The notes below the pieces were generated by a model. It did no database searches. It was not told where the DNA came from and was given only the letters and a program-made list of their open reading frames with translations. From Albugo candida (lineage: Eukaryota), in contig JBDOQK010000003.1 in assembly GCA_040437565.1 (NCBI GenBank), positions 496,001-560,000 on the forward strand: a stretch of DNA of 64,000 bases. Direction: 5' to 3'. Made by a program: the position numbers and the translations under genes. Shown one piece after another: positions 1-64,000 of the stretch (its first letter is position 1; each line of letters opens with the position of its first letter).

Positions 1-473
1 CTGCACGACCACCATCTTGACTCACGGCAGTTTTGCTTTGATCGAGCCCAGCCGAGTCTGTCGATGACTTTTGCGACGTCATTGCCTTGTTGTTGCTGGC
101 TGAGAGCTCATTATTCAAATCGATGTACGAGGGCCTTGGACTCGTGATTTGACTTGGAGATATAGTGAAAGCTATACAGTGGTAGAAATGAGGTGTTTTA
201 ATAAGAGCGATCGCTTTACATACCATCTTTTGGAGTACCACAAAGATGACATTTTGTGACTGTGGGATGGTTTTTATGGGCACAAACTATACAGTCCCAC
301 TCAACCTGCCCTTCTTCTAATATGGTGTCTTCTAATTCCTCACGCAAAAGAGGATCTAAATTGATCGATGAAGGAAGTGCTTGAGATGCAAATACTTTAT
401 TTCGACATGCAATCGCTACGATCGCTGCTATAATGATCAAACAAAGCGGGAGTAGCGCGATTAGAATGTCCAT
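1..473 (-). CDS. 5' part of a gene: N-terminal hydrophobic anchor plus RanBP2-type zinc finger; runs off the window
   Basis: ORF 216-473 has a hydrophobic N-terminus and WDCIVCAHKNHPTVTKCHLCGTPK (W-x-C-x2-C-x3-N-x6-C-x2-C). GTATG donor at 223 and AG acceptor at 172 give a 52-nt intron. Confidence 0.7.
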
Positions 474-769
474 ATAAGCGCAGAATTATCGAACTGTATG
501 CTGATACGTGAATAAGGTGTGCATGCAATTTATAAACGAGCAGACTTTACAGTAGAAGGGATACAGCGTTAACAAATTTATCCTCTGGTTCGTTTCGACG
601 CTTATAAGTTATGGCAGACGCTGATAGGACTCTGCATTGGGTTGTCGGTTTGCCTGAACCCGTCTCGTGGTAGTTCAACAAGAAAACGGACAGCGAGCAG
701 AAACGTTTATACTAAGTAAGGCTGCCAGAAGCTTTTATGAATGTATCTGAAGCCAGTTTGTGTGTGTAG

Positions 770-2085
770 CTACTCGTCAGTTGGTGGAATCTTCTGCTTC
801 TCGTTTGCGTTCCACGACGAAATCCAAGTGTTGAGAACATCTGGTGCAAATATCAAGCCTTCCTGTGCGCACTTGGCTGTGGCCACATTGCAAGCAAAAG
901 CCGCAGCTTGATGTATACTTGAGCTTTTTACGAGTGATGCTATCGTTGCACCAATGAATGTATCTCCCGCACCTACAGAATCGACAACTTTTGACAGAGA
1001 TTTAGTTGGCGTGTAGTGGGTCACTTTGCTTGAAGATGTGATGTAATAGACGCCCTCAGAACCCCATGGACAAAATATCGCTTTTGAAAACTGCAAATTT
1101 TCGCGTCGCATTTCATTCAGAAATCGTGTTGCAGTCTCCATCCTCAACTTACTTTGAACAAAATCCTTCGATACGAATGCGAAATCTGAAAGAGCCACTA
1201 GTCTATTCGAATACAAAGTTATCAAAAGTCCATCCACTGGTTTGATCAACGCTGTTGATTACTCTTTGCCGTAATTCCAATCCTGGCGCAGTGACTCAAT
1301 CTCGACAGAAATGATAAAGCATCCCAACAAGCGATACGAACGAAGAAATCGCACCATCTCCAGCACATTCACCATATCTCTACCTTCAAAATGGAACCAT
1401 TGATTCGGGATGCTTGTTCTGGTAAAGTACGTTTCGATTTGATGTTTGAATTGCTCAACTGAAAGCTCTGGTAAACTCCGCGAATGCACAATAGTTCTGC
1501 TACCAGTCTCCTCGCTTGATACGATGTACTTCGTTTACAGCAATCATCGGATAAGAACATCACTATGGCGTTTCAAAGCGTATACTTACGGATGTGGGCA
1601 ACGATCCAGTTTGTAGTATCTGACAGTTGGAGCAATCGATACCTACTTGCTCTAATTCGTTAAATATAAACGCAGCATCGCGATCGATTATCGGATCAGT
1701 ACAGGTCCCAATCCATTTGCACGAATTATTAACGAGTTGGGCGCACACAACCTAATAGAAATTGATGGGAATTCAATTAGTCAGCGTAATTCTACTCACA
1801 AGTGCATTTGTCCCATTGCCTCCTCTGTGCGTAGAGAGCGGCGTCATTGATAAGACAGCATTTTTAGTTCCTCTGACCTTCTTTTCGTTGTTCTGATCGC
1901 TCGAATCTATTTATAAAGAATATCTTTATCAAACATCATAAATTAACACTAAGCACCTTTGTATCCTCTAAAGTCTCAAACTTTAGAACAAATCACTTCG
2001 TAAAATCTGAAGCCATACCTTGTGGGTACTCTTTTACTTGATGAATCACGTCGATAGCTCCAATACCGATTACAAAGATATCCAT
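770..2085 (-). CDS. PfkB-family carbohydrate kinase, ketohexokinase-like (multi-exon)
   Basis: Exons encode MDIFVIGIGAIDVIHQVKEYPQ, RGGNGTNAL, WFHFEGRD, PWGSEG and the PfkB signature VDSVGAGDTFIG. WFHFEGR resembles the ketohexokinase WIHxEGR motif. Confidence 0.85.
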
Positions 2086-2181
2086 TCTGAATATACATAA
2101 AATACTGAGACATTTTTCTGAGTCAAACGAGATACGGGGTTAGGCTTGATGCTTCTCGCCTTCGCGACGTCATCAATCGAG

Positions 2182-2298
2182 TTGCCAATCAGAAGGCAGA
2201 GTTTAGAACAATCTCGAAGGTTCGATCCAATCAGATCGAGTACACAGCCAGAAAGGAATCAATTTGCAACTTGCACTTCATTTCTCACTCTAGAATTT
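2182..2298 (+). promoter_or_regulatory. Divergent promoter with two CCAATCAGA boxes and an INR+FPR-like element
   Basis: CCAATCAGA at 2185 and 2227. TCACTCTAGAATTT at 2285-2298 resembles the oomycete TCAYTYYNCAWTTT core promoter and lies 10 nt before ATG 2308. Confidence 0.5.
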
Positions 2299-2307
2299 GA
2301 TACCAAC

Positions 2308-3156
2308 ATGGCAGCCACGACCAACGAACAACCAATGAACTCTGAGCAGCGCTCAGTCCATGTTCTTGTGATGCCGCTACCAATGACAATGTCGATTCAA
2401 TTTGAAGATGGAACCCGCGTTGCTGTCAATCACGGCCCCGCATTTGTGGAAATTCCTCTTGTCATTTCTGGATCGCATCAACCAAGTGATATAAGAGGAT
2501 TACTACATGAGTTTTTCATAAGACACCAAGACGAATCCCGTGGGCCACCGCCTACAAGCAAGGCTTTTCTCGACACTCTTCCGGTGGAAACTTGGGCAGA
2601 GAAAGATTTGGCTGCGAAATACTCTGATTGTGCGATTTGTTTATCCGACTACGAATGTAATGAAACTGTGTTGACGCTACCTTGTGAACACTTGTTTCAT
2701 AAAGAATGTGGAATGCGTTGGCTCGCAGAGCATAACATTTGTCCGACTTGCAGATTCCAGCTTCCATCGCAACAAGATGAGGAAACCGATAAAACAGACC
2801 GACAGGCTGACGCTGGATATAGCGCTCGTGAAGTAGGCACGCAAACGAACGAGCAAGAATTAACAAGTGGAGAAGATAGTGCTATGTCTCGCGGCCAAAT
2901 TAGGACGCATCAGCAAATTCTGGCTACGTCAGTTGAACCATACAGAGTCGTCAGGCGTCGTATCTCAGAACGCACAGACGAGGCGTCTGCACCGACTTGC
3001 AATCTAAACCACGATCTGGATGCATTGATGGACGCGGAAGCTGACGCTCTAGTCGAAGAATGTAACGATAACCGTCAAGTAGCTAATGTGATAGATGATT
3101 CTGAAATAGATGAACTTTGGTCGTCTCTAGATAATCAAATCGCTCGGAACGAATAG
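2308..3156 (+). CDS. RING-H2 E3 ubiquitin ligase (RNF126/Praja-like RING)
   Basis: GPPPTSKAFLDTLP followed by CAICLSDY...LPCEHLFHKECGMRWLAEHNICPTCR. First in-frame ATG after the INR-like element is at 2308. Confidence 0.85.
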   Translation: MAATTNEQPMNSEQRSVHVLVMPLPMTMSIQFEDGTRVAVNHGPAFVEIPLVISGSHQPSDIRGLLHEFFIRHQDESRGPPPTSKAFLDTLPVETWAEKDLAAKYSDCAICLSDYECNETVLTLPCEHLFHKECGMRWLAEHNICPTCRFQLPSQQDEETDKTDRQADAGYSAREVGTQTNEQELTSGEDSAMSRGQIRTHQQILATSVEPYRVVRRRISERTDEASAPTCNLNHDLDALMDAEADALVEECNDNRQVANVIDDSEIDELWSSLDNQIARNE

Positions 3157-3244
3157 ATTTAGGAGAAAGTTAGTATCACAAATGAAATTATAGTATTGTT
3201 CAAGACGTTTGTATAAATTTTCTTGGGTTACCGCGTCATACCTT

Positions 3245-3666
3245 ATGAGGTATGATCTCTTGCTTTGTTGAAAAAAAAGGTTCTTCAGTACTCAACTGCA
3301 TTAATGTGAGATTTCAGGATTGCGCCACGACGATTGGCGTTTTATGTGGTAACGTCAACCCTTCCAGGAACGATTGCTGGGATATATCTCTACAACGTAG
3401 GGAAGGAAATGGAGGCTGAGCATGACCGAACTTTTCTAACTACTGATCGGAGAAAAGAGAAGGATATGCATTCTGGAGTATACAGCGAGCCATCCAATGT
3501 CGAGAAACACCAAGAGATGGTCAATAGCACCATAAATGATTTGCGGAAGCGATTGGAGCAAATAGAAATGGAGCTTAGCGTAAGACAAAGTGAAGTTGTG
3601 GATGACAATTCCATGCGTTCGTCGGATACTTTGGTACAGACCGAATCAAGTAAAGGTGTTAAATGA
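3245..3666 (+). CDS. Small single-TM, coiled-coil hypothetical protein
   Basis: ATGAG at 3245-3249, intron 3250-3317 (GTATGA..TTCAG), joining in frame to give MRIAPRRLAFYVVTSTLPGTIAGIYLY followed by a heptad-like segment. Confidence 0.6.
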
Positions 3667-3877
3667 AGCAACAAACTTTTATGATATGTAGCAAAGCAAA
3701 GTTTGCTCACGTCATTTTTCTACTATACAATTATATCTGTGATACCTTTCATGTAGCAGTAGACTTTTCTATTCATCAGAACATTATCCACTCTCGGTTA
3801 ACAGGATAGGAATGGCCTCGTATTACCATGTTTTAAATGACCTAGATTTAGCTCAACTTGACATTGACACGATATCA

Positions 3878-4654
3878 ATGGCAACAGCCAAACATGTGTT
3901 TTTATATGTTCCCAATTTAGTCGGATATCTTCGCGTGATATTATCGCTGTATAGCCTCTCGATAGCCCTCGTCGATTATAAGACCAGTCTTGTTTGCTAC
4001 GCCTGCAGTTTTGCGTGTGATTACTTTGATGGCTTATTCGCACGTTGGTTAAATCAATGCAAGTGCATCCATCCATCTCATTGATCAGTCATTGATTGAC
4101 TTTGGTTTTGATAGGCTCATCTTTTGGAGCTGTGCTGGATATGGTCACAGATCGATGCTCCACCGCAGGCTTACTCTTTATATTGGCTCATTTGTATCCA
4201 GACAAGAGCATCTACTTTTTATACATTTTGTTACTGGATTTTTCCAGTCACTGGATGCATATGTATAGCTCGAGAGGACATCACAAGACTGGATTGCATG
4301 AGCGCAACTTCTTATTGCGCGTTTATTATGGATGTTATCCGCTTTTTGGCTATTGCTGCGTTGGATCAGAGGTCTTCTATATGCTTTTGTATATTTTAGC
4401 GTTTGATGCCTCATACAAAATTCCCCTCATACAACTGCCTCTAACCCATGTGAGTGAACCATCAAGCAAAAGGAAAACGTTGTATCTCACTTTGAAACCT
4501 ATTTCCCTAAATGTCTTAGCTCTGCTACATTGTGTGCTTACCGGCCTGTGTGATGAAGAATATTATCAATCTCGCTCAGCTTTTTAGCGCAGCGAATGCG
4601 ATTGCTACCGAAGATGCAGAAAAGATCAATACAAAGACGCGCAGAATCGGGTGA
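3878..4654 (+). CDS. PIS1: CDP-diacylglycerol--inositol 3-phosphatidyltransferase (PI synthase), 3 exons
   Basis: VFLYVPNLVGYLRV, CDP-alcohol motif DYFDGLFARWLNQCSSFGAVLDMVTDR, LDFSSHWMH. Last exon ends ...TRRIG-TGA at 4654. Confidence 0.93.
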
Positions 4655-4836
4655 TTAATAGCTAGCCCCTATGTGCGCCATATTCGATGTTTCCAAGCTA
4701 CCTTGGCTTTCGTCAAGTCGTGCAGAAACGAACCAATAATTCTCAATAAAAATATGTGCTTTGTATGCATTAACATTGAGCAATTAGGGCTGTATTTTGG
4801 CTGCCACCTCACTAAACATTTTTCTGACACAAGATA

Positions 4837-5874
4837 TCATGTGCTGAAAAAAACCTCATTTTTGACCTTTTGCCATAAAATTCGACTAAACGATTTTCGT
4901 TGCTTCGGGTTGTGATCTTTCATAGACGGTTTGTTCGGTGCAGATACATGCCGCTTTATCGGTCGCTGTTCCATCCAATCCGTACAATGTTGCGAGTAAC
5001 TATCTGTGAGGCTTTCGGTCGAGTCCCGACAACACACTTGAACCGTTGGTTGTGCCTCCTGATGTGGGCTTGAAATATTGGCTAGATATGCGAGCAAGTT
5101 TGGCTCATACGTACGCACAAACGCATTCAACTGGCCTGCATTGTGCACACTTGCATCAAACAATCTTCCATATAAAGTATGCTGAATAATCTTCGCCAAC
5201 TGGACCCCAAATAAAAATAAGCTTTTGGTATGTGATGGAAAACCAATTTTCTCAGGCTGAACCAAAATGGGGCAAATTATGCGAAGCACGATTAAATTAC
5301 CGACAGTATAGCGAATCACATTAGGCCTATCGTGAAAAACCGATTGAGATTCACTCAATATGTGCTGACAACACATTCGTAGATTCGCAGGTGCAAGAGA
5401 GCTGACTCGATTAAGACGCTCGATAATGCTAGCGATAGCTGCTAACTGATTTTCAGTACTGTTATGATCCATATTGGAGTGCGCGCTTGTGTACAATGCA
5501 CTCTTACCGAAAACATACTGCAAACCATATGAAAAATACTCTCGCGCCTGTTCGAAACAGATTGATTTGAGCATGCCGCTCAAGTCTGTTTCTGCGCGCA
5601 GAAACATTTCTGGACATCCCTTCGTATTTTCTAATTCTTTGCGCACAGCCTCTTCGAACGATTTCCTGTGCGGAAGAAAACTTAGCGCACATGTGAGCTC
5701 CTTCTCCGACATCTTTCGAGCCACAGGAATGGTCTAGTAAATCGGCTTTTCCTCGGACAAGTTTCGATTCGCTGTGAGAGGCTTAATCAGCTGAACAGAA
5801 GGAAAGTTCAGCTCATAGTGGGATAAATTAAATACTGCAGTGGTAGAAGTACGAAATGCACTTGAAACGTTCAT
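4837..5874 (-). CDS. RasGAP-domain protein
   Basis: ELENTKGCPEMFLRAET (arginine-finger region) and VGNLIVLRIICPILVQPEKIG (FLR...PA..P motif), LAKIIQH. The 5' exon and start near 5874 are tentative. Confidence 0.7.
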
Positions 5875-6106
5875 GGAATTTGGAATCTAAGTGGTTCCCG
5901 TCACCCGCTCCATACTTGAGCAAAGCGCTGCGTTCTTGCTCAGTTGATAATGCATTTTCTCCCCCTTAGTAAAATTTGCCCGAGCTTCTGCTTGTGCACG
6001 CGACCTAACTTATCCGTCTCTTTAAGGCGTGAAACGACCCGAGTAGTGCGCCAATCGTCTTCGCTTGAAAGAACGGCTGGAGCAAGCATTAACGCAAATC
6101 TAAGCA

Positions 6107-8926
6107 ATGTCAAAAAGCGCTTTGAGTCTCGCATGGACATTTGGATTGAATGCAAATTTGGTCAATGGTGTGCACAACCTTTCCACCGCGACAGACCATA
6201 AGATCTTTTATCCTGCTGCTCATGTCGGCATCGTATACGATTTGAAAGATAAGACACAAAAAGTTCTCCAGGGACACTGCCATGCCATCTCTGCGTGTGT
6301 CGTAAGCGAAGATAAGCGATGGATTGTGACAGCAGATCGTGGAGCAGATTCTCTAATTGTTTTTTGGGACGCTATCACGGGGCATTCAGTGTTCACAATT
6401 GAAAAACCGCATCTCCATGGAGTTGAGGCTTTGGATTTATCACCTGATGCACGCTTTCTAGCAACGTTGGGTTCCGCCTACAAGACCGATGACTCGAGCC
6501 CGGACGATTCAAAAGCACATCAAGAGAAAATTCCTGCTCGACAGGAGCTATCCATTTGGGATTGGAATGCTGCTACGCGACAACAAAGAATGCTAAAACC
6601 CCTATGTATGTCACATGTCGCGACAGAAGATGCACAGCGAGCGATACGATTTAGCACATTTAACCATTACGAGATCATCACAACAGGTTGCCAGCGGATT
6701 ATATTTTGGAATTGGCAAGAGCGTCGTTTAGTGTTTCACTCTCCCTCCCTAGTGCAAAGAAATTTCCGTCAAGCGATTGGAAACTTTACTCAATCCATTT
6801 TCGTACCCAATTCGACTCAGGCCGTCACTGGCACAGACGATGGGGATATTGTGCTTTGGGAATCTCAGGTAGCAACAGTGAAGGCTGAGAAGACAGTGAC
6901 GAGCCGGATAGGAAGCATGGAACGAAAGGCGACAAAGGTAATTCGGCTCGCTCCGAGTGTGAACAAGACCAAGAAAACAGCTATTTCTTGTTTAGTGGAC
7001 ATGAATGGATATCTAGTGATAGGAGCCAGTGATGGAAGCGTACGATTTTTTGATTTTGAGTTCCGCCTTTTAGCATGGTTTGAGAATATCAATGCTGGCC
7101 CCATATCCTCGATCTCATTTGCGCTCGCCTCAGTGGAAACAGGGCAATTGGAGGTAGAGCAAGACGAGCCATTTCTGGTGCCCAATTTTATTGTCAGCAC
7201 TTTGTTTGCCTTTGTTGTGGAATTGGAGGCAGAACTTTTCCGGGAGCATAAAGGTGGCGAACACTGCGGGACACTATTACTGCAAGGTGCGAGCGATGAT
7301 ATTCACGGTCTCGCAATGCATCCATTTCATGATCAATTTGCGGTGAGCACTTATTCCGGAACACTCCAATTGTGGGATCTAAAATCACATCGACTTGTGA
7401 TGGTTAATAAATTCAATCCCAAAAGATTTCGCCCACAGTGCTTAGCCTTTTCTCCTGATGGAAAGCGCTTATTTGTGGGTTTCACAAATGGAATTGTCAA
7501 AATGGTACATCCACAAAGCTTCGAAATAGCAGCAAGATTCACGAATTTGAAGGGATCGCCCATCACAATGCTACGGGTGAGCCCTGATTCGACTCTGCTT
7601 GTCGCTGTCGATTCCATGTTACACGTCGGTATGTGGCGCAAGAACGATGGATCAATGGCACATGAAAGCAGCATAAAAGCGGAAGGGATAATCGCTGTGA
7701 TCGATAAAGTCTTGGATGAAGACGAACGTTCTTGGGTGTTTCTTGGAAGATGTAAGAGTCACAGCAGGCCTATCACCGGAATGGAGTTTAGCATGTCAAG
7801 TACGACACCGTATCGGCTAGTCAGTGTCGGGGAAGATAGAACGATAGTGGAGTATTGTATGCGTCAATCGAATGCAAGTAATGGCATTGTTTTGACTCAA
7901 GACCCGGTCATTGTGGAACAAGACGCAATTCCTACTGCTTGTTGTTGGCATCCTGAAACAGCTGAAGCCAAAGAAGACTTGATAATCATTGCTAACAATG
8001 AGTACAAAGTCAAGCTGTACAACGCGAACAACAAACTGTGCCGCAAAACAACTCTAGGACCTTTGCTCGGCAGCTCGATCAACCGTCTAATACCCATCAA
8101 TCCCCACGAATCGGTGCATTATTGTGCATACACAACACCTGAAAAGGTAGTTGGTTTACTAAAGCTGCCCCTGGATGGGAACCCGCATCGTTTAATGGGT
8201 TTGATTGCTCATCCAGGTGAGATCACAAATGCCGAAGTTTCGGCCGATGGGCGTTTCCTCGTCACAGCTGGTGGAAATGACCGCACTATTCATGTCTGGG
8301 AAATGGACACAGAACGATTAGACGATATGGAGAAGGAGGGTGGATCAGGCCTAAAGCCTTTTTATGAGCTACTGGAGGGTGGCAAGAATGGTGCATTCTT
8401 CAATGATATCGTCGATTATTTCTATTATGCACAAGTGCGTACACAAGGAGAATGTACGACTGAAGAACGTGTGATCACACACCAAATTCCATTAGAGTCC
8501 ATTCCACAGGTTGTTCGGGCACTGGGCTACTACCCCTCTGAAGATGAGATCAAAAATATGCTTAGTGAGGTAAAGTACTCTACATTCTCCTCGACTACCA
8601 AGACCGTCCATAGTATTGGGCTGCAGGATCTTGTGAAGTTATACATCAATCATCGGCCGGTTTTCGAAGTGGATAAAGGTGCAATACAAAAAGCGTTTGA
8701 AGCCCTTGGTGGAGGTGAAAATGGTGATACTTCTATCAGTTGGAAAGTGCTCGAGTCAAAACTATTGCAAGAGGGAGATCAGATGACATATATTGAGCTA
8801 CAAAGCTGTTTAGAAGCGCTCGTCGCCACAGAGTATCACGGGAAGGAAGCCAACTACAATTTGCAAGTGACAGCAGATACATTTGTCGATGAGATTCTGG
8901 GTTTTGAAGATTGCGAAGCCGACTAA
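6107..8926 (+). CDS. CFAP251: Cilia- and flagella-associated protein 251 (WD repeats plus C-terminal EF-hand-like region)
   Basis: Intronless 939-aa ORF with WD repeats, LPLDGNPH...LIAHPGEI, DYFYYAQVRTQG and VRALGYYPSEDEIKNM, all typical of WDR66/CFAP251. Confidence 0.88.
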   Translation: MSKSALSLAWTFGLNANLVNGVHNLSTATDHKIFYPAAHVGIVYDLKDKTQKVLQGHCHAISACVVSEDKRWIVTADRGADSLIVFWDAITGHSVFTIEKPHLHGVEALDLSPDARFLATLGSAYKTDDSSPDDSKAHQEKIPARQELSIWDWNAATRQQRMLKPLCMSHVATEDAQRAIRFSTFNHYEIITTGCQRIIFWNWQERRLVFHSPSLVQRNFRQAIGNFTQSIFVPNSTQAVTGTDDGDIVLWESQVATVKAEKTVTSRIGSMERKATKVIRLAPSVNKTKKTAISCLVDMNGYLVIGASDGSVRFFDFEFRLLAWFENINAGPISSISFALASVETGQLEVEQDEPFLVPNFIVSTLFAFVVELEAELFREHKGGEHCGTLLLQGASDDIHGLAMHPFHDQFAVSTYSGTLQLWDLKSHRLVMVNKFNPKRFRPQCLAFSPDGKRLFVGFTNGIVKMVHPQSFEIAARFTNLKGSPITMLRVSPDSTLLVAVDSMLHVGMWRKNDGSMAHESSIKAEGIIAVIDKVLDEDERSWVFLGRCKSHSRPITGMEFSMSSTTPYRLVSVGEDRTIVEYCMRQSNASNGIVLTQDPVIVEQDAIPTACCWHPETAEAKEDLIIIANNEYKVKLYNANNKLCRKTTLGPLLGSSINRLIPINPHESVHYCAYTTPEKVVGLLKLPLDGNPHRLMGLIAHPGEITNAEVSADGRFLVTAGGNDRTIHVWEMDTERLDDMEKEGGSGLKPFYELLEGGKNGAFFNDIVDYFYYAQVRTQGECTTEERVITHQIPLESIPQVVRALGYYPSEDEIKNMLSEVKYSTFSSTTKTVHSIGLQDLVKLYINHRPVFEVDKGAIQKAFEALGGGENGDTSISWKVLESKLLQEGDQMTYIELQSCLEALVATEYHGKEANYNLQVTADTFVDEILGFEDCEAD

Positions 8927-8949
8927 GCCTTGATCCTCTTCTACGCTTG

Positions 8950-10550
8950 TCAGCACAAGAAAGAAGGCTTGAACAAGTTTTGGATTACATGCACGAAACC
9001 ATTCTTGCACGAGGTCTTCATTGACTTTTGATTTGACGAATGCGATAACAAGATGATATGGTCGTATCTATCAGCTTGATTACTATGCAGGTGCACATCA
9101 AAATCGTCCTCCAGTAAATCTGTCCGTGACATGAATCCAACTTCGAATCCCATGAGCTCAAGTAGAGGGCTGTCAAAGTGCCAAAGAAGGCTATAATTGC
9201 TGGTCTTGGGTCGGGTTTTCCTTCAAATTGCGTCGTAAGGGTGCAGACTCTGCATTCAAGTCTAAATCCGTTACCCCAGTAATCAGAGGAGCATCACCGT
9301 TCTCAAAAAAGTCAACTTGGTTGCGTTGAAGCTGTCCTTTACTGGCAAATGGATTCCATGCGATCTCTCGTTCACTATCAGTATAAAGTTCTTTTGTGAT
9401 TCCAATATCAGCCTGTTGTATTTGCTTGTCCGCATCAGTTCCAGCCATTGTATCTCTTGACTTCGTTGGTGAATGCAAACTCATTTGTAAAGATTCGCTG
9501 ATAGCTTCGTTCGCAATTCCGTTGAACTTTCGTCGAAGAGTGTGTTTCCTGAAAGCTACGTATTCTGGAATCGATTCTCTACTCAGACACTCAAAATCGC
9601 TCAAGCCATCGCTTTGAGCTTCTGATTCCTTCCGAAAATCCACCGCATCAGAAGTGCAAGCGTCTCCAGATGCCGCTAAAGGCCCAAAACCATCTTCCAT
9701 GGTTGTGAACGGATTCAGCTCATCCTCATCGCAATCTACTTTGGCCTCTTCTTGCTTATTGAAGGTGGCCCTTTGGCAGTGCTTTGTACTTCGATATCGT
9801 TTACCTTCATTTATTTCGGAAGCGTGTACTCTTGATTCGTTTGATGTCTTTTCTGATTTGTTGAAGCCCTTTATCTGCTGCAAATAAGCAACTAGCTCTT
9901 CTTTATTACCAGACGCACCTATCCCACCTGTCACTGCAAACTCTATCAACAGGCTACATAGATCACCAAGTTGTATCAGAGACTTGAATGCCGTCATGCT
10001 GAATCTCCGTACCTGTTTGCTAAAAGGACCAATTCGTTGATTTGATCGAGGCATCTTTCCATTTTGGTATTCCAATCTTCCATTCCAATGAGCCAACGCC
10101 CAGCATCCGCAACGTACGCTAATTTGGATCTGTGGTGAAGAATACTGAGCAACTATTAAGCAATAACCAAAAAAACCTACTCTAACTCATCTCGTAGCTG
10201 ATCACGATACTCGAAACATTGCATGAATAGTTGTTTTGCAGTCGCTGTGACTTCTAAAGAGGGAGATACATCAGTTATCGATACGCACTCGAAGTCAAAC
10301 AACAATGTATACTTAAACACTACCAACCAGGTGGTAAATGTGAAGACATACGATTGAAGTATTGCTCATAGTAAATGACCTGTTATAATAACAGGCAGAA
10401 TAGTCAGCTATATGCGCTACGATGCGCTTCAAATACTTTTTTCATAAAAGCCGACACATTCGATTCCAAGTTGAGAACTCCACCTGCGACTGAAGTGACA
10501 GATTTCGACAGAGCTGAAATTGTTTGAGTGTGTCCGAACCAAGTGGCCAT
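8950..10550 (-). CDS. Hypothetical multi-exon protein
   Basis: Long ORF 9191-10096 plus plausible flanking exons (ATG 10550, MATWFGHTQT; terminal exon 8950-9190). No family recognised and the ends are tentative. Confidence 0.45.
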
Positions 10551-10821
10551 GTTTCTTCTTATTCCTTCTTATTCAAAGCTTGGAATTCTTTTGTAACTGG
10601 AATGACGAGAGAACGATTTGTGTCAGATTGTCAGCTGTAAATAGAATCAAACGAGAATAATATTCACTTGCAAAGGTTATACAACTATGAACCAAATTAC
10701 AAGCTTCCCGAGAAGTGGGACAGAATCGAAGGATGGGAAGGGATCCATCACTTATAACTGCATAGTCAGCCTTGCCTTCATTTGAAAGTTAGAGCTCCCG
10801 GATAGGTTTATAGATAATTGG

Positions 10822-11379
10822 ATGTACTGGAAAATCCTGCTCTTGTTTATAGTAGAGTTTGTCATTGGGAGAAACGACGAGTTTTCTGGGTCCTTCCTAC
10901 GTGTCGTTGACCATAAGGAACATTATGAAGACGCGGCTGGAAGCAGTCAGCCTCAACTGGCGAGCGTGGAGAAGGTTGATGGCGTCAAGCATGATACTCT
11001 CTCAAGTGTTTATTTTCGTCGCCGTTTACAAGAAGACCCTGAAAAGAAAAGTTTGATGGAAAAAATTTTCAATGAGAAGAACATGATCGGTCTTAGCATG
11101 ATTGAGTCACTTCTACCTCCCGCTTATGGAATGGTCGCACCTTATTTACACTCACAGAAATTGCCAGATACAAAAGTCAACAAGACGGTAGATTCTCGTG
11201 CCCATGCGGTCAAGCTCATTGCGAATGAATCTATTCTTTCATCGCCTTTGGTGAACCTCAGCTCGGAGTTGTCTTCACTGGACATCAAGTTACAGCAGGT
11301 CAACATATCAAATGCAATAGCTACGACTAAGTCTCCGTTGGAATTGGCGCAGGATAAAGTCAACGCATTGGAAGAATAA
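10822..11379 (+). CDS. Secreted orphan protein with RRLQ motif (effector candidate)
   Basis: Intronless 185 aa; signal-peptide-like MYWKILLLFIVEFVIG; RRRLQEDPE at aa 66-74. Confidence 0.6.
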   Translation: MYWKILLLFIVEFVIGRNDEFSGSFLRVVDHKEHYEDAAGSSQPQLASVEKVDGVKHDTLSSVYFRRRLQEDPEKKSLMEKIFNEKNMIGLSMIESLLPPAYGMVAPYLHSQKLPDTKVNKTVDSRAHAVKLIANESILSSPLVNLSSELSSLDIKLQQVNISNAIATTKSPLELAQDKVNALEE

Positions 11380-11559
11380 AAGCGCCCTCACACAAGCTCC
11401 GAAAGCTATAACCTTTTTGCACATTTAAATTTGTATAGTAAAGGTCTGCTCATTCTCTTGACCCCAAATAAACTGTTTCGATGAAATTGCCAGCTGACGG
11501 TACCGTCATCGGTATCCACGAACGACTGTGCCATTGTTTTGGTACACGGGATCTCATTG

Positions 11560-12829
11560 ATGGAGAATTACTTTCGCTCTCATTGCGTGCTGCCACGTAA
11601 CAACGCAAGTAATGATGCACGAAATGGATCGCCTTCCTTGCATTCCAAAGAAGCAGAGCTTGTGCTATTGCAAGAAGCTCGTGGCGCTCTTGGAGCGTCT
11701 CGATCTGTACTCGCTGGGTCAATACAACATGTACAGCTTTTTTGTAGAGCGAAATCATGACATATGTCGCTAAGATTCTCCCCTAGCTCGTCGCTTCTCG
11801 TCATGTCACAACTATTTTGTTCATCGCTTTTGTAAGTCGCCTCAATATGACAATTCCTACTGCAGCGTGATGAAATTAATTGATCGTATGGAAAAAGGAA
11901 GATAGTTCGCTGGAAAAATACGAATTACCACTAGAGACAAGCAAGTCAGTAAGTTTTTTCGACTTTGCTACAGATATGATCTTTTTGGAAGCTCGAATGG
12001 ACAAAACGACCTGTACAATCGACTCAGTTGAAAGAAAGATATCGGGCCACCTCATTCATTGCAATCCAGCGCCATCAAATTCAGCCGTTGTCATCTTTGA
12101 TGCACTTACACCACTCCTGGAGGATCATCAGGTTGCAGATGTGGTCAGCTTTCTTCAACGGTTACGGAAAAGTAATATACATCAGATGATTGTCATCAAT
12201 TTTGATTTTGTGAACTGCCTTAGATACCGCGATAGGATCTGTCATTGCTCGTCACAGTACGAGCTGCGTGTCAAAATCATCGTCGTTTGCCTTGGCGTCG
12301 AATGCAAGCGCACTTCTTTGGATAGAAACAATCAGTTCCATACAAGCGTATCCAGTGCTTGCTAAGGAGAGACGTCAGACTATTCCGACGGGTAAAGATG
12401 GATTCATTTTGACGATCAGGAATAAGAATGTATGTGTGGAAGTTGCTGATTAATAGCTAATTTCACATACCCGATTCACATGTTTATGAAGTATAGAACG
12501 GTATGAGCTCGGAAACCATGGAGTCTTTTAGGATCGACGATTCACAACTATCACTTGAACGAATGGATAATCCTGAGGCTGAACAAGACAATACCATGGA
12601 TATAGCATCAGGGGATACCAGAGCGCATACCAAGAACTTGACTTTCAACGTTCACACGAGCGAGGTCGAAAAAATTGCGAAACAAAAAATGAAGCTTCCC
12701 TATCAGCATCGTGGAAGCCATGTGATGAGTTGCGATAGCACTATACCAAATGAGCGCCTACTTTTCTATATCGATGATGATGATCTTGAATGGGACGACG
12801 ATGATGTGGACGGCGACTTGGACGTATAA
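11560..12829 (+). CDS. ELP5: Elongator complex subunit 5-like (multi-exon)
   Basis: C-terminus LTFNVHTSEVEKIAKQKMKLPYQH...FYIDDDDLEWDDDDVDGDLDV matches the ELP5 tail pattern; VVIFDALTPLL fits the RecA-like core. Start is tentative. Confidence 0.75.
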
Positions 12830-13334
12830 GCGCGTCATGATCTAATACCCAGGAATCGTTTCTCGCATACCGGCATTCATGAGTCTACGCATAAATGCAC
12901 GGCCTGATACTGCATGCCTCCACAGAAAGGATAGATTTACTTGTATACTCATACTATACCGATGAAATATCGCAGATGCCGAAAGCCTTTACTAAAACCG
13001 GCTAGCAGCCACTTCTATATCATCCAATGTCTCATCATGCCTTTTGTCGTGGTCGACATGAAGAAATGTATCGTCAGAAAATACATACCTATCACCTAAC
13101 CGAACATTGAATAGAGCTGATGGACACGTATATAGAAGCAATATTCCAATTTTTCGTTATATGATGACGTAAGCCTTGATACTTTCCCGAGAAGATGATG
13201 ATATTTTAGCTCGCGTTGCTACTATACTCGGAAAATATCACTGCGATCCGGACAAATACCCTTATGATTTATGGAATTGTTCCTTGACCACAACCCTCCA
13301 TACGATTCTTCGTTTCTGTTTCGATTTTAACAGA

Positions 13335-14500
13335 CATTTTTAAGATCGATTGAGATGGAAAAGCAAATTGTACTTATTCGGGATGAACTGACTGTCGAAA
13401 TCAGATTTATTGCTAATTCTGACATTGTTGGGGATGCAGGGAGTTGCATTCTTACAAAAGTAGTGTAATCACACAGGACCTGAATTGTATTGATATCTAA
13501 TTGGCTCTTCAAATTTGTGTAGGTGCACTGTGAGCTCTCGGCTCGAGAAGGAAGATATATGCTTTCTGGACACATTTCATTGCTAGACCACCACTTCAAG
13601 CTCATTCTGGACGATTGTGGCATCGATATTTATCACGATGAGAATCTGTTTGTAATGCTAGAAATAAGGCAAAAAATGCCATCGCCACGCATGTATCGTT
13701 TTAGTACTTCTTCCAGCGGTCATCGAAAACAGTGGACGCAAATGATTTCATTGATAAAAACGAAACAAAAAAATCTAAGTATGCTATCCAAGTTGGAGAA
13801 AGCACGGACCACAACAACAAAATCAGAGTCACATCATACAAATAAACTGTATCGGTCCACTCAACCTCAGTATCACGTTGTCCATTTAGTTCTTATACGT
13901 CATGGCCACTACACCAATGCTTTGGATCCCGTCTCATCGGACGCGGAACAGGTATTATCAAAGATAGGAAGGCAGCAAGCTAGATTGACGGCCAAACACC
14001 TGGCCAGAACATTCGGTGCACCAGCGAATCGACAGGATGTTTCAATTCATCACAGCGATATGGCACGGGCAGTTGAGACTGCCTCGATCGTATCTAGCTC
14101 ATTTGCTGATTGCGCAGTGCAAGTAAGTCCCTTGCTGCGTGAAGGCTGGCCAGGTTCACCATTCCGCTCCAAAACAGCAGAGACGCATAAGCCAGCCGCT
14201 ACCAGGTCGAACAATGATTTAGAACGTATGGATCAAGCGGTTGGTAAGTACTTTGATTCAAGTTCCGAAGAACACGAAGTTACAGTCCGTTTGACAATTT
14301 GTCATGCAAACCTTATACGCTACTTTATTTGCCACGTTCTTGGGGTGAGTCCAAAAGGAATTTGGGGACATTTCGAAATCAATCATTGCAGCATCACTCG
14401 AATCGAGTTGTATGGAAACCGTCCCTCAAAAATAATATCCTTGAACGAGACTGGGCATCTTCCGCATTCACTACTTACTTCCAGTGAAGATTTACTATGA
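13335..14500 (+). CDS. PGAM5-like histidine phosphatase with an extra N-terminal domain; 5' end unresolved
   Basis: LVLIRHGHY, LSKIGRQQARLT, HSDMARAVETA, LLREG, CHANLIRYF, NHCSIT, LNETGHLP. An upstream exon near 13335-13459 splices to 13523, and further 5' exons are likely. Confidence 0.8.
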
Positions 14501-14675
14501 CCCATTCCGAAAAATCCACCCATCGCATTTATCCACATTCTTAGAGACCTCTGCAGAACAATAGTACACCTATAAATGCTACAATAATTTATGGGCAGCC
14601 TCCAGTGTATTTCTGTGGAAAACGAGAGAAATCCAGATGCAGTAGACGAATTATTTTCTTTAATACTGTAGATCA

Positions 14676-15575
14676 CTATTTGTCAAAGCACGTATGTCCA
14701 AACAAAGGATACAAATATTTCTGTATCATGTAATTTGCGGCATCTTCAAGTGTTTCCCCGACAATATCACTCACGAAGCGACATAATGCAGTGTGCTGAG
14801 CCATCCTATTCTTGCCAAGAGGTATCATTGTGTTCAATATCTTCAGAATACGGGATTGATTCACAACCTGATATTCAAAAGATTTGAGTTGTTCAAAAGT
14901 GATCGAAACATCATGAGCAAAAGCTGCGTCGATCCGATTGAGTATACGCTTCCTTCTTGAATTACTGGTCGAGGTAGAGTTCAAATTTACCAGCTCCTCA
15001 ATAGCAAGATTCTGGCATGTCGCATTGCCCGAAGAGCACTGCAAAAGACGAAGTAGGAATTGAAGGGTCAATTGCACGCTAGAAGCTTGTAGTTTTACTT
15101 GCACGTCCACGTCCGCTGGCCGACATAATATTTGGTGGAAAAAATCTGTCCAGCACGGATGATACCATTTCCGATTAATTTCTGCAATGCGAAATGTGAA
15201 CGATCCCGTAGCTTCTAGAGGGCCATCGACAGAGAGAGCAAGCGCTAGACGGTCAGAGCCTCGGACTTTGAGTTCCTGAAGAATTATACGAGACAATCCT
15301 TTGACCTCAAGATCGCGAATTTTTGGAGTGACTGTAAAGTTGGATCCTAGCCAGCGAACTCGGAACGTCTGAGCGACATAATCTTGAACAATGAAAGGAT
15401 CCAAATGTGCCATAATAAGCGGTAGGATGGAATCAGTTATTATGAGTAAGCCATTCAGGTCGTGCACATTCGCCCATTGTGCAGTATAATCAACTGGTTT
15501 GCATGTCGACGTCTCATTTGCGGCAGATGCTTCGGCAAGCAACTCAAACGCCAACATCACTACACCAGTCAGCAT
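14676..15575 (-). CDS. Secreted hypothetical protein, 299 aa
   Basis: Intronless ORF with signal-peptide-like MLTGVVMLAFELLAEASA, several Cys and N-glycosylation sequons. Confidence 0.65.
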   Translation of the reverse strand: MLTGVVMLAFELLAEASAANETSTCKPVDYTAQWANVHDLNGLLIITDSILPLIMAHLDPFIVQDYVAQTFRVRWLGSNFTVTPKIRDLEVKGLSRIILQELKVRGSDRLALALSVDGPLEATGSFTFRIAEINRKWYHPCWTDFFHQILCRPADVDVQVKLQASSVQLTLQFLLRLLQCSSGNATCQNLAIEELVNLNSTSTSNSRRKRILNRIDAAFAHDVSITFEQLKSFEYQVVNQSRILKILNTMIPLGKNRMAQHTALCRFVSDIVGETLEDAANYMIQKYLYPLFGHTCFDK

Positions 15576-16056
15576 AGGCTTCTAATGTGTAGAGCACGTG
15601 ATATATACAATTGAATACAATCGCGCTTAAATCGAAGGCACAGGTGTGGGATTATGTATTCTCGATCATCGTGGAACGATTGGATCAGTGCAATAAATGA
15701 TTTTGTACCACTTAGAAAATAAACTAAATGCTTCTGTGTAATTTCTCATCTTTCCATATTAGCAGAAAGTTAGTAGCAACGTAAAAGCAATAATTACGAC
15801 TAGACAGCTCGAAGAAAACAGAATGTATATTACAGCTTTCACGGTTCTAGCATAATCGACTGGCTGAGGTTGAATGTTGTGTATACCTGATTAACAATCG
15901 GTGGCAGCATTCATCATTTCCAGCATTGGTACACGATCGAAGCTTCGGCCGAATCTAGCATTAAGCAGCCCTTTGATGCTTTAGTTCCGTGAGTGTGGCA
16001 ACCTCTTGTGTGATTATCTCTACGATATTCCTGATCCTACAGGGATGCCCAACTGC

Positions 16057-18242
16057 TTAGCATGCACTAATGCTCTCTCTCATTTGGACGCCAAGATCAC
16101 TAAACGCGAAATTGCTGATTTTTAGTCTTTGCGCGGTTCGACGAAAAGATCGGAACGCACAAAACAACAAGCGAGTATGCATCTTTCGGGTTCTAAACTG
16201 GTGAATCATGCCTTCATGAACTGCATTATTAGCACCGAAAGTAGAGCATACTCCTATTAAATTGCTTGACCTGATCAACTTTTGTATCTGATCGCCAGAA
16301 ATTGGCGCCTAACCAGTTTGTAATGGTCAGTCTAGATGCGGTTCTACTGACCCACTAACTCCTTCAAATGTTAACGATCTCCGTACGTCAGCTTTTGAAT
16401 GTATTCCAGTGAGGCTAGCCAGTCATGCTAGTAAAGACCTTGGTCAAGACATTTATGCTCCAATTGCTTGGCCACTTATCCGTTTTTATTTGTATATGCC
16501 GTGTTTGAACCATTGTCAGTGCTCATATCAGTAGTTTGGATGTGGTATTGTCGTGTCTGACCTGCTCGAATCAAGTCCGCTGGTCCAAAGTTGTCTGGTC
16601 CAAGCTGCTTCGCCAAATGCTGCATTCCACCAGTCTAATGACACGTTCAAGTATTTGCGTTAATTGAACGACATTACATAAATATCCGAGCCAACCTGGT
16701 ATTCATCCGTGTCACCCGTGCCCATATTGCTCACCAGCTTTCGTGTAGTCTCCTAATCTCCATCACAAGTATGTCAGCTACCCATTATCCAAAAATGAAG
16801 TCGGATGACCTACACTGAGAAATGTCCTGTGCTGACACTCGAAGTTGTAAATTGCGTCTAACATTTTGAAGCATTCCGAAGCGGGCAAATGCTTGTGTGG
16901 AAATACCTCCTCGTATCTGTTTCGTCCTCCACCATTACGTGAAAAAGCTAATTTTTCAGTTTTGTTGATTTTCTCCCGCCTGGGCTAGAACTTGATGGTT
17001 ATGCAGAGACTTTCAAACGCATTTTTGGATTGATGCATACCAGTCGACGTATTTGAAGATCTTCTGGCCTATGCTTTGGGCCTTTTGGGATAGAGCGATT
17101 TTTATTGCGAATTATTTTTTCAGACGGTGTTATATAGATCGACCGACGCAAATATTCCGAGTCTCTGACATCAAGTACCGTTGCCCTAATATCTTTGCCA
17201 GAAGTGCCTGTGGTTGCAGTAGCATTTTCCATCATACTATTGCTGCGTACTATGGAGATACCATTCATAGATAGCATATTGCCCCTGAATTGACTGTGAT
17301 CGATCAATTCAAAATCAATGCATTGCTTGCTCTTGGCAATAACTTCGGGTGAGGAAACCAAATTCCATCTTTTATAATCATAATCTTGTTCAACTCTAAG
17401 AAATCTTCGCCACATTTTTGCTGCTGCTCCTACTTCCAGAAATACTGGTGGTAGATCCGAAGAACAGGAAGGGCACTTGAATGCTGCACATAGTCTATAA
17501 TCCCAAACTTCCAATATGATAGAACCTGCATAGTTGTAGTAGTGGATCTAGATGCACGTAGATAATATACTCAGTCTTGACAGGACCTTTCTTACCATCT
17601 CTTGAAGACCCTCTGGAACGTTGCCTGCATCCAAAGTTTGCAGAAAATATCTGATTTGACATGAAGACTTTGTGTGACAGCGAAATTGTAGCAAGATACT
17701 TTTTCACTAGCTTACCGTGCAGTGTCGTCGTATGGCTGGGCGTACCCTTGGACCGGTTGCCTTGCCTCTGTGTAATGCTGACAAACAAATGCATCCTCGA
17801 ATAAAGCCACGAGTAAAGTTATATCAAGAGTGTAGAGTGAATCAATTAGGTTTGCATAATTTCCAGAATAGGCTGGGGCTGCTATCGTGCTCTGAGTGCG
17901 AATTGTTTTTTTCTGATCCTCGGGATGCGATGTATGTGTGCTAGGAATAGGTAAGTTTGAAAGTGTAGCTTCTAACGAATCAATGATCAATCCCATCACT
18001 ACGTTATTCCCATTTGCATGCATTTTCATCATATCGTTGAATCCTGGATCAGACGACTCACTAGGTTTGTCGGTTTTAAGGAGCATGCATTGCTGGTCTT
18101 TGATCGGATACTTCTGCTGAATACACGGACTTTGTTTCTCCGTATTTAATTTGCCACATACTGAGTTTTCCGATCCAACCGATACTTCAAACTCAACACC
18201 AATCGAGTAGGAGAACTCATCCTGCGTTATATTGATGGGCAT
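16057..18242 (-). CDS. Spt20-like SAGA subunit (multi-exon)
   Basis: Splicing three exons gives TLLVALFEDAF...QPYDDTAR|YFLQTLDAGNVPEGLQEM|IHYYNYAGSIILEVWDYR, matching the Spt20 pattern PY...FL..lD.G.lP..L...y..G.ii.EvrDyR. The 3' end is tentative. Confidence 0.6.
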
Positions 18243-18335
18243 ACGACCGCAACGCTTCAAGATCGCGATCCGGTCAGGATAACGCTTGGACCGAGCCGGT
18301 AGTGGCTCTCAAGTGGACCACATTGGTCAAGAATC

Positions 18336-18707
18336 ATGCGTCTGGTGACACATAACATGCTGATATGCAATAAGAAGGGAGTGACGAATGGATTCCCGCT
18401 CCGAATTGAAGCTGAGGACATTGATGTGATAGAGTCTGAGTTTCGACCTGAATTCCTGCAGAAATTGCTTGGCAAGCTCGACTATTCAGCATTTTTGCAA
18501 GCAGCGACATCTTTGAAACTTGCTGAAAAGCTACCCTCATGCCTCACAGAAGATGTGTACGAAGACGATCAAGCGATGAAGAATATTCATCATGTAATGT
18601 TTGATGTCCACATACAAAAGGGAAGACTCATTTGTCCCGAATCCAATCGAGAATTCCCAATTGTCGACGGAATACCCAACATGCTTCTGAATGATGATGA
18701 AGTTTGA
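18336..18707 (+). CDS. TRM112: Multifunctional methyltransferase subunit TRM112
   Basis: MRLVTHNMLIC...GFPL...GRLICPESNREFPIVDGIPNMLLNDDEV. Confidence 0.95.
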   Translation: MRLVTHNMLICNKKGVTNGFPLRIEAEDIDVIESEFRPEFLQKLLGKLDYSAFLQAATSLKLAEKLPSCLTEDVYEDDQAMKNIHHVMFDVHIQKGRLICPESNREFPIVDGIPNMLLNDDEV

Positions 18708-18758
18708 TTCGGTAAATTAGAGTATATTGAAATGTTTTTGATTCATAGATATTCTCTC

Positions 18759-19930
18759 TCAGAGTGCCAGTCCTTTGGGTTTTTGTATTTGTTGAGGCGA
18801 TCTACAAATTGAAACCGCCGAATATTAGTCTTCGGACGATTTGTGAGTGATTTATGGCATTTGACCGATTTTGGGAAAGCGACGGTTTATCTTCTCCTAA
18901 ATCATCGAGTGATATCTTTTCCCTTCCATCACTTGCATGATCCAGTTCTGCCAAAGCTTTGATCCATTGCACGCGAAGCTCAAAAGGTCCTTCCTCTTGA
19001 TCTGAGATGGCGAATCCAATCTGATCAAGTAATAATCGAATTAGGCTACATACTTTTTGAACACTTCAAATTGCTTGCGTTGAGTAGTTTGGAGGGATCC
19101 AAGACGGTTGCATCGTCCAATTTGACATATCCCCTTGACGTTAATAAAAGTGCGCTAAACGGTAGCTAAGACAAGCGGAACCGTAGATTCTCGATCTGAT
19201 AGATCTGTCATTGAGTCTCACCTCAACGTCAACCCATTTTCCAGCTGGTGCTTTGATAAATCCCTTATAGTACTTCAGATGAGTCTAGTCCTGGACCAAT
19301 GAGAATACTCACCATATGTATGTCAAACGGGTTCCATCCTTCTGTCTGTATGTTCACACGAAATCTATTTGAGGACGCTACGTAAGCAGAGAATCGAAAT
19401 GCAATCGTTTTTTTGATCCCCACATTCGCCCGTCCGTTCTAACACGCATTTGCAATCCTTGATAGCCGAATAGCTGGACACCTTTTGGTCTCGGTGCTCT
19501 CACCGCACAATAACCACTGCGAACGATGCCGGCCTCGGGCGGTTCACAAGCCATACTCAAACGACCAGAAAATACCGCTATATGAAATGGATTAGCAGCA
19601 CAGCCATTGCGATATAGAGTACTAACCGCACGGAAGATTATCGACAGATGCGTTTTCATCAAGCTTTTCAGTAGATTGATTTGTCCTGCAAAGATGGCTC
19701 CATTGGCTCTGAGACATCCCTACAAAAAATGCTGAGTCACAGCATTCCTCAGCATTCATATATACGAATCAATACCTCCAATAGATCGATCTGTGCTAAC
19801 TACCCAATTGCTCAGATCATGTTCATAACGAAAGTCATATAAAACCTTTTCTTTTGGAATGCTTAATGGAACGCCTAACGCTAACGACAATAGTGAAATA
19901 AATGCTTTCGTTCACTTGCGAGCATGTCAT
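18759..19930 (-). CDS. NDUFAF1: Complex I assembly factor CIA30/NDUFAF1 (multi-exon)
   Basis: LYDFRYEHDLSNWVVSTDRSIGG, AVFSGRLS, RSGYCAVRA, YQGLQMRVRTDGR, PAGKWVDV, GPFELRVQWIKA. Start is approximate. Confidence 0.82.
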
Positions 19931-20047
19931 TAACTTTTCTTTGATCTCAAAAACAGCGTCTCTGCGGATGTAGCCAATTTGTGCAAAAAGCTCATTTTAA
20001 CGACTAAGTCACCTTCTTAAATACGCTATTTCACCTAGGAATTAAAC

Positions 20048-21626
20048 ATGAGTCTCCACTTACCGAAGCATCATTGGGGAACTCGGCAGGTTGATGCATA
20101 CGAAAAAATGGAATGCATTGGCGCTGGCACATATGGGTACTACGAATTGAGAAGTGACCGAGCCTCCAAAATGACAGTGTCTTGACCACAGGCAAGTATA
20201 TATGGCGAAAGATAAAGCATCCGGCGAAGTGGTGGCTATCAAGAAGATCCGAAGTTTGAACGAGATACAAGGGGTAAATAGAGTCGTGATGTAGAAATTG
20301 TTGTGGACAAAAACTGATAAATCTACCCGAGCAGCTACCGGTGACAACCATTCGTGAGATCAAGGTTTTAAAAGGCTTACGCCATCGGAATTTAGTGGAA
20401 TTGAAAGAGGTCGTGGTGTCAACATCAGAAGAGAAAGACGACGGTAAGTGGTCATAACATTTTCTGTCTTAAAAGTCAAGACACGTGGAAATGTTAGGAT
20501 TTAGCGAGAAGGAGGATGTCCTAGAGTACTGTCATGGATCTATATACTTGGTCTTGGAGTATGTTGAGCATGATTTAACGGGTCTTCTCGATCGACAGTA
20601 CATGTAAGACAGGCATGCATATAAAGAGATCGTGACAACCCTTCAAAAAATTACTTGATTGTAGGTTCAGTGACACTGAGATCAAATGTATAATGCATCA
20701 GCTTCTGGATGTGATGAAACACATGCACAGTATCGATATAATCCACAGGTTTGCAAAATCTTTCGACTATTTTTTCTCTACGCGTAATACATCAGAGCCT
20801 TGGTAGGGATATCAAGTGTTCCAACCTGCTTTTAACGAAGACGCATCTTCTTAAACTAGCCGATTTTGGGCTAGCAAGGTCGATTCGTGGTGATCAGGTA
20901 TTCACGAACAAGGTCGTCACTCTGTGGTATCGGGCGCCAGAATTACTGCTTGGTGCCACGAGTTATGATGCTAGTATTGACATGTGGAGCATTGGATGCG
21001 TGTTCGCGGAGCTATATATTGGGCACCCACTATTCCAGGGAAAGACTGAACTGGAGCAAATCACTAGAATCTTTGAACTTTGTGGCACTCCAACGCAGGA
21101 AAGCTGGCCCGACTATAAATTTTTGCCATTAACCAACAAATTTGTATCGGAGAAACCAAAATCGAGGAAATTGAAGGAGTACCTCCTGCGCGAAGTCTCT
21201 GCTCGAAAAAGAATGTTCCCCAAAGGAGCTATCGAATTGATTGAATCGCTACTGAATTTGGACCCGGAGCAACGACCCACGACAGAGGGATGTCTACAAT
21301 CCCTGTACTTCCAAACCCGACCATACACCCCGGATGATCCTAGAAGCCTTCCAGAAATCAGCAATCTTCCTCCATCTCATGAGTATCAAACAAAAAAAAT
21401 CCGACGTGAGCAAGCAAAGCAGCTTGTTGGCGGGGGTCACAGCAGTACTACTAATGGAGGAAATAGCGGAAATAGCAAACCACGTATATCTACATCTACC
21501 AAGCAAAGCCCGCGCGCGACCGGATTCGATCCAGGATCCAAACGTGCTGACGATAATTTAGCCAAATCAGAAATACCTGCTTCAAGTGACAGAAGCGATT
21601 CACTCAAGAAGCGTCGACGCGACTGA
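20048..21626 (+). CDS. Cyclin-dependent kinase, CDKC/CDK9/12-like (multi-exon)
   Basis: IGAGTYG|QVYMAKD, VAIKK, LPVTTIREIKVL (PITAIRE-like helix), HRDIKCSNLL, DFGLAR, TNKVVTLWYRAPELLLG, SHEYQTKK. Confidence 0.92.
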
Positions 21627-21687
21627 GACAGCCGATAAATCATAAAAATCTAAAGGCATTCAGTATTCTGATACAACCAAAGACTCA

Positions 21688-22711
21688 CTACTGCGTCAAA
21701 CGAGCCTTACTTCCATACGGATTTGCCGACGTTTTTTGAAGCTTTGAGACGATACTGTTATTACGCTGACAATATACAAAGAAACCAACTTACTTGCAGT
21801 AAAAGCGATGGATTCTTGACCTTGACTATATTATTGACTTCCTGTAATACCACGTTTAGGTTCATTAGTGTATCTACCATGAAGTCGATCAGCACTCACA
21901 CAGAGCCTCGTTTGTAGAATTTGTAGACGAGCTTTCATAGCATTATACCGAAAAGTGAGATGTTGCCGGATCAAGTCATCGCTACAGCGCATAAAATCTA
22001 TAGATAATAATTCTACGAATTTGTACTCCATATTTTGGATGAAATCCAGACGAGCTCGACCATCTGCTTGCATGAGATAAACAGCTAGATGGTTTTGTGG
22101 TTCTTTGATACAGTTGTTCAGCATCCGAATCAACACGTTAGCGTAGTCTGGAAATTCGATCATTAGCTTTTGATGCTGTTGCATGGTAAGGAAGCTTTTT
22201 TCGTCGCAAGTGTGTGCATAAAGAAAGAACAAATCACTCTCCGTTGATAACTCCAGTCTGAGTTGACGTAAAGCACCCTCCTCGTTCTAAGGTAGAGCAT
22301 TCGTATCATCGAATTTGAAGATGTATGAGAAGGTAACCTGAACGAACCATGACCAATATCTTCACCCTGATTGCTTCAAGTGTACCAACTTGTTGTGGCA
22401 CGTTATCCGTATCCTTTCATGTGGGCACATACGTATATAGAATGACAAGACCAATTGATGAGACAATTACCTGAATACGTAATTCCAGTGGTGTTTCACG
22501 ATCATATATTACGCGAAATCCTCCAACTATGAAGCGAGTCAGTCACATGTAAGCTTATTCTGGCAACAAAACACGATAGAGCAGCACCTAAGCTTGGATC
22601 CATTTCCTCCATTGTGAGAACAGGGATTAGATGGTTACTATCAAAGGCCGAACCGGATGGCTGATTCAGTGAATTTGCATCTTCATATTTGATTGTAGAA
22701 TGTCCATTCAT
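21688..22711 (-). CDS. SAS6L: SAS6-like protein (SAS-6 head domain with short coiled coil)
   Basis: MDPSL...YDRETPLELRIQ...GTLEAIRVKILV...RLELSTESDLFFLYAH...QKLMIEFPDY...ARLDFIQNMEYKFVELLS...RQHLTFRYNA...VKVKNPSLLLQ. Confidence 0.8.
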
Positions 22712-22849
22712 ACTTTGGCGTCCAAAAGTCGGGAGCAATCCTCGTTCGTTTTGCGGCGAGTCTGTAGAGAAGCTGAGACTAATTTAATATTCTGAGATAA
22801 TTATAACTGCGCATGCCATGAACTCGATTCTCATTTTACTTCACGGTAA

Positions 22850-25049
22850 ATGACATCCAGCATCAGACTACATAGGCTTGAATCAAGCGACCGACTGAAT
22901 CTTGATAATTTTGATGATGGGAACCACACACTACCGATACTCACGAGCCCGCGGTCTATTGAGGTAACGAAGTTTGATCATTTCTTCACAAAGAAACTTA
23001 TGGTACGTCGTATAGGCATGCCGAATGCTCGGAGTCGAACCAGAAGAATTAATCAAGCGCCCAATGGACTATTTTATCGACAAGTATGGGGGTAGAGAGC
23101 GTTTCGAGCTAATCACGAAACGTTACCATCGATATGAGAGAATCAGATGCATTCTTCTATCTAATGTGCGTGAGCAGCGTGCAAGTATCATAGAAGCAGC
23201 ACTGGACGGTACCCATAGCCCCTTACTGACACGAGTCAAGTCCTTGGAACAAGTAGCTGCATCTGATGGATCTGTTTCGCCTTCCGAAAAACGTGATGTG
23301 GCAATCGACATTCTGATGAAAGAAAGGCAGCGTCTTGATCGGTTTGAACGCCAGCAAGCACAAGAAGTGGAACGCTTGTTGCAGTATGAGATAAATTTGT
23401 CTCGAGTACAACAAGAATTGGTCAGAAAAGAGGAGAGGCAGAAACGTGAAGAAGCTGCGCGGGCGAGGGATAAGATGCGTCGTCAGCGGGAGGCTGACGA
23501 AAAGAAACGACAAGTAGAATTGTCACGACCGGGAGAGCGCCGGCGAGAAATTGAGCTTGCGAGAAACAATGCACAAGAAAATCAAGGAGAGACACTTTGT
23601 CCCGACCAACCTACAAGACAGGATGAAGAATGGCGGCGACGAGATGCGAGTTTGAGGGCAGAATATTATCAATTGCAGCAACGCCAAGACATTGAGCGCA
23701 AACAAAAGGAGATGGTTGAACGAGATTCACAACGCCGTCATCTTATACAGACAAAACGTGAGCAAAAAGCTCAGGAAATCGCCGAGAAACAGAGACGAAA
23801 TAAAATGAGAATCATGCTGGTACTTAAGGAAAAGGAGGAGATACGAGCAGAACAACTGCGTGCTTTTGAACGCAAACAAGAAGAAAGTGAAGCACGAAGG
23901 CAAAAGTACAATGAAGAGTGTCAAGTACGAGAACAACAAAATCAAATCAGAGCTTTGCAAAAAAAAGAAGCGACCGAAGTGGTTCAACGACATCTCTATT
24001 ATTCTGCGCAACAATGTCGTGAACGATCAACGCAACTCAGTCATCAGGTCGATGAGCGATTACAGAGGAAAGAATTGGAGAAACACAAAGCGCGACTTTT
24101 TCACATACGAGAACAAACACGAAAGGCGCATAAAAGGAAGTTGGTACACCGGCAAAAAGAGGAACAGCTGCAACAGAAGCAAGCTAGCTTGATCCGCAAA
24201 GTAGAGGAGAAAGCAATGTCTACAAGATCAATGCAAGAACAGAAAAAAAAGAACTTAAAGTCCAGATATGAAGATGCTTTGCTACGAGATGAAGAACTCC
24301 AGGCGGCCCTTGCGAGACGCGAGAAAGCTGATGCATATCGTGTCTCATATCTATTGGAAAGAATAGCCATGGATGATGAAAAATCTCGGCGCGTGCGAGA
24401 CGAACGAAATAGCTTATTGCGTCGTCGTGAAGAAATCAAACGTGCTGCTGAAAAGGAAAAGCTTGGACTGGTGCAAGCTCTTCAGAAATTGAAGATCAGA
24501 AGAATGTCCCATGGTATGGCTTCACGATTACTTGATCAACTACAGAGCACAAAACTTTCGGGCATCGATATAACCTCCAGTTCAGCAGCGAAATATCGAA
24601 AACATTTTGATGACTGTCGAAAACATAAGACGGCTGATGGCAACGAACGTGTTCGTCCACGTTCAGCTTGCTCAACGTACACTACATCTTCTCCTTCCAC
24701 TTGGTCTGGCTCCATCCCTTTGAAGAAACTGAAAGAAGTGCAGAGTGATACTGACCCGGCTGAAGATCATCTACCGGATACAAAGGCCATGGATGACACG
24801 CTCAGAGACATCCAAAAACGGCAAAATCGAGAATTAATTGATATATTGGAGGAAGAGTATGAGGCAGAAATAGAACGTCAAAATATTCTTGATCAGCAAA
24901 CTGATTTGCCAGAGCGATTGCGCTTGGAAAATCAATTCAACGGGCAAAGAATGTTTGCTAGCGAGCGAATCAAGAAGCTGACACAAGAGCATGAGCACAT
25001 GCTACATGATTACATTCAATCTCGTCCAGTGGCCGCTTCGAATTCATAG
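22850..25049 (+). CDS. Long charged (E/R/K/Q) coiled-coil protein
   Basis: Exon 22850-22963 and intron 22964-23015 give LTSPRSIE|ACRMLGVEPEEL, then a 674-aa E/R/Q-rich ORF. Confidence 0.75.
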
Positions 25050-25096
25050 ATTTGTAGCATCAATAATTATCAAAATCTTGAGAATGAGTAGGATTT

Positions 25097-26869
25097 CTAT
25101 ATTTCATAATCCAAATGCCGAGCTACGATCTCAACCGATCCAGTAAGCTGATCAGGAAAGGTAGATCTCACAGCTTCATCGTTTTCCATTGGTACATCTT
25201 GTGACGTTTCTTCAACACATTTCTTTCTCGCAGCTTCCCGGACACAATTTGCAGTTATTTCAGAAAGTTCATTCATTGAAATCTTTCTCAGCGAGTCCAC
25301 AAGACTGGCTTCTTCCTGATCCTTTCCGCTTAGTGCACCAATTTTTTTGGGAGTGCTTTCACATCGAGGCGTTAGAGGACAGAACTCATTCATCATGCCA
25401 GTCTTGCGACGTGTAGTCAGCTGAACGCACGTTTCTCTTTTAGCCAAGTCGTTGCTGGCTCTGAGATTAACAACTGATTCTTGCAGTTCTTTCATTACGC
25501 TTTGAGTACACGCAACATAACGCCGGAGATCGTCGATGGTTGTCCCTTGTGATGTCATCTCTGCTATATCGACAACTCGTTCGAAATTGATATGTTGCAA
25601 GTGATTTTGGGCGCCAGCAATGAAGATTCTGGAGTCCCGTACTACGTCCAGGAGATCTACTTTTCGACCAGCTTTGCGCATACTATTTTCTCCTTGCATG
25701 AAAGATCCATCTAGTCGCGGTCGACTATCAGCGTACTGCATCGCCGTTTCTATGATTTTATGATTAGCCTTAGTCTGGTCCGTCTCGGAAAATCTTTTGA
25801 TTGCATCCCATCCGTGTTGTATTGTCAGCATCGAAGCTTTTCGTTCAGCTTCATCCAAAGAAGTGAGAATGCTGCGTTGTGAGGATGCTGACGAGTTTGT
25901 TTGAACTTCCTCCAAACTACGCTACGATACATGTACTGGTCAGTGAATACTATGATAAGCATAATGAGATGCTCACCTGCAGATGACTGAGCTCCTGTAT
26001 CTGATTTGTTAATATCCGTGCGAAAGAAGCCCACTGTTCTTGCATAGCGATTCGTTCAGCACATTTCTTCTTGAATGTTTGTGTTTTAAAGACAATCATA
26101 TTCTTAAGTAGAAATCCATTTTAGTAACAGAATCATGCAGCCTAATGACCATGATAGAGTAAACCCACTTGCGTCGCTGCAATGATCTCAGACGATCCTT
26201 TCAATCCTCTCAAGCTCGACTTATCCCAGTCGCCGGGTGCTTTCACATAAGAATAGGCTTCAAAGTCATTCTTGAGCTTATTCTTCACAATGTATGTACT
26301 CAACCGCCATATTAGATCAATAACCCTGACTTCTATTCAATTGAGAAAACTTGAATACTGTTTTTGCGCTCCTTACCCACCTTGGCCCATGGCCTGCTGC
26401 GATGCGCGATACCTGACTAGACCCAATCGGCAGGTCTCCTTGTCTTTCCAACTCTTGGAGTATGATCTAAAATTAGGCTTAGTAATGAGAATGTCCTAAT
26501 CAACAATAACTTAAAGTACCTGAGCTTTTCTTTTGAAGGTAGACTTATCTAGTAAAGTTACAAAAGGCCAGCAGTATCGTATCTCCTACTCCCAATGGCT
26601 TTCTTTAGTCCGAAGTTACTGTCAGATAAATATTACATCACCTCTTTCTGGTCGGACGGAGTGTGAAGGAGGAGAAGATAGAGTATGCTTAATAGCATCC
26701 GTTCATTCGGCTGATTGAACATTCCAGGCACTAGCTTGGAGATGTTTGATGTCAATTTTTTTGACGCATCGTTCTTTTTTTGTGCCACTGGTATCAATTC
26801 ATTCTCTATGCCAAGCAATTTCAGATTTTGGATCATCAGGTGCTCCTTTCTCCATTGCGCAGGCAGCAT
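25097..26869 (-). CDS. HAUS6: HAUS augmin-like complex subunit 6-like (multi-exon)
   Basis: N-terminal NLKLLG...GMFNQPNERMLLSILYLL and downstream WPFVTLLDKSTFKRK resemble the HAUS6 N-terminal domain; long C-terminal exon 25097-25915. Confidence 0.55.
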
Positions 26870-26940
26870 ATTTCGAATTACACTAATATGCTCGAGTACA
26901 AGCCCCTATGTTGAAGTAGCTTTTGCCACTTACTTTGGCG

Positions 26941-28604
26941 ATGAGCAATGGACTAAAAAGATCTAGATCGTACAACAAGATTGATTATAGAGAAAAAAAG
27001 AGACATTGCAAAGTACATGTAAGCATTATCTCTCGTATATGATGAAATGATCTGAGAAGCTATCACGCAGAAGCTTGAAAGCAGTTTGGCTGAGCACCAC
27101 TTGTGTGATGCACTTGATGAAAACTTTGCGCTCAATAAGCGACTGGATGCGGCAAGCAAAATGTGGCAGATAATTAAAACATGCGATGAGGGTTACTTAG
27201 TAGCGATGATCGAGAGAAAGAACTCGCTCTTTATGAGACTAGGACAAGCTATTTTATTCACAGGATATGTTCCGCTTCAGCTTTTGTGCTTTATGATTTT
27301 GGCTGGTATCATTAGTAAAGTCAAGAAAGATCCTCTTGGATCGATCACAGTGGAGCGATTAAGACAAAACATGATGAATACTCCACTACTCCAGACAATC
27401 CCTTGGAATTACACCATTGATTGGGTACGTTCAACTCCGATTTTCATCTAGTCATCAAGTTTATTTCGCAGAAAAACCCTGCGCTTTGTCGGGAAAAACT
27501 TCAATGGATTAATATGCATACCAAAGCTTGCGTTTCTTTTAAGATAAAGAAGTGCTGGATATCATTTGGATCAGAAAAAGATTTGGTTTGTGGCTTTAAG
27601 CAAATTGAAGTAATCAATCGTGCGCTGATATTAGCATGCAGAAAGAAACTCCTGTTCAGCCGATGCTAGATTTTGGAAGCACGATCGCAAGTTTTTATCG
27701 CACGCAATCAACAGGCAATACTATTGTGACCAACATACCTTATTCCTGCATGCACTCTATTGATTTCACAGAAGTCACACGGATGGTTTATATCCGAACA
27801 ACAGTAGTGGCAGGACTGGATGGAGCTTCGCTAATAGCTTTTCTGATCAGACGAGAGGTAATTATAGTTGTATGCAAGCATGCATGACCGAGACGTCTCA
27901 TGTGTTTCCCTTCACTTAGCACTTTGCCCCTCTCCGGGGGGCCTTACAAGACAAATTCGGCGAGAGAGTTCAAGCGCACGAGATCATCCAAGTAATAATT
28001 GACACAATCCAATATGTAAAAAAACATTGCAATCATGCTTCTTTTTTACTAGACAAAGCAATTTACAAACATTGAAGATCTCAGCTTCCAAAATAAGGGC
28101 AAAGTCGTCACAAAAATCGTTGACTCACCAGAAGCCCCATCTTCCAGGCGTAAGACGCCAACCGAAATATTTGGTCAGATGGAGCAAGGCCTCTGTCATT
28201 TACAAAAAAAGTACAGAGACATCACAATCGACCAGATTGTTCAGGGAACGATTAAAACAAAAGTGGCAGGCCTTGAAGATACAGTTCACAAAATGAGTCG
28301 CATGCTCCTGGCTCGCAGAGAGAAAATTCAAGCCAACGAATATATGCTGAATTTACGAAGGGATAGAATCCGAAAATGCATACTTTTCGATGTACCTCAA
28401 GCCGATATTGAAACAGCTATCATTGCTAGCAACATCAAAGAGTGTTGTGAGAATCTTTCCAAGTGGACGCTAGAAGCACTCGGTAATTCCCATAAGAATG
28501 GCGCCTTTCAAACGAGCACATATATGCATGGGTCATTACCAGCAGTCATCCTGGTCCTAGCGGTCATTCCAGTCTTCATGTTGTTCCATTTGCGGTATCC
28601 TTAA
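26941..28604 (+). CDS. Hypothetical multi-exon protein with possible C-terminal hydrophobic tail
   Basis: Chain of + ORFs (27086-27451, 28179-28604) with GT..AG-bounded gaps; ATG 26941. No family recognised. Confidence 0.5.
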
Positions 28605-28776
28605 GTCTCCATACTTAACGAGATGTCGTGCTATAAATGANNNNNNNNNNNNNNNNNNNNNNNNNNNNNNNNNNNNNNNNNNNNNNNNNNNNNNNNNNNN
28701 NNNNNNNNNNNNNNNNNNNNNNNNNNNNNNNNNNNNNNNNGTCTCCATACTTAACGAGATGTCGTGCTATAAATGA
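28605..28776. repeat. 36-bp exact duplication flanking N gap 28641-28740
   Basis: 28605-28640 equals 28741-28776 (GTCTCCATAC...TATAAATGA). Confidence 0.95.
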
Positions 28777-28847
28777 TTTAGGCAAGGTCCAGTGACCCTT
28801 CATGTGACACCATTTAATAAAGTGATCACGCTTAGTGCATTACGGTC

Positions 28848-28861
28848 TCATTTGCCAATTG
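28848..28861 (+). promoter_or_regulatory. INR+FPR-like core promoter element
   Basis: TCATTTGCCAATTG immediately upstream of calpain ATG 28867. Confidence 0.4.
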
Positions 28862-28866
28862 TCTTG

Positions 28867-31800
28867 ATGAATTTCAGCGAGTTGGAGCACAAATTAAAAA
28901 AATTAGGCATCACAGTTACGACAGGATCACAGGAAACTATAGTTTCAGTCAAAATCGGTGGCTTGGTTGGCAAAAAGCTCGCTCAGGGGATCCAACTTGC
29001 GGATCGATTCTTCGAGGAAAAAGTCAGCAAGATTCTGCATAGGATTTCGGACATAGATCTCTTTGTCGATCCTGCATTTGGCCCAAATCCTAGTGATCAC
29101 AATGGGATCGTTGCGCTCTGTGATCCTGATCAACCGTGTCCAACGAAAGGACTCTTGCAAAATCAGGCAAACGTACGCTCACTTCTCAAATCCGATAAGC
29201 TGAGATGGGAGCGTCCAAAGTACGCTTCACCTGAAGCAGTAGCAGAGTACTGTAAGCATCAACATCGCTCTTGAATTTCTGCTAAACTACTCGCATTATA
29301 GCGATCTGGATCCAGAAGAGGATTCTACTGAATTATCGAACCTCAGATTCGCAAACAACGCGACGCTATTTCGCAATGGTTCGTCGGCTGGTGATGTGAT
29401 ACAGGGCAATCTCGGAGATTGCTGGTTCCTGAGTACGAACTCTTGCTTCAAATAGTATGATTCTACTTAGACGAGGACATTATTTTTTCTCTGCTCAGGT
29501 GCTTTGAGCGTAGTAGCTACCCGATTCGACCTTTTACAGCAGATTTTCTGGCGTGGCGACAAGTTTCGGATGAAAGGCCTATATGTCTGTAGATTTATGA
29601 AGGTACACAACTCTTATGACATGGATCAAATCAGTATTTACAAATATTGATGCGTATAGAATTTTGTATGGCATTATGTCATCATCGATGACCAGATTCC
29701 TGTTTTTGGATACTCAAAGTCAAGAGAAGGAAAACCATATTATGCGCGTTGTCGTGATCGAAATGAAATATGGTATGCACAGCGTGAATGACACATTCGA
29801 ATGAAACTGATATAATAATGCCAGGGTATCTCTTATCGAAAAAGCTTATGCGAAATTACACGGAAGCTATGCAGCACTGATTGGGGGATTTGCTGATGTT
29901 GCACTTGGCGATCTAACCGGAATGTGCTCGGAGCAAGTGGTTTTACGAGATGGGTATCCGGGTTTCGTCAAATATCCTCCGATATCGTCTGATGTTGTAG
30001 CCGGTCGTCCAGACTCATTTTGGGACAAGATTATACGATACAAGAATTCTGGGAGTCTATTGGGATGCTCCATTCAGCCGAATATCTCGCGGAGCCCGAA
30101 TGCTGCACCCGAAACGATTGCAGGAAACGGACTTTACTACAAACATGCTTACGCAATAGTGGATGCTGGACTATTTCACTCTGTTAGAGGAGAATCGGTT
30201 CGGCTAATACGGCTTCGAAATCCGTGGGGAATGGGAGAATGGGTAAGTTATATATGAGAAGCCAAAGGTAACCCGCATTGATCCGACTTATCTTCAGACA
30301 GGACCTTGGTCAGATTCCAGCGAAGAGCGTATCCTCAACCAGGATTTATTGAAGAAGTTCTTCAACGTGATCAAGCGAAAGGTTGGCGGAAATTTATACA
30401 AACGGATTTTTCTGCAGCTTGATGGGCGGGGGAATTTGGACATTGAAGAGATTTGTCATGAGGAGGCAGTGGAGCTTGATCCTTGCGATGGAACTTTTTT
30501 CATGTCTTTCGAAGCTTGGTCGGAGTACTTTACACATTTTTTCGCTGGAGTTGGTACGAAGTATTGATCCGAGTCGAGAATATTGACCCAACTGACCAAA
30601 ATCATCTGTGATGCTGTAGACTTTCCTGACGAATGGTCCGGTCGTCGTGTTCAAGGATGCTGGAGCGAGATGAGTTGCGGTGGAAATCATCAAACAAGTA
30701 CCTGGAATAGAAATCCACGATATGATTTCTCGCTTCGCAAAAAAAGTCATGTCTTTATATCGCTTTGTCAAGAAGATCCACGAGGAAAAAGAGATTTGAA
30801 GCTCGTTCCAATAGCTTTTCATGTCTGTTCTTCAACAAAGGAAAAAGATGGTATACCGTGGACTGAGCATCCAAAGCCAAACAGGGATAATGCTCATCGC
30901 AGTCGATCTATACAGGAAAACTATAAAATAGTGTATCAGACGGGTACGGCAGACTACTCTGTGCCACCTGCGGTGATTCCAGGAACCGTTATACAAGGGG
31001 TGAATAGTTATGGAACCCCGCAGCCTGCATATGTCTACAAGCAAAATGTGTCCGTAGAGACAGAAATGCTACCGGGAAACTATTGTATCGTGCCAAGCGT
31101 TTACATGCGCATGGTAAGTTATGAGTGATGGCGGCAAGAGTAGATTAATCGAATCATTTTTTAGTGTCAAGAAACTGGAAAGATAAATGCCGGTAATTTC
31201 TGGATATCGGTCTATTGCGATGATCCTGGCTTTGAACTCGAAGAAGGGTACACAATCGCAGAAGAAGAAGAACGTGGAACGACCGAAAAGAGTGAGATAC
31301 GAAAGGGGACAATTTTGGTCTGTGATCTAGGAACATGTGGAATGAAGCCAGCGTTTTCGGCAACTAAAGCTACGTCTTCGAATTTATCTATCAGCAACTC
31401 AAGAAAGATTACGAACGCAATAAATGATGCAGGGAGACTTATCTTGAACGAAGCTCGATCGAAGGGTATACGACCACAAGACATAAAACGAGAGTTTGGC
31501 AAGGCAAAGACTTTGAAGAGAGAAGCCTGCAGGAGAAAGTTCAAGGCTTTGGGACTCATTCCAAATGGCGTACCTGAAGCAACAATTGATCGTTTTTTCG
31601 GTGATCTGGATGTGTCACCCCCTGCCGGAGTAGTATCCTACGAGAAGCTGCATCAAACTTTCGTGGTAGAGCTTAAGGAAGATGAACTTCTTGATGACAC
31701 ACCCGATCTCGAAACCGAAACGCTTGGAGAAAGACTCTACCAGGACGGAATCCTGACTGTAGAAATACATTCCGCCAAAGATCTGCTCGTGAGTTCTCAG

Positions 31801-34800
31801 CATGAAAGGACATTTCGGGGACAGAGTTGTGTCCCAACCACCAACATTGCTTATCATCCTGAAGAAGCAGCTGCTCGTGCCGAGATAGTCAAGTGCATAA
31901 TCAGTGCCAATCCTCAGCTGAAGATACTGCTGAAACCGCTTTTGGTGGCTAACGGATGGTGCTCCGAAAGTTTGTTGGCTGAGTACAATATGAATTCCCG
32001 CATTCATACAAGAAGCCCGAGATATACGAAAGACGAAGGTAATCCTGTTTCAAAGCTCTACAAGCTATTGAATGCTCAGTATGAGCTCGATAAATTGGAA
32101 AAACAGAATTTAAACAAAGCTCAAGATGACTATTCAAGCGATCTCGAATATGATATGGAAGTGGTGGAGAAACAATTGCAGGCAGACTCGAAGGAAGCGC
32201 GTGTAAATCACAATGAAAGGTGGAATTCAATACACGTATCAAATCGCTTAATAAAAATGGAAGAGAAGCGTAGTGAGAGATTCAAAACCTTACAAAAGCG
32301 GCGCCGATCGCTTTTGGGAGACAGAAAAAAGATGATGACGCTTCCACGACTTATAGGAGGAAATCTAGGCGAACTTGATTCTCCAACTTGCATCGATTGC
32401 AATTGTCAACTCACAACAGAATCACCAAGTTGCTCTGGAACGAATTGCACCAATAGGTTCTGCTCAGCTTGCCTGGCTCTTTTACCTCCTGATCGTCCAT
32501 TGTGCGACGATTGCTTTCTGAATGAAAGCGTTGACATGCCGACTTTGGGTACTGAAGTACGTTCTTTACTTTTCAACAAACTTTGTCACAGCGATAATAG
32601 TGTGGAAAGATTGGAAGTGCTTTTCAGATCATTTGATTACGATAAATCAGGTGGAATAACTTACGATGAGTTCTCTAATACTTTGAGTGAGTTATTATTA
32701 CCCCCGTTGACTGATGCTCAGACAGGGAACATCTTCCAGCAATTCGACACCAACGCTGATGGCAATATAGATGGGGAGGAGTTTAGAAAATGGATCCTGG
32801 GGGATCAAGTTTGGTCACCTACAGTGGAAGAACAAATGCTCGAACACATCACCGATGGTAGTGATACTGATGAGGTGACAAACTCGATTATTGAAGCTTT
32901 GATCGCACGTGCGTTTGAGGCCATGATGCTTGCAACAACATCAACCGAGTATACAATAATTGAGTCTAGCCCCACCAGAGCTGATCAGAATATCATCTTG
33001 AACTCTCAGTTTTCGCGAGTAGATAATATTCTCTCATCAAAACAACTCGTCTTTTTGAGAGTTGTGAGTTTTCATAAGCACTCATTCAGCAAGAAGAAAA
33101 AGTCTTTAGGATTACAGGCTGCAGTTTTACAGAATGAATATGCACAGCCGGAGGCAACCAAAGGAGAATGCTGGAAGAGCACACATCTGATCGACAAAAT
33201 GATTAAGCTAAAGCAGCATTATAGTAAGATTGCGAGCAGCAGCTGCCGATCGAGACTGGATATCCTAATCATGGACCTAAGAAAAGGATTGAGTGATAAC
33301 GAGAAGAGCGCATGGGCTAACAAGCTTCATACATTAAGCGGTATTTGTTTTGACACACGAGATATGCAGCGGATGATAAGTTTACTTGAAAATGCACTTC
33401 CACGCCCCCAATTTGACGAACACCTCAGCTCAAAGCAGACTTCCATCACAGATGATGACCAGAAGGATCATTTTTTGGATTTTTTATATGAGCCTGGTGA
33501 CTTACTTGCTCGCTACCTAATTGATGAAACAACACAAACTCCGGACATTTTGGAAATCGCAAAAGGAAACACAATCTTTCACGAGTTATCTTTGTTCTTC
33601 AAGCATGTTGACAGTTTTGCTGATTGTCAGTCTATCTGGAAATATGTATTTGGCCTTGAACGAGACCAAGGTATAGAACAACGTCTCTTTATTGATACAA
33701 TCACCAAGCAAGGATTCCACATATCAGCGGAAAGCCATGATGTCACTGCTTTAAAACACAAAGATCACTTGTCAAGTATAACAACAAGATTGATTATAGC
33801 TTTTGCCATTGACAGGATTTCAGCGGAGCGAGACGATGGGAATATGACTGATGAAAGGCCGAAATCGCGTTTAGATTTTTTAGTGTTTACCGACATGATT
33901 CAAACTTTCGATACTGAAGCCGAGGATTCAACCCACAATGCGCTTTTAAAACGTCCTTGTTCCGATGAAGGATTTGAAACATTTCTGGTGGCAATTGAGC
34001 TGGCCAAAGGCTCAGGTAAAGGAATTATGGAAAATCACTTGAGCATTTGTATTATCGATCCCATGCTGAAACTTGAAATGCGGTTAGCAATTACGAGTGG
34101 CGATGGTATAACTAACATTGTATCGTTTCTCGAGGATTCCATCTGTATGCATGGTGGACTCATCACACAGTCTACAAGTCGACAATTAGATTCATATTTG
34201 TGTGCATTATTGCACCGACTATCACTCCAACCATTCGAAAGAAAACTTAGCTCAAACCCATGGAAGACACCTTTGTATCGCCTTACAATGGATGAGAAGA
34301 AAACGTTCGTTGACATCCTCCAAAGTCTTCTTGTAGAGGCTGACCCACCATTTTTCTGGTCCCTTACAGCTCAGTTTTTGACTTTCTTCATCCCCCATGA
34401 TTCTCTGGTACAAGATGAACCCAGAGCATCACCTTTTCATCGATTTGTTGTCGATTCATTAGCCACTTCGACAAAGTCCACAGCACTTCTTTTGTTTCTG
34501 AGAACTTCTCTTTCTTCATTACGAGTTTGTTTCCAGCTTGTAGGAACTTCTTCTGATACTTTTACGTGTTCGTGGAGCGACTTTCAAAATCAACTCATTG
34601 GTAACCACGATTTTTACGCAACGATACAATTACATCCACACGGACAGCTGCATCGAACTCAAGTTTATCATTCAGATAATGCAAATGCAATCTGGAATAG
34701 CAAATGTACAATGATAATTCAGCAACCCGAGGTTGCCACTGAGCGCATTGACATGCCGATAGTTTATTCAGACACAATACGAATCTCAGCAGCCCCAAGT

Positions 34801-36738
34801 CAAACGCATACTGAGAATATATCTTTTTTGCGTTCTGAGGACGTAGAAACGGGATATTATCTCATTGTGCACGTTCGAAAGGCTATCCCGCTGAAACGAG
34901 GAGAAGAAAGCCGATTATACTGCACTGCATATGATCCTACAACTTCAAGCGATTATGCAGTAACAGGATATCCTGAAGATTGGCCTGTGAATTTTTTTGA
35001 TCCAAACGAAAATCCTGATTTTGAAGAATCTTGGCGAGCAATGATTTTAGGCCTGGAGCTGGATGTCCCGCTCACACCTCAACTGATTTGTAAGGTTTAT
35101 AATCGGCAGAAAAAAACAGAGACTTTACTTGGAGAGCGTCGAATTTCGGCTGCATCAGCGCTATCTCGGGAAGGTTTTCTTGTAGAAGAATGCTTCACTT
35201 TAATACATCCCAAAAACGAAAAGCTTTCAGTTGGAATGGTCAATCTCTCGTTCCGCTTCGATTTGAATGAAAACGAAGTTGCAACCATACGATCAGATAC
35301 ACTGCCCATCGTTCCAGAAAAGGTTGCCGAGAATGAAGTTGAGGATTTCAGCTCTCAAATCATAAAGACGAAACCAAAATCTAGCGATTGGCCTCGCGTA
35401 CATACAGACCGGTGCTTGGAGGAGCTAGAAAATGAATTAATTGTTGCCGAAAACGCCAAAGAAAACGCGATCCGTGATGCCGATGCTTTACGATTGCAAC
35501 TGCAAAGCTTGCAAAGGTTTGAAGAAAAGGGTATTACTAGGGCCACGAGATGGAAAGAGAAACATGAAGAAACTCGGAAAAAGCTACAGTCGATGCAGCA
35601 AGAATATGAAGAACGGTAGTGCTCAGCTCAGGCTCTTTAGTTCGGATTCTTATCTTACAAAGTGCTTTGCTGTCGACAGAATATATACTCTCCAGCAGCA
35701 GGTTGAGGCATACAAGGATGTCGATGATACACAACAACAAAGAAGAAATAGAATCGAGGACGTCAAACAAGAGACGGCCAAAGAAGATATTGGAAGGAAT
35801 CTACTCATGCTGATAAGAGACACACTTTATCGTCGATGTCAAGATCGCCCATTCAATGGCTTGAAGAAAGCCTTCACGGCAGTGACAGAATCACCAGGGA
35901 AGGTACATTATACCCAACTAAGAGGGGATAGTCACTGACTGTTTCTTTTATCAAGATTTCGTTGGATGCATTCCACGAAGTTCTTAGCGACTTTGGCTTC
36001 CAATTCACGGAGACTGAACAATCAGAACTGACAACACTTCTGAAACCCGACTCGCGAGATCGAATTAATATTGAAGGTTTGATTCTGAAGATTGTTTTTA
36101 TTCGCAGTCGGTGTCATCGATGAAAATTTTGCAGAGTTTTTCATCAGACTGAATGGAAGTAATGGAAAATCTGCGATTCCTGAAGTACATGAATCAAATA
36201 GAAATAAAAGCATGAAGCTTGACTGGGTTGACGAACCAATGGTGGAAAAACCCAGTAAAACAGCATATGCGCAAGAGAGCAAAACCAGTCTCGAAGAGAG
36301 TCTTGACTATGGCTTGCGAGACAGACGTTCTAGCATCAATCAGGTACGATGATACGTTGAAAAACTAAAATCTTCTTCTGATGAGTCGACTTGTTCAAGC
36401 CTACTAGAAGATCTCAAATTTCAGACAGAATAGCGACCAAACCATTCGGTTCACGCAAATCGCAAGCTCGATCGTGGAAAGAGTTCAAACAAATGATGAT
36501 ATTACGCTTACCCGATGGCTGGGATATGCGAATCAGTGACAAAGGGCGTCCTTACTTCTGTGATCATCTCAACAGGTGTTCTTATTAATCGCTGCAGCTT
36601 TTGAAAACTTTCTTATTGTCTCTGCGCCTCTATTTCAGATCAACGCAATGGAGTCATCCTCGACCGGAAGTCGATTCGGAATATCGAAAATGGCTCGACA
36701 CAACAAAGTTCAACTTTCTCAACGCAACAGATGGGTGA
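28867..36738 (+). CDS. Giant calpain-family cysteine protease with domain III, EF-hands, C2-like segments, Cys-rich finger, coiled coil and WW domain
   Basis: FVDPAFGP; QGNLGDCWFL (about 29402); EKAYAKLHGSY; HAYAIV; RLRNPWG; GGNHQTSTWNRNPRY; EF-hands DYDKSGGITYDE and DTNADGNIDGEE; WW LPDGWDMRISDKGRPYFCDHLN|RSTQWSHP. Successive ORFs are joined by short GT-AG introns. Confidence 0.85.
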
Positions 36739-37065
36739 GTCATTACATAAATGGAATTATCAAGAAGTGATGATGTTCGTAACTTTATACTCGGAGACTT
36801 GTCGAAGGAAAGTTCTAAACGTGTGCCCGTTGTGGTGGCTAGAATATTAAGTGAATCAGCATGCTTATGAAAATAACGATAAATTCGCAATGCTCAAGAG
36901 TTCTGTTCACGTTTTATCGGCGTGCTCAAAATAGAACGCATAAAGAGACTTGATAGTCTCTGATCTCCAGCGAGGTGATTTGCCAGTGCAATGTGAAACT
37001 GGGCGAGACCTATTGCAGAAAAGTACATTAAGCTAGAGTCTCCTGAGTCGAGAATAATCAAATTC

Positions 37066-40000
37066 ATGCAGGTAGAAGAGAATACTGAGGGCGATCGATC
37101 GCCAAGACAAGACGAGAGAATTGTTTTGAAGCTTCTTGAAGACATGCGAGATTTTTTGGGATTTACTGAAAAGACTTTACCACCCGCAGATGCATCATTG
37201 CTGGATCCAAGACGTGCAAAGATTGCATCGAAGCTGTACATAGATACTCGAGACACGTATGATGTTGTTGAAAATGTTGACAGTGACAATGAGCTTGCTC
37301 GACGAAGAGCTCTATTAAAACAACGACGTAGTGCAGATTCCAGCATATCAATTGATTCAGATACACATGATGACGAATCTTTACCTCAAGGTGCATCAGT
37401 AGCGGACAGTATCCAGTTTTGGTTCAAGTGGCTGGGTGGAGTTCTCTCCATCCCAATAAGAGAGGAGCTGTTAGAGCGGAACTTATCGATGGATGGCATC
37501 ATGCATTACGTCAGATACTTTTCATTATTGGATCAATGGATAGTTTACAAAAAAGCTCGGATAATGCATGTCGAGACAAGTTACTGTGATAAGGACTGTG
37601 CGAGATCGTCCATTGAATCTATAGACTCGAGCTTATCATTTGTAACAGCGCTTACTCGACATGCCGAATTTATAAAATACGAAATGAAGAAAGATATAGA
37701 CACCATTTGTGTATTTGCTCGAACGGGAACTTTCTCAACGATCTTTGGAAGCGACGACGTTCGCACCCACGATATCGACATCACAACAAAGTTTGAATCC
37801 TTAATGGAAGAAGTATACGCTGTTTATTTGCAGCGTATTATAGACTCCCAAATAAACGCGTTGACACAATTGGCATTAAAATGGCAAGAAGACCAATTAC
37901 TGCACCAAGAAGCGCTAACATATGCGGCAGCACAAGCTGTATCGTTGGGAACTAAAATTACTTCATTTGCAGCACTTACGAGTGAGACGTATTTTTTCCA
38001 GCGGAAACGAAAATTTGATATGAAAAGAGACATTTTTCCAGATGCCATTTACGACTGGCCTCCTCGTTTCACTCCAGCAATGGCGCCAGGAGGTCAAACC
38101 TTGATTGCCCACCCACGTCATGTTGGGATATGGTGGCAGACCACGGTGCTTTCGGTAACAGAGCAAGATATATCTATATTGCATCACGATGAGGTACTGG
38201 GAATTCTCAATCATATCGAGTCGCTTCATGGTCACATCTACGTCCCAGAAGTTGAGAGTAATCAGAGCTTCTTCCGACGGTGTGGTGTCCGAATTGGCTC
38301 TTTTAGTAAATGGGAAGGCCAACGCATGCTTCTGAACAATGGAAAAGACTCGTTATGGATTGAGGTAGTTGTTACCGAAGTCGAAGACAAAAAATGCAAG
38401 GTGGAATTGAAACCTGGTCTTGAGGATCTTTCTGTTGCAGAAAAGTGGAAAGCATACCTAGTGGAGAATACGTGGCTTCATATTCGAGATTTCCGTTGGA
38501 ATGCTGTACCAAAAAATTCTGATTTTCGCATTCACATCGGACTCAAATTCCGAAAACTTTTGGAGGAGATACAAACAACTGTCATCGGAATCAGCTGTGT
38601 TTTTCCTGATCGGAATCTAGAGCGACAGGTACAGACTGCTACATGGCGATCATTAGAAAATATTGCTAGCAAAGAAGAACATCTTTATTCGCGATACTTG
38701 CGTGCAGTACTTCAGGATAATGAATCATCAACCATTGTGGCAGATGCCTCTCAGTTCACGAGTAAGACCAGGAACGTCCCTGGCAACAGGTTTGGTAGAA
38801 AACTTTCTATGCTCAGAGGAAAAGCTATTGAATATGATGGGGCGTCTGAAAAAGCACCAAGAAATGACTCACGAATTTTAAATGATATTACGATGAAGCC
38901 GCAACACGTCTCTTACAGTACTCACGGGAATTTTGATATTGATGGCGTGTACCGAGCGCTTCCGGATCAGACCAGTCTTCAGGAACCTCGAACGACTGTA
39001 TTACTTTCATCCTCGTTTGAGAAGCTGACGCACATCCTCTTAGAAGAAACAGAGGTATTATCTGTCTGTATCCAAGCAAACAATACGGCTTTAGCCAGGG
39101 TTTTTGTTGAAGCTTTCGCAGAAAAATTGGAGAAACAAAACAATTTCCTACTAAATCGTTTAGAGAAAAGTACCTTAGAGTACATGCTTTCAGAGGTAAC
39201 AAACGCCTATAGGTTTCTGTATGCATGGAAGATTTGCCGATATGAGCTTGATGAATCCACACGACTAGAGCGCGCGAGGTATGGTCGAAATTCAATGCTG
39301 ATGATTGACAAAGAAAAACAAAAGGTTTCACTTTCCAGCACAAGTCCGTCTGTGGAGGCTGACACATTACAAAGAGATTGGATTGATCGAACATTCGAAC
39401 ACATGGAGGGAATGATTATCGATATGATACGATATTTGACGTATCGACTGCACAATCAGTTCTTTTATGAATGTAGTACGTTTATCTTTCCTAGTATATA
39501 CGGGCAAGAATGGGATGCAATTTCGGCTCGACCACACATCACTAGCACATATGGCATACAATCCTTCCTGTGCCGGATACAAATGATAGTGGAATTTACA
39601 CGTACTGACTTACTGAAAGGATTCGAACATCATCTAGCTGTCCATGAAAAGGTCCAAGATAGACTTATATGGGCGATACTAGAGCCATTATCATGCGTAG
39701 CAGCCTTCTATGAGCAAGTTCAAATATCACGACCAAGAACAAGAGACTGGAAAAGCGATATTTTGTATCTGGTGCTGGGTATGCAAGAAATTGTAGGCAC
39801 ACTGAATAAAATGCTTAGTCAAAATGAGAAAGATTCACGGGCAGGTGTCTGCAAAAACAATGAAGGCTGGGAACTCGTACAAGGAGGGACGCTAAACGAG
39901 ATACATAAAATCTGCTTGCGACTGATTTTATGTATTGCGATTCGAACATCACCGATAAATGCTGTCATTTCTGGCTTAAAATCTCTGCAGAGAGAGGACT

Positions 40001-40453
40001 ATAACGATGAAACGGTGCGGGGAACATCAATTGACACCGCAGCTTTTGAATTTACAAAAAGGCGAGACCTCATGGGCATTTTAAAGCGATTGCTACGGTC
40101 TCTTCATCCAAGTAATAATACCTGGAAGGCGATCGTCAAAATCTCGTTTCGTTCTCTTCCTTGGGACACAAACACGAATACTCGTACAGAATTCCACTCT
40201 CATTTACAAAGTGCTTGCGTGGATGTAAGTTGACTTTCGTGACGTAGAACTATTATCACCCATTCTGTCCTGTAGTGGGAAATGATTATAAAGCAGCGAC
40301 TACGAGTTCCACGAGATTTTGCATTGGAACAATTACAGAGGCGACATGAGCTGGAAGACACTGTTCGTCTTTCTTTGTGCCCAGCTGAGATTGAAGATGG
40401 AAGAATTTTACGAGAAGTAAGTGGGTTGTTGAGCTTCGCCGTAGCTCAATCGC
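37066..40453 (+). CDS. Large helical hypothetical protein, possibly KIAA0825/DUF4495-like
   Basis: 1055-aa ORF plus intron near 40225-40275 and a further exon (WEMIIKQRLR...LQRRHEL). The family resemblance is weak (YEQVQISRPRTRDWKSDILYL) and the 3' end is approximate. Confidence 0.65.
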
Positions 40454-40871
40454 ACTTTAAGCTTTCTGTCTGATTTGTTAGTTCATAAATGAAGTGCTGG
40501 CCGCACAAAGTAGCGACACAATTCAGTAAAAGGATATGTGGAGAAAATCAAGCCGCACAGTATCGTGAAATACTGAATAGCAAGATACATACAAAAGCGG
40601 TGCAAACCCAAAGATTCGATACCATTGTCATTGATGGAGGTCGTTGTCGATCCACATGGATGTAGGTAGCCAGCTTGAGTATATTTTGAGCGACGTCGAC
40701 CTTGTAACTATCGTAAAATAAATAATAGAATTTGGGACTCTGCTGAAATGGACTAAAAATAGGCAAAGATTACAAAGTGATCCCTGTGGCGTACACCATG
40801 CCAAATCGGACACTCTTATATCTCTTCACTTTGTAGTATATCCACTTCCAAGTGTGGTCGGGAGATTTACA

Positions 40872-43800
40872 ATGGTACTTATAATGCGTTTCCTCGGTAG
40901 GTGTTCTGCATTTTCCAGCACATCGTTCTCTAAGTAATGGATTTCTGAAGGAGGTATTTTTGCTGCGACGTTATTCTCTTATACCGTGGCTACCTGGACA
41001 CAATTATGGAGTCACCGTCAGGCAGCCGCGTACCCTGACAAACGAACAGCACATGCGATGATCATCTATCAGGATGCTTTGTATGTATATGGCGGTCTGG
41101 GTGAGAACTTAGCTGGAGATGACTATGAGCATGAGGATTCTTGGAAGGTGAGCCGTTCAAGTCTCATTTCGCCTCCCTCGGTTCCTTAAAGTTCGTGTTC
41201 TAGTTCGATCTAAAGCAAAATCGATGGACGAAGTTAGTCGAAGAAAATGACATGAAACCTCCACACAGGTTTCATCATACTGCAGTAAGTTGGACAGCAC
41301 CGAGCCGAAAGTAATACACACGACCAACATGCTGCTTGATTTAGGCTTTATACTCGGATGACATAACAAGCCAAATGATAATTTTTGGTGGACTCTCTCT
41401 TTCAACAAATGCTAATGCACAAACAAAACAGTCATCAATGCTGCAAATTACAGAGTATAATGATATTTGGCGTTTATCCTTATCTTCTGGTAAGGTGGTG
41501 TGGAGTAAAGACGCAACTAGCAATCATGCTATCAACGACACTGAAGTTCCATCTCCGCGGTCAGAAGCAGGGTCTATCATTCATGACAACAAGCTTTATA
41601 TTTTTGGAGGCATTTCATATCGATCTAGTGGCTTAGACTCTCCAGTAGACATGAATGATCTATGGAGCTACGATCTTGAGACAAAGACATGGATAGAGAT
41701 CCGACCGGTTGATGGCATCGTCCCGTCTCGGAGATTTTCTCATTCAGTCACTCTTGTAAAGCATAGTGGTTTATCGTACTTATTAGTCTACAGTGGTCGG
41801 CATCTACAGCAGTCAACCTGGAGTGCGCTGGACGATACATGGCTTTATTCAATTTCCGAGAAGCGTTGGATCAAAGTTCAATCTTCTAGTTCGATTCCGC
41901 GTATGTATACATCCATCATCACGACAGGAGATAAGAATTTTTGGTTTTTCGGGGGATACTATCGCCCTCTGCATACCATGAGTGGGTACGTGTTCGATGA
42001 CACTGTCAGTGGAGAGCTCAATATCAATTCGGGGTCCGCTTCAGATTCTTCGATCACGGCAACGCCAGTCACGAAAGGGGTCAGTATGAAGCTTTATACC
42101 GCAGTTGGTGGCATAAACAGCGCAATACCACCATTACGCTACAATCATCAGGCAGTTGTGTGGAATGAAGCCATTGTGGTATATGGAGGAAGCTATCAAA
42201 CAGTGCGTGGAGACGTATGGAGTTACAATACAACTCTTGCGGTTCTCTCGCAAGATGTGAACATGTTTTCGAAAAAAATCACGTCGCTTATCTACATTCT
42301 TGGAGGTCTCATCGCGGTAATTGTTGTCATCTTGTTACTATTACTATTGCGATGGCGACAAGTCGACCAACGCAATGTGAGAACCTTCTGCTCATCGGCT
42401 CGTTCCAAATCCTTAATTCTGTTTCGTTATAGCTNNNNNNNNNNNNNNNNNNNNNNNNNNNNNNNNNNNNNNNNNNNNNNNNNNNNNNNNNNNNNNNNNN
42501 NNNNNNNNNNNNNNNNNNNNNNNNNNNNNNNNNNCGTGGCTACCTGGACACAATTATGGAGTCACCGTCAGGCAGCCGCGTACCCTGACAAACGAACAGC
42601 ACATGCGATGATCATCTATCAGGATGCTTTGTATGTATATGGCGGTCTGGGTGAGAACTTAGCTGGAGATGACTATGAGCATGAGGATTCTTGGAAGGTG
42701 AGCCGTTCAAGTCTCATTTCGCCTCCCTCGGTTCCTTAAAGTTCGTGTTCTAGTTCGATCTAAAGCAAAATCGATGGACGAAGTTAGTCGAAGAAAATGA
42801 CATGAAACCTCCACACAGGTTTCATCATACTGCAGTAAGTTGGACAGCACCGAGCCGAAAGTAATACACACGACCAACATGCTGCTTGATTTAGGCTTTA
42901 TACTCGGATGACATAACAAGCCAAATGATAATTTTTGGTGGACTCTCTCTTTCAACAAATGCTAATGCACAAACAAAACAGTCATCAATGCTGCAAATTA
43001 CAGAGTATAATGATATTTGGCGTTTATCCTTATCTTCTGGTAAGGTGGTGTGGAGTAAAGACGCAACTAGCAATCATGCTATCAACGACACTGAAGTTCC
43101 ATCTCCGCGGTCAGAAGCAGGGTCTATCATTCATGACAACAAGCTTTATATTTTTGGAGGCATTTCATATCGATCTAGTGGCTTAGACTCTCCAGTAGAC
43201 ATGAATGATCTATGGAGCTACGATCTTGAGACAAAGACATGGATAGAGATCCGACCGGTTGATGGCATCGTCCCGTCTCGGAGATTTTCTCATTCAGTCA
43301 CTCTTGTAAAGCATAGTGGTTTATCGTACTTATTAGTCTACAGTGGTCGGCATCTACAGCAGTCAACCTGGAGTGCGCTGGACGATACATGGCTTTATTC
43401 AATTTCCGAGAAGCGTTGGATCAAAGTTCAATCTTCTAGTTCGATTCCGCGTATGTATACATCCATCATCACGACAGGAGATAAGAATTTTTGGTTTTTC
43501 GGGGGATACTATCGCCCTCTGCATACCATGAGTGGGTACGTGTTCGATGACACTGTCAGTGGAGAGCTCAATATCAATTCGGGGTCCGCTTCAGATTCTT
43601 CGATCACGGCAACGCCAGTCACGAAAGGGGTCAGTATGAAGCTTTATACCGCAGTTGGTGGCATAAACAGCGCAATACCACCATTACGCTACAATCATCA
43701 GGCAGTTGTGTGGAATGAAGCCATTGTGGTATATGGAGGAAGCTATCAAACAGTGCGTGGAGACGTATGGAGTTACAATACAACTCTTGCGGTTCTCTCG

Positions 43801-44640
43801 CAAGATGTGAACATGTTTTCGAAAAAAATCACGTCGCTTATCTACATTCTTGGAGGTCTCATCGCGGTAATTGTTGTCATCTTGTTACTATTACTATTGC
43901 GATGGCGACAAGTCGACCAACGCAATGTGAGAACCTTCTGCTCATCGGCTCGTTCCAAATCCTTAATTCTGTTTCGTTATAGCTACAGATGAGGCAGCTT
44001 CATGGTCCCAATACTCGTGGAGTTTCGCAGGAAAAACTGCAACAACTTGAGATACTCAAGTATCAGAAGCCGGTCAAAAGCGTGAATTCCGCGAGCGAAT
44101 GCGCCAAGAATGTGCCAAGCTCAAATCGTACTGGTCTGGATGAAATACCGATCTGCTTGAACCTTGACGAAGATGTGTGCCCTATATGCTTGGTAATGCA
44201 TTCGATTAGCTTATCACTCTGCTTCGCTTCTTATCAAAATTATTTCAGGTCGAGTTTGAGGAAGAGGAAAATATTCGGAAACTTCACTGCACACACATTT
44301 TCCATGTCCCTTGTATTGACGAATGGCTTCGACGAAATGTGGTAAGTCTGGGTGCTAGTAGGAGTTTGTTCCATATTTTCTCATGTTTCACCTCTAGACA
44401 TGTCCAATGTGCAAAGATATTGTCGAGGTTGCGACCGGACAGGAGCAACATCCTGCGAATGGTTCATCCCGACGATTTAGTGTTACCCCATTGCTGAATC
44501 CGCGTATTTCCTCACAATCTTCAATAGTTCCCGTCGCACCCGAGAGAAGTGCAGCAGTGCAAATAATTAGCAATGCGGTCATTAGCCCAATGGAAGTAAG
44601 GTTGGCGCCACGAACAATAGTGGAGGCACCAGACACATGA
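40872..44640 (+). CDS. Signal peptide-Kelch repeat-TM-RING-H2 protein (interrupted by an assembly duplication)
   Basis: Exon 40872-40896 plus 40951 onward gives MVLIMRFLGGIFAATLFSYTVA. Kelch repeats (YVYGG, IIFGG, YIFGG, VYSG, FFGG, VYGG); TM LIYILGGLIAVIVVILLLLLL-RWR; spliced RING CPICL|VEF...CTHIFHVPCIDEWL...|TCPMCK. Confidence 0.85.
40985..43984. repeat. 1450-bp duplication flanking N gap 42435-42534
   Basis: 40985-42434 matches 42535-43984 (offset 1550; ORF translations identical). Confidence 0.95.
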
Positions 44641-44693
44641 GTTTGTAAAAGATAGCGAGTTATTTATCTATATCAGCTTTATTCAAGTTGCCT

Positions 44694-45641
44694 TTACTTT
44701 CCCATTTTCTCTTCTTTCAATTGTTGAATGAGCTTTCTCAAGTCGATTTTCTCCTTCTCCGTAGCATGTCCGGCAGCCCTGTCGACAGACATTCCACAGC
44801 GAGAAACAAAATTAGTATATTCATTTCAACAAACTTTTATAGTAAAGGAAGGCCTACATCCATCGGATCCGTCCTTTGTCGTCAATCAGATGAGCATAGC
44901 AGACGAAACTGTTGTACATTTCCATCAAAGTTCTGAAGTTATCTCGCCAACCAAACGCGTAATAAGAGTTCGCGTGAAAGGCTTCTGGTATGTGAGTCTT
45001 CAGACCTTTCACAATCGCAGATTTGAATATTTTAAAGTACCATTCTTCGATGATGGACAAATGTATAACCAGAACTACAGGTAATAATATAGCGACTTGG
45101 AGGATGAATGACCATTGCCTACAGATAACCATTCTGGTGACATTTGCAATCCCGAATTTTTGAAATTGGTCAGCAGGATAGTAATTTTTCCATTCTTCAA
45201 CACTTTCTGCAAATCACATTCTTCATGAAGGAGACTCCTACATTTGAATTCAGGAAAGAATGTAGCGTTGGCGACTGGAAGAAGAGTGGAGGACCCATGT
45301 AGGATCTACAGAATGACAGATATTCAGTTCGAGTAATTATGCCCACCGATTGATAATACCTTTCCATCATTATCGTTGTAAACTTTCATTTCGCCGAACA
45401 TGTCGGGTCGATACTTCTTGATTTCATGCTCCTGGAGCTGTTCGATTAGTGCGTTGTTGACTTTAGCCGCACTTTTGATCCTTTTAACGGGTGACAGCTG
45501 CTCCCAAAATGATTTACGTTGGATCTTCGATCCAAAGGATGCTATTATCGGTTGACCCTCGGCCGCTTTACTGGTGAAAGCTCGATATTTTGAGATTTTA
45601 TGAATGATGCGTTGATTCCCGATTGGGTTGCGGTAGCTCAT
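44694..45641 (-). CDS. ATP10: Mitochondrial ATPase assembly factor ATP10 (copy 1, frameshifted near 45085)
   Basis: FFPEFKCRSL, YNSFVCYAHLIDDKGRIRWM|AAGHATEKE fit the ATP10 N...Y.YLVD..GRIRW..SG.A...E motif; basic presequence-like N-terminus. Confidence 0.75.
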
Positions 45642-46014
45642 TTGACTAGGAGCTGGGCGAATTTAAGCCACATTTTACTTAAGTTGATTAATTTCGGATG
45701 TACTTAAGCGTCCGAAAGTGACAGCTGCGTCGCCGCAAACAGTTGTTCGAAAATCAGCTGCTCTTAGACCGTCCGTGTGCTTTATCATAATCGACCCACT
45801 CTAGAAACCGTGTTTTCTCATCCGAGATGATTCGAACGTTAATCAAGCCAATCATATGAGTTTGCTAATGCTTTGAGCAGTTAGTCTCAAAAACCACGGC
45901 GAAAGGCAATAGAAATCAAACTTGTGATTTTTCGAACCGAAGGAAAGCCGATTTTGTAATGAAGTGATCATGACTCTCATAATCCAATATTACAAGTAGT
46001 CACCACTAAAAATT

Positions 46015-46861
46015 ATGAATACGGAATTCAGAAACGATGCTTCAGAGCCTCTTTACAGCCATCCTTTGGTCTGTGTTGACCTACCTACCGAACGATTCCC
46101 TCAATATCCGACCCCGGCTCGAGTAGCTCATCAAATCATTAAGGATGAATTATCGCTGGATGGAAATCCCAAAATGAATGTAAGAACATGATAAACGGTT
46201 TTCTATCAATCGTTATTCAAATTGACTGTGTCTTGAAGCTTGCATCCTTCGTCACCACGTACATGGAACCAGAAGCTGATGACTTGATGGTGGATGGACT
46301 ACGAAAAAATTACATCGATCTTGATCAGTATCCTCAGACAGCCGAGATTCATAATCGCTGTGTCACAATGCTCGCCAATTTATATCACGCTCCTTTGAAA
46401 GACCATGAGAAAGGTACTGGTACCGGGTGTGTCGGATCATCAGAAGCCATCATGCTTGCTGGGCTCGCTATGAAAAGACGCTGGAAAGATCGACGGATTG
46501 CTGCCGGATTACCTTACGATAATCCCAACATGGTTATGGGTTCAAATGTGCAAGTGAGTTGACATGTCATATACATTGGTATGAATTCATTATATTTATC
46601 GGTTTATAGGTTTGCTGGCATAAAATGTGTAAATACTTCGAAATAGAAATACGAGAAGGTGAGCTTATGACCCATTTTCAGTGTACTCCAACAGTTGAGT
46701 TATTCACCCTTGTCAACTTCATAGCGGATGTGTCTGAGGATTGTCTCGTCTTGACCGCCGACCGTGCGCGACCACTTTTGGATGAGAATACCATCGGTGT
46801 ATGTGCGATCCTTGGAAGCACTTTCAATGGTGAGTATGAAGATGTTAAAGCTATCCATGAC
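46015..46861 (+). CDS. GAD: Glutamate decarboxylase, partial duplicate copy truncated by the gap
   Basis: Identical to 47973-48819. Confidence 0.7.
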
Positions 46862-46961
46862 NNNNNNNNNNNNNNNNNNNNNNNNNNNNNNNNNNNNNNN
46901 NNNNNNNNNNNNNNNNNNNNNNNNNNNNNNNNNNNNNNNNNNNNNNNNNNNNNNNNNNNNN

Positions 46962-47599
46962 CCTTTCACAATCGCAGATTTGAATATTTTAAAGTACCAT
47001 TCTTCGATGATGGACAAATGTATAACCTGTACTTCTGGTAATGAATATAGCGACTTGGAGGATGAATGACCATTGCCTACAGATAACCATTCTGGTGACA
47101 TTTGCAATCCCGAATTTTTGAAATTGGTCAGCAGGATAGTAATTTTTCCATTCTTCAACACTTTCTGCAAATCACATTCTTCATGAAGGAGACTCCTACA
47201 TTTGAATTCAGGAAAGAATGTAGCGTTGGCGACTGGAAGAAGAGTGGAGGACCCATGTAGGATCTACAGAATGACAGATATTCAGTTCGAGTAATTATGC
47301 CCACCGATTGATAATACCTTTCCATCATTATCGTTGTAAACTTTCATTTCGCCGAACATGTCGGGTCGATACTTCTTGATTTCATGCTCCTGGAGCTGTT
47401 CGATTAGTGCGTTGTTGACTTTAGCCGCACTTTTGATCCTTTTAACGGGTGACAGCTGCTCCCAAAATGATTTACGTTGGATCTTCGATCCAAAGGATGC
47501 TATTATCGGTTGACCCTCGGCCGCTTTACTGGTGAAAGCTCGATATTTTGAGATTTTATGAATGATGCGTTGATTCCCGATTGGGTTGCGGTAGCTCAT
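46962..47599 (-). CDS. ATP10: ATP10 copy 2 (5' part, open frame, truncated by the gap)
   Basis: Open frame ...SSKSLYSLPEVQVIHLSIIEEWYFKIFKSAIVK up to the Ns. Confidence 0.7.
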
Positions 47600-47972
47600 T
47601 TGACTAGGAGCTGGGCGAATTTAAGCCACATTTTACTTAAGTTGATTAATTTCGGATGTACTTAAGCGTCCGAAAGTGACAGCTGCGTCGCCGCAAACAG
47701 TTGTTCGAAAATCAGCTGCTCTTAGACCGTCCGTGTGCTTTATCATAATCGACCCACTCTAGAAACCGTGTTTTCTCATCCGAGATGATTCGAACGTTAA
47801 TCAAGCCAATCATATGAGTTTGCTAATGCTTTGAGCAGTTAGTCTCAAAAACCACGGCGAAAGGCAATAGAAATCAAACTTGTGATTTTTCGAACCGAAG
47901 GAAAGCCGATTTTGTAATGAAGTGATCATGACTCTCATAATCCAATATTACAAGTAGTCACCACTAAAAATT

Positions 47973-49605
47973 ATGAATACGGAATTCAGAAACGATGCTT
48001 CAGAGCCTCTTTACAGCCATCCTTTGGTCTGTGTTGACCTACCTACCGAACGATTCCCTCAATATCCGACCCCGGCTCGAGTAGCTCATCAAATCATTAA
48101 GGATGAATTATCGCTGGATGGAAATCCCAAAATGAATGTAAGAACATGATAAACGGTTTTCTATCAATCGTTATTCAAATTGACTGTGTCTTGAAGCTTG
48201 CATCCTTCGTCACCACGTACATGGAACCAGAAGCTGATGACTTGATGGTGGATGGACTACGAAAAAATTACATCGATCTTGATCAGTATCCTCAGACAGC
48301 CGAGATTCATAATCGCTGTGTCACAATGCTCGCCAATTTATATCACGCTCCTTTGAAAGACCATGAGAAAGGTACTGGTACCGGGTGTGTCGGATCATCA
48401 GAAGCCATCATGCTTGCTGGGCTCGCTATGAAAAGACGCTGGAAAGATCGACGGATTGCTGCCGGATTACCTTACGATAATCCCAACATGGTTATGGGTT
48501 CAAATGTGCAAGTGAGTTGACATGTCATATACATTGGTATGAATTCATTATATTTATCGGTTTATAGGTTTGCTGGCATAAAATGTGTAAATACTTCGAA
48601 ATAGAAATACGAGAAGGTGAGCTTATGACCCATTTTCAGTGTACTCCAACAGTTGAGTTATTCACCCTTGTCAACTTCATAGCGGATGTGTCTGAGGATT
48701 GTCTCGTCTTGACCGCCGACCGTGCGCGACCACTTTTGGATGAGAATACCATCGGTGTATGTGCGATCCTTGGAAGCACTTTCAATGGTGAGTATGAAGA
48801 TGTTAAAGCTATCCATGACATGGTCATGGAAGTCAATGAGGAAAACGGCTGGGGAATCCCCGTGCACGTGGATGCTGCCAGTGGCGGATTTATCGCACCT
48901 TTTTTAAACCCTGAGTTGGAGTGGGATTTTCGCCTTCCCAACGTCAAGTCCATAAACGTTAGCGGACACAAGTTTGGTTTGGTATATGCTGGCATTGGAT
49001 GGGCATTGTGGCGTGAACCACAAGATTTACCTGCTGACCTCGTTTTTCACGTTAACTATCTTGGTGGAGATCAAGCTTCATTCACTCTAAACTTCAGTAA
49101 AGGAGCCGGAAATGTGGTCGTGCAGTATTACAACATAGTGCGCTTTGGTTATGACGGTTACCGTCGTATCATGCAAGCGTCTATGGACACTGCCTCCTAT
49201 TTACGCCAAGCGCTTCTCGATACTAATCATTTCAGGATCGTGGACAAGCAACACATGCCTTTAGTTGCATTCACTCTCATTGACTCGAATCGCTACACTT
49301 GTTATGACATCCAAAACAAACTTAAATACCGCGGATGGATCGTACCGGCATATACCTGTTCTCGAGGTGCTGAGAACCTGGTTATCATGCGCGTTGTCGT
49401 GAAGCAAAATTTTGCCAACCATATGGCGCACATGCTGGTGGCAGACATACTACGTGCTATCGAGGAGTTGGAGAAGGAGCATGTCGTGATATCTTCTGCC
49501 ACCAAATCTGACGGTATGACGAAGAAACTTCAACAGGCAATGGGTAGCATCGAGCTCGCTTTCCGTGCTAAACGTCACTCTAGCCGCACAGAACGAGCAT
49601 GCTAG
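47973..49605 (+). CDS. GAD: Glutamate decarboxylase (PLP-dependent, plant/bacterial-type), 4 exons
   Basis: [73 protein letters not shown] (PLP lysine), FTLNFSK. Confidence 0.95.
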
Positions 49606-50953
49606 ATGTAAAGTAGCCTCTGTTGTCGATGCGTATCTCACTATATGAACGACTATAATATAGTACGTGTGTTGAGGTGGTCCTTCATTGATTCTACCGT
49701 GAGTCCCATTGATCACGTCTACTGTCTCGGTCCTTGAACCATCTCAGAATTCCCTGGGTCATTCTAACGAATTGATATTTCTCAATCGATTTGCATTTTC
49801 AACTCTATTTATCAAGTTAAGTGAGAACAGCCAGTGAAGCATGCCGGATCTCCACACATTCTTACGAGGAACATTCCCTATTATTGTGACCCATCTGAGA
49901 ACGTCCTACTTTTTACATGCAAATTCCAGCTACCCGCACGCAATCAAATCCTATGCGAGAAATACTTGGAAAGCAAAAGCGTGGACATGACGTAACATGT
50001 TTGCAAGTCTCTCGAGCGCACTACTTATACTTGACCCATACATTCAAAGAGCATATTTTTACTTTCATTATGTAAAGACATGTCGGGCTTACACTTCCTT
50101 GATTAGACGGTACAGAACGAATTTATCCTGTTTTGTGAATATCCATACTTGGAGCAAACTAAATTCTTCGCGCAAAAGCATCATGCAAAAAGCNNNNNNN
50201 NNNNNNNNNNNNNNNNNNNNNNNNNNNNNNNNNNNNNNNNNNNNNNNNNNNNNNNNNNNNNNNNNNNNNNNNNNNNNNNNNNNNNNNNNNNNNCAGGCAA
50301 TGGGTAGCATCGAGCTCGCTTTCCGTGCTAAACGTCACTCTAGCCGCACAGAACGAGCATGCTAGATGTAAAGTAGCCTCTGTTGTCGATGCGTATCTCA
50401 CTATATGAACGACTATAATATAGTACGTGTGTTGAGGTGGTCCTTCATTGATTCTACCGTGAGTCCCATTGATCACGTCTACTGTCTCGGTCCTTGAACC
50501 ATCTCAGAATTCCCTGGGTCATTCTAACGAATTGATATTTCTCAATCGATTTGCATTTTCAACTCTATTTATCAAGTTAAGTGAGAACAGCCAGTGAAGC
50601 ATGCCGGATCTCCACACATTCTTACGAGGAACATTCCCTATTATTGTGACCCATCTGAGAACGTCCTACTTTTTACATGCAAATTCCAGCTACCCGCACG
50701 CAATCAAATCCTATGCGAGAAATACTTGGAAAGCAAAAGCGTGGACATGACGTAACATGTTTGCAAGTCTCTCGAGCGCACTACTTATACTTGACCCATA
50801 CATTCAAAGAGCATATTTTTACTTTCATTATGTAAAGACATGTCGGGCTTACACTTCCTTGATTAGACGGTACAGAACGAATTTATCCTGTTTTGTGAAT
50901 ATCCATACTTGGAGCAAACTAAATTCTTCGCGCAAAAGCATCATGCAAAAAGC
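49534..50953. repeat. 660-bp duplication flanking N gap 50194-50293
   Basis: 49534-50193 matches 50294-50953 (offset 760). Confidence 0.95.
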
Positions 50954-51153
50954 TCAAATCATTCAGATCCTGGGTATTAGGTACAGGGCTTGATGGTGAA
51001 CTTTTCCGTATGTCGGAGCATGTGCTACTGTGTCAACTCGCTCTATGCCAATGTCGTGCGAGTAACAGACTTTACTCGGGATCTGTTCCAGATTTTATTT
51101 GGGCCCCAATTTCCCTCTTTTTGTTTTCATTCTCAAAGTAGAACTGGTCATAG

Positions 51154-51807
51154 ATGCATTCCACATGCTTAACAGCAGGATTCTTCACTACTGTGGTAAC
51201 AGTTTTGCCGGTAGCGGCCAGATCAGGCGTAGAACAGTATAAATCCACAGGTTTTGATCTGAAGGAAGCAACGGTGGACTTTCACCTATTCACTTACACG
51301 TCTGACTCAAGCGCTTGCGTCGAGCTACTTCAAACGGGATTTTACGATGTAAAAGGAGTCTACACTGTTACAACCGGCCTCTCTTTCACGACGAACTGCT
51401 ACTTCATGAAAGCAGCACCGGATACCTCTGTGATAACAAATTCCAAATCCTCTAAAGAAAACTTGTTTATCTACAGAGCAAACATGAGGGACAATTCTGA
51501 GCCTGTTGGGAAAGATATGTGCACGAGTTCACAAGAATGTGCTTGGCCCATGCAGTGTTATCAACGCAAGTGCGTGGAAACAGGACATACTTTGCTGGGA
51601 ATGGCAATAAGTAGTGCTTCAGCAAACAAAACTTTGTTGACTCAATCGAAGGATACTTGTATGGATGCCCTCACGAAGGAAAAAACATACAAATTTTACA
51701 ATTTTGAAGAAAACGTCGGGACACTTGGGACATGCACACTTATGAGGGACATAAGCGTTCTGCGTTACGAGACCAAGAGTATAATAGGAGCTTCTCACCA
51801 AGGCTGA
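51154..51807 (+). CDS. Secreted cysteine-rich protein (effector candidate; PAN/apple-like modules)
   Basis: Intronless 217 aa with signal-peptide-like N-terminus and 8 Cys in the mature part; TCATTCT INR-like element at about 51127. Confidence 0.7.
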   Translation: MHSTCLTAGFFTTVVTVLPVAARSGVEQYKSTGFDLKEATVDFHLFTYTSDSSACVELLQTGFYDVKGVYTVTTGLSFTTNCYFMKAAPDTSVITNSKSSKENLFIYRANMRDNSEPVGKDMCTSSQECAWPMQCYQRKCVETGHTLLGMAISSASANKTLLTQSKDTCMDALTKEKTYKFYNFEENVGTLGTCTLMRDISVLRYETKSIIGASHQG

Positions 51808-52123
51808 AAGATCTATTGCGTTTTTTAAACCTTATCAGAAATACATTTCGTTCATCTTCAGTATTAAAGACGCTGTAGGCATGCACGTACATCGACGTCG
51901 TCATTTGATTCCAATTTCAAGCGACAATAGGGCTGAATTCATGTCTTAAGGCACAAGCAGCTAATTGCACGGGGGAGTTGCAAAGATCAGTTTTTGTTCA
52001 TCGTCTTACTTCCACAGAATTGAATCAAAGTGTCACCGCTATGGGCTGGTATAACGCCTGTCATAGATGATCCGTCTGTGGTAAGCCTATGCTTAGCACA
52101 GTTTCTTTCACAACTTATAAATA

Positions 52124-54347
52124 GGAAATTGCTGCGGACACCCCCTTTTTTTGCTACGGACACACCCCTAAAGAGAGAAATTACAAACATACCCCCTACT
52201 TTCGTACCGTCAATCAGGTAAAAGAAGTCTATCTATCCCTAAAAATAGAAATTACATACCCTTTATAGGTCATCACATCCATAACCTGTGATTATTAATT
52301 TTTGCGGCCAAAATTGAAGAATCATCAAACATAAACGGTCAACAAATTTAATTGGCGTAAATTGGAACCCCCCAATACCATTCCAACAGCTTTTCCCCAA
52401 TCACATTTAATCTTGATACAACCATCCTGCTCATTTGACAACAAAACACATTCCTTTTTTTCTGCCAGCCCATTGATCTGAGCAGCATGCCTCGAACATC
52501 AAAACAGCAACGTCACATGAAAGCTATGCGGGCTGCTTATAAGAGGAAAAAAGCCGGAAATATATCAAGTTCAACTATCGAAATAGGAGCGATATAAAGG
52601 CGGATTAAGAAGTTGAATTCGAGGATTTTGTGGAAAAGCAAACGGACACCATTATCGTGAGTATTGAGTTTGCTTGTAAACGGCCTTCTTGGTACCTTGG
52701 AGATTCCGACAGAACGAAGCAGCGCAAAAGAGCAGCGCAGGAAAAAACAGCTATTGGTTCAAGAAAGCTAGAGACATACTTCAAGGCGAAAGCCACACAG
52801 CGTCAGCCTATAGACTCTGAAAGCGAGACTCGATAGATGAAAGACCTCTTCATTCTCAGAACAATTTTCAATGAGCGCTTGTGAAACTGGGAAAACAAAA
52901 TGAATCACAGGAGGAAATTATGCGGCTGCGTCTTGCCTCTGTTGCAGGATACTTCAGGCTTATACTCTGCGGCAGTGAGGTATAGTCAATTCATTTTGAA
53001 CATTCTCTAGCGCAATTTTATTTTATTTATTAACGGTCTATCGTGATTGCAAAATAGAGAGTTGCTGCCTCGCAAATAATTGCGGCGACGAATGGAAAAG
53101 GGCGTTGGTTTGCCGAGATGTTTCGTGGCTGGGGACGTTTATGTATTGAAANNNNNNNNNNNNNNNNNNNNNNNNNNNNNNNNNNNNNNNNNNNNNNNNN
53201 NNNNNNNNNNNNNNNNNNNNNNNNNNNNNNNNNNNNNNNNNNNNNNNNNNNAAAAATCATCCAATTAGAAATTAAGCCTTTTGTTTTGAAGCGCTAGACT
53301 GTATCTATCATATAAAATCACTGTTTGTTATGCGATGATTTATGCGTGAAGAGTAGTGAATTTACTAAGGCCTAAAAAAGTTACAGGTTATTGGTGGTGT
53401 GCACTGTATTAAAAAAAAAGCTAGACATGACCCCATTCATTCCTGCTCATAAAACAAGTCAAGTATGTCTACTTTGTGGACTTCTTGGAATGTGTCAATC
53501 GTCTTGGTCATGGATTTGTGGTCGCTACTCCATTGACGATCCTGCTCCATGTTATGGCCTGGTTCACCAACAGCTACATCATAGCAGAGCACCAAGTGAT
53601 TCAATTCATCTGGTGACACTTGAAGCCTCTCATGCAATTCAAAGTACCCAGCAGAAAATCGATCAATTGTGGTGTACGCAGGCCTCGCTTTGATGCTATT
53701 TACACGTATCGCCACAGGGATCCCGTCATCAAATGTCATACGGTCACAACTCTCATTTTGGAGATCACTGCTGTCCATTTTCGGGCACGTAGGTGCCGTC
53801 ACGACGCTTTTCTGGAACTCGAGCAGCCTTCCAACACGTCGGCACTTTAGACTTTATCTCAGAATGATCCCTGCGCTGTGCTGGCTTCAGTTTATGTGTC
53901 TTCCCAATTCCAAATGCTTTTTGGAAACAATGACTTCCTCGATTTGTCTTTTTGATCCTTATTTTCCATCTTCTCATCACGATGAATAAAAATCATCTAT
54001 CTCCCAACAGCGATCACATCATCGGCGGCTTGCTCGTTCCAGCGTACATGCTGATTCTTGGACCTTTATCTCCAGTCTCCACTCTCCGTCATGCTTTTTC
54101 TCGGTCAAACCATTTGCTTCGCGTTCATCATCCATTGCATAAACACGATTACACGCTCAAAAAGTAAAGCCGCTGAGTGTCATCACCTATGCTTTGTGCT
54201 GGGATGTCGTACCATCCGATCATGAGAATTTACTCTCGAGTCTCCAAAACGCCGCCGGGGTTTATCGGTTTTGATGACTTTTACTTTAAGAAAGTAGGGG
54301 GTATGTTAGTAGTTTTTATTCTCAGGGGTGCGTCCGCAGCAATTCCC
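52124..54347. mobile_element. Degenerate TIR DNA transposon (contains N gap 53152-53251)
   Basis: Left end GGAAATTGCTGCGGACAC...AACATACCCCCTACTTTC; right end GAAAGTAGGGGGTATGTT...GTGCGTCCGCAGCAATTCCC. TATAAATA flanks both ends (52116-52123 and 54348-54355). Confidence 0.85.
52487..53151 (+). pseudogene. Disrupted transposase-like N-terminal region
   Basis: Fragments MPRTSKQQRHMKAMRAAYKRKK, YLGDSDRTKQRKR...KLETYF and ASQIIAATNGKGRWFAEMFRGW, separated by stops and frameshifts. The catalytic region is not visible. Confidence 0.55.
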
Positions 54348-56489
54348 TATAAATATTGCTCGCTAGCTTCGCTGAATAGAATATTCTGTAAAAAACAAGT
54401 AGTGAAGAATGACCATTTGTAACGATGACTCGCGTGGTATAAACAGTGCAAATTTAAAAGCACCATCTTTCTTCCTCCCCAATTTCAATGCACAGACCAT
54501 GCCTGCCTATTACCCTACCTACTACTTACTGTTGTTGCGACCGCTGGGCCTCACGTGTGGTTTGGCAACACCCGTATTAATTCCGTGAGATTATCGTCGA
54601 ACTAGTGCTTTACTGCCAAAGTCAGCGCAGGTCTAGCTGACAAAACATTCAACTGGGCTGTGCTACTACAAATTCGTGCCTCTCGCAGATAGTAGCATCT
54701 TTTTTGACGGCACATAAAAATAGGAGCCAGAGAACTATATATGTATTAGTAACGATGAAAATGAGCGCGAGCTTTTATAAGCGCTATGCGAAAATTAGAG
54801 GCTCCCGTAACCAAAAAGCATACATGCATAGCCATATTTCCTTGCTCTGTTGTTTGACACATACTAGGATATTCTGATGGACCGCATCAATAAGTGTCTG
54901 TATTGTCAGGCTCTGCATAGCCCCAGCACGAAAGCCAGAGCACCAGCTTGAACGCGGATAAAATGCGCTAATGGAAAAAAACAAGCTAGTGGAGACGACA
55001 ACAAAAAAAACGGTAGCTGTTGGTGCAAACACCAGTGCAACTTGTGAGGGCACGGGAAACGAATAGAAAATGTCGATGAAACGCTATGTGTAGCATTGTG
55101 GAATCACAGTACAAAAACTTTATCAATATTTCTCAAATAAGTGTCTGACTGAATCGACGTCTTCGATCCTGAAAAAATCATCAGCAGTAGAGGAATCGGG
55201 TCATGGAATGATAGCCGAAGAAGTATTTTGATGAACGAATTAGTCTGAAAAGCTCGATCAGTGTAGTTGCCAAAATGGTCGTGATTTTTTTGTGCCAGCA
55301 CCGCAACTGTCGCAAATTATAAGCGGCAACAGGTATGAGTTATTACTCGTATAAGAATGTCTCATTACTGAAGATTTTGAGCAATGAAACTTTGAAGGCC
55401 ATTTCGGGATCGACTTCTTTTTCGAAACGTCACTTTACTCGTTCCAGTCCCCAATTTACATTTCTGTGCCAAGTTATTATCCTAGGATTGCGAATGGATA
55501 TAGAGAGTGCAGAAACATGTATATCTTCGAACCCGTCTTGAGCTGACACATTGGGGCTTGAAAGATATGCTCCCAGCAGTACTAATTCTTGGAGGAGGTA
55601 TGCATAACTGGCAATATTTGAACAATATCACTGGTGGTTGTGATTTTGTTCGCTCGTTATGGCTTCTTGATGCACCACATATTTTTAGTTGGCCTAAGGG
55701 CTCGTACCACTGAAGCTGTATTAGCTCAGTAAAGACAGGTCACGAAAAGGGGCGCTAAGTGGGCTTTATGGCATCCATATGCAACCGAATCAGATGAAGT
55801 TTCCTCTCTTTGGTTGCATATATGACGTTCGCTTCACAAATCCATTTCGAGCGATAAATTTTTTAGATATCATGAATTTTAGCTCGGCTGACAGATCCTT
55901 TGCGGCTCTAACAGTGCCTCCTTAGAGATCTTGTTCTCAGCTCCAAAAAAGCAGTCCGCTTGTTTTATTCTAGATTAGTCACGCACATTGTGGAAGAAGG
56001 CTCGTGCGATTAAGAATTGCATGTAATACTGCGCTTACCATGAGATGCATATCGAATTGAGGTCGATCTGCATTTTGCTGTCTCGAGCGCTAAGATCGGG
56101 CCACTGCGTCCGGGAGATCTGTCAACTTTGACGTTCAGCGCGGTTACCGAACAGTCGATAGGATGATACAAAAGGATAAGGAGACTGCGTAATTTGTTTG
56201 TTACACTCTTTGACACAACCTTAAGCTACATCCACACTACATCAATTATGTAATCGATAAAATCATCAGAGCATCTTTGCAGGTGAAAACACTACAGACT
56301 GTAAATGACTGTGAAGCACTACAGCTTACTTAAACGTGAGTAAAAAACAGGATTTCGAATCTTTACAATTTTTGGATTTTCTGTTTTGTCAGTTTTTGGA
56401 ACATTCGAATTTCTCCCATTATACGCAGCTGAGTCGACCACACAACTTTGCATAACTGGTTCTCCACCAATCTTGATAATTTGATCGAT

Positions 56490-58275
56490 ATGGGGGGCAT
56501 ATTCATCGACCCTGCCGCCTTACCGCAGAATGGATACGGCCTATTTCAGGTGCTTTTCCTTGGCGCTGTCTATGGGTTTGTTCTTTTCAATGCCAGTAAT
56601 ATGATATCGAATGGCAGTGAGCTATTACTATTAGTGCCCTGTACGCTAAGAATAGCAATGTCTATTAATCACATACATGCACCTTTTTTTACTTTCTCAT
56701 GAATTTGTAGCGCTCGCAGGAATCGTTGGAAGCATCGTGCTTCCCGTGCTCGGAGCTGTTCCAGACGGGATGATCGTTTTATTTTCTGGTATGGGCCCAA
56801 ATGCGCAAGAACAGCTATCAGTGGGTGTTGGAGCCCTGGCCGGATCTACAATCATGCTGCTAACAATCCCTTGGGCTATAAGTGTGTACGCTGGCCGGGT
56901 CAATTTGGATGAACATGGTCGTGGAAGGTACAAACGACCTAAAAATGCACCTGCAGATTGGAATAAACTGAATCCTCCAAACAACAAACACATTTGGAAA
57001 ACAGGTGTCGTGCTGCTGGACGAAATACAAATGAATGCGAAGACTATGGTTTTTACCAGTTTGATCTATCTTGTTTTGCAAATTCCCGCATTTCAATACA
57101 CCGGGACCCATCAACGAGATGCACAAGCTGATACATCTGTGGTTACCGTCGCGGAACGTCCTTATGCATTCGTGACACTATGTGTCTGTGTGATAGCATT
57201 CGGCATGTACATGTACTGGAATGTCCAACGATCTTCTACCTCCCAAGTTGCAAGCGACATCAAAGGCGAGGTAGCTGTTGAGGCCATTCGGCATGATAGA
57301 GCTAGCTTATCAGGAATTTTAGCAGCTGAAGCTTCAAAACTAAGCGACCGCATGCCCTCTGAAAGGTCCCCAATCAACGCTAGAGCTCATGATACTGCAC
57401 TCGAAGACATTATGCGACCCTTCTTTGCAAAGTATGACAAAAATCACGACAAGAAGATGGACATCAATGAGTTGCAACTATTTTTCATGGACATGAATGA
57501 ACAGCTGACGCGGGAAGAATTGGAGACATGGTTGTTCATGGCCGATAAAGATCAAAGTGGGTTTATTGAATTCAGCGAACTGGTCGAAGCGACTAAGAAG
57601 TACCTTGTGGCAAAGTACAAGGGTGAGCAAGCTGGCAAGAAGACACAGATGAAGCACATACATTTCAATGACATTGAAACCTCCGTATACCCCAGTAACC
57701 CAGGAAATGTTGATCATGAGGAGTCTGACGATGAAGAAGAAGAGGAAGTTCCCCAAGATCTAGCCCATCTGTCCATCCATGATCAACAGCGCAGGATCAA
57801 ATTGCGTTCAGCGTATCTCATGCTTCTCGGAACAATCCTTGTCTTGATCTTTTCTGATCCAATGGTGGATGTTTTATCGGAGATTGGAGCTCGTACAGGC
57901 ATTCCCGCATTTTATGTCTCATTTGTTATCGCTCCGCTGGCTTCCAATTCCAGTGAGCTGATTGCCGCCTACAACTATGCGACAAAGAAAACCTCCAGAA
58001 GCGTATCGATTTCTATCTCTGCTTTACTCGGAGCGGCTTGTTTAAACAACACGTTCTGTCTGGGCATCTTTGCCGCTTTGATGTTTTTCAAAAATGGCGG
58101 ATTGATATGGAAGTTTTCAGCAGAGACATGTGCTATCCTATTTGTTGAATTGTGCATGGGTGTCATGGCTATGCGGAAGACGCAGCGATTGGTGGATGCG
58201 ATGTGTGTGCTTTGCTTGTATCCAGCCTAAATTGCCTTGGTGATACTTTTGCAAAATGGTTTTGATTTGGACTAA
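56490..58275 (+). CDS. Na+/Ca2+ exchanger with central EF-hands (EFCAX/NCL-like); in-frame TAA at 58228
   Basis: Intron 56641-56710; LPVLGAVPDGMIVLFSG, GALAGSTIMLLT, EF-hands DKNHDKKMDINE and DKDQSGFIEFSE, FSDPMVDV, APLASNSSEL, CLNNTFCLGIF. Confidence 0.9.
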
Positions 58276-58377
58276 AATGTTCCTGAGCCACATTCGATTG
58301 TTTGCTTGAAATGAGATAACCAATCAAATTTTGAATTGTTGAGAACCTTTTTTGACTGTGCGTTTTGACTGGCTCAT

Positions 58378-59683
58378 ATGTTGGTGCACTATGGTGTGCG
58401 GCGATGGTGTCGTGGACTTGATGCTCAGACACATCACTTGAAGTTTATGTGTCAAGTGAACAAAACGAGTAATCCATCAGCAAACGCTAGACTAATCGTT
58501 TGCTTCTCTGGCGCTAAACATTCACCACATACTACGAATACGCAGAAGTCACAACAACTCACTCAATACAGCTGGGTCAATAATGCCTACAACACACCAC
58601 TCCAGATTCTCATCCATAAAATTGGTTTCACCCGGGAAGAAGCTGAAAAATGCATTTCCTCCTCTCAAGCCGTACATGCCCGCTTTTGTCTTCTCATGTA
58701 CTCTATACTAACATCACGTCGTATTTGTGCAGTTGAGATCGTACAATCCCACAGAAATGCTGAAAAAGGTATCTTCAGTAGGTCAAAGTTACGCTTGCAA
58801 AATTTGATGTGGCATATGTTTCAGATCTTGTTCATGGACCAAATAGGAATGACTAATGCTATGATGAAGAAAGCCATTCAAAAGAGTCCCAAAGTGCTCG
58901 GTTGCAATATAGAAACTTTACGTAAACTGGTTGATTGGTTTACAGAGCTCGGGGTTCCTTCCAGAAAGGTGATATCTTCAAATTAAGCATGAGATTTTTC
59001 TTACAGCTAACGTATCGCATTAGATTGCTTACATCGTGATGGTTACCGGGCAATATGTTGTTCCATATATGATAGATAATCTGAGCTCACAACGGGACTT
59101 CTTGCTTCACAAAGTTGGTCTCAGCCGTGCTCAAGTTGGAATTGTGCTCACCAAACATCCGCAGTTGATGACACACTGTCTGGACCCCATAAAAAGTCGG
59201 ATACAATTTCTGCAATCGTACAAGTACACTGAAAGTGAAGTCTGCAAAATGATTCAAGCCTGCCCAGAAATCCTCGCTTCATCCATTGACACCATGTCTG
59301 CAAAGCTGATCGTTCTGGGACTTATATTTGGTCAAGAAGCAGCTATATCAACGTTCTGTAAATACCCGAGGATCATCATGCACAATAGCTCCGCGTTGCA
59401 ACAATCCTTTGACTTTTTAGCCAATACAGTCAAATTGCCAGTGACTGAAATCCAGCCTTTGATTGTGATGCGTAATGTTGACCGCATCATTCTCCCTCGA
59501 TTTCATTATTTGAAGAGCCTCAAAATCCCAGATTCTTATTTCAGGCGTCGTTTCTGGATCCAGAGTTCTGATGCTCAATTCAGAAATGAGTTCCCTGCTT
59601 ACAGGTTCTTCCCACAAAATCAACGAGCACTCTGTGAAAACAAAAAAAAATCAACGGCAATAGTGTCTAACGCAACAGTTTAA
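58378..59683 (+). CDS. mTERF-family protein (multi-exon)
   Basis: Repeats KSPKVLGCNIETLRKLVDWFTELG, KHPQLMTHCLDPIKSRIQFL, CPEILASSID, KYPRII, VDRIILPRFHYL. Confidence 0.8.
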
Positions 59684-59804
59684 GCGAAGCGTATATAATT
59701 CGCGGCGACATATATTAGATACATTCATAATGTACTCGATTACACGTAATGATTGGTATACTTTTTATGCGTTCTGAATCATTATTCGCTGGCTTGCGTA
59801 TACC

Positions 59805-61385
59805 CTAGATTAATTCTTGATCGGCTTTCAGGTAAGATTCTTCACACGTCTCTAAAGGCTCTAAGAAAGAGCTCCATAAAGCTATCAAGTGCATCCGCCT
59901 TCTCAGAAGTCGCTGATGAAATTTTACTGACAAGGGCTTGGATCCCATGTCAGTAAGGCACTCTTGAATTTTTAAGTTAGAGCCAGGTTCTTGAAAAGGC
60001 TTGACAGGTTTTCGGCGTTGACGAAGCGAGACGTGAGTGGGACTGAGATTATATACCAGCGTTAATCGATCTGTTTTCAAGACTTTGCGTAGTCCAAAGG
60101 GATACGGATCCAGAAGTGTTTTACCGTTAACATAAAGAAGCTCATCATCATCGTCTTCGAATGGCATGTAATGTGCCATGTTCCCACATAGCGTCTCTGA
60201 ATGCCTTTTTATATCACCATTTGGAAACGAGTCAATAGCGCTAACACCCCACGGAGAGAACGTGTAAGGCTGATGGGCGAATTCCCAGGAAAGCCAGAAT
60301 CCTTCTTTATCGCCCCACGAAAACTTGTATAAAAATCGCTTTTCAGTCATCATGTACCACAAAACATCTAAGGCTTTTCCCACTCGACTTTTATCGACAG
60401 CAACAATGGATGAATCTTGCTCGTGACAACTACTCTCATTAAATGAGAGGGATTGCTTCAGGTGGGCAGAAGGATTGGGGCCGGACAAATTGAATCGCGC
60501 GTATGGAAACTTCTGCACCCACGCTTTGAGATATTGAATTGGTGGCTCTTTCGAGGTGCGCGATAGCTTTACCTTACGATTGAAGTTGACTCGCTTCCTT
60601 ACGACCCGGTCATAGAAAAACATGGTGCCAGTCCTATTATACCCTGGTGACGATCGAATGATGCTCGGATCGCGCATGGCCAGAACATCGGCGTCCAATA
60701 ATAAAACTTCGGTGATGTTAGTGTGATACAAAGCCAAAGGCTTGATCCAGTAACTTCGGAATGTCTTGGCAAGTTTCTCCTCCATTTTTCCACTTCGAAT
60801 CATTTCTGTGCACACATCAATGAGTTGTATTCGGTCATCGAGATGTCGAAACAAGTCACGAGTGTGATTAGATATCTCATCGGGAAAACAAAAAAATACT
60901 TGCACTAGTTCCATATTTCCAAGACATCGCAGCTCTCGAATCAACGATATCCCCATCGGTACTATTTCTTCATGCAAACAAAGGATGATGCCTCTTGCGT
61001 ACGAAATCTCGGCCCCGGTGGTAGATTCTTCGGGAGTGGAAGCGAGAGACGGGGAGGTAAGAGAAGATGATGCTGAGATGTCAGTAGTCGATTTGTGATG
61101 CCCTATGGAATCAGCGTCCATAGCCTTGCTGCTAGCTGCGGATTGATTGTAATGTGCGTCATCACGTAAATGATGCTGTATTGTAGAGGATTGCTCATTT
61201 TTGTCAGCGTGAGGCAAAGTTGAAGTAAACGCCGATGTTAGACGTGCTGAAAGTATTGGCTTGCCATTTCTAGATGACCAAAGAAGTACCACGCTACAGA
61301 TAGACCAGGTCATCAGCAGTGTCAGAATCAGTATAATAATGCCACCCGACAGACTCCGTCGGTCATTGCCTCGCCTTCCGGACAT
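59805..61385 (-). CDS. Type II membrane alpha-mannosyltransferase (GT71, MNN-like)
   Basis: N-terminal TM, Ser/Thr-rich stem, RGIILCL, LIRELRCLGN, YWIKPLAL, LLLDAD, GTMFFYDR, HEQDSS, SWGDKEGFW. Confidence 0.9.
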   Translation of the reverse strand: MSGRRGNDRRSLSGGIIILILTLLMTWSICSVVLLWSSRNGKPILSARLTSAFTSTLPHADKNEQSSTIQHHLRDDAHYNQSAASSKAMDADSIGHHKSTTDISASSSLTSPSLASTPEESTTGAEISYARGIILCLHEEIVPMGISLIRELRCLGNMELVQVFFCFPDEISNHTRDLFRHLDDRIQLIDVCTEMIRSGKMEEKLAKTFRSYWIKPLALYHTNITEVLLLDADVLAMRDPSIIRSSPGYNRTGTMFFYDRVVRKRVNFNRKVKLSRTSKEPPIQYLKAWVQKFPYARFNLSGPNPSAHLKQSLSFNESSCHEQDSSIVAVDKSRVGKALDVLWYMMTEKRFLYKFSWGDKEGFWLSWEFAHQPYTFSPWGVSAIDSFPNGDIKRHSETLCGNMAHYMPFEDDDDELLYVNGKTLLDPYPFGLRKVLKTDRLTLVYNLSPTHVSLRQRRKPVKPFQEPGSNLKIQECLTDMGSKPLSVKFHQRLLRRRMHLIALWSSFLEPLETCEESYLKADQELI

Positions 61386-61589
61386 GTTCAGCGCACAAAT
61401 ATTATTCTTCAAACAAAGGTATCGGTCAGCTCAGAGAAAAATGATTTCTCTCGTCGCTTCGAATGTTCGGTAATACTACGCTTCTTATCAGCCGCGAAGA
61501 AAACTCTTTACTCGTCGCCAGATCCACCACACTCTTACATCAGGATACGAACGATCGTTAAAGATAGAAAGAGCTATATTTGATCTATT

Positions 61590-62436
61590 TTACTCTGTAC
61601 CAGCACCATAACGCCAAGTGTGTATCTTGTTGGATGGAATAAGGCGATGGACGACTGGTGTGAGCACTACATACAAGATGAGGGGGATCACGGGCGCACG
61701 CCACAATTAAATCGCAGTCAGAAGCGTAAAGCGAAATTGTAGAAGGGTCGATAACGATTCAGCTTGCAAACCCTTGTACACATAAAGTCCATTGGATCTC
61801 GTCAGCCGAGTCACTCTTTCGTTGCGAATGAAAAGTACTTACACGTTTCCGAAATTGGGAGGCGGATTTGCATGAAACTTGGCAGAGCGAGAAAATCGAT
61901 TTATTGGGAAGCACTGCACTCGTATGCCAAATGACATCCGAAAGATAAATTCTTCCAGTTGGCTTCATGAACATCTGCTGACTCATCGCTGCAAAGTACA
62001 TTTCTTCCCATATTATCTACGAGACCAGAGAGGACTCAAAAGCGTCACAGCAGATATCTAAAAGCTAGAAAAGTTACATGAAGAGCGGAAACGACGCGAT
62101 GTTGATTGGAGTCGCTAAATAGTTGGTCAGCAATGCGGCGACTGAGTTGAGGCGAAATATGAATGTAGCAATCATCGTAGGGACGGATGTGATTCCGGGA
62201 AGTGGAAACACTCCTACGAATAATACAACGAACGCTATCCGCCATATTAAAGCGTGCTTCATTTTAATACTGACCGCCGAATGCGCCAAATGCCAGAGGT
62301 AAAGCAATGCTTAGAGGCGAAGCTGAGAGCGCTGGAACCCAGCCTCAAGTCAATTGCAGACCAAGCGTGCAGTTCCTCCAGATTTGAGAACTTTTATAAG
62401 GGGTTTCGTCACACTCTCCTGCAAAAATGAGCGCAT
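61590..62436 (-). CDS. DUF2062-like membrane protein (multi-exon)
   Basis: MRSFLQESVTKPLIKVLKSG, GVFPLPGITSVPTMIATFIFRLNSVAALLTNYLATPINIA, C-terminal ILYVVLTPVVHRL. Confidence 0.6.
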
Positions 62437-62527
62437 ACGTTCAAATAATTAGCAATGAAACTTTAATTGAAAACACCGCTATATATCGATGTTGGGAACT
62501 CAGCTACTGGTAATAACAAAATTAAGT

Positions 62528-62968
62528 TTACATCTGGAGAAGTCGTTTCTCCTCCTCTTCGTGACGCAAGGCTTCTTCTTCCAGTGTTTCTCCAGCCAAC
62601 TGATATCGTTTATCTATTTTGTCATTTGGTTGCGATTGGGCATACGCAACTCCTAAAAATTGCGGATCATCTTTTGCTTTCTTGGCGTATTTCAAAATCG
62701 CTTCGCGTGGATCCTCTTCTCGGAAGGAGCGTTTGATGTGACTTTGCATGAAGTATTGCGTGAATGTAGTTGACCCACTTATTTTACCTCCCACACCTGG
62801 ACCAGTGATTGGCTTCTCTGGCGCTTTCGACTTGACCGGATCCTTTCGTGTGCGATGAAGTTGACGGCTCACTGAAATCTCATCGCGATACATTGGCAAT
62901 GCATGAGGATTGTGAATTTTCCCGACACCATCGATGCGAGCCCCAAATTCTGCAGATTTGGTTTTCAA
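62528..62968 (-). CDS. WDR70: WD repeat protein 70, C-terminal fragment (truncated by the gap)
   Basis: IHNPHALPMYRD, RKDPVKSKAPEKP, GPGVGG, TFTQY, EDPREAILKY, DPQFLGVAYAQSQP. Confidence 0.85.
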   Translation of the reverse strand: MKTKSAEFGARIDGVGKIHNPHALPMYRDEISVSRQLHRTRKDPVKSKAPEKPITGPGVGGKISGSTTFTQYFMQSHIKRSFREEDPREAILKYAKKAKDDPQFLGVAYAQSQPNDKIDKRYQLAGETLEEEALRHEEEEKRLLQM

Positions 62969-63068
62969 NNNNNNNNNNNNNNNNNNNNNNNNNNNNNNNN
63001 NNNNNNNNNNNNNNNNNNNNNNNNNNNNNNNNNNNNNNNNNNNNNNNNNNNNNNNNNNNNNNNNNNNN

Positions 63069-64000
63069 GCGTCTCTGAATGCCTTTTTATATCACCATTT
63101 GGAAACGAGTCAATAGCGCTAACACCCCACGGAGAGAACGTGTAAGGCTGATGGGCGAATTCCCAGGAAAGCCAGAATCCTTCTTTATCGCCCCACGAAA
63201 ACTTGTATAAAAATCGCTTTTCAGTCATCATGTACCACAAAACATCTAAGGCTTTTCCCACTCGACTTTTATCGACAGCAACAATGGATGAATCTTGCTC
63301 GTGACAACTACTCTCATTAAATGAGAGGGATTGCTTCAGGTGGGCAGAAGGATTGGGGCCGGACAAATTGAATCGCGCGTATGGAAACTTCTGCACCCAC
63401 GCTTTGAGATATTGAATTGGTGGCTCTTTCGAGGTGCGCGATAGCTTTACCTTACGATTGAAGTTGACTCGCTTCCTTACGACCCGGTCATAGAAAAACA
63501 TGGTGCCAGTCCTATTATACCCTGGTGACGATCGAATGATGCTCGGATCGCGCATGGCCAGAACATCGGCGTCCAATAATAAAACTTCGGTGATGTTAGT
63601 GTGATACAAAGCCAAAGGCTTGATCCAGTAACTTCGGAATGTCTTGGCAAGTTTCTCCTCCATTTTTCCACTTCGAATCATTTCTGTGCACACATCAATG
63701 AGTTGTATTCGGTCATCGAGATGTCGAAACAAGTCACGAGTGTGATTAGATATCTCATCGGGAAAACAAAAAAATACTTGCACTAGTTCCATATTTCCAA
63801 GACATCGCAGCTCTCGAATCAACGATATCCCCATCGGTACTATTTCTTCATGCAAACAAAGGATGATGCCTCTTGCGTACGAAATCTCGGCCCCGGTGGT
63901 AGATTCTTCGGGAGTGGAAGCGAGAGACGGGGAGGTAAGAGAAGATGATGCTGAGATGTCAGTAGTCGATTTGTGATGCCCTATGGAATCAGCGTCCATA
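63069..64000 (-). CDS. Partial duplicate copy of the GT71 mannosyltransferase
   Basis: Translation identical to part of 59805-61385. Confidence 0.7.

Follow-up and report, generated by a model that had tools for sequence, protein, structure and literature searches.

A seven-exon Albugo gene for a predicted Kelch-TM-RING membrane protein, a candidate receptor-type E3 ubiquitin ligase of an apparently unstudied protist family

Described membrane-spanning RING ligases and the Albugo locus

E3 ubiquitin ligases of the receptor type are, according to PMC12458338, poorly understood and uncertain in number. That paper describes membrane-spanning E3s as type I proteins that clear receptors off the cell surface and whose RING hangs from a helix continuous with the transmembrane (TM) segment; it presents ZNRF3, ATRN-MGRN1 and MMM as cases of this TM-helix-RING design, and an arginine after the last RING cysteine as a linchpin. 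We describe here a gene from a 64,000-nt stretch of Albugo candida DNA (contig JBDOQK010000003.1, positions 496,001 to 560,000), the whole of which we call the window. Its product is predicted to consist, in this order, of a signal peptide, a six-bladed Kelch propeller, one TM helix that runs on into a cytosolic helix, a GLD-like motif and a RING-H2 domain.

The ectodomains of attractin and MEGF8 carry Kelch propellers, which fits the Pfam name of PF24981 (Attractin/LZTR1 propeller), and also CUB, PSI and EGF modules; Pfam finds none of these three modules in the window protein. The MEGF8 papers searched do not contain the word Kelch. The MEGF8-MOSMO-MGRN1 and attractin-MGRN1 systems resemble the window protein in being type I, in having a propeller-containing ectodomain and in suspending the RING from a TM-continuous helix. 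They differ in the placing of the RING: in those systems a cytoplasmic MASRPFA motif recruits the separate MGRN1 (10.1101/2020.05.25.113944), whereas here the RING is on the same chain, the MASRPFA motif is absent from the translation and there is no MGRN1 substrate-binding domain. In a tree in the same paper, MGRN1 is present as a separate protein in Phytophthora, Aphanomyces and Saprolegnia. A fusion of attractin with MGRN1 was rejected on these three grounds (no motif, no substrate-binding domain, a separate MGRN1 in oomycetes). The preliminary description of this DNA had proposed a single-chain equivalent of attractin or MEGF8 plus MGRN1. The single chain stands, and the relation is one of analogy only, because the cytosolic half is like the RNF13/ZNRF3/ATL module and not like MGRN1; we therefore see in the protein a known chassis that carries a new ectodomain. 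PMC12458338 reports that SMO can be ubiquitylated without the MEGF8 ectodomain, so this analogy does not imply that the propeller chooses the substrate.

The PA-TM-RING proteins (RNF13, RNF128/GRAIL, RNF167) and RNF43/ZNRF3 are closer in organisation: signal peptide (predicted here), lumenal or extracellular domain, one TM segment, basic juxtamembrane helix and RING-H2, all on one chain. The PA domain defines the PA-TM-RING family (PMC4021871). The window protein has the single TM followed by RING-H2 that is typical of this family, but Pfam finds no PF02225 in it and a fold search gives a Kelch propeller: its ectodomain, of about 375 residues, is six-bladed, and proteins of this kind occur in stramenopiles and a haptophyte. 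Plant ATL proteins share the TM segment, the GLD-like motif and a RING-H2 with [I/V]DxWL and RxLP-type features (RKLH in the window protein), but their canonical RING has 42 residues against 41 here, and they are described as having no other recognisable domain (PMC3161093), whereas this protein has a large ectodomain. We rejected ATL membership on RING length and on the presence of the propeller. The nearest solved propeller folds are those of LZTR1 and KLHDC2, KLHDC3 and KLHDC10, Kelch receptors of cullin ligases that all serve ubiquitination. They are cytosolic and need a cullin scaffold, unlike the propeller described here, which is predicted to lie across the membrane from its own RING.

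Gene structure and a segment repeated across an assembly gap

The window DNA has about 42% GC and is eukaryotic and intron-bearing. The Kelch-TM-RING gene is a real gene of an Albugo-like oomycete, with seven exons and a product of 626 aa. Its frame runs from the ATG at 40872 to the TGA at 44640 and is kept open by the removal of six GT-AG introns of 54-60 nt each. The features of the locus are as follows.

40872..40896, plus strand: exon 1, open frame with putative splice, carrying the start codon and the beginning of the predicted signal peptide
40897..40950, plus strand: putative intron 1, 54 nt, GTAGGT..AG, with an in-frame stop inside
40951..41147, plus strand: exon 2, remainder of the predicted signal peptide (ending near residue 22, 40991), then WTQLW, the first strand of the propeller, and Kelch blade 1 (Pfam Kelch match, E 4e-6)
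41148..41203, plus strand: intron 2, 56 nt; second copy at 42698-42753, spliced in X1 and X2
41204..41284, plus strand: exon 3, Kelch blade 1/2 segment
41285..41344, plus strand: intron 3, 60 nt; second copy at 42835-42894, spliced in X1 and X2
41345..42376, plus strand: exon 4, Kelch blades 2-6 (ending near 42232; PF24681, E 1.5e-31), short stalk, TM helix and basic RWR
42290..42358, plus strand: single TM helix (residues 417-436) and RWR stop-transfer; second copy at 43840-43908
42377-42432, equal to 43927..43982 in the second copy, plus strand: intron 4, 56 nt, lying between the Kelch-TM exon and the exons for the cytosolic part; spliced out in X1 and X2
42435..42534, no strand: scaffold gap of 100 N
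42535..43984, plus strand: exact 1450-nt duplicate of 40985-42434, a perfect overlap across the gap
43983..44192, plus strand: exon 5, juxtamembrane helix, GLD-like motif (44019-44063), linker and first RING ligands CPICL (from 44178)
44193-44248, plus strand: intron 5, spliced in X1 and X2
44249..44341, plus strand: exon 6, RING-H2 core (zf-RING_2, E 4.8e-8)
44342-44397, plus strand: intron 6, spliced in X1 and X2
44398..44640, plus strand: exon 7, the final RING ligands CPMCK (to 44415), a tail that is probably disordered, and the stop

Introns 2-6 are missing at the exact predicted sites from a single contig of X1, and likewise from one of X2 (contigs compared over 42535-44900), while run X10 has the same stretch unspliced. 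X1 and X2 are two samples from one study, and we guess them to be RNA, no run being on record as such; with X10 unspliced, it is difficult to account for five clean intron skips except by RNA splicing. The spliced contigs link the Kelch exons, the TM segment and the RING-H2 in one molecule, which bears out the earlier claims that the RING is split over three exons (5-7) and that these are spliced to the Kelch-TM exon. In run X4, 16 of 30 bins were covered and no splice joint was seen.

We infer the position of intron 1, the junction within the signal peptide, from the reading frame. Ten stop-free routes lead from an ATG in 40600-40990 to the conserved first propeller strand, and all ten need an intron ending at 40950 or 40953. 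The best donor is the GTAGGT at 40897. The signal peptide thus requires an intron, as first proposed, but the acceptor at 40953 is as open as the one at 40950. The X1 and X2 contigs extend 167 and 210 nt further 5', by length alone enough to reach the ATG.

The gene is interrupted by a 100-N gap, and positions 40985-42434 recur after it letter for letter at 42535-43984 (1450 nt, zero mismatches, introns included). Exons 2-4 are thus present twice in the assembly, which on its face suggests a true tandem partial duplication; fused gene models among the homologues (P0004, P0006) could likewise suggest that gene modelling created the multi-domain protein. We consider either explanation very improbable. 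The two copies are 100% identical even in their introns and flank an N gap, four of the six gaps in the window are alike in having a perfect flanking overlap (one other has a partial overlap and one has none), and the stretch matches as one single piece a 14,859-nt contig of X10, a near-identical run that may be related to the source of the assembly. These three observations led us to reject a true duplication, and the layout of the protein is the same in the spliced contig and in about 40 homologues. The second copy is most likely an unmerged contig overlap, in which case 1550 of the 3769 nt belong to the assembly overlap and the real gene measures about 2.2 kb. Apart from the duplicate, the gene is single-copy in the genome, the four further matches there being weak Kelch ones. 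Wherever else this assembly seems to contain a tandem duplication, an artefact should be suspected. The repeats that flank the other gaps lie in 28605-28776, 49534-50953 and 60191-65846 (running beyond the window end), where 36, 660 and 2778 nt respectively are perfect, and in 45005-46991, where the repeat at the gap at 46862 is partial.

Upstream lies a DUF4495-like gene (36997-40233), whose orthologue is fused to the Kelch-TM-RING gene in a gene model of Pythium insidiosum (P0004, E 5e-97); its tail also seems to be present in P0006. These fusions indicate that the gene order is conserved, and they look like annotation errors. We rejected such a fusion here: a stop codon and a 640-nt spacer separate the two genes, and the fused models elsewhere skip the signal peptide. 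Downstream there is a convergent ATP10-like gene (PF05176, 44690-45213, minus strand) with a spliced minus-strand intron near 44778-44856; one X1 contig spans it together with the Kelch-TM-RING gene, which suggests overlapping 3' ends. Elsewhere in the window, Pfam identifies an EF-hand/C2 protein (31165-35619), a pyridoxal-dependent decarboxylase (48568-49605), an EF-hand Na/Ca exchanger (56656-58230), a putative mannosyltransferase (59805-61430) and a WD40 protein (6104-8926); the 677-aa frame at 23016-25049 has no Pfam match.

Predicted fold, topology and cytosolic module

The window protein starts with about 22 modestly hydrophobic residues. Six Kelch GG-type motifs (residues 55, 115, 188, 250, 303 and 381) agree with the six blades first estimated, and the propeller contains zero cysteines. 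The single TM segment with a basic stop-transfer is also as first described: residues 417-436, with a 19-residue Kyte-Doolittle (KD) mean of 3.23, are followed by RWR. A C3H2C3 RING-H2 occupies residues 511-551. PF24681 scores above PF24981 in Pfam (E 1.5e-31 and E 2e-24), an order that does not settle the descent of the propeller. Exon 5 taken alone has no Pfam or PDB match.

The fold and topology of the protein are predicted, the fold from a model of its Pythium oligandrum orthologue P0024. AlphaFold with 76 sequences gave a pLDDT of 86.5 and a pTM of 0.73; with 16 sequences the RING had a pLDDT under 50, and the larger run resolved it. The P0024 model has a propeller, a continuous helix (408-446) made up of the TM segment and about 15 cytosolic residues, a GLD-like motif folded as a short helix and a strand, an ordered RING and a C-terminal tail with pLDDT under 50. 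Compared with solved folds, its propeller is nearest to LZTR1 (Z 40.4, rmsd 2.0 over 309 residues) and KLHDC3 (Z 39.5).

The cytosolic part bears out the suggested likeness to ligases of the RNF43/GRAIL type. The TM-to-RING part of the family profile (409-559) aligns to ZNRF3 (8xfp_C, 224-367), and the cytosolic module aligns to RNF13 (38% over 89 columns). The RING also matches Arkadia and AT5G66160 (7bvw, E 8e-14), the latter of which we take to be an RMR-type protein. Among members picked by a RING pattern, on which these figures are conditioned, the zinc ligands, the tryptophan after the sixth ligand and the K/R after the last cysteine are present in 53/53, and the ligand spacing is 2-14-1-2-2-10-2 in 48/53, with a first loop of 15 in two. 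A loose regular expression finds the GLD-like motif in 49 of 52 members (residues 458-472 in the window protein). In the propeller, every blade has an arginine, conserved at 78-100% in 36 distant members. An arginine per blade is a general trait of this Kelch class, and it thus only hints at an acidic ligand.

The topology check first suggested for this protein gives evidence on both sides. In 52 of 53 proteins (52 family members and the window protein), the RING side of the TM segment carries more positive charge, with one tie, although the bias of the window protein itself is weak (+2 on the RING side vs +1). Signal-like N-termini, as judged by a crude heuristic, occur in 25 of the 36 members with plausibly whole N-termini, as against 48 of 348 internal windows; the N-terminus of the window protein scores 2.09, a value that depends on the putative intron 1. 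An earlier control of RING-less, TM-less Kelch matches, 28/42 of which were also signal-positive, was unusable because many of those proteins look secreted themselves, and internal windows took its place. The ectodomain shows no enrichment of N-glycosylation sequons (9.1 vs 7.9 per 1000 aa).

Oomycete-like entries, many of them partial or genomic predictions, divide into 12/28 with and 16/28 without a signal-like start, and none of the eight named Phytophthora/Plasmopara models has one. These (P0025-P0028, P0032, P0033, P0040, P0041) share a conserved Met-rich, non-hydrophobic start, which a missed first exon and a real loss of the signal peptide would both explain. If the signal peptide did not work, at least in Phytophthora and downy mildews, the propeller would be an ordinary cytosolic Kelch substrate adaptor held by a membrane anchor, and either the RING would be misplaced or the hydrophobic helix would be re-entrant. 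That the nearest solved folds are cytosolic Kelch adaptors, and that intron 1 is putative, would suit such an arrangement, yet we find it improbable. Pythium-like predictions diverge 8-14 residues before the first strand, at the site of intron 1 in the window, which makes a missed first exon plausible; the charge bias and the signal-like N-termini of most members point to a propeller outside the cytosol, and the zinc-binding and E2-binding residues of the RING are kept. Moreover, a fully hydrophobic 20-residue helix stands between propeller and RING, so one of the two must leave the cytosol.

Distribution, proposed function and significance of the family

We found homologues in Phytophthora, Plasmopara, Pythium, Globisporangium, Nothophytophthora, Lagenidium and Albugo; the window protein groups with AlNc14C9G1164 of Albugo laibachii (83% over 455 columns). 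The preliminary description had asked for a search for this architecture across eukaryotes. A profile search of 1.84 billion cluster representatives (50%-identity clusters) gave 236 matches at E up to 1e-30. Among the best 150 of the 236, 55 have at least three Kelch-type motifs and a RING, and in 52 of those a TM segment lies upstream of the RING; two of these belong to the query set, and at least one further protein (P0094) escaped the pattern. Organisms were found for 7 of 30 entries looked up: Aphanomyces stellatus (2), A. invadans, Cantina marsupialis (2), Chattonella subsalsa and the haptophyte Scyphosphaera apsteinii. A Pfam scan of ten family proteins returned Kelch and RING in all ten. 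The ESM Atlas holds two Kelch+RING clusters, one mostly of Oomycota (67 members) and one mostly of diatoms (58 members), assigned by Kelch+RING and not by TM. Judged by these sequences, Kelch-TM-RING proteins form a wide protist family that is not peculiar to this genome.

The family diverges fast (about 25% identity) and includes a distant clade with invariant ectodomain cysteines that could pair. Its alignment to the oomycete profile stays collinear across 528 columns (probability 100), which favours one family over repeated fusions. The FastTree tree, with an unresolved backbone, long branches and no outgroup, allows no conclusion about origin or transfer. When metagenomes were scanned with the oomycete alignment, none of 198 candidate stretches held a locus. 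With the distant clade as query, 80 were kept, of which one (L003) holds a full-length locus and the others match the TM/RING part only. PfaD-type enoyl reductases are present in the PUFA synthases of some protists; in L003 (38-1495 and 2303-4222), an intronless distant family member adjoins such a region (TIGR02814). In the models P0002 (Lagenidium) and P0054 (Aphanomyces), two or three Kelch-TM-RING units follow one another in tandem, probably because paralogues that are neighbours were merged.

We propose, with a probability of about 0.62, that the protein is a single-chain type I membrane E3 ubiquitin ligase that tags membrane proteins for turnover, its propeller selecting or sensing. By analogy with the described ligases, a cleaved signal peptide would send the propeller to the secretory lumen or the cell exterior, and the TM helix, continued as a cytosolic helix, would with the GLD-like motif hold the RING-H2 under the membrane. 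The RING would recruit E2~ubiquitin and tag neighbouring membrane proteins (receptors, transporters), leading to their endocytosis and lysosomal or vacuolar turnover. The propeller may bind a substrate ectodomain, a co-receptor or a ligand, and thus select or gate ubiquitination. It is from this analogy that we infer the ligase activity, the substrates, the role of the propeller and its cell surface or endomembrane location, and so the coupling of extracellular recognition to ubiquitination.

The protein could instead be an endomembrane cargo or quality-control receptor without a signalling role, its propeller binding luminal cargo or misfolded proteins and its RING mainly ubiquitinating the receptor itself or its complex on the way to the vacuole. 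Plant RMR PA-TM-RING proteins and fungal Tul1 are precedents. The matches of the RING to AT5G66160 and to RNF13, described as endosomal in reference titles in PMC4021871, suit this role, and so does a gene that is single-copy in this genome and kept across oomycetes, as a housekeeping gene would be. The fast divergence, the several divergent copies in Aphanomyces and Cantina and the tandem units in the Lagenidium and Aphanomyces models fit varied ligands, and we think a cargo receptor possible but unlikely.

As to novelty, we found no description of the Kelch+TM+RING layout in full-text searches of mainly non-subscription papers, judged mostly by titles and the openings of abstracts. The Kelch+RING pair may be included in surveys of domain architecture in oomycete genomes. 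For Plasmopara halstedii, a database label names both domains; labels are otherwise only 'RING-type domain-containing', 'Ras GEF F' or 'mutarotase', and the family is thus easily overlooked. The suggestion of an undescribed system accordingly holds for the literature covered, but the TM-RING chassis is known and the family is wide beyond this genome. What is new is the Kelch ectodomain on that chassis, in a family that is apparently unstudied.

The single-chain ligase proposed here might belong to a class of ligand-gated receptor ubiquitin ligases that is old among protists and has gone unrecognised, in which an outside ligand bound to the propeller, with its conserved arginine in each of six blades, would switch the RING via the continuous TM helix. 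We regard this as speculative and rather doubtful. If true, it would amount to receptor-kinase-like signalling by ubiquitination that arose apart from animal RNF43/ZNRF3 and MEGF8-MGRN1, in oomycetes, other stramenopiles including algae, and haptophytes. The cited examples of receptor-type E3s are from animals or plants, and a Kelch version would extend the design to other eukaryotic supergroups. Being compact and single-chain, it would offer a simple model for the control of a RING by an ectodomain across the membrane, and a handle on the turnover of surface receptors and transporters in oomycetes and algae.
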